DNA of 64,000 nucleotides from the human T2T-CHM13v2.0 reference genome, Homo sapiens: the NCBI RefSeq assembly GCF_009914755.1, contig NC_060936.1; one strand, written 5' to 3'. The translations under genes and the position numbers were made by a program. Shown in pieces: positions 1 to 64,000 of the stretch. The notes under the pieces are model-generated. The model did not search any database and was not told the DNA's origin. It saw only the letters and a list, made by a program, of their open reading frames with translations. Within the stretch, counting starts at the first letter, position 1. Every line of letters starts with the position of its first letter.

Positions 1-284
1 GCCACACAGTGAGCAAAAGACAACAGCAGTCCCCTGGTCCCAGTGCCTTCTGCGAGACGTCTTCTTCCTCAGCCCTCTATGCTATGGTTCTCTGCTGCCC
101 ACCCAAGTTTGCAGGGATGTCAAATACAAAGAAACCTGCTGTTACCTGGGTAACAGAGATATGCAAAGTATAACATGACATGATATGTCTAGAATCTACT
201 TCTTGGATAGGACTAGGGAAGGTCAATGTGCTGCATTGCAGAGAGCTGGTAACATTTACATGTACTATGTGTCAATCTGTCCCT

Positions 285-400
285 CTGCAAACATTTATTG
301 AGTAGCAACTAAGTGCAGGGCACAATTCTAGACATAGAAATACTTCAGTGAATAAGATCAACAGTCTCTGCTTTCAAATAGTATACCATTTTGTGGAGGG
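285..400 (-). mobile_element. L2 3' fragment
   Basis: CAAACATTTATTGAG...AAGTGCAGGGCAC...GTGAATAAGA is the reverse-complement L2 3' end pattern. Confidence 0.6.
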
Positions 401-1356
401 TGGGCTGGAACTGGAGAGAAATCCAGTACTCTACCCTCCTAGATTCTCAGCACTGAAAGGCCTTTTAGGCATTCTTTCCCCTTACATTATGCATCAGCCC
501 TATCCCCAAGGAGTTTCTAACTTATTTAAAATGGCAGTACATACACCAAAGAAAACCTTCATAAGGCATGACATGAAAAGGTCTACACTAATAAGATAAA
601 TATAATTTGATAAGTGCTGAAATGATTACAAATTAGAATGATATGGAATTAAACTAAATGGGAAATACTTCCTGGAAAAGGTTTTAGGTTTAGATTTAGG
701 TGGAAATGATGAACATGATAACTTAATAATACATTGATTTTAGTGATTCTCCTTTTAGTTCCTTATTCTCTTCTCCTTTTTTTTCTTTTAATGCTATCCA
801 AGTTTGTTTTTTAATCACAATGCCATTTTTCACCTACAATCATTAGCTACCAAATGTCCTATACTTACTAGAGGCAATGAATGGTGGTTACCTTCTGAGT
901 ACAGGCAATATTTTCAATATGACTTTTTAGTCATAGATCTCTAAAGAGTGGTAGCATATCTCAAAAACCCTTGAAGCAATGAGTGCTATTATGTGAGATT
1001 TTGAAAGAGTAAAGTAAATGTGAGGCACAGTTAAGAACTTTGTAATTTTTTTGTAATAATGAGGTTAAAATGAATATAATTCATCCAGTAAATTTATCAC
1101 TTTTATAGTCTAACAAGTGACCAAACCAGCCCAGCAACTGAAAAGAGTAAATTTCTAAAAGCAACTGTTGCTTTTATACCCACTTTAATGGTTGAAAGTA
1201 TTTTTGCCTAAGTGAAAATATAAAATAAAAATTCCAAAGTGGAAGAGCATGCTAATAATGTATACTAAAGCAGATGTCTTATTATAAGAACACATCAACT
1301 CATTTTCATATTTCCAACCACTTAGCGACATAGCACTTGTGTTAAAACATAACACA

Positions 1357-1670
<314 letters not shown>

Positions 1671-2709
1671 CACATGCAGGTGCACACAACCACAATATAC
1701 ATGGGAATGACTAAGATGGTACACAGTTGCAGCATCACTAATATTTGATTTAAAACAACATTAGAGCACTTATATTACAAAACAAATGTACTCACCTCTA
1801 AAATGTATTTAATAAGAAATATTATAAAATACAGCTGATAATAAAACTAAAATGTGTTTCTCTCAGCAAAAGTTATTATCCAATTTTTAAGCTACAATGC
1901 AGTCTATGTAGCATTTCTATTTAAATTCATTCATTTGCCTGCTAGAAACTGAAATGAGTATATGCATAGATGTGAATGATTCTATACAGATTGATACAAT
2001 AAGAGGAGCTTGATACAATTTACAAATTTGCAACAATGCAATTATTGCTGGGACTGACACATGCATATTTGATGTAGGAGTTAAGTTGCTTGGTATAATT
2101 ATGACATTCTTTTTGTGACTTCTCAAAATTAGAAATAAAAGATTAGTTACAATATTTTTTCCTGCTGAGGATAAGAATAAATTTCTTGTTAACTCAGGAG
2201 TCAGTATATTTTAGAGTTAAAAAAAAAAAAGAGGACATCTTAAAAATAATTCAGGCATCATTTCTTAAAGATCTTTATTCCATATCACTCCGGATATCAA
2301 CTTTCAAATCAAGAATCCATTGTCTGCTACCACTATTCAATGTCTAAATATCACCTACCCAACCTGGGCATTTGTAAAGATCACAGCTCTCAATTAGATG
2401 CTATGCTATTTGTTGAAAGCCACACTTCAACAAGGGGCTATCTCCAGTAGTCATCTTACAAAATATTGTTTAGAACTTTTATAACTAATATTCTAGTTAA
2501 TAACGACTCAGACCGTGATCACAAGGTGGGTGTCAAGCCTTTCCTGGGCAGCTCACTGAATAAATGGATTATGCTTTCCAGTACACACTTAGGCAAATTT
2601 TATCAAGAATAAAATTGAAGAACTTTTCATGTTATTTAGTTTTGTAACTGAGAAAATAAATGAGTTGTGATTATAAGTCCTATAACCTGTTTGGATCTAA
2701 CATGCCAAT

Positions 2710-2960
2710 GAAGTGTGTGAGCTCAGAAGCGCAACTGTTTAGGTTGGAATCCCAGGTCTCTTTCTCCTAAGATGTGTGACCTTAAAAACTTTCTATACCT
2801 CAGTTTCCTAACCAGTAAAAGGGAGATAATAAAACTATGACATAGGGTTGAAGAATAAATAAGGTAACATATATAAGTGATTAGGAACAGTGTCTGACAG
2901 TACTGTCTGATAATAACAATGTCACACGGTAAGCTCTTAATAAATGCTAGCTATTAATTT
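2710..2960 (+). mobile_element. MIR
   Basis: Core TGTGTGACCTT...CCTCAGTTTCC...GTAAAAGGGAGATAATA. Confidence 0.75.
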
Positions 2961-3687
2961 TTAAAACCGTTGCTTAAAACTGTACCATAGCTATTGCAGA
3001 GGCAGCTCTCAATATTTTTGCAACAATATTCCAAGGATAGATGGTATTTTAAATCTGATCATTTTAAGAATATTGAACTTTACTATAAAAACATCTCTGT
3101 TGCCCTATAGATTATATGTATGTCAGTGTAACATTAACAGATAGGAATATAGTCATGGGGAAATTGTAACTGTCATTCTAAATAGGTCAACTTCTTTGAC
3201 TAGAATGTAAAGAGAATAACTGTAAATTACCATTTCCACAGGCGATCCATGAATATTTTCAATGCTCGTTCTCTTCTCCAATTCTAAAGTACAGAAGCTA
3301 TGAATTTTATATACTTAGGATTGGAGTTGACAGACATCTCTACTTTCATGATTTATATATGTTTTTCCCTTTTTATGAGAGAAATAATTTGTAATGCTCT
3401 ATAAATCTTGATGAAAATGTATACTAAAGAGTACAAGATGCGGGAAATTGACCCCCAAAATCCTTAAAACCAAACCAAACCAAACCATTCCTCTGAGTGC
3501 AGTCCTTATTTCCTGCTCCAACCTCATCAGCCCACCTCTATCCAATCCACGTAAGCTCTTTCTGTCTCCATTAGCAACTCACCACTACACAGATTTGGAC
3601 CTCTAAAGTATCTTTAAATACACAGAACGAAGGCACAGTACTGTAATAAAGCTATTCTCTTCATCAGCACACACATACTATCAGATA

Positions 3688-3770
3688 TTGTGTGTGTTTG
3701 TGTGTGTGTGTGACAGAGACAGGGGAAGAGAGAGAGAGAGAGGAGAGAGAGGGAGAGAGAAAGAGAGTGT
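3688..3770. repeat. (TG)n-(AG)n compound microsatellite
   Basis: Direct reading. Confidence 0.9.
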
Positions 3771-3836
3771 CATGGAAATAAGAGTAGAACAAAATGGCTT
3801 TAAGGATAGAGAATTTTAGAAATCACATTGCCCTCA

Positions 3837-4268
<432 letters not shown>

Positions 4269-4892
4269 CTAAGCTCTCAGACTTGTTAGGGTTGTTAGTT
4301 ACATCCTTTGTAAACTCTTGCTTTTCTATCACAGTCACCTAAACAAACAGTATTTTAAGGGGGAATTTTTTAAAACTCAGGTAATTTTCCCCTTAAAGAC
4401 TTTCTATAAAAAATTTTCACATTTTATCCTTCCATTAAAAATAAATACTATAGCTTAACTAACTATATGATCCCTAGATGATTTCACATATAGGCACACT
4501 TCACAGAAAATTAAATTTTCCTTTATTTATTTTATTCTTTCAAGAATCTTTAAGATGTTGCCCACCCGTATCTTATTTCTCAGTGTCTTAGGCACAAACT
4601 AAGAAACATGGGTCAAGGAAGAATATCCCTAAGTATAATTAATTTAGAAATTGTACTCAAGGGTATTCTAAATTATAAGCTTTTAATAAATAATTGACCA
4701 GTAGGTAAAATCTAATTACATTTAGTTACATTAAATATCCTTAATGTAATTCCTTAATACATCATACAGAGAAGGCTAACAAACTCGGGAAATTTAGAAT
4801 CCCAGGGTTGGGAATTGCTTTAAAGGACATTTGGTTCAACCATGAAGCAAATTTATGCTTCATTGCCCTATTTTTAAATTTTTACCAGTTTC

Positions 4893-4960
4893 ACACATAG
4901 ACACACACACAGACAAACACACAGAGACACACAGACACACACACACACACACATACACCA
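4893..4960. repeat. degenerate (CA)n microsatellite
   Basis: Direct reading. Confidence 0.85.
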
Positions 4961-5457
4961 CTTCTGGTGTCAGGAACCAAGGAAATAAAAATAGTAATTT
5001 TCTTTTAAGTTGACATTTTAAATTCAAATAAGTGGAGTCTCAAATGTAATATTAGAATAGCTCGTGTGAAAAACCCTGGTTTGAGTTTTCTGTTTTGATT
5101 TAATTCTGATAAATCTCCTGGGAATGCTTCAATACACAGTCGAAATCCAGCTGGTTAGGCATTACAGGGCAGGTATTGGGTAACCTATGTGACTTAACGC
5201 AATTCACTTTTCTGAGTCTCTCTTTTCACATTTGCAATGTGGAGGTAACACTGCCTGTTCTGTGTATGTGTTAGAATTGTTGAAAGGTAGCAAAATATTC
5301 TAAAATATTTTGAAAACAGCAAAGTGCTATAGATTCCAAGCATTTTTGTTCTATTCATTTGCATTTAAATTGCCCTACACAGTAATATTAATCAGCCACA
5401 AGTAAATACTACATCTACATTCTAGATGTTATTTCTCACTGTCAATAAAAGGGTCAT

Positions 5458-5967
5458 TGTGATAGGCAGAATAATGGCCCTCCCCAAAGATGCACATGCC
5501 CTCATGATCCCTTTCCTAGTCACCAGAACCTGTAAACATGTTACCTCACATGCCAAAAGGGATTCGGCAGGTGTGATTTGAGTTAAGGCTCTTGAGATGG
5601 GAAAATTATACCAGATTATCCAGGTGGTTCCAATGTAATCACAGGTGTTCTTATAGGAAGGAGACAGGAGCATCAGAGTAGGACGAGATGTGACAATTGT
5701 GGGAAGGGGGGCGGGAAATAGGGAGTGGAGATTGAAAGGTACTACACTACCGGCTTTAAAGATAGGGGATGGGGCCACGAGCCAAGGAATGCAGGTGGCC
5801 TCCAGAATCCAGAAAAGGCAAGGAAATGAACTCTCCCCTAGAGTCTGCAGAAGGAACACACTACTGCTCACACCTTGATTTTAAGCTCTTGACTTTCAAA
5901 ACTGTAAGATAATAAATTTGTGTGGTTTTACACACCACAAAGTTTCTGGTCAGTAGGAAAAAATACA
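5458..5967 (+). mobile_element. MaLR LTR, MLT1D-like
   Basis: TGTGATAGGCAGAATAATGGCCC...CCAGAACCTGTAAACATGTTACCT...GTAAGATAATAAATTTGTGTGGTTTTA...ATACA. Confidence 0.85.
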
Positions 5968-6446
5968 GTCATGGAAACACAGCCACCCCTTATCCCACTA
6001 TTGATAATTAGGGCTTGTTATTAGAGCCCACCATTGGTTGTACAATAGTATCTTTTGCTACTTTTTGAATCTATCATCCAAGGCCATTTCACCCAAATGG
6101 GTGAGCCATTTAGCTCCCCTCCACTGGCATGGATCACTGAGCACCAGCTGTTTCAGAAGGACCAATGGACAAAATACAGAGATCATGGAGTCCCAACTCA
6201 TTCCCAAACTGGTTGTTTGAATCCTTCTAGATCCAATATGCTTATCTTTAAGATTTCCTGAGAGGGGAATGAGATGTCTTCTGCTTCCACTGATAGAAAT
6301 ACTTCTCATTTCAAAACACTTAGAATTAAAAAGTTGTCTAAGAGCTAGAATTGCTTTAGCTATAATTTTTTATTCTGTCCTTAGTAAACATGAAAATTAA
6401 GAAACAAGAAAATTAAGAAATAAGATATGTATGCTTTTTATAAGGC

Positions 6447-8065
6447 TTTTCCTTTTTCTTTTTTGTTCTTATAAATTTACAGGATAAATGAGACATTTTG
6501 TTACATGTATATAAATGTGTAGTGATCAAGTCAGTGTATTTGATGTGTCCATCACTCAAATACAACATATTTTGTTAAGTATAGTCACCCTACTCTGCTA
6601 TCAAACATTGAATTTATTCCTTCTGTCATACTGTATGTTTGTGGCCTTTAACCCAGTTCCCTTCATTTTCCCACTCCCACCCTTCCCAGTCTCTGTTACC
6701 TATCTTTCCACTCTCTTACCTTCATATGATCAAATGTGTTAGCTCCCACATATAAGTGAGAACATGTAGTATTTGTCTTTTTGTACCTGGCTTATTTCAC
6801 TTAAGATAATGACCTTCAGTTCCATGCAGCATCCACGTTGCTGCAAATGACATGATATCATATTCTTTTGGAAGAATCTTAAAATTCATATGGAACCAAA
6901 AAAGAGTTGGAATAGCCAAAGCAATCCTGAGTGAAAAGAACAAAGCTGGAGGCATCAAATTATCTAACTTATAATATATTGCAGGGCTACACTACACTAA
7001 CCAAAGCAGCACGGTATTGGTATAAAAATAGACACACAGACCAATGGAACAGAATGAAGAATCCAGGAACAAAGCCATATATTTACAGCCAACTGATCTT
7101 CAACAAAGCAGATAAGAACTTACACTGGGGAAAGAACACCCTCTCCAATAAATGACACTGGGAAAATTGGACAGTCACATGCAGAAGAAACTGGATCCCT
7201 ATCTCTCACCATATACAAAAATCAACTCAAAATGGATTAAAGACTTAAATATAAAACTTGAAACGATAAAAATACTGGAAGAAAACCTAGGGAAAACTCT
7301 CTTGGAAATTGGTCTAGGCAAATAATTTATGGCTAAGATCTGAAAAGCACAGGCAACAGAAACAAAAATAGACAAATGGGACTATCTTAAACTAAAAAGC
7401 TTCTGCACAGCAGAGGAAACACTCAACAGAGTGAAGAGACAACCTGTTGAATGGGAGAAAATATTTGCAAATTATTTATCTGACTGGAGACTAGTAACCA
7501 AAATATACAAGAAACTCAAACAACTCAACAGGACAAAAGCAAATAACCTCATTAGAAAGTGGGCAAAAGACATGACTAGATATTTCTCAAAGGAAGACAG
7601 AGAAATGGCCGAGAAGCATATGAAAAACTCCTCAACATCACTTATCATCAGAGCAATGCAACTCAAAATGACAACAGGGTATTATCTTTCCCCAGCCAGA
7701 ATGGCTATTATTAAAAAGACAAAAAAATAACAGACGTTGATGAGGATGTGGAGAAAAGGAAACTCAAACCTTACTGGTGGGAATGTAAACTAGTAGAGCC
7801 ACTGTGAAAAACAGTACAGAGATTTCTCAAAAAATGAAAAACAGAATTATCATTGGATTCAGCAATCCCACTACTGAGTATTTATCCAAGGAAAAGAAAT
7901 GAACATATCAAAGGGATACCTGCACTCACATGTTTACTGCAACATTATTCACCACAGCAAAGACATGGAATCAACCCAAATGTCCCTTGACGGATGAATG
8001 GGTAAAGAAAATGTGATGAATATATGTGCAATGGAATTTTATTCAGCCATAAAAAAATGAAATCA
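6447..8065 (-). mobile_element. L1MA-type insertion with 5' inversion (6447-6868 3' UTR on minus; 6869-8065 ORF2 3' part on plus)
   Basis: ORFs 6931 and 7431 give L1 ORF2p-like text ([28 protein letters not shown]); left part is reverse-complement L1 3' UTR. Confidence 0.9.
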
Positions 8066-8319
8066 GGTTTTTCTTTCTTAGTTAAATGACTTCATTTCCC
8101 CCATATTTACTATTTTCTTAGAAGTTTATCTGAATCTTTACCTATTTTGGATGTTATTCCTGTCTTATATTCTGTCTGCCTATGTCTTAAAATTTGGCGC
8201 CATAAACCTGCTAGACAAAGTATACTAACCTTTCTTAATAGCAATGCAAAAAATTTGTAAAACTTGGCTATGATCAAAGGAGTAAGAAGATTAAACAAAG
8301 AGGAAGGAGTTCCAATTTA

Positions 8320-8425
8320 AACTTTGGTTCTAGCTCTTGCTGTGTAACCTCAGTCAAATCACATCACCTCTCTGGGACTCTGTGGCATCATCTATAAAAT
8401 AAGGAGCTTGGACTAAATTTCCAGA
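8320..8425 (+). mobile_element. MIR fragment
   Basis: GCTGTGTAACCTCAGTCAAATCAC...CATCTATAAAATAAGG. Confidence 0.65.
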
Positions 8426-10573
8426 TACAGCCTAAAGTGTCCTAAAAGAGAAGCATGAAGTATTTTGGTAATTCTATTGAGAAAGTAATCACCACTTGCT
8501 GGAACAATTGATAAGTACTACCCAGTAGCTCCTCCACAAAGATAGCCGGTGGCATTGAGGCTTGACTGGATTTTTGCAATCTATGATTCCAGATGAAGCA
8601 AAGGTCAGGGCAGGAAAAGCCTGAGGTACATTATAGGTACATTGAGTAACACAGATTTCCGGAGGCTAATGGATGAAGACAGATGGGGGTGTGAAGTGGA
8701 GAGGACAAATGGAGGGCCTGGAACACTGACGCTGTGCAGAGCCCCTGATGGTTTCTGAAGGGCTCTAGTGATCTCTTCCCTACACTATTAAGGGAGTCCA
8801 CTAGCACAGGAATTGTATCCATTCATGGCCCTTGGCAAGCTGTGTCATTCATATCAGTATCCCCAGTTCCCAGGCACAATAATCACCATTTAATAGTTTG
8901 CTGACAACATATGTGTTGGGTGACTGAATGAAGAACTTGCAATTAGCCTTTCCCATCTCAACTCTTCTGTGAGGGCTATGTGCTGGGGGTGTCCTTTACA
9001 TCACATCTTGCATAAATGGGGACCCTTGGAGTTAGGAAAACAGCAGCCCTGCCTCCACCCAAGGGAGCAGTTCTGTCTCAGGAAACTGCACTCCTGGAAT
9101 TTTCTCAACAGGAGGTAATAAAAGCCTGAACTAGTGATAGCAGTGGGAATGGAAAGGAGAAAACAAGTGATTTATTTTAGAGTGGTTTGGGAGACACATA
9201 AAAATACTCTTGACTAGCCAAAGTAAAAATTTAACCTGATTTCTTTCCGATTTTCCTTTGGAGTAATTCAATAAAAATCTGTTACATAAAAATGGAAGAC
9301 TTGCCATGTACCTCCTGTTAAGTGCAAGTCACTTTTATTGTGAACCTCGTCCTTTGCCAGAAAAGGATATTGACCTCATTTTTCTACTTCAGAATCTGGT
9401 ACTTCAGTCAATATCCCACAATCTACAGCAATATTTTAAGAGAAAGACAACCAAAAGTCCCAAGGAATTCTCTTTATCATTTTTTAAATATGAAAGCACG
9501 TTTTTGAGTCCTATCTTAGAGAAATATTTGCTAAAATTGCATTGACCACCTTTATTTTGATCATTTGTTTTCCAAATATAATTTAAGTGATGCAGAGAAC
9601 TAATGCAAAGTAGAAGGCATTTTGATTACTGAAACAAACATTGATTCACATGGAATATTTTGAAGCAATGCTCTTTCTATTAATATCTAAGTTTCCATTG
9701 CATTTTTTTCTAAGATGGGAATGCACTTTAAAAAACCCAACCACTACAATCTTTCTGGAATTTAGCATATACATAAAGTAATATATAAAATCCTTCCAGT
9801 TTTAAAATATCAGATGATTAGTATTTACCGAAACAGACCAAAAAGTTATTGAGGAACATGGTACAAATTTTGTTTAATATCTAACATAAAAGTACAGACA
9901 GCTAGCTAAAAAAAATTCTCTAGATTTATACTTTATATTTAAGTGTATCACCTTGGGTATCAAACATGCTGCTAGCTATCTCTTAATGAGCACCTGAGCT
10001 GTCATTTTTAATAACAGACTGACAATTATTATCTATAGGTTGATATTTCCCTGAAAATCACTTGTGAATCTCAAGTTAATATAGTTAAGAATAGAAACTG
10101 ACTATTCCACTTACTAAAATAGTATTATTTTATAAAACTTGGCAGAATATTATAAAAAATAACATGAATATATATTTATAATAAAAAAATCAACATATGC
10201 CAAAATGCATAGACATTCTCAGTATGTGGCAGAACTTTACACAAAATCTAAATAATGCATCTCAGTTACTCATTGTTTAAAAAGGTCATTTGGTCCACTA
10301 AAGCCATAAGAGGAAAAAACACAGATCCAAGAATATAATATAAGAATATAATAAAACAAATATCTAGGAAACTCTAATTTTAGTTATTTCCCAGTTTAAA
10401 ACAAGGCATGAGAGATGAATATCATAAAAACTCAAATTATATAATTCATCTAAGTACATGCATCATTAAGATATAATGCAAGTAATCACGTAATAGCCTA
10501 TTGTAATTCATAGGTTACAGTATTGGGGAAATCCTACTTTATTTTTAAATAATAAAGTTTTTTAAAAAAATAC

Positions 10574-10682
10574 CTCTTCCACAAAGCTGTCTTTCTTCTC
10601 TAACATTTCTCGTAATGTCTGAAGAATTTTAATGCACAGTTTTTCTTCTTTCTCCATTAGTTTCTTTGTATGATTAATCAAC
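10574..10682 (-). CDS. ITPR2: ITPR2 coding exon, 109 nt, phase 2/0 (K-LINHTKKLMEKEEKLCIKILQTLREMLEKKDSFVEE)
   Basis: Manual translation; acceptor gctttaag|G, donor GAG|gtattt; AA|G = Lys restores frame; the next expected exon (GNTLRK...) is not in the window. Confidence 0.96.
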
Positions 10683-11569
10683 CTTAAAGCAAAACATGAG
10701 ACCTTTAGAAAGACAGTGATTTCTCTTCAAGCTATATACAAACATCAAAGGCCATAGGGGAAAAAATTTACACAATTATTTGAGAATATGAAGCAAACCA
10801 GGTACATGTTTTCAAAAGTTTTAAGATCACACTTCAGCTTATAAATTTTGTAGTACAACACATTATTTTTGTCTTACAACAAAATATCTCAGGGCTTCTC
10901 AAACTTACTCAGGTGGCATTCTTTTAGTGGGATACAATACTCTGAGAAACAATGAAATACTAATATTCTCACCCCAATATATGAACTAAAACAAATTTAT
11001 TAGAGAAATACAAATATTTATATTACATTTTATTATGTTATACTATATTATTTTTATATACTGTATTACATTAAGCATACAGTAGCAGTGGCTGTATACA
11101 ACTCTGCAACCTTAATATAACAGGCTGCTTTCCAGTTTCCATTCATAATAATATGATATTTTTCACTGCCAGGGTTTGGTAGGAACAAGCAGTTTTTGTA
11201 TTAAGAGCAAAAAACAAAACAAAACAAAAGTGACATCAAGACAGTCTAACCATTTACTAGTTTGGGTATAATTTGGGCAAAAACTCCAATCAATTTTCAT
11301 CAAGTGGTACACTGTGCACTGGTGCTCCGTTAGGAGAAGAGTTTCAAGATCACCATCCCCAAGAACTTAAAATCAAATAAAATGTTCATTAACAGAATTT
11401 AGCTTATATAGCTATATATATCGCCTATATAGCTCATGTTGTTAAAAAGCTGATCCTCAAAATGACCCTGTAAGATGTCTTCCTTAAATGATCCAATTTC
11501 AGTGACATAACATGAGTACTGTGGGATATAACCCTGGGGAAAAAGTGAACTTTCACTGGTTAATGGCTA

Positions 11570-11790
11570 CCAAGTGCTTATCAGGTGTCAGGGTCAAGTG
11601 TAAGGGCTTCCCAGGGACTCCCAATTTACCCTCACACCAAGCCTATGAGACAGGTTCAGACTAATTTTGCTCATGACAGAACAGAGGCCCAGGGAGATAG
11701 GGCAACTTGCCTCTGGTTACCTAAATTGTTAAGTGGTGAGACCTGCAAATGCATTCAGGTCCATCTGACCTCAGAGCGAAAATTCTTAAG
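11570..11790 (-). mobile_element. MIR
   Basis: CCTATGAG...ACAGAGGCCCAGGGAG...AACTTGCC...TCTGACCTCAGAGC reverse MIR core. Confidence 0.7.
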
Positions 11791-11964
11791 AACGACTCTG
11801 TGGTGACAGGACTCAGGTCACTGATCTCCTGAGTCTCAGGGGTCTTGTGCAGAGTCCCCACACATGCTAGGCTGCACACAGCCCCCTGAATGAGCAAGTG
11901 CCACAACAGAGGCATTGGCAAATGCTGTGAACCAGACATGAAACCACTTCATTCTGCTGGGGGG

Positions 11965-12950
<986 letters not shown>

Positions 12951-13289
12951 AAAGTTCTCCTGGCAAGGAAAGTGAAGCCTGCCTTTCTAAAACTTCTACT
13001 ATTCGATTCTTTCTTTCACGCAACACTTTTTTTTTAATTTTTAATTTTTGTGGATACATAGTAGGCATATACATTCACATAATAGTCTTTAAATATGGGA
13101 AAATCGTTTTGGTGGACATGATAAATTTCTTTTGATTTTGTTTTTCGCTCTCTCAGGCTAAGTATTTCCATTTTCTTTAACTCTTCCTTAGATAAACCAT
13201 ATTGAAAATATCAACCATAAGGTTGAATGACCACTTGCTACAGATTTATAAAAGGTATTCAAAGGCCACATAATGTTTGGTTGAGTTAG

Positions 13290-13533
13290 GTCGGTGACTT
13301 TCAAATATTTTTCTATGATCAAAGTAAGAAATATATTTCACAAAACAACCCAGTAAAGAAGTACCTGTGTGGGAGTGTGTGTATAAACTCACACAAATGT
13401 CACCCTCACTATGAGATGCACTCTGATAATTTGTATCTTCTCTAATTCATTTTTTAAATTAGCTGGTTGCGTCTACCTAAGTCAGTTTAAAAATCTATAA
13501 ATGGATCACACCCCACGGTTTGAAAAACACTGA
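13290..13533 (-). mobile_element. hAT-Charlie DNA transposon remnant (Charlie4-like)
   Basis: Ends GGTTTGAAAAACACTG (hAT TIR-like) preceded by GCTGGTTGCG...AATGGATCACACCCCAC. Confidence 0.5.
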
Positions 13534-13827
13534 GATTCTCCTTCACAAGGGAGAAGTAGGTGTTGATTTGAATGGACTCTAATCAGCCGCCTTAAAGGTT
13601 AACAGTATCATTGACCTATTCTCTTCTCTTTCACTCTATGTGTTAAGTAGACTCCTGTCCTGGGGTCTATCCTCATATTCTCCTGCAGACTCATCTGAGT
13701 CAACAGATTCCAAGAATTAGATTTATTTGAGAAAGCAGGAAGCCCTACTTAGGGCTTGGCCCTAAATTTATATTCTCCAGCTAAGCTTTACCAGGATGGT
13801 ATGCACAGCAATACAAGACCCCTGGCA

Positions 13828-14133
<306 letters not shown>

Positions 14134-14505
14134 TCATAAAGTTGGATTTTAATTTTGTAAGATATTCTTACAAAGGAAACCCTTAGTTCTTCACAGAGTT
14201 GGGGAAGTGGTAGGGTGAGCAGTAAGGCAGAAAACAGACAATCCTGAGGCTCTGGCTGTAATATAATTGCAATAGCACAAAAATCCCTTCTAGAACTACT
14301 CATGTAAACACAACATCATTTTACTTCATGTGCGTGTGGGATCTGCAATGTATTCCTATTATCACATCACTTCTGCTTCTCTCCTTTCAGGTTACCTAAT
14401 GATGCCACAGGCTTGTCTCCATCTGCAGCACAGCTCAATATTTGCTTGATATCATGAGTTACTTCATAACACTTTCTCATAGACCAGTATCTCCAAGTTC
14501 TAGAC

Positions 14506-14713
14506 CAGTGCTGTCTAACAGAACTCTCTGCAAAAATACACGTGTTCCATATTTGTGCTGCCAAATTTGGTAGCCATTAGCCACATGTGGCTACTGAGCA
14601 CTTGAAATGTTGCAGATATGACTGAGGAAGTGGATTTTTATTTCCTTTTTATTCATTTAAACTATAATTTAAATAACCATGTGTGGCTAGTAGCTACCAT
14701 ACTGGCACCCTAG
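14506..14713 (+). mobile_element. MER3 (hAT-Charlie MITE)
   Basis: CAGTGCTGTCTAACAGAACT...TAGCCACATGTGGCTACTGAGCACTTGAAATGT...GTGTGGCTAGTAGCTACC. Confidence 0.85.
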
Positions 14714-14721
14714 TTCTCGAC

Positions 14722-14943
14722 AAGGAGTCAGGAAACCTTTTCTCTAAAGGATCAGACAGTAAATATTTTAGGCTTTGTGGGGTACACAGTCTCTGTGGCA
14801 ACTAACTGATTCTGCCACAGTGGCATGAAAGCAGCCACAGACAATCCAGAAATGAATGAGCACTACTGTATTTCAGTAAAACTTTATTTACAGAAATGAG
14901 TAGCAGGACCAATTTAGCCTGAGGGCCAGAGCTTGCCAACCCG
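14722..14943 (+). mobile_element. MER58A (hAT-Charlie MITE)
   Basis: AGTAAATATTTTAGGCTTTGTGG...GAAAGCAGCCACAGACAAT...AAAACTTTATTTACA...TTGCCAACCC. Confidence 0.85.
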
Positions 14944-15097
14944 TTCCAGGCTGTCACATCTCGGGGATATAGCTATTGTATTATGTTAATTTACTGAATT
15001 TAACAGGTTTATCGCCTAACTTTTAACCCATATTCCATACACTGACATATATTTATAGGAGATGAAGGGTATTTATCAAAGATCCTATTATCTTTGC

Positions 15098-15232
15098 TTT
15101 TTTTTTTCATTTAGTTCTTATGTTTAGATCTGTAATGGGTACAGGTGCAGAGTTCTCACATGCATGTATGTGCAGTGGTGAAGTCTGGGCTTTCAACGTA
15201 CCCATCATCTGAATAATGAACTGCGCTCAACA
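15098..15232 (-). mobile_element. short L1 3' end (L1PB/L1MA-like)
   Basis: T-run then GGGTACAGGTGCAG...AGTGGTGAAGTCTGGGCTTT...GTACCCATCA. Confidence 0.65.
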
Positions 15233-16554
15233 CCCTATTTTTATAGTGAATTACTAGGCAATACCTCCACTTAAAATTTTCTTTCTACTGTTCTCAGCAG
15301 TCATCAGTTGTACACTCAGGGCCTCTTCACTTTAAAATCCTTACTCACAAGACTGGCAGGTGTCTGGACAAATACACTCTTCCCAATCTCCCTAAGACGC
15401 AATGAGTCTAAAGCCAAAAATACCTGATTCTGGCCATAGTATAAAAACCCCACCTATTCTTCAACATGATCCCTGTAGTCAGTTTTTCTCATCCCATACC
15501 TTGTTTTCACTCCCAAGGTTCCAGCTTAAATGGTGAAAGAAAGGAACACACTTCTTGTGTGCCCTAGTCCTTTAATCTCTGCCTCGATATATCACAGTTG
15601 ATAGAAGAGGTTTCCAGATCTATTTTGGTAATACCCTCTACCACACAGGAATTAGCTGGGATGAGTCATGGTCAAGGGGCTTGGCAAGCTCATCTCACTG
15701 ACTCTCCATCCAGATACTCTTCCCAGGAAGACCAAGCACCCTCTTTCTGACTGGCCATCTAGGGTCTACATGTGACGACCTGCGGATCCCCCTCAATAAC
15801 GTGCCCTCCACATAAAGACAAGTCTCTTCTTTCTGGAACTAGTTATGCTTTTTCTCACAACTGCTTATCCTTGCACATCTCCCTTGAGAATTTTTCACTT
15901 ATCATTAAGATGAAGATACTCTAGGGTAAACATATCAGCTATAATAGATCTGCAATACCACAAACGCTAAGAAACATCAGTAAACGGAAGAGCGGCAGAT
16001 GAGGATCATCCAGGCAGCATGGCCATGTGCGGGGTCTGAGTCTTACTAACCCTGCACCTGAAGCACACGTGGTCCTCAGCAATCTCCTCTCTGAATCAGG
16101 CTGACCTCCCAGTCTCTGGGTGTTTATGCAGATTAGATAAAATAATAGTTAAACACATATGACAATAGTAAGACCTCAATAAAAGCTAGCTCTTTTTCCT
16201 TTCTCCCTATGTTAATGAAAATAAGTGACTTTAAACAAGAATTTTTTTAAAGGTCACACCATATAATTATGGAAAGGAATTAGGACCAAAATATTATTTT
16301 GCATGATACTTTGTGCCCCATAATGACACACTTTATTTTCAGTAAATTTAGTAAAATATGATAACTTGACCTTCACCAAAATAAAATTTCAAATGAATCA
16401 ATTTAATTATTCTGGCAGTATATTTTAACATGGATTTTAGACCTTTCGCATACTTTGCGGACTGTCATTTTATATCAGTGAAGTATAAAGCGGAAATGTT
16501 AGAGGCCATGTCAGTTTGACGACACTAGCAGAATCTCAGATTGGATCCACTTAC

Positions 16555-16697
16555 TTCGACATGAAAGCGCCACATCTTATTCTTGCATCGCTTCCCTCAG
16601 GGAACAGCAGTTCTGGACTGTACAATACATCAACCAACACTGAGAATTCAGCCTGCATCATTGGGCTGAACTGGTGCTCCAAGGAGGCCACTACATC
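16555..16697 (-). CDS. ITPR2: ITPR2 coding exon, 143 nt, phase 0/2 ([10 protein letters not shown]...RIRCGAFMS+AA)
   Basis: Manual translation; acceptor ttccctag|GAT, donor GAA|gtaagt; motif [19 protein letters not shown]. Confidence 0.97.
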
Positions 16698-16877
16698 CTA
16701 GGGAATGAAACACAAGAGAACCCACATGAAGGCGTAAGTCAGATTTCATCTTTCGAAGATAAGACAAGCTCAAGAATACTAATGGGAATTTTATAGATGC
16801 CCCTCTATTTCCATAGCAGCAAATGTCTGTGCCATAATTATAGTCTGGTTTTATGTAAGAATATTGCCTGGGTCTCT

Positions 16878-16886
16878 ATTTTTTTT

Positions 16887-16924
<38 letters not shown>

Positions 16925-16925
16925 T
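16878..16925. repeat. poly-T followed by (TG)n
   Basis: Direct reading. Confidence 0.9.
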
Positions 16926-17124
16926 GTTTATAAGATAAGGGACGGACAGGTAGCTATAAGACTTCTAAGGATATACACCTATAGAGGAAAAGTCAGTTAA
17001 GCCACTGTATGTGCCCTGCAGTGCCTAGGATTATAATGGAGACATGAGAGGTACTCATTACTTTGCAATAAATTAGGGGAATACCCAGGGAACAGCTTAA
17101 AAAAAAAAAAAAAAAAAGATTTCC

Positions 17125-17441
<317 letters not shown>

Positions 17442-17559
17442 TCATTCAGAATGAATCATTTCATCCAATGGGGAAAGTCACTGAAATATTATTTGAAGCA
17501 ATATTAGTACTATACATGGGTTCAGTGACATTCAACAGAATTTCAAATTATATTTTTTG

Positions 17560-18097
17560 AGAGACCCTATTGGTCACCTACCCAACAGCCTTTCTTCACT
17601 CTCTTCCTTGCTAACAGAATCTCAATGTCATTTCTGAGTCAGGCCACAACATTCTCAGGGGATGAGCCCCCTCAGCTTAGGGTCAAGATTGATTACTCTA
17701 AGCAGAGGCATGGTTATCCCATTTCCGCCTGTAGCAATCTGTCCAGGTATGATTATGCGACACAGTCCCAGTCAATGAGACATCAGGTGAAGTCAGCTGA
17801 GAGAGCAGGGTACATGTGGTGTGTGGGGAGGTTCTTTCAAAACCACCTACTGCTCTCAAGGCAGCTTGAGGGTGTGAATCCGAAATCTGAGACAGCCCTC
17901 GTGTGACCCTGGGAGACCAGCATCAAGCTGAATGCCTACAGACCTTTGGTTTTAGGGGCCCAGGCCTACAATTAGCAAACTCAAGGAAAGCCACAGCTCC
18001 AGGTTTCTTGCTATGTGAAATGATATGGTCTTTATTATTTAAGTCACTTTTAGTTGAATGTTGTGTTATTTAAAGCTGAAAGCATCTTAACTGATAT
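17560..18097 (+). mobile_element. MaLR LTR, MLT1J/K-like
   Basis: CTTCCTTGCTAACAGAA...CAATGAGACAT...TTATTTAAGTCACT...GCTGAAAGCATCTTAACTGATA. Confidence 0.65.
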
Positions 18098-18589
18098 GTT
18101 TCTAAAATGAACTGCAGGTAATCATAATTTCCTAAACATTCTTTAATGGTTAAAGCACCCCCATTTTATTTTTAAACTACATTAGAAGAAAAAAAAACTA
18201 ACTTCTTACATAAAGGAACAATTTATTCACCCATAGCTATGGCATATTTTTATCAAGCAGAACATTGCCAATTGCTTATTGTCACTCTTAGCTACAGAAG
18301 CACAGATGGGGATGTCACCCTCTTGATTTCTTATAAATTATGTTAATTCATGTTTTAATTCTTTCTCTTTCTGAAAAAGTGATCATTTCTACTTCAACCA
18401 CTCTAAATAAGCTTTCTGAGAAATGTCTGAAAACAATTAAAAGAGACTAATGGGAACTAGCATAAAGGGGAAAACTAGATATTATATAAAAGTGGGGAGA
18501 GCATGTTTATCAAATATGACAATATTTAATTAAATGTCCCTGTTGTTTAGATTACCTCTTCTTTGTTTCATCTATTAAACAAATAGCAC

Positions 18590-18800
18590 TCAGGCTGCTG
18601 TGATGTGAATTCTGTCTTTAACTCTTATTTTGGTCATGAGGCAACTATGCAACCTCCCTAAGTCATTGTTTCCCCACTTGAAAGCTTAGGATAATGATAC
18701 TAACAATCACGTGAGTTTGCTGCAAGGATTAAAGGTAAGTGCATAGAACATCCTCTAACACATACAGGCCACTTATTCCATATAAATGCTAGTAATCTTT
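18590..18800 (+). mobile_element. MIR
   Basis: GTGAATTCTG...AACCTCCCTAAGTC...GGATAATGATAC...GCAAGGATTAAAG. Confidence 0.6.
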
Positions 18801-18819
18801 ATTATTGAGCACCAGTTAG

Positions 18820-20410
18820 CTGTGATCATCACCCAAACTCAGTGGTTTACTTGCCTGTCTTCATCTTAATCACTCCTAACCATTTTACACACTGGTTTCT
18901 GCTCTTTGAAACACTTTCTGCTCTTGACTTCTATGACATCACACTTTATTTTCCACCTACGTCCTTACTATTTCTTCATCAACTCTTGATAGCTCCTGCT
19001 CCTTTTCTCTTTGCTATCTACATTTTCTTCCGAGAAATCTCATCCAATTCTATGGTTTTAATAACATCTGTATGTTGGAACTCCCACATTTATATTTCCA
19101 GCATGGACATCTTTCTAAACCACTTCAGACTCACTTATCTAACAGCCTAGTTGACACACTCACTTAGGTATCTAAATAGGCATCTCAACTTTAAAATTCC
19201 CCAAATAGAACTCCTAATTTCAACTCAGCCTCAACTTCTTTCTCTCCCATTACTTCCTATCTTAGTAAATAACACAATCATATCAAAACCAGAGTCATCC
19301 TTGATTCTTCTTTCCATTATCCTACAACACATCGATTCATCCACCAAGTTCTATTAGTTCTACAACTAAATACATACAAAATTAATACACTTCTCTGCAT
19401 TACTATTGTTACCTCCTTAAGCCAAGCTACCATCACCTTTTGCCTGAATTAATGCAAAGCTACCTAACTAGATTCACTGCTTCCATGTCTGGATCTTATA
19501 ATACACTCAGAATTCACAGTGATCTTTTAAAAAGTAAACCAGGTCAGCCTCTCCTCTGCTGAAAATCTTCAATGAGTTGTCATCACACATAGAATACAAT
19601 TAAAATGCCTTAATATGTGCCTTAATCTGTTCAGGCTGCTATAACAAAATAGCTTAAACTGAGTAGCTTATGAACAACAGAAATTATTTCTCATAGTTCT
19701 GGAGGCTGCAAAGTCCAAGATCAGGCACCAGCAGATTTGTTGTCTGGTGAGGATGCACTTCCTGGTTCATAGAGGGTACTTCTCTTGCTGTGTCCTCACA
19801 TGGTAGAAGGGCTGAATGAGCTTGCACGGGCCTATTTTATAGGGACTCTAATCGCAACTCCCAGAAGACATCACCTCCTAATACTATCCCCTTGGGGGTT
19901 AGAATTTCAGCATATGAATTTGGGGTGGGGGAGGACACAAACACTCAGGGCACAGCCATAGCACCATGTAAGTCTCTACATGATTTGGCCCCTTATCTCA
20001 TAATATTTTCTTCCTTTACTCACTAAACTCCTGCCCCAGTGGGCTTTTCTTGGATCTTCAAACCCATCAACCTCCTGTCTAAGCACCTTTGCATTTCCTA
20101 TTTCCTTCCCATAAAACTATCTGAACCTAAATCTTGGAATAGATTATTCATCTTCATTATTCATATCTCAACACAACTGTTACTCTGGCAGAGAGGAACT
20201 TCACAATTACAGGGCCACCCTCCCAGTAATTCTCCACCATGCTGTTACTCTGTTCTATTTTTTACATTGCAGTTTTAATTATCCAACAATTTATCATTTA
20301 TTTAATGAGTTAGAATGCATGTCCCAGAAGAGCATAGACCCCATGGCTCTCTCTTTAGCACTTCACACAGTGGCTAGCATAGAATTTTCACTAAATAAAT
20401 ACTTACTTAA
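18820..20410 (+). mobile_element. L2, interrupted by MLT1A LTR
   Basis: CTCCCACATTTATATTTCCAGC...GGTATCTAAATAGGCATCTCAA...; 3' end CACAGTGGCTAGCATAG...AAATAAATACTT. Confidence 0.75.
19616..19958 (-). mobile_element. MaLR LTR, MLT1A0-like
   Basis: CAGGCTGCTATAACAAAATA...TTTCTCATAGTTCTGGAGGCTG...AAGTCCAAGATCA...CCTCACATGG. Confidence 0.85.
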
Positions 20411-21262
20411 TGGATATCAATCTATTAAAAGAAGTTTACTAAAAGAAGTTTAAGGCACACCCTCTCTGTGCTGGTTGGCACTACTATATACCTCTCCTCT
20501 GAAATGTTCCACTCCCTTTGCTCTCCTGATCCTCCTCCTTTCTGACCCACTTTTTTTTCTTGCACTCTTTATGTGGCCATTCTGCTACCCTTAGCCTCTC
20601 ATAGGGCGTTCTTTTTTTTTCTCCTATCACTGTATTTTCTCTTTTAGCAATACCAACCACTATCCTTGCTCCAACTATTATCTTCAAATATAGACTTAAC
20701 TTCCAATATACTCAGTAGCCTGCTACCCTAGTTCACTGTATTTTCCATTGCCCTCCTATTGCATTCTCTTCTCCTCTGCTCTTAAAATAAACAGTCTTAA
20801 TGATACTACCTAGTCTCTAATCATCGGGGCCTCTTAAACTCCTCTCATGCCCTGTCTCTACTTCCACCTAAGAGCCCCAGGTCTGCTGACCCTGCCTTCA
20901 TTATTATCTGCAACACCTATTTCTTCATTTCATCCATATCACCACCTGGCTTAGACCTTAAGTAACTTCTCACTAGTCCCTCTTCCTCTAGTCTCTTTTA
21001 GATAACCCTATCCTACAAATCAAGAACCACTTATAATGGCATTTTCCCCCAAATTTTTAATGTCTCACACCATTTAGGTTTCTCATACTCTCTGAATCTA
21101 ACTTGTCCTTCTAATCCCGTATAACACTCATCTACATGTTACCTCTCATAATATTTATTTCAGTTAATGTCTTGGCCATTTTGTAGAAAAAAAACTTCTT
21201 CAAACTATACCCCAATTCAACTCCATGCAATATTCTACTAATTATGTGAATGGGAAGATGTC

Positions 21263-21659
21263 TATTATGGGCTGAATTAGAACTCCCCCAAATTTCATAT
21301 GTTGAAGGCCTAACTCACAGTACCTCAGAATGTGACTGTCTTTAGAGCTAGGGCTTTCAAAAGTGTAATTAAGATAAAATGAGTTCATATGAGCGGGCCC
21401 TAATCCAACATAACTGGTATCCTTATAAGAAGAAGGGATTAGGACACAGACATGTGCAAACACAGAGGAAAGAGCCTATGAGGACACAGCAGGAAGTCCA
21501 CCATGTGCAAGCCCAGGAGAGAAGCCTCAGGAGAAAGCATACCTGCTGATACCTTGATCTTGGACTTCTAGCCTCCAAAACTATGAGAAAATAAATTTCT
21601 GTTGTTTAAGCCACCAAGTCTGTGACATTCTGCAACAGCAGCCCTGGCAAACTAATACA
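21263..21659 (+). mobile_element. MaLR LTR, MLT1B-like
   Basis: ATGGGCTGAAT...TACCTCAGAATGTGACTG...GGCCCTAATCCAA...AATAAATTTCTGTTGTTTAAGCCACC...AACTAATACA. Confidence 0.88.
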
Positions 21660-22077
21660 ATTTCCAGGCCTAAATCAGGAGTGAGATACTATACAAGTAA
21701 TTTGGGAGCAAGGTGCTTGGATCATTCTGACCAAAGGATTAGAAGGGAATACTAAAACATAAGTTGAAGCAAGATTATGAATATTTAGTTGATTTACCAG
21801 TGTTATCATTGCTATTATGATCATTATTTTGATATTAAGACCCACTATTCACTACTATACTATCAAAACAGAGTTATTAATATACACTCATTAAAAAATA
21901 ACTCACGACATATGGAAGCTATATGTTTAAAAAGAGCAGTGGTAGTAGAGAGTTGTAAAGCAAGGCCTGGTCCCCAAATAGAACTTGATATTTTAAACCA
22001 TATTTTATTTATGTGACTACATATTTTTAAAAAATATAATTTAGAAAATATTAATGCTATTTCACGCTTTCATGTAC

Positions 22078-22268
22078 CTGTAACTTTTCAATAATATTTC
22101 TGTAATCCCAAGCAGGCCCTCCAAGAGCTTCCTTAAAGCGTGGCCCAGAGCGAGCTGATAGTCTCCAACCCATTGCTGCTCTCTGCACCATATTTGAATG
22201 GCTCTTCATGAAAAGAGTATTAACTTGGCTGTCCAAATCCACTGGAATGGCAATTCCACGATTTTTTG
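22078..22268 (-). CDS. ITPR2: ITPR2 coding exon, 191 nt, phase 1/0 ([16 protein letters not shown]...YRNIIEKLQ)
   Basis: Acceptor tttttcag|CA, donor CAG|gtacat; overlaps ORF 22057..22242. Confidence 0.97.
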
Positions 22269-23023
22269 CTGAAAAAGAAAGATTTAAAATATTTCCCTCT
22301 TAATTTGACTAAAGTTTCTTACATATTATCCATACAATCTTATAAACATAAAAGAAAAAATATTAAATCTTTAAACTCTGCCATTAACTTGTTTTATATA
22401 ACTGTAAAAGCTTCTAACCTGAATGTATTTCAATTCTTAAGACCAATTAGTAAAGTGGGTTCATGAAACATTCAAGAACTTATTTGATTTCTTAATGATT
22501 CATGCTTGAAATGTACTTTATACAGCATCAATACAGAAACACACTGTATAACAACCAGCATATTTGTACCTTCCCAGATGCCAACATAAATAAGAAAGCA
22601 GACATAAAACACACGATATAATTCTTCCACTCCATTCATTAATTTAAGTAGTGTTTGTGTGCACACAAAATTGTATGTGATGAAACATCTGAGAATAGAA
22701 ATAACAAGTTGAAGAGTGTAAAACATCTGCATTGGAAGAGGGCACTCTTCCCGAGATCTGCTCTCTTCCCAAGATCTGCTGAAATTTATATTTTAACAAG
22801 TTTACATCACAACAATACTGAAAATTGAGAATGCTTGTCACAAAGAAAGCAGTAATGTTGAAGCATTTTTGCAAGGCAAAATGAAGATGGGATTAGTCCA
22901 TCAGCGAAAGAAGAGAAGAAACTGCCCCACAAGAGATTAGAGTTAGAAAAGGTCTTCCCAGGTGTGCAGTCAACCAAAACAAAGTGCAGCAGGGATATGG
23001 GGCAACTCATTAAAGAATAACAG

Positions 23024-23245
23024 CTGAACAATGAGAACACTTGGACACAGGAAGGGGAACATCACACACCAGGGCCTGTTGAGGGGTGGGGGAAGGGGGG
23101 GAGGGATAGCATTAGGAGATATACCTAATGTAAATGACAAGTTAATGGGTGCAGCACACCAACATGGCACATGTATACATATGTAACAAACCTGCACGTT
23201 GTGCACATGTACCCTAGAACTTAAAGTATAATTAAAAAAAAAAAG
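23024..23245 (+). mobile_element. 5'-truncated L1PA 3' end (~220 bp)
   Basis: Near-consensus GAACAATGAGAACACTTGGACACAGG...GTACCCTAGAACTTAAAGTATAA + A tail; flanks AAGAATAACA / AAGAAATAACA. Confidence 0.95.
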
Positions 23246-23605
23246 AAATAACACAAAACATGAAGAAAAACTTGTATAGCAAAAAAAAAAGACAAAGGTA
23301 AGATACAAAGGATATATTTTTCTATATTTTATCCAAATTAAATCAATGACAACGGATTAAAAAAAATAATAACAGCTGAAGAGCTGGGAAGCTAAGGCCC
23401 TCCTCCCTCTGATTAGCATAGACATAGCAGTTGGCAGAAGCAGTTTTTACCTGGAGGACAAAGTCAGAGAAATGAAGAAATGTTCTCTCAAGAAAGTAGA
23501 ATACCTGACTGGACAGAATGCCAAATGCAGGTGTTAGAACTTGATAGAGAAGCAAAATGGAGCTTGAAGTAATGGCAGAGACCATCAAGTAAGAGGTAAA
23601 ACGTG

Positions 23606-23881
23606 GGCTGGGTGTGTTGGCTCACGCCTGTAATCCCAGCACTTTGGGAGGCCGAGGCAGGCGGATCACAAGGTCAGGAGATCGAGACCATCCTGGCCAA
23701 CATGGTGAAACCCCATCTCTACTAAAAATACGAAAACTAGCTGGGTGTGGTGGTGCATGCCTGTAATCCCAGCTACTCAGGAAGCTGAGGCAGGAGAATC
23801 GCTTGAACCCAGTAGGCAGAGGTTGCACACCACTGCACTGCAGCCTGGTGAGAGAACTAGACTCCATCTAAAAAAAAAAAA
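23606..23881 (+). mobile_element. AluSc-like with small right-arm deletion
   Basis: GGATCACAAGGTCAGGAGATCGAGACCATCCTGGCC; GTGAGCCGAGATCG segment missing. Confidence 0.92.
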
Positions 23882-24289
23882 GATAGAATGTGGGGAGAGA
23901 GAAGAGGCAGCACCAGCAGAGAGAGGAAATATATTAAATTCTCCAACTCCTGCGCAAAGCCCTCCTTACTTAACATTTACTGGTGTTCCCAGTCTGCCTC
24001 TGCTATACACACACATGCACATATGCATGCACGCACACAAACACAAACACAGCCTAAAGGAAAGCCTGAGTATCATTTGGTCAGCCTTTGGCCTCTCATA
24101 CAGAATTCCAGGTCAGCCCTGTCATTTATACAAGAATTCTAGGAAGGAAACAGGCCTTTAAAACTGCAGTGGAAACCTATGCCAGTCATTACGGACTTTC
24201 CTAATTACGAACACACCACCTAGGATCACAAGGAAAACCAATACCATTAAGAATAACCAATCCTAGTGAAAACAGGGATGACTCAAGGA

Positions 24290-25760
24290 AAAGCAAGAAA
24301 TATTTAAATAATCCTAATTATTGTCCTCAGAGAATTTGAGTATATACTGCATCCAAAAAATTAGAAAATCAGAAAGAAGAATGACATCTTAGAAATTAAA
24401 ATGTCCTTGCATACATAAACATGTGAAAAATTGGCTGAAAAATAACTGATAGAAACACAATTGGTAATCTGGAAAGGAAGTCAAGGAATCTTCTAAAAAT
24501 TAAGCATAAAAGATCAAAAAGCAGAATAAAACAGAGAGACTGTGAAATAAAGAGGGTAAACCCAGGAATTTAAATATCTAACAAATATAAGTTCCAGAAA
24601 GAAATAGCAGATACAATGTGAGAGAAGAAATTATTAAGAAAACAATATAAGACAACTTCCTTGAGCTTAAGACACATGTACATCTCCAAATTAAAAAGGT
24701 CCACAATATGTTAAACAGGATTAAGTAAGCATATTGGCCGTATTCTGGTAGAATTTTAGAATGCTGTTTTGGGTTGAACTGCATCCCCAAAAAGTATATG
24801 TTGAAGTATTAATCATCACTCCCCCTGAATGTGACCTTATTTGGAAATAGGGTCTTTGCAGATGTAATCACGTTAAGTTGAGGTCATACTGAATCATGGT
24901 GGGCCCCAATCCAATTCAACTGGTGTCCTTATAAGAAGGGAAGGAGAGACACAGAGAAATACCTGAGGGACACACACGATGTGAAGATGGAGGAAGAGAA
25001 TGGATTTATGCAGCTGCAAGCCAAAGAATGCCAAAGATTGTCAGCAAACCTCAGAAGCTAAGAGAAAGGCATGGAACGAATTCTTCCCTGGAGCCTTCAG
25101 AGAGAGCATGGTACTGATGAACCCTTGATTCCAGACTCCTAGTCTCCAAATTGTGAGACACTAAAATTTCTGTTGTTTTAAGCTACACAGTTATGCTAAT
25201 TTATGGCCAGCTGTAGAAAAATATACAAATGTCAATAGTATGGAGAAAATATCAAGTACTTCCAGAGAGAAAAGATGATTCCTAAAAAGAGTCTGACTAG
25301 CATCAGACTTATCATCATCAGCATTGAATGCTAAAAGATCCAATACCTTTATAGATGAAAAATTTTGAAACACGGACTTTATGTCCATCTAAACTAAAAA
25401 TCAAATGTAATTCCCAAACAAAAACATTTCAAAATACGTAAAGGCTCAGAAATTCTTCAATGAACCCCCTATGAAAAAATTACTCTAAAAAAAGAGCAAA
25501 TAATTTTTACATGTCCACATGGATATGAGAAACTATGGCAACTAAGTATGAATCTGAAGAAGAAAATTAAGTTAGAAACAAATGAAAAAAGATCCATCAG
25601 CTATTTCCATGGTTAGGAAATTCTCTTCTACTTGGAAAAGTTTTAATATCATAGTGCTACATTTTTTGTCCTAAATGGTTATAGCAGAACTATAAAGATC
25701 ATATTTAAAGTTATAATGATAGTCCCCAGAAGGCTTACTTTAAATGAATGAAAATAGGAA
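24290..25760 (+). mobile_element. ancient L1M ORF1-region remnant, interrupted by MLT1C
   Basis: A-rich text resembling L1 ORF1 (ATATAAGTTCCAGAAAG...; CTAGCATCAGACTTATCATCA...). Confidence 0.55.
24765..25227 (+). mobile_element. MaLR LTR, MLT1C-like, with 5-bp TSD
   Basis: TG...CA termini; GAATGTGACCTTATTTGGAAATAGGGTCTTTGCAGATGTAAT; TSD AATGC (24760-64) / AATGT (25228-32). Confidence 0.9.
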
Positions 25761-25786
25761 GGAAGGGATAAAAAAAAATTGGATGA

Positions 25787-25800
25787 ATAGATAGACAGAT

Positions 25801-25866
<66 letters not shown>

Positions 25867-25876
25867 TAGATAGATA
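25787..25876. repeat. (GATA)n(GACA)n compound tetranucleotide STR
   Basis: Direct reading. Confidence 0.97.
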
Positions 25877-25990
25877 ATCTGGCTTGCTTCATATAATGAA
25901 AGGAAAGCAAATAGTAGATAATATTACCAGCTGGTGGAAATTCTCTGAAGCTTAAAGATACTCAAAAACTTGTTTGAAAATAGACAATTT

Positions 25991-26135
25991 GCTGGATGCA
26001 ATGGTAGCCTCAGCTATTCAGGAGGCTGAGTCAGGTGGATCACTTGAGTCCAGGAGTTTGAGGTTGTAGTACACTGTGATGCGAATAGCCACTGCATCTA
26101 GCCTAGGCAACACAGCAAAACCCTGTCTCTAAAAA
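25991..26135 (+). mobile_element. Fossil Alu monomer (FAM-like)
   Basis: Single 7SL-derived arm retaining GAATAGCCACTGCA, which dimeric Alu arms lack. Confidence 0.75.
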
Positions 26136-26960
26136 GGAAAGAAAAGAAGAGAGGAGAGGAGAGTAGAGAGGAGAGGAGAGGAGAGGGGAGGGGAGGAGAG
26201 GAGAGGAGAGGGGAGGGGAGGAGAGGAGAGGGGAGGGGAGGAGAGGAGAGGGGAGGGGAGGAGAGGAGAGGGGAGGAGAGGAGAGGGGAGGAGAGGAGAG
26301 GGGAGGAGAGGAGAGGGGAGGAGAGGAGAGGGGAGGGGAGGGGAGGGGAGGGGAGAAGGAGAGGTGAAGAAGAGGAGAAGGAAAGGAGGAGAGGAAAGGA
26401 GAAGGAGAGGAGATGGAGAGGAGAAGGAGAGGAAAGGAGAAGGAGAGGAGATGGAGAGGAGAAGGTGAGGAAAGGAGAAGGAGAGGAGGAGAGGGAGAGG
26501 AGGAGAGGAAAGGAGAAGGAGAGGAAAGAGGAGAGGGGAGAGGAGAGGGAGAGGGAGATGAGAGTGAGAGGAGGAGAGGAGAGGAGAAGAAGGAGGAGGA
26601 AAGAGGAGAGGTGAGAGGAGAGGGAGAGGAGAAGGAGAGGAGAGGAGAAGGGAGGAGAGGAGAGGGAGAGGGAAAAGAAGAGTGAGAGGAGAGGGAGAGG
26701 AGAAGGAGAAGAGGAAGAGGAAAGAGAAGGAGAGGAGAGGAGAGGCAGAGGGAGAGGAGAAGGAAAGGAGAAGAGAAGGAGAAGGAGAGGTAAGAGGAGA
26801 AGGAGAGGAAAGAGGGGAGGAGGAGAGGAGAGGAGGAGGAGGGAGAGGAGGGAGAGGAGGGAGAGGAGGAAGAGGAGGAAGAGGAGGAGGAGAGGAAAGA
26901 AGAGAGGAGAAGGATAAGGAGGAGAGGAGAGGAAAAGGAAAGGAAAAAGAAAGGAAGAAA
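26131..26960. repeat. ~830-bp polypurine (GGAGA/GGGGA/GGAGAA)n low-complexity tract
   Basis: Almost exclusively A/G on plus, only isolated pyrimidines. Confidence 0.98.
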
Positions 26961-28301
26961 GAAAATAGATAATTTTCACTAGCCACACCAAAAACATGTA
27001 CTAATGTAGACAAAAACTCACTCTGAAGTTTTATAGAAATAATAACAGCTATAAGGCAACCTTAAACAATCAATTTCACCACTGCTTAAATTTCCTTAGT
27101 AAATGTTTTCCTAATATTCATGATACGCTTCCCTTTCCCAAAGCATGCAATATCTCTGTTTATGTCTTTCACACACAGCAGTGCAACTGCACTTCTGTCT
27201 CATCTGAAGGACAGATGGCCTCAACTCTGCCAAACAGCACATAGTTTTATAAATACTTAATCCTGCACCATGATCAAATCCTGGCAAGATTTTCATCCTT
27301 TTCTGGCTGCTTCACACATAAACTGGGTTTGCTCTAAACATTCAAAAATCAAACAGAAGACAATACTGCTTCTATGTTATTTTCTAAGCAACGAAAATAA
27401 AATGTTTCTCAAAACATGTTACAAACAAGTTTCCACTGACATTTAAACAAATTGGGGAGGAGATTGGGATTTATCTGCCCTTTAGGAATCAGGTACATTA
27501 GGTGAAATTGACCATCAAATAAGTGTTGCTGCTATGACTATGACTTACACAAAGAAGTGCTCAATGAATATTTTTCTAATGACACCAGTGAAAATTTAGT
27601 TCAATGGCAGCACCTCTGTTATTAACAATGCAGCCTTTTTATTAGTGACTTCAGGGAAATCTCATCCACCTCCAGAATCTCTTGTAAGCTGCTGATGGAA
27701 CACATTCTTCTATAGCCAGCACCATGGACAAACCAGGCTGGGGAGACTCCACGATCCCAAACTCTGTTGAAAGGTTTTTTTGTTTCCCTCAAACCATCCC
27801 ATTTCGATTGATATTATCTAGTCTCCTGTCTTCACATGAACTGTACAATGAAAATTAGCAAGGTAAAATATACTACTTTCCACAACTGTAGGTAAACTTT
27901 GAACAGAGCTAAATGACAATTTTTAGGCAATAATAGAAAATTAACTATGCAATTGAGAAAAAGATTTTTTGAGTCAAAATCAGTCTGCTTTGTAGACAAA
28001 GTTTTTTCAAACAATTGTAAAAACACAAGTATTTCTAAAGATATGGTCGGAAATAAATTCACTGCACTGTCCAAATAGTATAAATACTAATCCAAAACCA
28101 AAATTAACAATGCCAATTTAGCTGTCCATTGTTTAAAAATTAAAGCAGAAAAAACAAAAAAGAAAATTATGTCTAAAAAATGAAAACATTAATTTATCAT
28201 TTCACTTACAAGGACATTAATAAATAGAACAATATTTTTCAAATGCAATCAAAAACACAATCCAAAGTTAGCTTACTTTTACTAAGCTAGAAAAATTCTG
28301 G

Positions 28302-28336
28302 TATATATATATATTATATATATATATTATATATAT

Positions 28337-28367
<31 letters not shown>

Positions 28368-28368
28368 A
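28302..28368. repeat. interrupted (TA)n
   Basis: Direct reading. Confidence 0.93.
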
Positions 28369-29289
28369 AATGTCAAAATGTGAACTAGAATGTATTCTTG
28401 GGATTAGCAGTTATTCTCTGCCCCATCTGTCTCTCAATAAGGAAGAGCTAATAAATTTACTACAGTTAGCCATTCTTCTGGCCTATAGCATTAACTCCAA
28501 CTATGTACTTTAATACAAAGGGTCACTTTAAAGTTTAAAATATTTTTTAAAATACTTGTTCCTAGTTCACTTCTAAGTTGGAATGCAATTGAGATACACC
28601 TTGTTAAGGATACACTGTCAGCAAGTAAGTACATGGATCCCTTAAAAAACTAATAAGAGAGAGGATGGGTTGTTATCAATGCATTTATCTTTTGTAGAGC
28701 TCTGCCTAGAGATAACAGTTCTCTAAAATAGGCTATCTTTATTCACAATTTTTTTTATTTTTAGGCAACTGTCTAATTAGGCTTATAAACCTCGGAAGTT
28801 CTCTGGATATGACAAGTCTTTGCAGTGATTTTAAGATGTAATCAAAATCTATTTCTAATTATTATTATTAAATATTGCTTATTATATAAAAAAATTTTAA
28901 TTAGATGGAATTACTGATGGTATCTGCCAGACCAAAATCTCTGAGAATACAAACAATGCAGTGATAGGTGCCATGGAGAAAAATGCTTAGCTAGATAAAC
29001 TGACAGGTAGGGGGGAAAGGCAACAGAAAGTGTAAGCATTAATTAGAAAACCTGGTTGGTTGTCAAGTTCTACTGTATAGCCCAGGTGGAGCACAGGAAA
29101 GTGGAATGGCAGGGACAGAGAATGGCACATTTCCTGTATCATGTCAAAGGACCCAGAATAAATCTGTACTGAAGCACCAGTATACATAAACAGGAAGAAC
29201 ATCAAATATATTAAATTCATCTTTCCTGTTTGGCACTCAAATTATACTGAGTGAATCCTCAATTAATCCTTACATTGAATAATGCACGT

Positions 29290-30380
29290 AATTTTTATGG
29301 GTTATTGAAGAACTAGTATTGGCACACTTGATTAGTCATCTGGAAAAAATAAAGTTGGTTCCACACCTTATACCTCACAACTAAATGTATCCCAGATAGC
29401 TCACAATTTTAAACAGCAACTCCCAAAACACAAAGAGACAAACCAAAACTATGAAAATTCTCCATGAGAATTCAAAAAACATCTTAGACTGATAAGGGCT
29501 ATTCCGAAGATGAAAGAAAACCTTAAAAGCCTAAAAGAAAATTTAAAAATATTGCATGCCAAAAAATAAATAAAAGTTCAAATGACAAATGGCAAGAAAA
29601 AAAATATGGTGGGCACGGTGGTTCATACCTGTAATCCCAACAATTAGGGAGGTCAAGGCGGGTGGATTGATTGAGCCCAGAAATTTGAGACCACCCTGGG
29701 TAACATGGTAAAAACTCTTTATACAAAAAAATACAAAAATTAGCCGGGTGTGGCAGCACGTGCCTATAGTCCCAGCTACTCGGGAGACTGAGATGGGAGG
29801 ATTACTTGAACCCAGGGGAGTCGGGGCTGTAGCCAGCCATGTTCATGCCACTGCACTCCACCCTGGGCGACAGAGCAAGACTCTGTCTCAAAAAAAAAAA
29901 AAATCAGAAAAGAAAAAAAGAGAAAAAAATTGTTACTTATAGGCAAAGAGATCATTTTCTTAAAAATGGTTACACAAATTATTAAGAAAAAAACCTATTA
30001 GGAGAAATAAGGAAAGCACAAGAAGTGACAGTTCACAGAAAAGGAAATATCAATCATTTAATGTTTTTTTCCTCACTCATAAAAAAGAGAAACACACATT
30101 AAAACTACAAAAATATTTTTACTTACAAGGTTGGCAAAAATCTAACGCACTGAAGAAGAAAGACATTCTCCTACATTGCTGGTGGAGTGTAAATTGAACA
30201 ATCTCTACAGAGGGCAGCATCCGTCAGAAGTGAAATAACCCAAAAAGTCTATTCCTAGGTATTTACCTTATTCACATGTGCAAAATGATTGAAAACAACA
30301 TAAATATCCAATAGTGAGGTTAAATCTATTTTAATAGTCATGAAATGGGATGTTATGCAGCCAAAGAGAAGAATGAGATA
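29290..30380 (+). mobile_element. ancient L1M ORF2 remnant, interrupted by Alu
   Basis: TGGAAAAAATAAAGTTGG...CACCTTATACC; ACATTGCTGGTGGAGTGTAAATTG. Confidence 0.65.
29608..29925 (+). mobile_element. AluJ-like
   Basis: Full dimer with TTGAGCCCAG (J-type) and A-rich tail. Confidence 0.92.
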
Positions 30381-31949
30381 CTCACCCATTTATTTGTATT
30401 CATTTATTTTATTCATGTGATAAATATACATTGAGTACCTACTGTGCTATAGACAAGGTCAGGCTCTAGAATTTTATAACAGGTAGGGGACTTACTTTTA
30501 TTCTGCTTTGTTATTTCTGTACATGTTATATCTACCCCTAATATACTGGAAATTAATCGAGGGTAGAAAACATGGTTTGACATATTGCATTTCCCCCAAA
30601 ATTAGAATAATGCATTTCAGATAATGAGGAATCATTATAAATCAGTTGAGTTAATAAATATGTGAAAAATTGTATGATATTGTCCTATTTTATAACTTAC
30701 TCAGATTTAATTTTTTTAGTAATAATTGAGTTTTTAAAAACTGTGATCACAGGGATATATGATGTCAAGCTCCTTCTAAAATCAACCACAACACCTTAGA
30801 TAGATTAAAATAGATATAATGTTTATTTAATAGAGACTGAATTTCTCTTCTGAAAGAGTTAATATTTTCTACATGTACAATTTTTTGGGACAAGTTGGCT
30901 TGTAAATTGATGTTTATTATTCAAAACATTTGTAAAAGATATTTTATGGAATTTCCACTTGGAAAATAGATTATGTTGCCAACAAAGTACCCAGCATTAA
31001 TTCCCCCAAATCATTTGAAGATTATGAAACACATGGAACAAAATTCTTTTTTAAGAGGAATAATATGGAAGTAATTCTTGGATACTTTTTCTCAAAGTCC
31101 TATACTTCTACCATGTGCTATTTTACTTCAAATAAACGAATCAACTGAGGAACAGCAATTGACCAAGTGCATTAAAAAAATTCGCATAGCCTTAATGCCC
31201 TGAACGTTTCTCAAATCTCTGTGAACACCATGGTGTACATTTACTGCAGAGCTCTCCATCCTTACTTGCTCCCACCATCACCCTTAATTTAGCTCATTGA
31301 GGGCAGAGGATGATAAAGATGTTTATACCTTACATTCCAGTTAGGCCCCCTGCATGTAATGACTTTGCTGGGGAATTTGCATTTATGATCACTTAAAAGC
31401 TTGTATCTTCTTATCAATTTCAAGTCCTACATCTTAGAAGACAGCGTAACAATGGAGGTAAATATCAGTAATTTCTACATATAAAAAGACATTCAAAAGC
31501 ACTTTAGCCTTTAAAAGTTTAAAACATTTTATCAGAAAAATCTAACATGATATACATGGTATATTCACAATTGATCGTGGCTTCAGTTTTAAAAACTTCT
31601 GAAGTTTTATCAGAAAAATTCGACATGACATAGTAAACTCACAGAGGATCATAGCCTCAAAACATTAATGGCAATAGATAAAGTTACAGCAAACTTCTGG
31701 AGCAATCAAGGGAAAGGAGGAAAAGCAATAGATGATAGGAAGTATTCTTTTTCTATAAAGGACTTTCCCAAAACCCTTATAACTCAGTTCACTAGCTCCT
31801 CACCTTCTTTTTACTTTATTTGAAAACTCTATATATTTGTCTCATGTATAGCTTAAATTACCACCTTGATCCACAATGCACACGGTATAAAACAGGTAAC
31901 ACATCTGCTTAAACTGATTTGTGATAGCAGAGCAGAGATTTGTGATAGG

Positions 31950-32140
31950 AGAGGTTAATGCCGCTAGCACGTCAGTGCAGAAGGGATTCAGATCCTGGCT
32001 CAGGCCCTGCCTACCTGTGTGACCTTCAGAAAGCTGCCAAACCCTGATAACGTCATTTCCCCATCTATAAAATGGAGCTAAGAATTATGTCCACATCATA
32101 GATTTCACTAGATTTTCCAACACTCAGTAAATGCTTGCTG
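31950..32140 (+). mobile_element. MIR
   Basis: CTGTGTGACCTT...TTTCCCCATCTATAAAATGGAG. Confidence 0.7.
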
Positions 32141-32880
32141 CTCTCAGCAAAGCAAACACTGACTTAGAGAGTGCTTCTGCTGATTTTTACTACCTTTTGT
32201 ATTCCATGTACAACTAAGAAAAAGAATGAAGTATTTTTGATGCTAGATGAGTTGAGCTACTGTACTTGAGAGCAATTTACAAATCATAAAATGTTATATA
32301 AATATGACTATAATTGATCTTTACATTGACAGCAATGTGTTTACCAACTTGGAAATGCACTGAAAATCTGCCTTATAAACAAAGTACTCTCTTGACTTTG
32401 TTGCATTTTAAATATGCATATCCCTTGTTCTGTTTAATATTAAAAATTCTTGCATATTTGAATTCTGCTAAACTTTAGTGCCTCTGTGTGTTTTTAAAGA
32501 ATTGCTGAAACACAAAAATAATTTTGCACCTGAGTTGTAAAATGTCAGACAGATCCCCACCCAACAAAGTTTTATGGGAGGCCATTGTTTTGATCTAGCC
32601 TCCTGCACTAGGCCCCAGCAGACCAGGCCAGAATGAAGTCATTCATGCTAAGTGCCACATAATCAAGCAGAACTCTGAAATGGGCCTTATCCAAGAAAAC
32701 AGGAGATTCATGGCAATCCATTAAAAGGGGCCTAGTTTGGCACGATGTTTTTTAACCCTTTAAGGAAGGGAACTTTGAAAAGGCCAATTTGCTTCTTGTT
32801 CCTTGTTTCTACTTTCTTCAGCCCTTTTCTGTCTAAAAAGCAACTGAGGTGCTGCTTGATTCTAGAATGGAATCGTTAAG

Positions 32881-32953
32881 TAGACTGAAGCCAGTTGACT
32901 AGGGTATTTAGCTGTTGGCTAAATTTTCGTGGGGTTGGATCCCACCAATCTAG
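32881..32953 (+). pseudogene. mitochondrial tRNA-Asn (GTT) pseudogene within NUMT
   Basis: TAGACTGAAGCCAGTTGACTAGGG...CCCACCAATCTAG; anticodon GTT at 32914-32916; T-stem GTGGG/CCCAC. Confidence 0.93.
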
Positions 32954-32954
32954 G

Positions 32955-33023
32955 AAGGAGTTAGCTCAATTAAAGTGATTGATTTGCATTCAGTTGATGT
33001 AAGATAAGATCTTGCAGTCCTTA
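32955..33023 (+). pseudogene. mitochondrial tRNA-Ala (TGC) pseudogene within NUMT
   Basis: AAGGAGTTAGCTCAATTAAAGTG...TTGCAGTCCTTA; anticodon TGC at 32985-32987. Confidence 0.93.
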
Positions 33024-33034
33024 TTTTTGGTTAA

Positions 33035-33102
33035 CAGAAATTAAGTATGGTTTCCTTACTTGGGGCTTTGAAGGTTCTTGGTCTGACTTAACCTAAATTT
33101 CT
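33035..33102 (-). pseudogene. mitochondrial tRNA-Trp (TCA) pseudogene within NUMT
   Basis: AGAAATTTAGGTTAA...ATACTTAATTTCTG on minus; acceptor stem AGAAATT/AATTTCT intact; anticodon TCA at 33069-33071. Confidence 0.93.
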
Positions 33103-33162
33103 AGTTTCATGTTGAAAGTATTGGTGAGAGTAGTAGAAACAGGGTTGACATGGTAATAGTGG
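33103..33162 (-). pseudogene. MT-ND2 3' terminal fragment within NUMT
   Basis: Immediately 5' of tRNA-Trp; mitochondrial-code reading MSTLFLLLSPMLSTWN then T(AG) overlapping the tRNA, resembling mammalian ND2 C-termini. Confidence 0.8.
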
Positions 33163-33332
33163 CAAATAAAAGGCAATTAGATCTTTAAATAAAATTTGTT
33201 GTAATTTTGTCTTTTGACTCCAGTAAGCCAAATGTCCATAGTTCTAGTTTATATGTCAGGACTTTCTAAGACAGGACTTTTGGGGCAACATGATAAAGCA
33301 TAAAATTCGTACTCAAAAAAACTTGGATTTCA

Positions 33333-33333
33333 T

Positions 33334-33372
<39 letters not shown>

Positions 33373-33583
33373 TTTTAGAAACAGGGTCTGGCTCTGTCAC
33401 CCAGGCTGGAGTGTAGTGGTGCGAACATAGCTCATTGAAGCTGCGAACTCCTGGGCAGTAAAGATCTCCCACTTAAGCTCCTAAGTAGCTAGGACTACAG
33501 GTATGCACCACCATGCCCAGCTAATTTTGTTTTTGGCCTCCCAAAGTGCTGGGATTGTAGGCATGAGCTATCCTGCCTGGCTG
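33333..33583 (-). mobile_element. AluJ-like with (TAAA)n tail and internal left-arm deletion, inserted in a MIR
   Basis: Perfect 14-bp TSD AAACTTGGATTTCA at 33319-33332 and 33584-33597. Confidence 0.93.
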
Positions 33584-33689
33584 AAACTTGGATTTCAAAC
33601 CCAACTCAAATACTTATTAATTGGACAAGTTACTTAACCTTTCTAAGCCTAACTTTCACTCTGTGAAACTCCCAGCCTATGGATTATTG

Positions 33690-34450
33690 TCAGTCAACAA
33701 ACACTTATTAATCTGCTTAGTCAAGAACAAACACTTTCAGGCTCCAGTGGTGAAGAAAGGAAAGTTCCTCTTTTTATCATTTACATGCTAAAGGGGGGTG
33801 GGGCAGACAACAAAGAAGCAATAAATAAACAAACAAGCTGCTTTCAAATAGTGACAAGAGCTAAGAGGAAAATGAAATGGTCTAAGATGATAAGGAGCAG
33901 GAAGAAGCTGAGACACTGCATGGGGGGTGTTCTGGAATACTTCACTGAGCCCTTATATTTTGAACTGAGATCTGACTGACAGAGGAAACCAGCAAGTGAC
34001 ATTCTCCAGGAAGAGGATCCAAACAGAGGGAATGGCATATGCAAATGTCCTCAGGTGAGGAAATGCCTGAAGCAGATGAGACTCCGAAAGAAGGTCAGTG
34101 TGGATGGAGCAGAGTTGGAGGAGATGGAGGGTGATGGGAAAAGGTCAGACTAGACCAGCTCAGATGAGGAAGGGCTTTTGTAAGTGCAGTGGGGAGTTGT
34201 CAGTGGGTGAGTGACATGCTCAGGTTTACATGTTAAGATCCTCTAACAACTGTGCAGGCAATGGATTGCAGGGGCACATTTAGTAAGGACACTCTTCTGT
34301 CATCCATGTCCGATGATGGTAGATTTGGACAAGGGTGACACAAGAGAAAGAAAAAGAGAGATTCTGGAAATGGGTCTGACAGAATTTGCTGCTGTGTTTA
34401 ATGAGAGTAAACAAAAGGGAAGAATCCACTGTGACCCCTAAGGTTTTAAA
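33690..34450 (-). mobile_element. L2
   Basis: CAACAAACACTTATT...; TTTGAACTGAGATCTGA...; GAGGGAATGGCATATGCAAA. Confidence 0.7.
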
Positions 34451-34931
34451 AGAGTACTAACTGCAAAAGAGTTACTTTTTCAAGTAGCACAGAAATCTGC
34501 CTCTTGCAGCTGCCATATATGAGTTATAATTCTGTCTTTGGGAACCTGTTAAAAAAAAAAAAAAACAGCCTATTCTAACCTTCAAAAGTTTAAAAATAAT
34601 TATTGTGTTCCTCCTCAGATTTCTTTTCTTTGTCTAAATATTTCAAATGTTTTCAATCACTAAAGTGAGGTGATTTTAGATCCCTTGACGACTGAGGGTT
34701 CACTTCTGAATGTGTTCCACTTTGGTTCTCTGTTTCTATGACCAGCGTCCAAAAACAACCAAAAAGCATACAGTCTAATCATCATTAAGCAGAATCTGCT
34801 TTTCACCTTCATCCTAGGTAACAACTTTCTATTAATTTCTTTTTGACAGCTGCTTTATAGTTGCCCATCAAAATCTAATATGGGAGACAAGAATAGTACT
34901 TGTGATGATGTAAGTTAGAATGAAATTAGAC

Positions 34932-35349
34932 TGTATCAGGCTGTTCTTGTGTTGCTAAAAAGAAATACCTGGCGCTGGATAATTGACAAAGAAAAGAGTT
35001 TTAACTGACTCGTCGTTCTGCGGGCCATACAAGCATGGCCTTTGCACCTATTCAGCTTCTGGTGAGGCCTCAGGAAGCTTCCACTCGTGGTGGAAGGCAC
35101 AGGGAGAGCAGACGGGGTCATGTGGCGAGGGCAGGAGCAAGGAGTCGGGGCAAGTCCCAAACTTTTAAACAACCAGATCTCACGGGAACTCACCAAGCAA
35201 GAACTCACTTATCACCGAGGGGATGGTGCTAGACCATTCATGACAGATCTGTCCCCACGATCCAGCCACCTCCCACCAGACCCCACCTCCAACGTCGGAA
35301 TCCCATTTCCACATGAGATCTGGAGGGGACAGACGTCTAAACCATATCA
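34932..35349 (-). mobile_element. MaLR LTR, MSTA-like, with 5-bp TSD
   Basis: TTGCTAAAAAGAAATACCTG...CTTCTGGTGAGGCCTCAGGAAGCTT...AAACCATATCA; TSD TAGAC / CAGAC. Confidence 0.88.
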
Positions 35350-37132
35350 CAGACACTAAGAAAGGCATACGTGGACGAATGGGGTGAGTTCAGATTTGGA
35401 TGTAGGAGCCAAGGGTGGCTATGGAGGAATTTGAGCAGAAAAAAAGTCGAGTAATGGGAAAGATGCTGAGGAGTGGCAATGGTGGAAACTCGAGAAAGCT
35501 AGTGTGAGCCATGTGGGGGCATCCTAGATGTAACAGTGAGGAATCTAGCCTTAGGTTGTTAGGCAAAGGGATGTTGCTGAAGGTTGGGGATGTAGTGTTG
35601 ATTTTTTAAACCGACAAAGAATTTCACTTCAGAAAGATTACTCTGGTATCAGGCTTATCTAAATAAGGAAAGACAGAAGGAGATAACATTAATTTCCTGC
35701 AGTGGTCCAAGAAGAAAGTAATGAAGGGTTAATGAGGCCACGATGCGGGGAAGGGGAGGGGAAGAACAAATGCAGAAGGAGAGTGGGGACAGAATTTCCA
35801 GAGCCTTAACTGTTCAGATGGAAGGGACCAACAAGGAAAACGAAGAAGGCATGCCTTCTCACAAAGAGAAAACTGAGATTGATATGGAAACCTCACTCTT
35901 CACCTATCTTGATTATACCCTTCGATATAATTATTTTTTAGACTTATCACACATGTCTTTATAGCATACGAAAAGGAACTAAAATTTCCTCTTAAATTAT
36001 AATGCTTTGGCCAGTATGGACATGGTAGGAAATGAAGTCTTATTACTTAGAAATAAAAGATGTATTTAGACTAATATAGTTTCAGTAACTATATTAAGCC
36101 CCCAAATCTCTGCAATTCTATGCATGAACTGATTGGATTACACAATGAGTATCACTGAAGTCAGAATTCAGAAAGCAGTCACAACATGGAATTTCACTTG
36201 TGGCTCCAAGTTCTTTTTCTCTCAATGTATACATGTGATCAACAACATGCCCGCTACACCCTGTGTAGGGCCAACTGGTATTTCCCTGCCTTGCGTTTGC
36301 TAAATATTGAGGGGTAGAGGAGGAGGAACAAGAGGAGAGAGAAAGAAGGAAAAAGAGAAGAGACTACCTTAATATGTGAAATACTGAAAGAAAAATACTT
36401 AGCAGCTAAGACAATGTATTCCTATGTAAAAATTAACACCATCATATTTCTTTGCTTTTCCTTTGATTTTATCTTTTATTGGTTAGTGTGTTTCCTAACC
36501 GATTTGGCCCAAATAAAAATACATTTACTGCTGTTTCATTATAACTTGAAAGTAATATATTAGCAGAAATTACATAAAAGTGTGAAGAAGAAAACCAGAT
36601 CCACACATCATCCATCCACCACTCAGAGATAATCAATATTAAAATTTTATTTATCTCTCTGAACACTTTCTTCTGTGCATCCTTTTAAAATAAAAATTAC
36701 TTGCTCTTTCTTTATTTCTCCTTCTTTATTTTTGTGTGTCCTTCTTTATTCTTGATATGATACATATTGTGACCACTTCCTCTTCCTGTACCTCTTCACT
36801 TCCCCTCCCACACCATTCAGTTCTAAAATCTTTAGGAGGAGCGCAGCGCAGTAAGTGTCCGTGCTGGGTAAGATGTGCAAAAGAGCCATGGCGCTCCAGA
36901 ATGTGGGGACCCAAAAGGGAGTGGAAGGTCTATGTAGGAGGACTGCCTGCAGAGAATCAGAACTCAAGTGGAGTGAGGAGGGTGTCCATGCGAGGAGCAG
37001 CCTGGGTTGGGGGTTACAGTCAAGGAGTGTATCCATGCAAAGGAGTGGCCCAGGATAGAGAGGTAGAGGCCAAGCCAGGTGAAGGGGATCCCCTGCAGAG
37101 CAGCAGCCTGACCTAGCACCAGCCCAAGGGAG

Positions 37133-37538
37133 GTGCTATGGCTTTATTGTGTCCCTCGAAGTTCGTGTGTTAGAAACTTAATCCTCAATAAAACAGAGGT
37201 GAGAGGTGGGACTTTTAGGAGGACAGAGCCCTCATAAATGAATTGATGCTGTTATGAGTGGATTAATTATCCTGGGAGTGGGTTTCTAATAAAAATATGA
37301 GTTTAGCCCCCTTCCTTTCACTCTCTCTCTCTCTCTTTTCCTCTCTTGCCTTCCACCTTCTGCCTTCCCCCATGGGATGATGCAGCAAGATGGCCCTCAC
37401 CAGATGCACGCCTCTCCATCCTGGACTTCCCAGCCTCCAGAACTGTTAGAAATAAATCTCTATTCTTGATAAATTACTCAGTCACAGGTAATCTGTTATA
37501 GCAGTGCAAAACAGAGTAAGCACAAAACAGACTAAGAC
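37133..37538 (+). mobile_element. MaLR LTR, MST-family (MSTC/D-like)
   Basis: TGCTATGG...GAAACTTAATCC...GGACTTCCCAGCCTCCAGAACTG...AAACAGACTAAGAC. Confidence 0.8.
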
Positions 37539-39049
37539 CAGAGATGAGGGCAATGTCCCTCCATAGGAGGGTAGCAGAGGCCAAGCTGCAAAAGGACAGC
37601 ATCCTTGTGGGGTGTGGCCCACCAAGGGGGATCCCAGCTCATGTGGGCTCTGAGGTGAGGAGGGTATGTGCAAAGAATGGTTCCAGGTGTGGAAACATTA
37701 AAGTTATTAGTTTATCTGAGGAGAACTGGCATCTTTATCAGTTGAATTTTCCAATCAAGAAATTATGTTTCTCTATTTATTAAAATATTTTATATCCTTC
37801 AATATAGTAAAATTTTATTCTCTCATATTGTTTACCCTTAGATGTTTAATGTTTTTGTTGCTATTGATAATGACGTCTTTTTCATATTACATTCTCTTTT
37901 GTGGTATACAGAAAGTCTGTTAAGTATAATACTCATTTATAATTAATTACTTAAGTCAACTGTATTATTAGTCTATTAGTTCCACTAATTTTCAATTAAG
38001 CCTCTTGGGTTATAACTGCCTTTCATTGTATTCAAATCAAAATCGGGGCTGTCACTAAATTTTGTTAATATAAAATAACCTAGGTCAAATTGCAAACAGG
38101 GAGAAATGACTAAAAACATTTTAAATGGTCATTAATTAGTTAAGTCATTTATTCATTTCTCACATATTTGTTGAGGTATGCTATAACCCTGGCCAAATTG
38201 CATAACCTATAAAACTCTCTGTTTTCTTAACTATCAAATGTAAATAATTTAAAACCTATCTAAGGATTAAATGAGATAATGCATGTAAATGGCTGGCATT
38301 GCACATGGTAAGTACTCAACAAATGTTAACAGTGATGAAGACTGATAATGAAATACGCTATAAACTGCCTTTCCCAATGTCTGCAGAGCCACCATTAGTT
38401 GAAAGGATGATCAAGCTCTTCCTTTTTTGTTCAGTACAGCCAAGTGTGCATTTCTTCTCTCCTCTCCCCTCCACCATTGGGGGAATGGCCCTAATTAACT
38501 TATTAACTTTCTCTCTCTCTCTCTCTCTCGACACCCCACCCCCCCATACACAGAGAAGAATCTATGAGAAACTCTTCTAGAATCTACTCACCTTCCTTTA
38601 GCTGTAATTCCCTTGCCTTCAATTTCATTTGTAATTTCTGAAGCCTTGAATATTGACACACTTCAAACAAAATTGGAAAACTACAAGACCCTCAAAAAGT
38701 CCTATGTCATATGAAGGTATTAGCAAGTCAGGCCACTTAATAGACAAGACAATTCCATAATGAAATCTGAGGTAACAATTAACTAAAATCCTCTAAAATC
38801 TGACTGAGCCATATTAAAGTTCCATATGCAATAATATTAAATTTAAGATTTTTAATATAATGATTATATCCTCCTCCCAAAAAGTATGCAACATTCAGAA
38901 TCATTTGCTGATGGCTGCTCTTCAGTTTAACAGAAAACATACTGGTTTTCTTAAGTTGTAAATTGGGAAGCTGCTTGTGTTGCCCATTAGCCAAAAACCT
39001 AATTTCTTCAAGAAATGTAAAAATAAGTAAAACTCAAACTATGACTTAC

Positions 39050-39170
39050 CCACTTCAGCCAAAGTTCTGATACAGGATTCCACTGAGGCTTTCTGCGCTG
39101 GGTTTGGCCAGGTGCAATTGTAAATTCTGAAGGCAGATTGCAGTAGCTGAATAAAAACTGGCTGATGTGT
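39050..39170 (-). CDS. ITPR2: ITPR2 coding exon, 121 nt, phase 0/1 ([12 protein letters not shown]...CIRTLAEV+G)
   Basis: Manual translation; acceptor ggttttag|ACA, donor TGG|gtaagt; phase 1 completed by next exon (G|CA = Ala). Confidence 0.97.
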
Positions 39171-40363
39171 CTAAAACCAGAAAGAAGGTAGGCAAAAAGA
39201 GATGCTAAACCATTAACAGCCCTGATGTAGCATCTATGCATTCTCAGAAAGGTTCATCAAAATAAAATAAAATACAATCTTTCAAGTTTCAGTGCTAGTT
39301 AATAAATATCTCATTCATGAAACATTTATTAGATACTCTCTTCATGAGAGGCAAGATGCTACACACTATAGGGGATTGATTATTTTCATTTTAATTATAT
39401 TCTTAATCAGAAAAAAATATGCCATTTCCTGAAGCCAATGACATGAATATCTTTTATAATCCATGGTTTATTCCCATGAGCAAATAAGCAGGTGTTTCTG
39501 GGTTGGTTGGTTTGTTTTGGTTTCATATGATGGGCAAGTAGAGGAGACAACCATTTTGAACTACAGAAACAATTTCCTATGGTTCTATCTAATAGTTTAA
39601 AATTTTTCCCTAAAGAAAGCATAATTGAAATGATATTTTTAGAAGAGTTATACACAATCACTGTAGAATATTTGTGGACCACAGAAATGAAAATCATCAA
39701 GAATGCTACAACATAGAGATATAGTATCAATATTTGAAGATATTTACTCCCTGAGTTTTTTTATGCATGTATGTTTATATATTCTGTACACAAACAAATT
39801 TGGATAATACTATAATGGAATTCAGTGGCCTAATATTACTTCATGTTTATTTTCTTGGTCATCAATTTTCCCTTTAAAACATGATTTTTAATTACTATAT
39901 AATAAACCATCCTACAGATATATCATAATTTATTTAGCTTTTCCTCCTTTTAAGGATGTTTAATTGATTAAATTTTTAGTATTACAAATATTTGAATTAG
40001 AAGTTTTAGTACATAAATCTTTGTTAATTCTTTTAGGATAAGTTACTAAAGTAAAACTTTAGGGGCAAAATGTCTATCATTTAAAGAATTAATTGTGCAG
40101 TTATTTCAACACCTGGCAATCAACATACAGATATGAAGTTCTTAGTCTGCTTAGAGAAAAAGGAAAAATAATTCAATTTAAAGATGAGGTCTCTTTATTT
40201 AAAGTAAAGTTTGGTAAACTCAGAAAGAGGCATAATAGTAAATAATATAAGAGAAGAATAAACATCTGAAGTGTAGGAGATGACTTCCTGACCAGAAAAA
40301 ATTTCTCCTACTCAAATAAGAGAAACTCTTTGCAACAGAATGCTTTGCAATTGTTTAACTTAC

Positions 40364-40492
40364 CTGGAGGCTGGTACTATTGTCTGAAAAAGGAGAATTA
40401 AAGAAGCCGCTCACAATATTCATTATTGACTCAGTAACACACTTTTCCAAAAAGATGTCTGCATGCTTCCTGTCTGTAGTTGTGTTGCAAAC
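40364..40492 (-). CDS. ITPR2: ITPR2 coding exon, 129 nt, phase 0/0 ([12 protein letters not shown]...SDNSTSLQ); absent from ORF track
   Basis: Manual translation; acceptor tttctctccag|GTT, donor CAG|gtaagt. Confidence 0.97.
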
Positions 40493-43400
40493 CTGGAGAG
40501 AAAATAAAACAACTCAATATGTTTTATCACATTTTTAAACCACAATTCAGTATTGGAACCACCTAAAAATTGTCCTGAAATAGTTGTCAGTAACATTTCT
40601 TCTGCTTTTTAAAGTTGCTGAGAAGAGAAGCATTTCAGCCTGAAATCATGATAATTGTATCAATCTTCAGTAGCTGCTCCATCAAGTTAGCCTGTCATTT
40701 CAGCCTTGAAACCAGAATTCTTTCACAGACCCCCAGCCTCTTCTTTTTAATTTGCTTCTCCCTTCTCTTGCACACCAACCTCTCCCTCAGCCTCCAAGCT
40801 TGGCTTTGCTGGAGAACACTTTTCCACTCAATGTAAGAGACCAAAGACGAAACAGTCATTCTAAGTGTAAGAAAGGTGATTAATGGTAGTTAGTAACTCC
40901 AAACATTTTCACTCCCAACCCTCACTCAAATTGGAGGACACAAACACAGAAAGCATCTGGAGAGGAAAACAGAAAGGTAGGAGAAGATAAATCAAACCCT
41001 TCCCAATAATTTTGATGTTATCATCCATGGATTATCTAAGAAGCATGGAAGTATAGGTTTGCGTGCATTCTTCTCAGAGTGGTCTCAGCCAAAGAGACAA
41101 TGCTGAAGCTGGAGAAAGACCAGAAAAGAGCATCCCTGGCTCGTGCTCTGATCTTTACATCTGATGAAATGAGGCAGTAATTGGTCATTTTGCATTTTGC
41201 TGTAAATTTCAATGTCAGCATGAACAAATTGCAAAAGCTAAGATACCTAATTAAAAACACATGAAAAAAAGTTGGCTGGTGAAAAGACAGAAAAACATAG
41301 AGATAAAAAGAAAAAGAAGTGGGAGTGGTGGGCAGAGAATGTTAGAAAAGACTGAAAAACTGCAGCAGAGAAAGAAAGTTTAAATTTTCACAAAATTGTG
41401 GTTGGTAATATGGTGGCCAGATGTTCCAGATGTTCTTAGACCATCCAAATTTTTATGTAATTTTTAAAAATTTTCAATAAGGTGCTTAACCAAAAGAATA
41501 AGTCAATGTCACTTAATCTGATATTGTTTTAAAAGCTTTCACACAAATTCATAAAAGAGAACATTTTCCTTCTCAAACCATGTGTCCTGGGGCTTTTGTT
41601 TTGAGATCTGGGAGCACTAATGCCAGCATTTGCCAAATGGAGGCGGGAGAAAGAGAACAGGGTTTGTTTTGCATCTAAGTCACTTCCCATCTGAGCAGTT
41701 CACTTTTTCCTCATCTATTAATTGACCCCTACCTGACTTTGTTTTTAAAGATTTTTAGGGTATCTAATTTCATAGGATAACTGCAGGAACAGTGCAATTA
41801 ACGGAAATAAATTATGTCAAATTATGTAACCTTCTAGTTATTGTTCCAGCATATAACATGGTGCCTGGCATACACAAGATGTTCAACAAACGTTTGTGAA
41901 ATGAATTAATAATTTAGTAAATTTTTAAATGAAAGAGGGATTAAGGACTCTTATTTTGTTTTAGGTTAACTTTAGGTTGGGCTATATTCCTGGAACATCT
42001 AACCTAGGATTAAAATTTAATTTAATTTACATGGTCCCAGATCTAATACAAAATTGATCTTCCTATGATGGATAAGAATTAGGATTTACTTCTTTTAGTA
42101 TCTTCCTAACACTGGCTTTACAGTGAACCTTCCTGATACATAGGTTAAAAATATAATAAAGTTGAAGAGGTAGCAGACCAATTCCATCATAACCAAAACA
42201 AACGACCTCCCTCATTCAGTGACATTTCATGCAATTGCGTGGGGCTCTCTGGAGTCATCAGAGTATACCACACTGCATCTTCTGCAACTGGGCACTTGCC
42301 AAAAAACCACCCAGAAATTTGCTTTTTAGTCAGTGGATTAATGAAAATAATCTATTTCTGGATCAAGACTTTCTTCAAAATCCTGGGTTATGAAAAGTCT
42401 GTGTTTTACAAAGCTATGTGGAACCTAGTCCTCAGTTCATTTAAACAAGAAATTCAAATAATTTTTCAAGATGTTTTTCCTGTCCCCTATGAATGATAAC
42501 ATTTCACCTTGCATCTTATATTATAATATCATGGACAGCCAAGAAATGTAGGAAGCACTTATTAAAATATTTTAAAATTTTTCAGGAAAATGATCCTCAT
42601 ACATATGAATATTTCTTTATTTTCTTTTATTTTAATTTATTTTCTCTTTACAATAGATTGGCCATGGCTCAAGTAAAATTACATCATATCAAATGATCTT
42701 TTTATGTGCAATACATATAGTTTAAAAGTTTTAATCCATTTGCACATATTATTCACATAACATTCTTTCCTATAAAACACTTTTATGTACTGCCATTATC
42801 TAAACACTTACTTTAAAAAGCTATATTTATTCCATAATTCTAATGCACCATCATGCTTTAAGCCATTTTTGGAATGAGTTGAGGTACACATTACCAATAT
42901 TACAAATCATTTTCTTATCTTCTTAGTTATTTCCTTCTTGCTCATCTTTTATGATGTGATTTTTTTTTGCTATTATAAAGAATTGTGCAAAGTTACTGTT
43001 TTCACTTTCAGATTTTTTTGGCATATTTCACCAAAAGAGGAATCACCAGATGAGGGTATGTAGACAGTTTTATACTGCTTGCTGGGCTGATCCTCTAAAA
43101 TAATAAATTTACAATACTATCAACAAACTATCCACAGATACACAGGATGGTCCCTTATTACCACCAAATAGCTTTTGCTTTGGGGCTCTGGTTGTATTCA
43201 GCTAATGTGAGGCTCTTGCAGGAGATTACAGAGTGGAAGAGAAAGAAGTCAGGCACCTACTCTACCTCTGCCTCCATCCCCATCTCCCTCTCCTTGTAGG
43301 GGCTTCTGTGTTCTCTGGATACAGCTGCTACTGAAGCCCTTCCTCCATGTCTCCAGGCTTTCCCCAGGATCTAGTAATAATGCCTGCTCCATGTGCCTTC

Positions 43401-44918
43401 AGGGTCTAGAGGTGGTAAAATCCCTCAGTACTCTCCTATCCCTTCTTAAATCTGCCCTCGTTTCTTGAAATGTGCCATGTGTTTCCTACGAGAACTGACT
43501 GCTATACCAGTAAATTATAATTGTTTTTATCAATTTAATTATACCTAAAAGTTATTTTTCATTTCCCTTGCTGTTAACAAGGTTGGCCTCTTTTTCATGG
43601 AATCATTTCATTTCTATCTTCTGTCATACACCAACAGTTCAAGCCCTGTAAACCATTTTCCAAAAACCTAATGACTGCACATTTAGTATGAGTTTAACAT
43701 ATTTTTATGAGCTCTTTTCAATTGTCATTTCATATGTATTTTTGCATTCTATTTAAAATATTTCATTATATTTCATTGTGTAAACTACTTTTCAACATTC
43801 AGGCACTGTTATTTATTTTGTTCATTACTATTTATTAATATTTAATATAAAGAAGAAAAAAACTCCCTCTTAAAAAGAATAGTCCATACATTTTTATTCT
43901 AGTTTTTAACTCTTTAAAATATCTGCAATTTGTTGATGAAGGTGACCTAATTTATGAATTCTGATTAATTTTTCTCCATACGGATATTCAATTGTCCTCA
44001 AAACATTTATTAAATATTAATTCCTGTTTCATTCCTAGGTTACCTGAGGTTTGTCTTATAGTGTGTCACTAATGAGTACCTAAATCTCTCCCCAAATCTC
44101 TAATATACTCCATGGATTTTTAAAAAATATATTTTAACCTAACTCCACAGAATGAAATGATTCCCAATCTGTAATATGTTTCACAACTTGAAACAACCAA
44201 GTCGACCATCACTGTCTTTTCCAAGAAAAAAAAATCCATCTTTTGAAATATTTGTCTTCTTCTACTTCCAGATGAATTTTACTATATATTTGTCAGACGT
44301 AATAAGGACACAAATTATTAAATTGAAGCTACATATTAGACTAGAAGTTAGAACAATGAATCAAACAGAACAACGTCCCTACTCTATTAGACCCTTTCTC
44401 CCAATCAAGAGAGACACACAATAGACAAATTAATAAATATATAACATGCTAAGTAGTAAAAATAAAGAAAATAACAGACTAGAGAAAAATAAAGCAGGGC
44501 AAGTGGTACAGGGAATGTAGCAGGCAGGGTGGGGATGGTCAAGGATTCCTGTTTATTTAAACAGCTTGGTGGTATCTCTGTATAAGGCAACATTTCACAA
44601 AGAACTGAAGTTGGAAGCAGCCATCAACGTTTCTGTGGGAAGAGCAAGTAAAATGTTGTCTCTGCCATTAGGATATATGCTCCTGGACACCAGGAACAAC
44701 TCTGTCTTGTTCACCACTGGACATGCAGCACCTCAGCATATAACAGATATTCTAAAATTATTTGTTGAACAAGCAGATGTTAAGTGAAATTTCTAGATAC
44801 AATTGTGTCTGATTTTCTCCCCTTGCATATATGATGTCCTTCCTCTCTTCTGCTCTAAAAGTGACTGCTACCCTTCCAAGGATGATCGTCTATGGTAAAT
44901 AAGTTACCATATGTTGAG

Positions 44919-45134
44919 CAGCACGGTCCTACAGAACTTCCTATAATGATGGAAATCATCTATATCTGTGATGTCCAATATGGTAGCCATTAGACACAGG
45001 TGCCTACTGAACATTTGAAATGTGACTAGTGCAACTGAGGAACTGAATTTCTACATTTTTTTAACTTATCTGAATTAAAATTTACATTTAAATAGCCACA
45101 GTTGGGAAGCGGCTACTCTACAGGGCAGGGCACC
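44919..45134 (+). mobile_element. MER3 (second copy)
   Basis: AGAACTTCCTATAATGATGGAAAT...GTCCAATATGGTAGCCA...TTGAAATGTGACTAGTGCAACTGAGGAACTGAATTT. Confidence 0.85.
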
Positions 45135-45760
45135 TCTAGAGCCAGTCACATACTTTTGATCATAAGGAATACAAATCCTAAGATCACTTTAGTATTTTAC
45201 ATAAACAGTAAAAATGTTCCTCTAAATATCTGAGGTGATATCTCATATTTATTTTAATTTGCATTCCGTTATTTGTGAGGCCAAAACTTTTGCAAGCATT
45301 TGCTTTCTATATCTCCTTTTTATGTGAATCATCAGCTCATACACTCAACTGGCTTTCTTAGAATTCGAAATTCTTTTTTTAAACAGACAACATTTTCATA
45401 ATACCAATACATATTAATTGTAGGAACTCTGAAAAATACAGAAAATATAAAATGGAAAAATGAAAATTACTTATAATCCTATAATTCAGATAAGACTATG
45501 ATTAACATGTTGGAATTTTTTCTTCTAATATTTTTGTTCTGCCATATATATTTTACATAATTGAAACCATTCTAGATTATGTGTTTCACATCTTCCCTTT
45601 TATACTTCATGCTTAAGCATTTTACATTATTAAAAATTCTCAAAAAATAATCTCAGTGACTTTAACATCCATCATATAGATATATAATAATTTATTTAAC
45701 CGTTTGTCAAATATTAAATATTTAAGCTATTTCCTACTACATATTATCGTATTATCATAA

Positions 45761-46041
<281 letters not shown>

Positions 46042-46472
46042 CTTTATAGCATTTCTAATTATTTCCCAAGGACAGATTTTTGGAGGGTAAATTACTTGAC
46101 ACATTAGAAAAGTATGAAGGGTTTTTCTAAACGCTTTTTAGAAAGGCTGCATGAAATTATACTCTCATCAGCAGGATATGCAAATACATACGCTGAACCA
46201 TCACCAACATTTAATATTATCTTTCCAAGCTTGCAACTTAGATGGTTGAAAATTGGATCTTATTTTTTGTGTTATTTTAAAAATTATTAATATTTGAACA
46301 TTTTTCAGAGGTTTATTAACTTTTTGTATTTCCTGTTCTATAAATCATGAATGTTTGGTTTTTCCCATTTTCTTATTAAATTGTTAAGAGTTTTTCTTAT
46401 AAATACATATAAGTTCTTCATGTGGTGGTTATTACCCTTTTTAAAACTGTACCATAGCTATTTAAATTTTGA

Positions 46473-46844
<372 letters not shown>

Positions 46845-47138
46845 TAATTTCATCTATTGCTTTCATCTAAAGACAGATAAATATTATCTACATTTCCATC
46901 CATTTTTACTGGTTCAGGTTTTTTTCTATTTAGCCATGAAATCCATTTCAATTATTGCTATTATGTGAGTTCATTTCACCCTAAATAGTCAGTGTCATCA
47001 ACAGTCATTTTTACTTCAAATCAACAATTTTTATTGAGTGTCTATTCCATGCCAAGAATATTCTACATACTTGAGATCCATCAGTAAACAAAATATATAA
47101 AAACCACTATTCTAATAGAGTTTCTATTACTAATAATC

Positions 47139-47308
47139 CAAGGGTGGGTAAAATACAGCACATGCATCAAATCTAGCCAGATCCATTCATGTTTGTATTG
47201 CCTAGGACTCCTTTCTCTATAGTAATTGTCATAATAGTGGCAATAGGAGTCTACAAAGTTGAAATATTTACTGTTTTGCTGTTTACAGAAAAAGTTCACC
47301 AATCCCTG
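47139..47308 (-). mobile_element. MER58-like hAT MITE
   Basis: AAATATTTACT...TTTACAGAAAAAGTTCACCAATCCCTG. Confidence 0.65.
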
Positions 47309-47489
47309 GAAATATCCAATCCCTTTCCACTAATAGGTGATAATTTATTATATATTAATATATTATATATGCAAAAGTCTATTTCTGGCTATTCATTTCA
47401 TTCCATTGGTTTGCCTACTTAATTCTATGCTCAGACCACATTTTCTTTGTTTTCAAATCCACTTTTTAAATATTTTTAGCTTCATATGA

Positions 47490-48730
47490 CATTTATTTAT
47501 TTCACAAATATTTACTGAGTATCTATTATGTGTGAGACATTGTTCTAGGTCAGGTATGCAGCAGTGAACAGAGATAAAATTCCTGTCTTTCATTTGTTCC
47601 TACTGAAATACAAATAAATATATATATATATATATGTAAATGTCAGGTGGTAATAAATTCTATGGAGAAAAATGAAGCAAGTGTTAAGAAGGATAAAGAA
47701 AAGAGCCTGTTATTTTATATAGGGTGGTTGGCAAAGCCCTCTCTGAAGGAGTGACTTTGAAGGAAGAACCTAAAGGAAAAGGAAGAAGTTATGCAGATAC
47801 AGGGAAGTCCAGCATCCCTGGAAAATGTACAGTTGCTGAGATAGGAATGCATTTGGCATACCTGAGGAGTAGCAAGGAGGCCACAGTATGGAACAGATAG
47901 CTAGCTAGGGGGAGAATAAGAGGACAAGGGGAAGAAGGGTGTTCATAGGGCAGAGGCTAAGTCACACAGGGGTTTTATTCTGAGCAAGACAGGAAGTCAC
48001 TGGAGGAATCTGAGCAGAGGAGTGACGATCATCTTCTCCTTCTTCTCCCTCTCTTTCCCCTTCATCCCTTTCTCCTCCATCTCCTCCACCTCCTCTTCCA
48101 CCTCCTTCAATCATGATGGCTGCTAGATAAAGAATAGATGGAGAGAGGGACAAGAGCAGAAGCTTGGAAACAGGTTATGAGGCTATTGCAATCATCCAAA
48201 TGAGAGAGAATGGTACTTGGGGTAGCGTAGTTGTGATGGGAGTGTTCAGGAGTAGTCAAATTTGGAATATTTTATGGTTAGAACTTGCAGAATTTGTGGA
48301 AGGACTGGATTTTGGGTAGAAGAAAATAAGATTTACAGATGGCACCAAAATGGTTTGCCTGAATGCCTAGAGTGAGTAATAGAATTGCCATTTATAGAGA
48401 TGCTACAGTCTTGAAAAGGGGTTATTTTAGAGTGAGGCATGGGAATGAATAAAGAGTTTGAGGTTAGACAGCCAAGTGGAGGTGTCATGTAGACAGTTGA
48501 ATATGTGAAACTAGACATCAGGAGAACCATAGAAAGTTATGAGAGTAAATGAGATTAGCAAACAGTGACTATAGACAGAGAAGGGATCCATTCCAAAGTC
48601 TGAGCCTGGCACACTCCAATATTTAGAAGTTGGGAAGGTGCAGAGAAAACAGACAAGAGACTGAGGAGTGGACAGTGTGGTGGGTGGCAAATAGAGTGGA
48701 ATTGACATCCTGGGGTCCAAGGGAAGAAGC
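47490..48730 (-). mobile_element. L2 (L2a-like)
   Basis: AAATATTTACTGAGTATCTATTATGTGTGAGACATTGTTCTAGG...GAGGCTATTGCAATCATCCA...CCAAGTGGAGGTGTCA. Confidence 0.82.
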
Positions 48731-49841
48731 CTTGTATAAGTTATAGAATACTTTATACTTCTTCACTTCCCTGAAATATTAGTTAAAAGACCATATAAAA
48801 TGAGCCCTTTTGAATGAGATTTTTTAATAGCTCATTCAACTTAAGAAATTCAAGAAAATTATTTTTTTAAATTGACTTAATGTCACCAAATTAAAGAACT
48901 AGGAAAGTGTGTTTCAATGTGCATATAAATTATATCTTTACTCCAACCTCTTACATATTTATTTGGTAAGTTAAGGGAGCAAAAATTTTAAGTAAAAACT
49001 TGACTCAATATAAGAGTTGTTAACAAAGTTGTAGAATAATAAAACCAATTATATCAAAAAAATGGCTCAAGTTATCTACCTGAAAGTGAAATACACAAGT
49101 TTGTCTTGTTAACCAGTGACTGATGGGATACTGACGTGACAGAGAGTTAGGTGAGCCTCCTAAATTATTTCTTGGTCTAATTTCATTCTGCTAGTACATC
49201 ACTTAGAGTACTGTTGGTCCTTATAGGATCCTGACATTGATAGCAAAATTGGAAACATCTTCAAAGAAAAAATATAGTCTGAGGCTAACATTGACCATAG
49301 TCTACCCTCTTTACGTGCCTTCTAATAATGACTCAAATCCCCTGACTATCAACAACAATCAGTTATAAAGCCAAAGAAAAGCTTTTCTGCCCTACAAACA
49401 CCAGTTTTAGCTGCACTGGAACATAGATCAAAGTGGGCTGTCATTAAATGCTCTGAAAGACAGTGTAACAACTTTCCATGGGTCTAATAGCATCGCTGCC
49501 TGCCTAGATCTGGTGTGCTTACAGGACATGGATACTGTCTCTGTCAGGATATTAGAATGGAATAAGAATGTGAAACAATCTAGCACCAGTTTATTAAAAA
49601 TAATCTTTTGGGAAAGATTTTCTTGTATGGGTCTTAACAAGATAAGAGACAAGGAAATGCCAATAGGAAAATGAAAAATACTAAAAAAAGGTGACTTTAG
49701 ACAGCTTTACTCAAGGACAGACAAAAAGACCCTGGTAGTGCTGACTCCAGAAACACAAGAGAAGAATGATGGAAGGTGGTATGAGTGCTAATTTCATTAC
49801 TATTAGTAATTTCATTTGCATTTTAAAAAATATTGTTGTCA

Positions 49842-50435
<594 letters not shown>

Positions 50436-51112
50436 GGGAAAAGCACTGAATGATGCTACAGCAGCCCTCCCACTCTATATCTAGCTAGGAGAGTCACCCA
50501 GAAAATTCTCTCTGTAGAAGCCACAGGCAAAATTATGAGACCAACTAAGATGATCTTCATTTTCTTCAAGTTATATAATTTTGTCGTTTCAAAATAGGTC
50601 ACTAGCAAGAATAGTGAGGAGGTGTTTATAGTAAACACATCTTTAACTGAATTATTTTGTGTTGCTGGAGAAAAAATAACTAGGCAAAAAATGTAATAAG
50701 GAAAAACTTGATAGCAAGGTTCTGGCATAAAAAGACACATAGACCAATGGAACAGAAAAGAGGACTCAGAAACAAATCCACACACCTACAATGAACTCAT
50801 TTTCCACAAAGGTGCCAAAAACATACACTGGGGAAAAGACAGTCTCTTCAATAAATAGTGCGAGGAAAACTGAATATCCATAAGCAGAAGAAATGAAACT
50901 ATACCCCTATCTCTCATGATATACAAAAATCAAATCAAAATGGATTAAAGACTTAAATCTGAGATCTCAAACCTTGAAACCACTACAAGAAAACATCAGG
51001 GAAACTGTCCAGGACATTGGTCTGGGCAAAAATTTCTAGAGTAACACCCAACAAGCACAGGCAACCAAAGCAAAAACGGAAAAATGGGATGACGTTAAGT
51101 TAAAAGGCTTCA

Positions 51113-51510
<398 letters not shown>

Positions 51511-51863
51511 TTAATAACCAGAATCTATAAGGACCTCAAACAACTCTGTAGGAAAAAATAGAATAATCCGATTCAAAAATGGGCAAAAGATCTGAATAGA
51601 TATTTCTCAAAAGAAGACATACAAATGGCAAACAGGTATATGAAAAGGTGCTCAACATCATTGATCACAAGAGAAATGCAAATCGAAACTACAATGAGAT
51701 ATCATCTCACCCCAGTTAAAGTGGCTTTTATCCAAAAGACAGGCAATAACAAATGCTGAAGAGCATGTAGAGAAATGGAAACCCTTGTACACATTAGTGG
51801 GAATGTAAATTTGGACAATCACAAGGGAAAACATTTTGGAGGTTCCTCAAAAAACTAAAAATA

Positions 51864-52163
51864 GCCGGGCGCAGAGGCTCACGCCTGTAATCCCAGTACT
51901 TTGGGAGGCCGAGATGGGTGGATCACTTGAGGTCAGGAGTTCAAGACCAGCCTGGCCAACATGGTGAAACCCCATCTCTACTAAAAAAAAAAAAATACGA
52001 AAATTAGCCAGGCATGGTGGTGCATGCCTGTAGTCCCAGCTACTCGAGAGGCTGAGGCAGGAGATGGTTGAACCCCGGAGGCAGAGGTTGCAGTGAGCTG
52101 AGATCACACCACTGTACTCCAGCCTGGGTGACAGAACCAGACTCTATCTCAAAAAAAAAAAAA
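51864..52163 (+). mobile_element. AluS nested in L1
   Basis: Full dimer; flanking repeat AACTAAAAATA. Confidence 0.95.
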
Positions 52164-53239
52164 GCAACAACTAAAAATAGAGCTACCATATGATCCAACA
52201 ATCTCACTTCTGGATATATTCCCACAAGAAAGGAAATTGTACATTGAAGAGATATCTGCACTCCCATGTTTGTTGCAGCACAGTTCACAATAGCCAAAAT
52301 TTGGAAGCACCTTAAGTGCCCATCAACAGATGAATGGATAAAGAAAATGTGGTACATATACACAACAGAGTACTATTCAGCCAGTAAAAAAGAATGTGAT
52401 CCAGTCATCTGCAACAACATAGACGGAACTGGAGGTCATTATGTTAAGTGAAATAAGCCGGGCACACAAAGATAAATTTTGCCTGTTCTCACTTATTTGT
52501 GGGCACTAAAAAAATTGCAACAACTAAATTCATGGAGATAGAGAATAAAAGGATGGTTACTAGAGGCTAGGAAGGGTAGTGGGGCAGAGGGGAAGTGGGG
52601 ATGGTTAATGGGTACAAATATACAGTTGAAAACAATGAATAAAATCTAATATTTGATAGCACAACAGAGTGACTACAGTCAACAATAATTTCTTGTACAT
52701 TTTAAAATAACTAAAGAAATATAACTGGATTGTTTGTAACAGAAAGAAAGGATAAATGCTTCAGGTGATGGATATCCCATTTACCTTGATGTGTTCATTA
52801 CACATTATATGGCTGTATCAAAATATCTCCTGTACCTCATAAATATATACAGCTACTATTTATCCACAAAATTTAAAAAGAAAAAGAAAAAAGTAGTAAG
52901 CTCATTGTTAATCAGATATTTGAGTAAGTGCTGAAGACTATGAACTGTATATAAATTTGACTACTAGTCTCTTCCAACCCTAAGATGCTATGATTCTTTA
53001 GGTTCAACTTACCAAATTCCTTTCCTCCAGATTACCTTCATCATTTCTCATGGATATAAATCAGTTCTTCCAGAATGTCATAACTTTGTTGGAACATCTG
53101 GATTTGGTTTATCTCATACGTGGCTATTCATGTCAACTACTGTTGTGGATGTCCAGCTTTATGGACATAATTTCTAGTTTTTCCCTATGCTGAATGGTCC
53201 TCTGGATACAATGATATGGATGATGTTACCAACTCTCTT

Positions 53240-53470
53240 ACTGATGCTAATATGTGCTAAGAATTTTATACACATTATCTCATTGGATTCTCCCACTAAC
53301 CCTATGGGGAATGTGAATTTATTGTATTCATTTTACAAATCAGGAAACTCAGGGCCCAGAGGGGTTAAGTACTTTGCCCAAGATAAACTGAGCTACTGAG
53401 AGGCACAGTCTGGACTCGAACTCTGGTCTGGCTAAATCTTTTGAAATCCCTACTCTTAGCTACCATGCTC
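53240..53470 (-). mobile_element. MIR
   Basis: CATTTTACAAATCAGGAAACTCAGGGCCCAGAGGGGTTAAGTACTTTGCCCAAG. Confidence 0.82.
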
Positions 53471-53479
53471 TATCTACTA

Positions 53480-53655
53480 CAGTGATTCTCAAAGTGTGGT
53501 CCCTGGACCAGCACCTGCAGCACCACTTAGGAATTTGTTAAAAATGTAAAGTCTTTCATTTATGGAAATTAGAAATTCTGGGGACAAGGACCAGCAATCT
53601 GTATTTCACCAAGCCCTCCAGCTAGGCCTGATGCTCACTAAAGCTTAAAAACTGC
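53480..53655. mobile_element. MER5A (hAT-Charlie MITE)
   Basis: CAGTGATTCTCAAAGTGTGGTCCCTGGACCAGCA...GCAATCTGTATTTCACCAAGCCCTCCAG. Confidence 0.85.
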
Positions 53656-54698
53656 TCAACTGAACTGAAAATTTACCTAGAAGGCCACATTCTATTCATT
53701 TAACCACACTTAGTTTTATAACTTGAATTTGAAAGTTTCTGGTGACTCTGATCTTTCTTCATGGGGAGAGAAAGAAATCCCAGATATGAAAAAGTCAGGT
53801 TTCTATTTCCTTCCCTGAAAAAGGAAAGGTGATTCCTGTCAACCCTGGTGAAGGGATTAGAGAGCTACTGTTTTAAAATATAAACAAGAGGGAAATATTT
53901 TTAAAAACCTTTTTGCAGTATAGCTAAGTTATTGTGGTTAGACATAAATAATAAATAGATCAAGAAGATATTGAAATTCCCCTAGAGCTTTAATATAATA
54001 AATAACATTAATTATCCAATTAAGCAATAGTTAAAATCATTGCTATTTTTTTTTGGTTTTTTTTTGTGTTTTTCAAAAAAAGAATGTAAATCTGTACACC
54101 TTTGCCTTGCAAATACATCGGTGAAAACGGTATTTCTCAGGTGGCATAATCAATGGAAGTTATCATTGGCTTTCTTTGGTTTAAAAAATAAAAATCCTTT
54201 CAGCTTTATAGCTCATGCTGCCTACAATGTGACCTTGATCTGTTTCAAGCTTATCTTTAGTCAGTAGCACTGTGCAACTCCGCAAATCAGTCTATAATCT
54301 CTTTAATATCCTCCTGCACGTGCAGTTTTAAAGCTTAGTCATTGGCATGGAAGTCACTCCTTACTTCAAGGTCTCTGGAGATACTATAGCTGGTCAGAAA
54401 CAAAGTTTTCACAAGGTCAATGGGGACACATATGAGTACTATGTTAAATGCTGCATAAAACAGGACGATTTCTCTACAGGTGCATATTTACCTGAGATAG
54501 GCAATAAGTGGCTTTTAGCTGTATGGAAATGAAGTAAAACAGGAACTACCTCACTCACCACACTACACCACACCAAAGGTAAACTAAGCACATTTCACTT
54601 GGAAACCCTGGCTAAATAAAAAGAGTCCGTGGTCTGGAATAACATATGATTCATTGTATTATCCAAGGGTGCTCTTACATGTCTGAGTCTACAGGCAG

Positions 54699-54743
54699 TG
54701 AAAGGAGGGATGACAAGGATGTACCTTGTCATCCCTCCTTTCA
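54699..54743. repeat. perfect 20-bp inverted repeat with 5-nt spacer
   Basis: TGAAAGGAGGGATGACAAGG-ATGTA-CCTTGTCATCCCTCCTTTCA. Confidence 0.97.
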
Positions 54744-55781
54744 GAAAAAGGTATAGAGAGGCAGTGAGCTAACAGATAACAGCATCTGTTCTTGTAATTG
54801 AGATAATGAAAATATGGACTTCACTAATCTTTCTCCTCCAAATACATCTATATAAGGCCTATACAAAGCTACTAGCGCTCAGGAATGTTGGAAGGCCAAA
54901 GGGGCTGAGTCCAGCCACCATCATTCATAATAGGTCTAAGGAGTTATCTATATACTGTCTTCTTTAGTGAAACTTTATTTGAACTTCAAGTCCCATAACT
55001 TTAAAGGGAAAATTAGATTTTTTTTTAGACACTGGCTGTTATGATAATTCAGTATGCAAAAAAAAAAGGCTAAGATGTGCTAAAGAAAATTGTGTTGTCC
55101 ATCAAAGATATTCCTTCTTTCTTATATTTCTTCACTCATTCATTTACTCAATATTAACAGAGCAAAAACATATGTCAGGCAGTATCTAGAAAATGCCAAC
55201 CAGCTCCACATGTCCTCCCCAACAGCCCCCAACAAAACAAACAGTAATAAGCGAATATAATTTGGTGGACACGAGTGAAAATGCCAGATGATTAAATTAC
55301 TGGAGTACACTTCCAAAGAAGATTTTGAATAGGCAACAGCGAGCAAGGCCAAGTCCTCAGTCGGCTGGTCAAGTACCTATCTGCCTGAAAGCAGTAGTCA
55401 AGACCTCTTTAGGTCTCTTGATCTGTGCTTTGTAATTGCACTTAGAATAAGAGATTAAATGCAAATTGACCTCTGCCAAATATCTTCTCCAACCAATATA
55501 AAGAGGCCACTAAGATTCCATTTAATAACAGACAAACACAGTCACTCATAAAGGTAAAAATGAACACTTTACCTATTGTCATCTACAATGTACTAAGTAT
55601 TTTGTGTATATATTAACTCATTAAATCTCACTCACAATCTTCTGAAATTTATTCACAACTTTATGAATGAATGCAACAAATCAAAAGGTAGTGAATTTAA
55701 CTGCAAGTTTTCATCCAGATGCTTAATACTATTTAGTCGAAATATCTATTGACACCCTTCAGTAGTCAAAATCTAACTTAC

Positions 55782-55907
55782 CCTTGCCATATCCACCAAG
55801 AAGTTCTCAAATAATTTCCAAATGTGGTTACTTGTATAGATTTCTTTCATTTCCACTTCAGTGTCAACATAACAGTGATTAACAAAGTTCACATAAGCAA
55901 TTTTAAC
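55782..55907 (-). CDS. ITPR2: ITPR2 coding exon, 126 nt, phase 0/0 ([24 protein letters not shown]...LVDMAR); absent from ORF track
   Basis: Manual minus-strand translation; acceptor gcacag|GTT, donor AGG|gtaagt. Confidence 0.97.
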
Positions 55908-56668
55908 CTGTGCAAGTTTCAAATACAAAAGAAAGTTAGTTTTCTTTATTGATGACTTTCAAATATCAATTATGAAAGGTTAACATAAAATCTGTTAGTT
56001 TTTATGGTAGATCATAGCATAGTTTTGTCTATCCAGAAAGTATTCTCATTTCTCTTCTTTTGCTAACAGTCCACTGACCTAAGGGTGAAAACACGGGGCC
56101 TAGTACTCCATCCCCCTGGGCCAACCATTGCTGTGAGAAAGAACTTTATGCAAAACAAGCCTATCATATTTGAGATACAAGGAGTCAAAAGCAACCTCTC
56201 CTTCCTCTCCTTTTCCCTTTCTTTCTTCTTCCCCTCTCCTTCCCTCCCCTCCAATCCCCTCCCAACAGTAGAAAAGAAAGACATTATCGCAATGTACATT
56301 CCTGGATGCCTCATTAATAGAAGCCTATTGGCAGACAACCAGCTGCTACTGAGACTTTTTCTATCATCAGAAACAAACTAGGACAGAGGGTAAATGATGT
56401 GGGAATAAAGCAAACTGTGTGTGCATATTTTCAAGAATGCATCTATTCCATAAAGCCAGGTAAACCTGCAGAGTCTTTTATGTGGTCCTGCAGCACTATC
56501 CTAGCCTCTCCAATCAATGGTTATGAATAATTTTTGAAGCACCTGTTTTATGCTCAAGTACATACTAAAGTTTCAAGTAAACCTTTCAGTTTGATCATAT
56601 GGCCATGTTTAGAATTGAAGAGAGCTGTCTAGTAGCTTCCACTAAACTAGCAGTGGCTATAGTTCTTA

Positions 56669-57047
<379 letters not shown>

Positions 57048-57199
57048 TTACATTTTCCAAATTATATAGTTAAATACAATTCCCTGACTAAATATATGAT
57101 CTCATTATAAATATTAGTATGGGGGACTTCTGGCACCTAGATAAACTTCAAAAATTAATAATGATTCTATTAGAGCTGCTAAGCTTTTGCCAGGCTTAC

Positions 57200-57451
57200 C
57201 TCAGGGATGCAGTCATCATGGGTCACCACCCTCACTATGTCGTCCAGCGGGAGAAGGGAATTACACTTGATTTCAGTGTAGACATTTTTCCCCTCTGTGC
57301 ATGCTGCCAGCAACTCCACCAGGGTGATGTGGTAGGCTAAGGGGCCACTCTCATCCCCTCGGTCTCTCTCTGAACACATCATATGGAGAAGGATTGGAAA
57401 TGATGCTCTATCATTGTAAAATATCAGCACGTCTTCACCCCCATTTATCAA
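57200..57451 (-). CDS. ITPR2: ITPR2 coding exon, 252 nt, phase 0/0 ([11 protein letters not shown]...HDDCIPE)
   Basis: Acceptor atttcag|TTG, donor GAG|gtaagc; contains the invariant IP3R peptide [20 protein letters not shown]. Confidence 0.98.
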
Positions 57452-59461
57452 CTGAAATGATAATAAGAGAGTCTATGTAGCAGTCCGAACATTCATCCTT
57501 GCAGTTATTTCCAAAGGCTTGATATATCTGGAAACACGTATATCTCTTCGTAAAAACATATATAATACGGCAAAGACAGAGCTATGCTTGGGGAGGGTGG
57601 TGACAAGATTATGGTCCCATGCCAAGGAACCAGCTATGAACGCTATCAAAACCAGTTGAGGCGATGTGGAAGCAGCAGATAGGGCAAGAATGAAACAACA
57701 TGGATGAAAGTAAATTGTTCATCACACTGAAATTAAACCTGTAAAAAAATAAAGTTATTTTCCTCTACTTTTTTTTGGGAGACTCCATGGCCAAAGCACA
57801 AGAAATCTCATAATTTTACTAAAGCAGAGTAAAATATCCTCATCCATTGCAATAATGACTACATAAGGAAGCAAGTACATTGAGCTAATTACAGCTCTAC
57901 AAAAGTCTACAAAATTCCATGTGTCATAAGAAGGCATCAGCAGAGAATGAAGGTAAAAGCAGAGATAAGAGAAATAAGTAGAAAACTAAAACCAAAAAAC
58001 CGAGAGAAACAAAGATATGAATAGGTAGGGTCTTTTAAGACATAAATTTTCCTTCACATTTTGTTTATATAATTTTAGTAGAAAATTCCATCAGGTGGCA
58101 GTTTTATTGTTCAAGCTCCATAGTATCTTATTGTCTATTATCAGTACCAATTTTCTAACCCCAGTGTGAGATACATTGGTGGGTAACTAAGGACATACAA
58201 TTTTTTTCTCTAGGTATTATATTTAAAGTGACAATATATTTAAATCTATAAGCCGATTCATTGGCTTACTTTGAAAGTGTTGTTGAAAGAGAATGTATGT
58301 GTATCAAAAATATGTATTATATATTAACATAATATTACAAATACTTCTTTGTGCACAGAAACACTTCACCCAACAGTATCATAGGGATGGTTTCACTGTT
58401 GCTGCTTCCCCATTCTAATTCTTTCCTTGCTGATCATAACACAAAATCCTTTAGTTCTCACATTTCCAGACAATGAAGAGCTAATGTGTAGGCAAATGCA
58501 GATAAGAAAAAGGTGCATTTTACAAGCTTAAAATGTTCCTTAAAATGTTTAATAACAATAATTTACATTTAAAAAAATTCAAGGCTTTAAGCTAAATTAA
58601 TTTTAAGATTTCTAAGTGGCAGGAGGGACTCCTTGAATCATTATGGAAATCTCCTCCATTCCCAAATTTAAGGTATGTCATAATGAAAATGCCCAGAAAC
58701 CAATAAAAATCTACCATGTAACTGTTTGGTAGCCATGGGTGGAAGCTCCCTTAACCCAAATGGGCCACTAGAGAACCATTTGGTCACAGAGCGGTGATTT
58801 AATCAACGGGCTCTTTAAGCTGCTACTTCTCCAATGTATCATACTTGCTTCCTAGTAACTTACTCATTACATAAATATCACTCAATGTCAAACATAAACA
58901 TGAAAAAGGCAAATAAAGAAATGAAGTACCTTCATCTATTCATTTGCTGAAATTTGTAACTTACTCTAAGTAGTAAGTTTCCACATGTTGTAAAAAAAAT
59001 CACTGTTAGGTAGTTTGTATTACTTAGTTTGATTCTCTTCAAAGCTTTCTGCAAATAGCAGCAGAGAACACCCATTCTATGTTTCAGAAACAGAGCAATA
59101 AAGGCACTGGAAAAGCACAGTTTAATCTGTCTTTCTTATATCATTGGAAACTTAAAAATATAAAATTTTGTCACTTTCATTCCAAACAATCGACAACATT
59201 TCATAGGATTTTACGCATTTTTTAAAATACACAAATTCATTATAGGTCAAAAAGAAAAACAAACTTAGAAAAATCATAAAACCAACTTAAGATATGTTGC
59301 TTCACTAAATTAAAGCAAAATATATTTGCACTTGAGTAGTCATGATTAAATTAAATAATTTTCCAAACCTATGTTGTTGGGGGCTTTTTCACTGTAATAG
59401 AAAATGCATATTTGAACATACTGTTTAGGTGAAGCTGATAAAAGGCAAACTGAGAACATAC

Positions 59462-59662
59462 CTCTGTCATTACCATATCCTGGCATTTCTTCACATATTT
59501 ACCATCTGCTTTTACAATTGTTTGCAAAAACCTCAGGTACTCCACGTGGCGGCCATGTGTCTCAATGCAGTGCACAAAGTGTTGTACAACTCTCTCGCTA
59601 ATTTCGTTGCACAGATGGTAATTGTTCATGAAGATGTGCCGCATGGTTTCTGCTTCAAGGAG
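59462..59662 (-). CDS. ITPR2: ITPR2 coding exon, 201 nt, phase 0/0 ([11 protein letters not shown]...CQDMVMTE)
   Basis: Acceptor gtgtttag|CTC, donor GAG|gtatgt; conserved IP3R sequence [11 protein letters not shown]. Confidence 0.97.
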
Positions 59663-60303
59663 CTAAACACAGAGGAACATGCCCTTGTAATTCTGACAAG
59701 ATCAATTTTCTATTCTACAGTACTTAGACTAATTGCCCTGCTTGTGATCAGTTTTATATTTTATACGAAGCCACAGTGAATTTTCTGTGCATGTCTTTCA
59801 AAAAATGCGATGAGATCATTAACCATTAAAAGAAAACTGAGCTCACAGAGGAATTTAGTTGGAGAAAGGAGCTTATTATCATAAAGTGCAACATATTGGC
59901 AACAGTATTCTTGAGACTAATTATGAATTCAAAATTAGGTCTTCCATAAAATCTGCTCAAACACATTTTACAGACAAGGGCAAACTCCACCTCTGAGTTT
60001 TCCATATTTACCTTACTCATGGTATTGTGAGTTAGTTCTTTGTTCTACCATATCTTTTCCCTAACATTTAACTATATACGTATAAAATACATTGTCATTT
60101 GCATGTAAAACTTGTGCAATTTTTCAAGTTTCTTTAAAAGTTTCCTTAATGAAAAAAAAAAGATATTCACTTCTGGAGAGAGAATTTCCACAAGGAAAAA
60201 AAAATGAAGCAAGGAAGTGTAACAAAATTCTCTTCATGAATGTTACTGAGACAAATTTGATGCACACTTTACTAGAAATATTAGAAGCCACTAAAATACT
60301 TAC

Positions 60304-60426
60304 ACCTGGAGTTAAAAACAAATTCAGATGTTTATGAAGAAGAACTTGATTCTGTGGATTTCCTCGACAGAAATTCTGCAGAAATGTATGGGCTAGATTC
60401 ATTACTTCATTCATCTTTTCATCATT
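60304..60426 (-). CDS. ITPR2: ITPR2 coding exon, 123 nt, phase 0/0 ([13 protein letters not shown]...LNLFLTPG)
   Basis: Acceptor ttacag|AAT, donor GGT|gtaagt; RIH-type motif [20 protein letters not shown]. Confidence 0.97.
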
Positions 60427-60489
60427 CTGTAAGTTAAAGAATAGCACATGATAGAAACAAACATAGGAGACAGCAAATGTTATGCAAAA

Positions 60490-61300
60490 ATCTCTCCTTC
60501 ACCCACATACCATTTTTCTCTCTGCCCATCTTTGATCTCCTTTCTCTGTGTCCTTTATGTTTCACACCTCTCCCAGTTTCCCCTCCTGTCCCTCTTCTCT
60601 GTTTTCTAGATCTTTCTCACCTTCTCTTGGTTATTCCTCCTGATTCTATTCTGCTCTACTTTTCCAATGCCCCCTTCATTTCACAGCCCTTCTCTTTCTC
60701 CCCAATCTTTCCAACTGTCCACCACGTTTCCTCATCTCTGTACATAGCCACCTTTTCCTCCTCTGCTTTATCTCCACACCTCCTCTGTCCTCCTTTCTTC
60801 TCTGTCCCTATCTTTCTCTGTTTCTCCTCCCTTCTCTGCTGTACTCCCCAGTCCCCATAATTCTTCCCTTCCTTTAAATGTCTCATTTTGCAGTATGCCT
60901 ATATCTCCATCATGCTGCTTCTATTCTTGTCTCTCTTTCCCTACTCTATTTCACTCTCTTTCTCATACATCTTCCTTTCCTACTCTTTCTCCCACATCTA
61001 TTCCATCTCCTCTCTTCTTTTCCTCTTTTCCTATCTATTATTTCTTCTGCTCCCATCCCCTTTTCTCCTGCTCTGCTCTCACTCTATTTCCTCTCTATTC
61101 AAACTTCCTCTCTTCCTCCACTCTGTCAATCTTCTCTGTATATATATTTATTACTCACTCATCTCAGTTCTTCCTCTCTCCAATCTCTCTGTCCCTTCCT
61201 TTTGCTATTTACCTTGTCTCTTATTTCCACCTATTTCTTTTTCTTTTCCTCTTTGCTTTCTCTTCTATTTTCTCCTCCTTTTTGTCCCCCTCTTTCTTAA
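60490..61300. repeat. ~800-bp aperiodic pyrimidine-rich (plus strand) low-complexity tract
   Basis: Strong C/T excess; explains the overlapping L/S/F/P-rich ORFs. Confidence 0.85.
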
Positions 61301-61574
61301 CACTCTTAATAGTGAATATCCTTATTCATTGCCATTTTCCAAAGTCCTATACTAAGCTACTATCATTTGATTATAAGAATCTTAACAAGAAACTTAAGTC
61401 TCAAAATTCACAGAGAAGCAAATTTGTCTTCTTAAAAGTGGTCTTGTGACAACATCAGTGAAACTACCTAAAATTTCCCCATGTAGTTGATTGTACCATT
61501 TGTCATGTGGGCATTGTTACGAATTCAGATGGACTCATGTTTTCAGTGGTATTTTATATTAATATTAAATAAAT

Positions 61575-62675
61575 TTCTACATGCACCTATACATATGCAT
61601 ATTCCCTAGCTTTGCCTATTTAGAGGGCCTATGGGGGCAACACCCCAAAGCAATAAGAACTGAGAACTCAGTTCTCAGAACTTTGCTCCTAAATACCATT
61701 TCCCACCAAATGGAAATGGGGCCTCTTGAAGAAATGGCTGATTCTAGAGTCGAAGCAAGGAGAATACAAGATGAACCTGGAACATTTTATTGTGCCAGAA
61801 AGCAAGGAAGTAATCAAAGAATGGTGGGGGTGATGTTAGAAGACAGATAGTCTAGCTCAAAGGAACTCCACTGGTCAAATCTGAGACAATCTGGAAATCA
61901 AAATAAATAATGATAGAACCCTTTATAACCTATTGAATAAAATGAATATATACAAACCCATACTGATAAAAATAAACACAATAAATGAATAAGTTGAAAG
62001 TTTGATGAAGAATGGGATATTTACTTAGTTTCACAGAACTGCTCCACAAAATACCTATTAATTACAAGGGAATTACAAAGGGAAAAATCAGAGAAACCTG
62101 GCAGACACAACCTCAATCAATTGATCAAAGTGAACATCATCAGTCATGGGACAAATCAAAATCGTGCACCAACAAATAGGAAGCAATGAGACGAACACAG
62201 CATCACTCCGGTTATGTCCCTGCCAAAGATGCCTAACTGTATTAATCACGAGGAAACATCAGATGATCCACATTAAAGGACATCCTTCAAAATAACTGGT
62301 TATTTTCAAGAGTGTCAATGTCATGGGAGTTCCCACATGAAGAGATTTAAATAAACATGACAACCGAATAGCGCATGATTCTGAAGTGGATCTTTTTTTC
62401 AAGTCGAAAACAATTGGGACAAAGGGAGAAATCTGAGTAGCGTGTAGGGACTAGGTGGCAGTAAAGTGCCTTGCTCTTTCCTGATATGGAAGACTCTAGT
62501 GTGGTGACATGGTAGTGTACCCTTGTTTGTAGAAAACATACACAAAAGGGCTCAGGGGTGATGGGGCACCTGGTGGGTGATTTATTCTAAAATAATTAAG
62601 AAAGAAAAAATTTCTTGGAACTTTGCAAAACATTTGAAATTGTATCAAAATAAAAAGCTAAAGAACAAAAAATAA
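61575..62675 (+). mobile_element. L1MC-type 3' UTR (L1MC4-like)
   Basis: AATACCATTTCCCACCAAA...GAAATGGCTGATTCTAG...TACAAGATGAACCTGGAACAT...TTTGAAATTGTATCAAAATAAAAAG. Confidence 0.75.
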
Positions 62676-62686
62676 CCAGGACTAAC

Positions 62687-62812
62687 CTTTTCATAGGGTA
62701 TCTGCAGAAGATCCAACACCACCGAATGCGCCCCCATATTTTTCAGTAATCGTTGATGTTGATTCCGACACTTTTTATTCTGCACACAGAGTTTACTTAG
62801 CCTGATCAAAAT
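62687..62812 (-). CDS. ITPR2: ITPR2 coding exon, 126 nt, phase 0/0 ([14 protein letters not shown]...LLQIPYEK)
   Basis: Acceptor ttttaaag|ATT, donor AAG|gttagt; IP3R motif [21 protein letters not shown]. Confidence 0.97.
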
Positions 62813-62933
62813 CTTTAAAAGGAAGAGGGAAAGCATCAAATATAATAAATAACAATATTAAGTATAATATATAAGCAAAACTTATTTGGCATGCAAATAT
62901 AAACCTATATAAGAATATTTTGTATCTGCTGAC

Positions 62934-63023
62934 CTCCTTTACAATCCGGTAGTTATTGCTCTTGTTGCTGTCAATCTGAGGTTTCTTTGTTCCATCCTGC
63001 ACTGGACTTAAAATGTTTGATTC
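62934..63023 (-). CDS. ITPR2: ITPR2 internal coding exon, 90 nt, phase 0/0 (ESNILSPVQDGTKKPQIDSNKSNNYRIVKE)
   Basis: Acceptor cttttag|GAA, donor GAG|gtcagc; translation matches recalled IP3R2 protein and joins the next exon in frame. Confidence 0.96.
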
Positions 63024-63774
63024 CTAAAAGGAACACAAATATGTACTTTTATGCCATTTGTAGCTTTGTGTTACATTTATTTCTTTTGTATTAAATAATA
63101 AATATATTTTGTAATTATTTTGTAATAAATCTATTATTCAACTTAAATGTTTCTTTTGTACTTTTTTATTGCATAAAAAGTTCCTTGGCTTGACTGAGCC
63201 ATGCAAATTACCGCTACCCAGTGAGAACCCAATGACAAGTTAACTGGAATGACCTATAATTATATGAGTTAAATTGTAAAGTTTTCATACATATTATTAG
63301 TGCATATCCATATGAGACATATATATCTCAGACATGCTGTGGCTTTATATTGCCTATATGAGAAGAAATAGTGAAAATACAGGGCATAAAAGATAATTTA
63401 ATCACTAGGAATGAACTGCAAGAAAAAAAGAGTGATGGAGCAGATCATCATAGCTGAGCACATCTCAGAGAAGGGAGCAAAGAACAACTTAACACAACAA
63501 TTCTCTGACAGGTTACCATGGCATCCTTAAGAGTCACGACTCCGGGCCAACATACAGAACCATGAAAATGAAGAGAGAAAAATAAAAAGCAAATTAAAAT
63601 AAAATGTTTAAATTACCAAATTAATAAAGCTTATTAAGAAAACCTGAAACACCAAAGATACTTAATTATAATAACTATTATCTGTAGTATCACAAATATG
63701 GGGAGTGGACATATTTGAAACATCAACTACTGGCGTCACCTTATGAAAATCAAACACCAGTGACAAAAAATTCC

Positions 63775-63920
63775 ACTCTGAACATTTATGAAGATGTCAT
63801 GCACACCTGGCACTAGACTATGGTGAATGGATCTAAAAGGGATACAAAGAAGATATGGTCCTTCTCACAAGAAAATTACAGTCTGCCTAAGAAAACAGGG
63901 AGAAATATATCAATAAAGAT
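63775..63920 (-). mobile_element. L2 3' fragment
   Basis: AACATTTATGAAG...CCTGGCACTAGACTA...ATATGGTCCTTCTCACAAG. Confidence 0.5.
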
Positions 63921-64000
63921 TTGAACTGGGCAGAATTCACTATTCAGAAAGAGAGAGAAAGAGAACAGCTGCAGCTTTAGACAAGTTTACGAAGGAGGTC

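What the first reader, a model, noticed from the sequence alone, without database searches (positions are those of the whole stretch)
32878..33162. Ancient mitochondrial insertion (ND2 end, tRNA-Trp/Ala/Asn) nested inside an ERV LTR in an ITPR2 intron
Seen: three mitochondrial-type tRNA bodies with intact anticodons (TCA, TGC, GTT) in W-A-N order, with Trp on the opposite strand to Ala/Asn, preceded by an ND2-like tail. The host LTR text breaks at ...TCTAGAATGGAATCG and resumes at GCAAATAAAAG, with no obvious TSD. Known: that order and strandedness is the vertebrate WANCY cluster, and NUMTs integrate by end-joining without TSDs. Inference: it is far from modern human mtDNA (tRNA-Asn roughly 75-80% identical to my recollection of the human gene). 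The Asn acceptor 3' strand CAATCTA, T-stem GTGGG/CCCAC and ND2 tail LSPMLS look ancestral. It would therefore be a fossil of an early primate mitochondrial genome whose maximum age is bounded by the LTR. tRNA-Trp is sense to the ITPR2 pre-mRNA and could in principle be cleaved out. It may already be in NUMT catalogues.
Basis: partly seen in the sequence, partly recalled or inferred. Interest (0 to 1): 0.8.

Follow-up and report, generated by a model that had tools for sequence, protein, structure and literature searches.

The report
Old mitochondrial DNA insert inside LTR
A 285-base scrap of ancient mitochondrial DNA (three tRNA genes and the end of ND2) sits inside a solitary retroviral LTR in an ITPR2 intron; it is real and old, but it is an ordinary, most likely inert, genomic fossil.

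Summary
Window 32878-33162 is a nuclear mitochondrial insert (NUMT). It carries tRNA-Asn and tRNA-Ala on the + strand, and tRNA-Trp plus the last 20 ND2 codons on the - strand, which is the mitochondrial order.

It splits a solitary LTR (32563-32868 and 33163-33218). Other copies of that LTR read straight through the insertion point. There is no target-site duplication, only 7-9 filler bases and a possible 2-base overlap, which fits end-joining.

The LTR family is real. Its 3' end has 508 genome matches against 52 for the control. It has TG..CA ends and lies about 14% from its family node, roughly 65-100 Myr. I could not name it: there is no repeat library here and inner genes were off limits. 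One copy suggests a tRNA-Arg primer site.

The NUMT is older than 22 of 25 paralogous copies and younger than two, on chr21 and chr8. Its nuclear decay is about 6-9%, so roughly 30-70 Myr. "Early primate" is possible but not shown.

The Trp cloverleaf is damaged, and print reports no processing of such intronic copies. This is a known kind of element and probably already catalogued. Low interest.

The parts
32563..32868 (+). Left arm of a solitary LTR (U3 side). Its first few bases, the TG end seen in other copies, are decayed or missing here.
   Evidence: The genome search with 32530-32877 gave 693 candidates, of which 40 were scored at 70-86% identity, all starting at 32563-32574. All 20 fetched copies align to it. 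Two copies, L045 and L055, align up to 32868. No second copy lies in the window.
32869..32877 (.). Junction bases between the LTR text and the mitochondrial text: 7-9 nt of filler. The first two may still be LTR.
   Evidence: LTR copies L045 and L055 have only 2 nt here before the right-arm text resumes. The paralogous NUMTs read a different, G-rich sequence here.
32878..33162 (-). The NUMT: mitochondrial DNA running from the foot of the light-strand origin, through tRNA-Asn, tRNA-Ala and tRNA-Trp, to the last 60 nt of ND2. The mitochondrial reference strand is the window's - strand.
   Evidence: Of 31 loci with hits, 26 alignments start at 32878. Alignments end at 33102-33169, mostly 33145-33162. 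The last two bases (GG) could belong to either partner.
32881..32953 (+). mt-tRNA-Asn(GTT)-like, 73 nt. One of its 20 stem pairs is broken.
   Evidence: ARAGORN -mtmam; stem count. It is 77-89% identical to 25 paralogs.
32955..33023 (+). mt-tRNA-Ala(TGC)-like, 69 nt. One of its 20 stem pairs is broken.
   Evidence: ARAGORN -mtmam; Rfam RF00005 at 36.2 bits; stem count. It is 75-85% identical to paralogs.
33035..33102 (-). mt-tRNA-Trp(TCA)-like, 68 nt, sense to ITPR2. Four of its 21 stem pairs are broken.
   Evidence: ARAGORN -mtmam; stem count. The minimum-energy fold lacks the anticodon arm, z -0.67.
33103..33162 (-). 3' end of an ND2 pseudogene: 19-20 codons plus the T of the incomplete stop, with no stop in the mitochondrial code.
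   Evidence: Translation. It aligns to the ends of RefSeq MT-ND2 pseudogenes. It is 68% identical to the chr8 copy L031 and 43-58% identical to 23 of the other 24 rows; the exception is L004 at 30%, whose tail is an Alu rather than ND2.
33163..33218 (+). Right arm of the same LTR, with two AATAAA signals (33165-33170 and 33188-33193) and the family's 3' end.
   Evidence: The genome search gave 297 candidates, of which 40 were scored, mostly 85-94% identical over the first 53-65 of 138 query bases (the window itself scored 100% over all 138). 19 of 20 fetched copies carry it downstream of the left arm. The family end is visible.

Best explanation
A fragment of mitochondrial DNA was captured at a double-strand break by end-joining. 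The fragment runs from ND2's last 60 nt through tRNA-Trp, tRNA-Ala and tRNA-Asn, and ends 3 nt beyond tRNA-Asn at the foot of the light-strand origin. The break lay inside an already resident solitary LTR, in what is now the 16.8-kb ITPR2 intron between the exons at 22078-22268 and 39050-39170.

Shown: the mitochondrial origin, the boundaries, the nesting in one LTR, the absence of a target-site duplication, and its place in time relative to other NUMT copies.

Inferred: the end-joining mechanism, the absolute age (about 30-70 Myr; LTR about 65-100 Myr), and that it has since drifted as neutral intronic DNA with no tRNA or splicing role.
For: Mitochondrial origin and gene order.

Nesting: the left and right flanks belong to one multi-copy family, in one orientation, in 19 of 20 copies. 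Copies L045 and L055 read ...TCTAGAAT + 2 nt + CAAATAAAAG..., whereas the window has 9 nt plus the 285-nt insert at that point.

Junction: no duplication beyond a possible GG; 7-9 nt of filler.

Relative age (233 of 285 columns scored):
- At 12 columns the window, L022 and L031 share one base against at least 18 of the 22 younger rows.
- At 7 columns (plus 3 more where all three old copies differ from the cluster and only L022 and L031 agree with each other) L022 and L031 agree with each other against the window and the cluster.
- Only 3 columns (window + L022) and 1-2 columns (window + L031) conflict with this order.

The ND2 tail of the closest relative, L031, finds the ND2 chains 5lc5_N and 5ldw_N and no human-type chain. 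The tail of the youngest-looking copy, L025, finds the ND2 chains 5xtc_i and 9cwt_i at E 2.5e-5. The species of these entries (bovine, human) are recalled, not given by the tool.

Nuclear decay:
- 6 of 61 stem pairs are broken; 5 of them are paired in at least 21 of the 25 other rows.
- There are 13 private changes at 143 tRNA columns where L022, L031 and the cluster agree.

The host LTR branch of 0.147 is larger, as nesting requires.

No function: Trp fold z -0.67. The insert lies 5.9 kb from one splice site and 10.6 kb from the other (gene table). In print, no processed intronic copies were seen, and the splicing effect was strongest 200 bp from the 5' splice site (for the processing result, for the position dependence; passages of PMC7722341).
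Against: No real mitochondrial genome, human or other, could be aligned, so the placement rests on NUMT copies used as time samples.

The three isolated copies have long branches, which can attract each other in a distance tree.

The stem count is biased in the window's favour, because the structure was taken from the window's own sequence.

The Poisson range for 6 breaks is wide, about 2 to 13.

The substitution rates used to convert decay into time are recalled values.

Presence or absence in other primates was not testable. No expression data were available, so 'inert' is an inference.
Confidence: 0.85

Rival explanations
1. The segment is not a primary insertion. It is a piece copied from another, larger NUMT elsewhere in the genome by a secondary duplication or transposition.
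For: Many NUMTs of this mitochondrial region are duplicated. L018 and L024 differ by only 4%. A 115-120-nt piece recurs on about ten pericentromeric or acrocentric sites.
Against: No place in the visible genome is more than 83% identical to it. Its ends are unique: every paralog reads on beyond 32878 into different sequence. It has 18 private differences.
Confidence: 0.04
2. It is a NUMT of ordinary age, like the 22-copy cluster, that merely looks ancient because it decayed faster in the nucleus.
For: Its broken-stem count (6 of 61) lies within the range of the cluster rows (2-10).
Against: Random decay would not recreate the same base as L022 and L031 at 12 columns, 7 of them in the 60-nt ND2 tail. 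Decay would also break about two thirds of changed stem positions, yet 3-8 stem pairs per comparison differ while staying paired. The ND2 tail is 68% identical to L031 and 43-58% identical to 23 of the other 24 rows (L004, at 30%, is an Alu there).
Confidence: 0.05
3. The insert has been co-opted. It could act as an intronic structured-RNA element that influences ITPR2 splicing (a 'nimtRNA' cluster), as a source of a processed tRNA-like RNA, or as part of the neighbouring enhancer.
For: Intronic mitochondrial tRNA copies raised splicing in reporters, in either orientation (passages of PMC7722341). The antisense of Asn, as it would appear in the pre-mRNA, folds well (z -3.2, 0 of 200 shuffles as good). 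RefSeq lists a 'NANOG hESC enhancer' at 33503-34004, 340 nt away.
Against: It lies 5.9 and 10.6 kb from the splice sites, whereas the published effect was strongest at 200 bp. Trp and antisense Ala fold no better than shuffles. Stems have decayed. No processed intronic copies were seen in print. ITPR2 does not occur in that paper's main text. The enhancer interval does not overlap the insert.
Confidence: 0.05

Closest known systems
Nuclear mitochondrial DNA segments (NUMTs) of the human reference, as catalogued by BLAST against mtDNA (e.g. PMC10671835, PMC3467031)
   Same: Mitochondrial sequence with mitochondrial gene order sits in a chromosome, flanked by non-mitochondrial DNA, with no target-site duplication and with filler or microhomology at the junctions. 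Its size (285 nt) is near the published median of 176-212 nt (Table 1 of PMC10671835, passage). Its identity is well above the published cut-offs (identity >63%, E <1e-4).
   Different: It lies inside a retrotransposon. One paper reports that arrangement for only 10 of 557 non-duplicated NUMTs (PMC3467031, passage). It is also among the three most isolated of 26 copies of this mitochondrial region.
[quoted passage not shown]
   Same: Mitochondrial tRNA copies in an intron of a protein-coding gene, flanked by mitochondrial sequence, in the N-A-W part of the YCNAW cluster that the paper used. One member (Trp) lies in the opposite orientation.
   Different: The cluster is incomplete (no Cys, no Tyr) and far from both splice sites. 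The Trp stem is damaged. ITPR2 is not named in the main text of PMC7722341 (0 occurrences). No paper in the library holds both 'NUMT' and 'ITPR2'. The lookalike study accepted up to 25 mismatches, so these three copies could be in its table, which I could not see.
The old NUMT copies beside MTND2P1 (chr21:34.27 Mb, L022) and MTND2P10 (chr8:104.2 Mb, L031)
   Same: They cover the same mitochondrial region and are similarly isolated (25-34% from all other copies). They share 12 states with the window's copy against the younger cluster.
   Different: They share a further 7-10 states with each other that the window's copy lacks. They have more broken stems (11 and 12 of 61 against 6). They are much longer inserts that include ND2 and CO1 pseudogenes.
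Solitary LTRs of old endogenous retrovirus or LTR-retrotransposon families (family unnamed here)
   Same: Other copies have TG...CA ends (for example L042 and L045 at the 5' end, L043 and L053 at the 3' end). Copies are about 400-435 bp long. AATAAA lies 30-50 nt from the 3' end. There are hundreds of dispersed copies. Interior sequence is occasionally adjacent: 3 of 60 downstream flanks share it, and 1 of 20 upstream flanks shows a purine tract.
   Different: This copy lacks the TG start, and I could recognise no target-site duplication for it. It is about 40 nt shorter than usual between 32842 and the insertion point (371 against 378-447 nt). No family name could be given.

Membership tests
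NUMT | Significant sequence homology to mitochondrial DNA | tested here: met
   Tested indirectly but strongly. There are 38 other genomic places with E down to 8e-59. Those checked lie between RefSeq MT-CO1 and MT-ND2 pseudogenes. A direct alignment to chrM was not possible, because the reference offered here has 24 contigs and no chrM.
NUMT | Collinear with the mitochondrial gene order and strand pattern (ND2, Trp on one strand; Ala, Asn on the other) | tested here: met
   ARAGORN -mtmam coordinates and strands; ND2 reading frame ending in a lone T that abuts Trp. The vertebrate order itself is established knowledge.
NUMT | Embedded in nuclear, non-mitochondrial sequence with sharp homology boundaries | tested here: met
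   No alignment extends left of 32878, and 26 of 31 start exactly there. Alignments end at 33102-33169. The flanks are LTR sequence.
NUMT | Junctions of the end-joining type: no target-site duplication, short microhomology or filler | tested here: met
   There are 7-9 filler bases on the left, a possible 2-nt GG overlap on the right, and no loss of LTR bases judged against L045 and L055. The mechanism itself is inferred.
NUMT | Listed in a published human NUMT catalogue | not testable with these tools
   The lists are in supplementary files, which are closed. The published cut-offs (identity >63%, E <1e-4, length >28 bp) should capture a 285-nt segment of this identity.
Solitary LTR of an endogenous retrovirus / LTR retrotransposon | Member of a dispersed multi-copy family with fixed ends | tested here: met
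   693 candidates for the left arm and 297 for the right arm. A 21-nt 3'-end motif has 508 matches with up to 2 mismatches, against 52 for the reversed control. Alignments of 20 copies all start at 32563-32574 and end at 33209-33222, except L052, which ends at 33247.
Solitary LTR of an endogenous retrovirus / LTR retrotransposon | TG...CA termini | tested here: inconclusive
   Present in many other copies. In the window's copy the 5' TG is not there, and the 3' end reads ...GAC followed by T, not A.
Solitary LTR of an endogenous retrovirus / LTR retrotransposon | 4-6-bp target-site duplication | tested here: inconclusive
   By eye, 4-5-nt repeats flank L044, L045 and L046 (3 of 20 copies). None is recognisable for the window's copy. 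No statistical test was made.
Solitary LTR of an endogenous retrovirus / LTR retrotransposon | Some copies joined to interior sequence through a tRNA primer-binding site or a polypurine tract | tested here: inconclusive
   3 of 60 downstream flanks (L059, L083, L100) share sequence. The TGG-initiated 18-mer of L083 fits the 3' end of a tRNA-Arg(CCG) gene at 16 of 18 positions with one gap. Its score of 12 compares with a maximum of 10 in the 57 other flanks. L059 and L100 are ambiguous. L043 has a purine-rich run just upstream.
Solitary LTR of an endogenous retrovirus / LTR retrotransposon | Match to a named Dfam/Repbase LTR family | not testable with these tools
   No repeat library is on hand. 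The chromosome table gives masked stretches without names and does not mask this LTR at all. Two papers consulted for primer sites gave no name. Naming from inner genes was barred, and I stopped there.
HERV-K (HML-2) / LTR5 | LTR5-type ends and young age | tested here: not met
   The family is about 400-435 bp long and about 14% from its node, and the one readable primer site points to tRNA-Arg. That LTR5 is about 1 kb long and only a few per cent diverged is recalled. No kin of that family was fetched.
nimtRNA (PMC7722341) | Mitochondrial tRNA homologue within an intron of a nuclear gene, flanked by mitochondrial sequence | tested here: met
   It lies in the ITPR2 intron 22269-39049 (gene table); tRNAs found. 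The tRNAs are flanked by each other and by the ND2 tail.
nimtRNA (PMC7722341) | Cloverleaf maintained despite base changes | tested here: inconclusive
   Asn has 19 of 20 pairs kept, Ala 19 of 20, Trp 17 of 21 with no anticodon arm. Compensatory double changes against other copies are few, 0-4 per comparison.
nimtRNA (PMC7722341) | Measurable effect on host splicing | not tested
   No expression or splicing data are on hand. The insert is 5.9 and 10.6 kb from the splice sites.
Functional nuclear tRNA gene | Recognised by general tRNA finders and models, with an intact cloverleaf | tested here: not met
   Default ARAGORN makes 0 calls. Rfam passes only Ala. Folds of the three sense strands are not better than shuffles (z -0.67, -1.31 and -1.04).

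The most novel reading that the evidence does not exclude
The insert is a snapshot of the mitochondrial genome from a stem-anthropoid or earlier primate ancestor. Its end at the foot of the light-strand origin would record a replication-linked break of the mitochondrial chromosome at that origin. Its still-folding cloverleaves (Asn in both orientations, Ala) would act as a structured intronic element in ITPR2 pre-mRNA.
Probability: 0.06. Interest if true: 0.35.

Novelty: already known. Interest (0 to 1): 0.15.

Why it matters
It matters little on its own. It is one more fixed NUMT, of a size and identity that standard catalogues should already hold.

It has modest value as a dated sample of an old mitochondrial tRNA/ND2 sequence on the human lineage, bracketed by a host LTR. 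It is also one of the less common NUMTs that lie inside a retrotransposon (10 of 557 in PMC3467031).

It matters practically as a source of mitochondrial-looking tRNA reads that map to chr12, and as an example of a NUMT that carries no RefSeq pseudogene label (and the gene table).

Tried and rejected
- Default ARAGORN on 31500-34500 found nothing; the mitochondrial mode was needed.
- An Rfam E-value scan of 32000-34000 gave only Ala, Alu/SRP-related hits and one weak chance hit.
- I looked for chrM in the reference. There are 24 contigs and none is chrM.
- I looked for a near-modern NUMT as a stand-in. I searched the genome with the most human-like copy, L025. The best other match was 87%, plus short pieces at 88-91%. 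The chr1 copy that I recall from GRCh38 is neither in the gene table nor among the hits. It may be absent or in a closed region.
- The ND2 tail of the window itself could not be sent to the protein tools. In the standard code it is 18 residues before a TGA, below the 20-residue minimum, and I did not type a script's translation. I used the tails of L025 and L031 by reference instead. L031's PDB hits are weak (E 0.7).
- I considered using search for homologous proteins to fetch primate ND2 proteins and dropped the idea. Stop-free pieces are too short for its length window.
- Four loci fetched next to MT pseudogenes were of no use for the alignment. L032, L034 and L035 gave no hit to the insert, and L033 gave only a 46-nt hit and a weak 109-nt hit.
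- Rows dropped before the alignment: the partial copies L026-L030 and L033, so 25 of 31 hitting loci were used.
- For the site patterns, L004 was set aside from the 'cluster' because its tail is an Alu, not ND2. 52 of 285 columns were unscored.
- A BLAST of 40 NUMT loci against the window gave 174 hits. All those outside 32800-33250 fall on the window's Alu copies, so there is no second mitochondrial piece within the reach of those loci.
- LTR naming led nowhere. There is no repeat library. The masked-repeat table does not cover the LTR. The two papers read for primer sites (passages) gave nothing that names it.
- The LTR copies dated are the 20 best of 40 scored out of 693 candidates. They are therefore biased towards resemblance to the window's copy.
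- Papers. I saw passages (find mode) of PMC7722341, PMC4189335, PMC10671835, PMC3467031, PMC10735291 and bioRxiv 10.1101/2024.12.11.627920. For all other titles I saw the search listing only.
- Recalled, from no call: the substitution rates (2.2e-9, 1.5e-9 and 1e-9 per site per year), the species of the PDB entries, the position of the light-strand origin next to tRNA-Asn, and the size and youth of LTR5.
Full report
WHAT IS THERE

The sequence at 32878-33162 carries three mitochondrial-type tRNA bodies, found by ARAGORN in its mammalian-mitochondrial mode:
- Asn(gtt) at 32881-32953 on the + strand
- Ala(tgc) at 32955-33023 on the + strand
- Trp(tca) at 33035-33102 on the - strand

The default bacterial mode finds none. 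Rfam's general tRNA model passes its threshold only for Ala (36.2 bits against 29).

A single call of the mitochondrial mode means little. It makes 8 further calls elsewhere in the 64-kb window. Three adjacent calls are not chance: of 300 shuffles of the 285 bases, 3 gave one call and none gave three.

On the - strand, the 60 bases after Trp read ...TITMSTLFLLLSPMLSTWN in the mitochondrial code, followed by a lone T that abuts tRNA-Trp. That is how ND2 ends in vertebrate mitochondria (the gene layout is established knowledge).

MITOCHONDRIAL ORIGIN AND BOUNDARIES

The reference offered here has 24 contigs and no chrM, so I used its other NUMTs.

A genome search with 32850-33190 found 38 other places at 73-83% identity, E down to 8e-59 (54 candidates, 39 scored). 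The ones I checked lie between RefSeq MT-CO1 and MT-ND2 pseudogenes, for example MTCO1P15/MTND2P26 on chr11 and MTND2P36/MTCO1P11 on chr9.

I fetched 34 such loci and ran a local BLAST, in which 31 gave hits. Of these, 26 alignments start exactly at 32878, one starts at 32879, and none starts further left. Most end at 33145-33162.

No second mitochondrial piece is in the window, within the reach of these loci. All other hits fall on Alu copies.

THE HOST ELEMENT: IS IT A REAL LTR, AND ARE THE FLANKS ONE ELEMENT?

The left flank (32563-32845) and the right flank (33163-33218) each belong to a large dispersed family, with 693 and 297 first-look candidates and 40 scored each.

I fetched the 20 best left-flank copies, limited to the LTR plus short flanks. 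All 20 align to the left arm. In 19 of 20 the right-arm sequence follows downstream in the same orientation.

Two copies (L045, L055) align right up to 32868. After only 2 bases they continue with the text that resumes at 33163 in the window. The two flanks are therefore one element, interrupted by the insert.

Other features of the family:
- Other copies begin with TG (for example ...tgtta|AACAAAG in L042 and L045) and end with ...TTTTGACA (L043, L053).
- Copies are mostly 400-435 bp between the aligned ends. The window's copy is 371 bp without the insert.
- Two AATAAA signals lie 30-50 nt from the 3' end.
- A 21-nt 3'-end motif has 508 genome matches with up to 2 mismatches, against 52 for the reversed control.
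- No second copy lies in the window, so this is a solitary LTR.
- It points opposite to ITPR2.

In the window's copy the 5' TG is gone, and I recognise no target-site duplication. Three of the 20 other copies show 4-5-nt flanking repeats by eye.

AGE AND NAME OF THE LTR

I made no consensus. From pairwise distances of 21 left arms (median K2P 0.281), a star-tree least-squares fit gives a mean branch of 0.142 and 0.147 for the window's copy.

With recalled rates of 2.2e-9 and 1.5e-9 per site per year, that is about 65 and 95 Myr. The copies are the ones most like the window's, which may bias the figure low.

I could not name the family. There is no repeat library here, the masked-repeat table does not even cover this LTR, and naming from inner genes was barred.

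As far as non-coding neighbours go, 3 of 60 sampled 3' ends (L059, L083, L100) are followed by shared interior sequence. In L083 a TGG-initiated 18-mer, 4 nt after the LTR, fits the 3' end of a tRNA-Arg(CCG) gene at 16 of 18 positions with one gap. Its score of 12 compares with a maximum of 10 in the 57 other flanks. L059 and L100 are ambiguous.

So the primer site is tentatively tRNA-Arg. That does not name the family. It is not the young LTR5 family, because its size, its age and this primer site are all different.

HOW THE INSERT GOT THERE

At the insertion point the intact copies read ...TCTAGAAT, 2 nt, CAAATAAAAG.... The window reads ...TCTAGAAT, 9 nt, then the 285-nt insert, then CAAATAAAAG....

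No LTR bases are missing. There is no duplication beyond a possible GG, and 7-9 bases are filler of unknown origin. That is the pattern expected from capture of a DNA fragment at a double-strand break by end-joining. The mechanism is inferred, and is the accepted view for NUMTs.

The mitochondrial fragment ends 3 nt beyond the 5' end of tRNA-Asn. Every paralog continues there into a G-rich sequence, which I take, from recalled knowledge of the mitochondrial map, to be the light-strand origin hairpin.

AGE OF THE INSERT

Against 25 paralogous copies aligned over the full 285 nt, the window's copy differs at 22-28% of positions. Most of the others differ from each other by 8-20%. Only L022 (chr21, beside MTND2P1), L031 (chr8, beside MTND2P10) and the Alu-truncated L004 are as isolated. 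A neighbour-joining tree puts the window's copy, L022 and L031 at the base.

Because long branches can attract, I counted site patterns over 233 scored columns:

| Pattern | Columns |
|---|---|
| Window, L022 and L031 share a base against at least 18 of 22 younger rows | 12 (7 of them in the ND2 tail) |
| L022 and L031 agree with each other against the window and the cluster | 7 |
| All three differ from the cluster, and only L022 = L031 | 3 |
| Conflicting: window + L022 | 3 |
| Conflicting: window + L031 | 1-2 |

The simplest order of the source mitochondrial genomes is L022/L031 first, then the window's copy, then the cluster.

Polarity comes from protein. The ND2 tail of L025 finds ND2 chains 5xtc_i and 9cwt_i at E 2.5e-5, with 21 of 29 residues identical. 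The tail of L031 finds only chains 5lc5_N, 9w2u_N and 5ldw_N, weakly (E 0.7). I recall the former as human and the latter as bovine; the tool gives no species. After the shared proline, the window's tail has the M-L of those latter chains, not the x-M-L of 5xtc_i and the cluster.

Decay since leaving the mitochondrion was estimated in two ways:
- **Broken stems.** 6 of 61 cloverleaf pairs are broken, and 5 of these are paired in at least 21 of the 25 other rows. If about two thirds of random changes break a pair, that is about 6-7% change. The Poisson range is wide, and the count is biased in the window's favour because the structure was taken from it.
- **Private changes.** There are 13 private differences at 143 tRNA columns where L022, L031 and the cluster agree, which is 9%.

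By a related count, the cluster rows show 1.7-7.4%, L022 13% and L031 17%.

Both figures are below the host LTR's 0.147, as nesting demands. They put the insert at roughly half to three quarters of the LTR's age, or about 30-70 Myr with the recalled rates.

'Early primate' is thus possible. A stem or early crown anthropoid date fits at least as well. Only primate genomes and mitochondrial genomes can settle it.

DOES IT DO ANYTHING?

Trp is sense to ITPR2. However, three of its five anticodon-stem pairs and one T-stem pair are broken. Its minimum-energy fold lacks the anticodon arm and is no better than shuffles (z -0.67).

Sense Asn and Ala fold at z -1.3 and -1.0. The antisense of Asn, which is what the pre-mRNA would hold, folds well (z -3.2). 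The antisense of Ala does not.

The paper that defined intronic mitochondrial tRNA copies ('nimtRNAs': 281 in introns of 76 genes) saw no processed tRNAs from introns. It found a reporter splicing effect that was strongest 200 bp from the 5' splice site (passages). This insert is 5.9 kb from the 5' splice site and 10.6 kb from the 3' splice site. ITPR2 is not in that paper's main text, and no paper in the library holds both 'NUMT' and 'ITPR2'.

I conclude that it is most likely inert. This is an inference, since no RNA or cross-species data were available.

COMPARISON WITH WHAT IS KNOWN, AND NOVELTY

This is an ordinary NUMT in kind. Published human catalogues use cut-offs (identity >63%, E <1e-4, length >28 bp; 863-958 NUMTs in T2T-CHM13) that should capture it. 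The lookalike study accepted up to 25 mismatches per tRNA.

Two features are slightly unusual:
- It lies inside a retrotransposon, reported for 10 of 557 NUMTs in one study.
- It is among the oldest three of 26 copies of this mitochondrial region.

RefSeq gives it no pseudogene label (gene table).

LIMITS

- No real mitochondrial genome and no other primate genome could be consulted.
- Rates and some identifications are recalled and are marked as such.
- The LTR remains unnamed.
- Supplements that may list this locus were closed.

Noticed in passing
window 33503-34004: RefSeq lists a 'NANOG hESC enhancer element' starting 340 nt after the insert. It partly overlaps the Alu next door and does not overlap the NUMT or the LTR.
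   Followed up: no
window 33323-33580: An Alu in - orientation (Rfam SRP-related hit at 33376-33521), with a (TTTA)n run at about 33335-33375. It lies about 110 nt beyond the LTR's 3' end and is the only stretch near the finding that the masked-repeat table marks (33323-33426).
   Followed up: partly
window 32878 (left end of the insert): The mitochondrial fragment ends 3 nt beyond tRNA-Asn. All 12 paralogs printed continue into a G-rich sequence at that point, which I recall as the light-strand replication origin hairpin. It may be a coincidence, or a trace of a break at that origin.
   Followed up: partly
L022 (chr21:34273798-34274440) and L031 (chr8:104215800-104216900): These two other NUMT copies of the same region look even older than the window's. 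They have 11 and 12 of 61 stem pairs broken and lie 25-34% from all other copies. In L031 the ND2 pseudogene is interrupted by an Alu-like stretch, and the RefSeq MTND2P10 label stops before it.
   Followed up: partly
L004 (chr7:70556266-70557485): This NUMT copy loses homology at about window position 33115. Its 'ND2 tail' is an Alu (30% identity there; Alu hits), so it was set aside from the site-pattern count.
   Followed up: partly
About ten pericentromeric or acrocentric places (e.g. chrY:11354421, chr22:9837256, chr21:7592967, chr20:30211340, chr14:5795549 and 2905817, chr4:49323568, chr1:127805648): A 115-120-nt piece covering tRNA-Asn and the start of tRNA-Ala recurs with the same span and the same 79% identity to the window's copy. 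It looks like one NUMT spread by segmental duplication.
   Followed up: no
whole reference (G000): No young copy of this mitochondrial segment is visible. The best match to the most human-like copy (L025, chr17:23.2 Mb) is 87%. The near-modern chr1 NUMT that I recall from GRCh38 is not in the gene table. It is either absent here or in a closed region.
   Followed up: partly
L043 (chr11:6190617-6191341); L059, L083, L100: A few copies of the LTR family still adjoin proviral interior. There is a purine-rich tract just upstream of L043's LTR, and shared sequence with a TGG-initiated primer-site-like 18-mer lies downstream of three LTR ends. The interiors were not fetched.
   Followed up: partly
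window 12931-12983, 16458-16520, 27957-28009, 34427-34493, 40015-40091, 53300-53364, 55937-55995, 60092-60156: Eight further 'mitochondrial tRNA' calls by ARAGORN -mtmam, scattered and single. None was hit by the NUMT loci, whose other hits all fall on Alus. I take them as the tool's background.
   Followed up: partly
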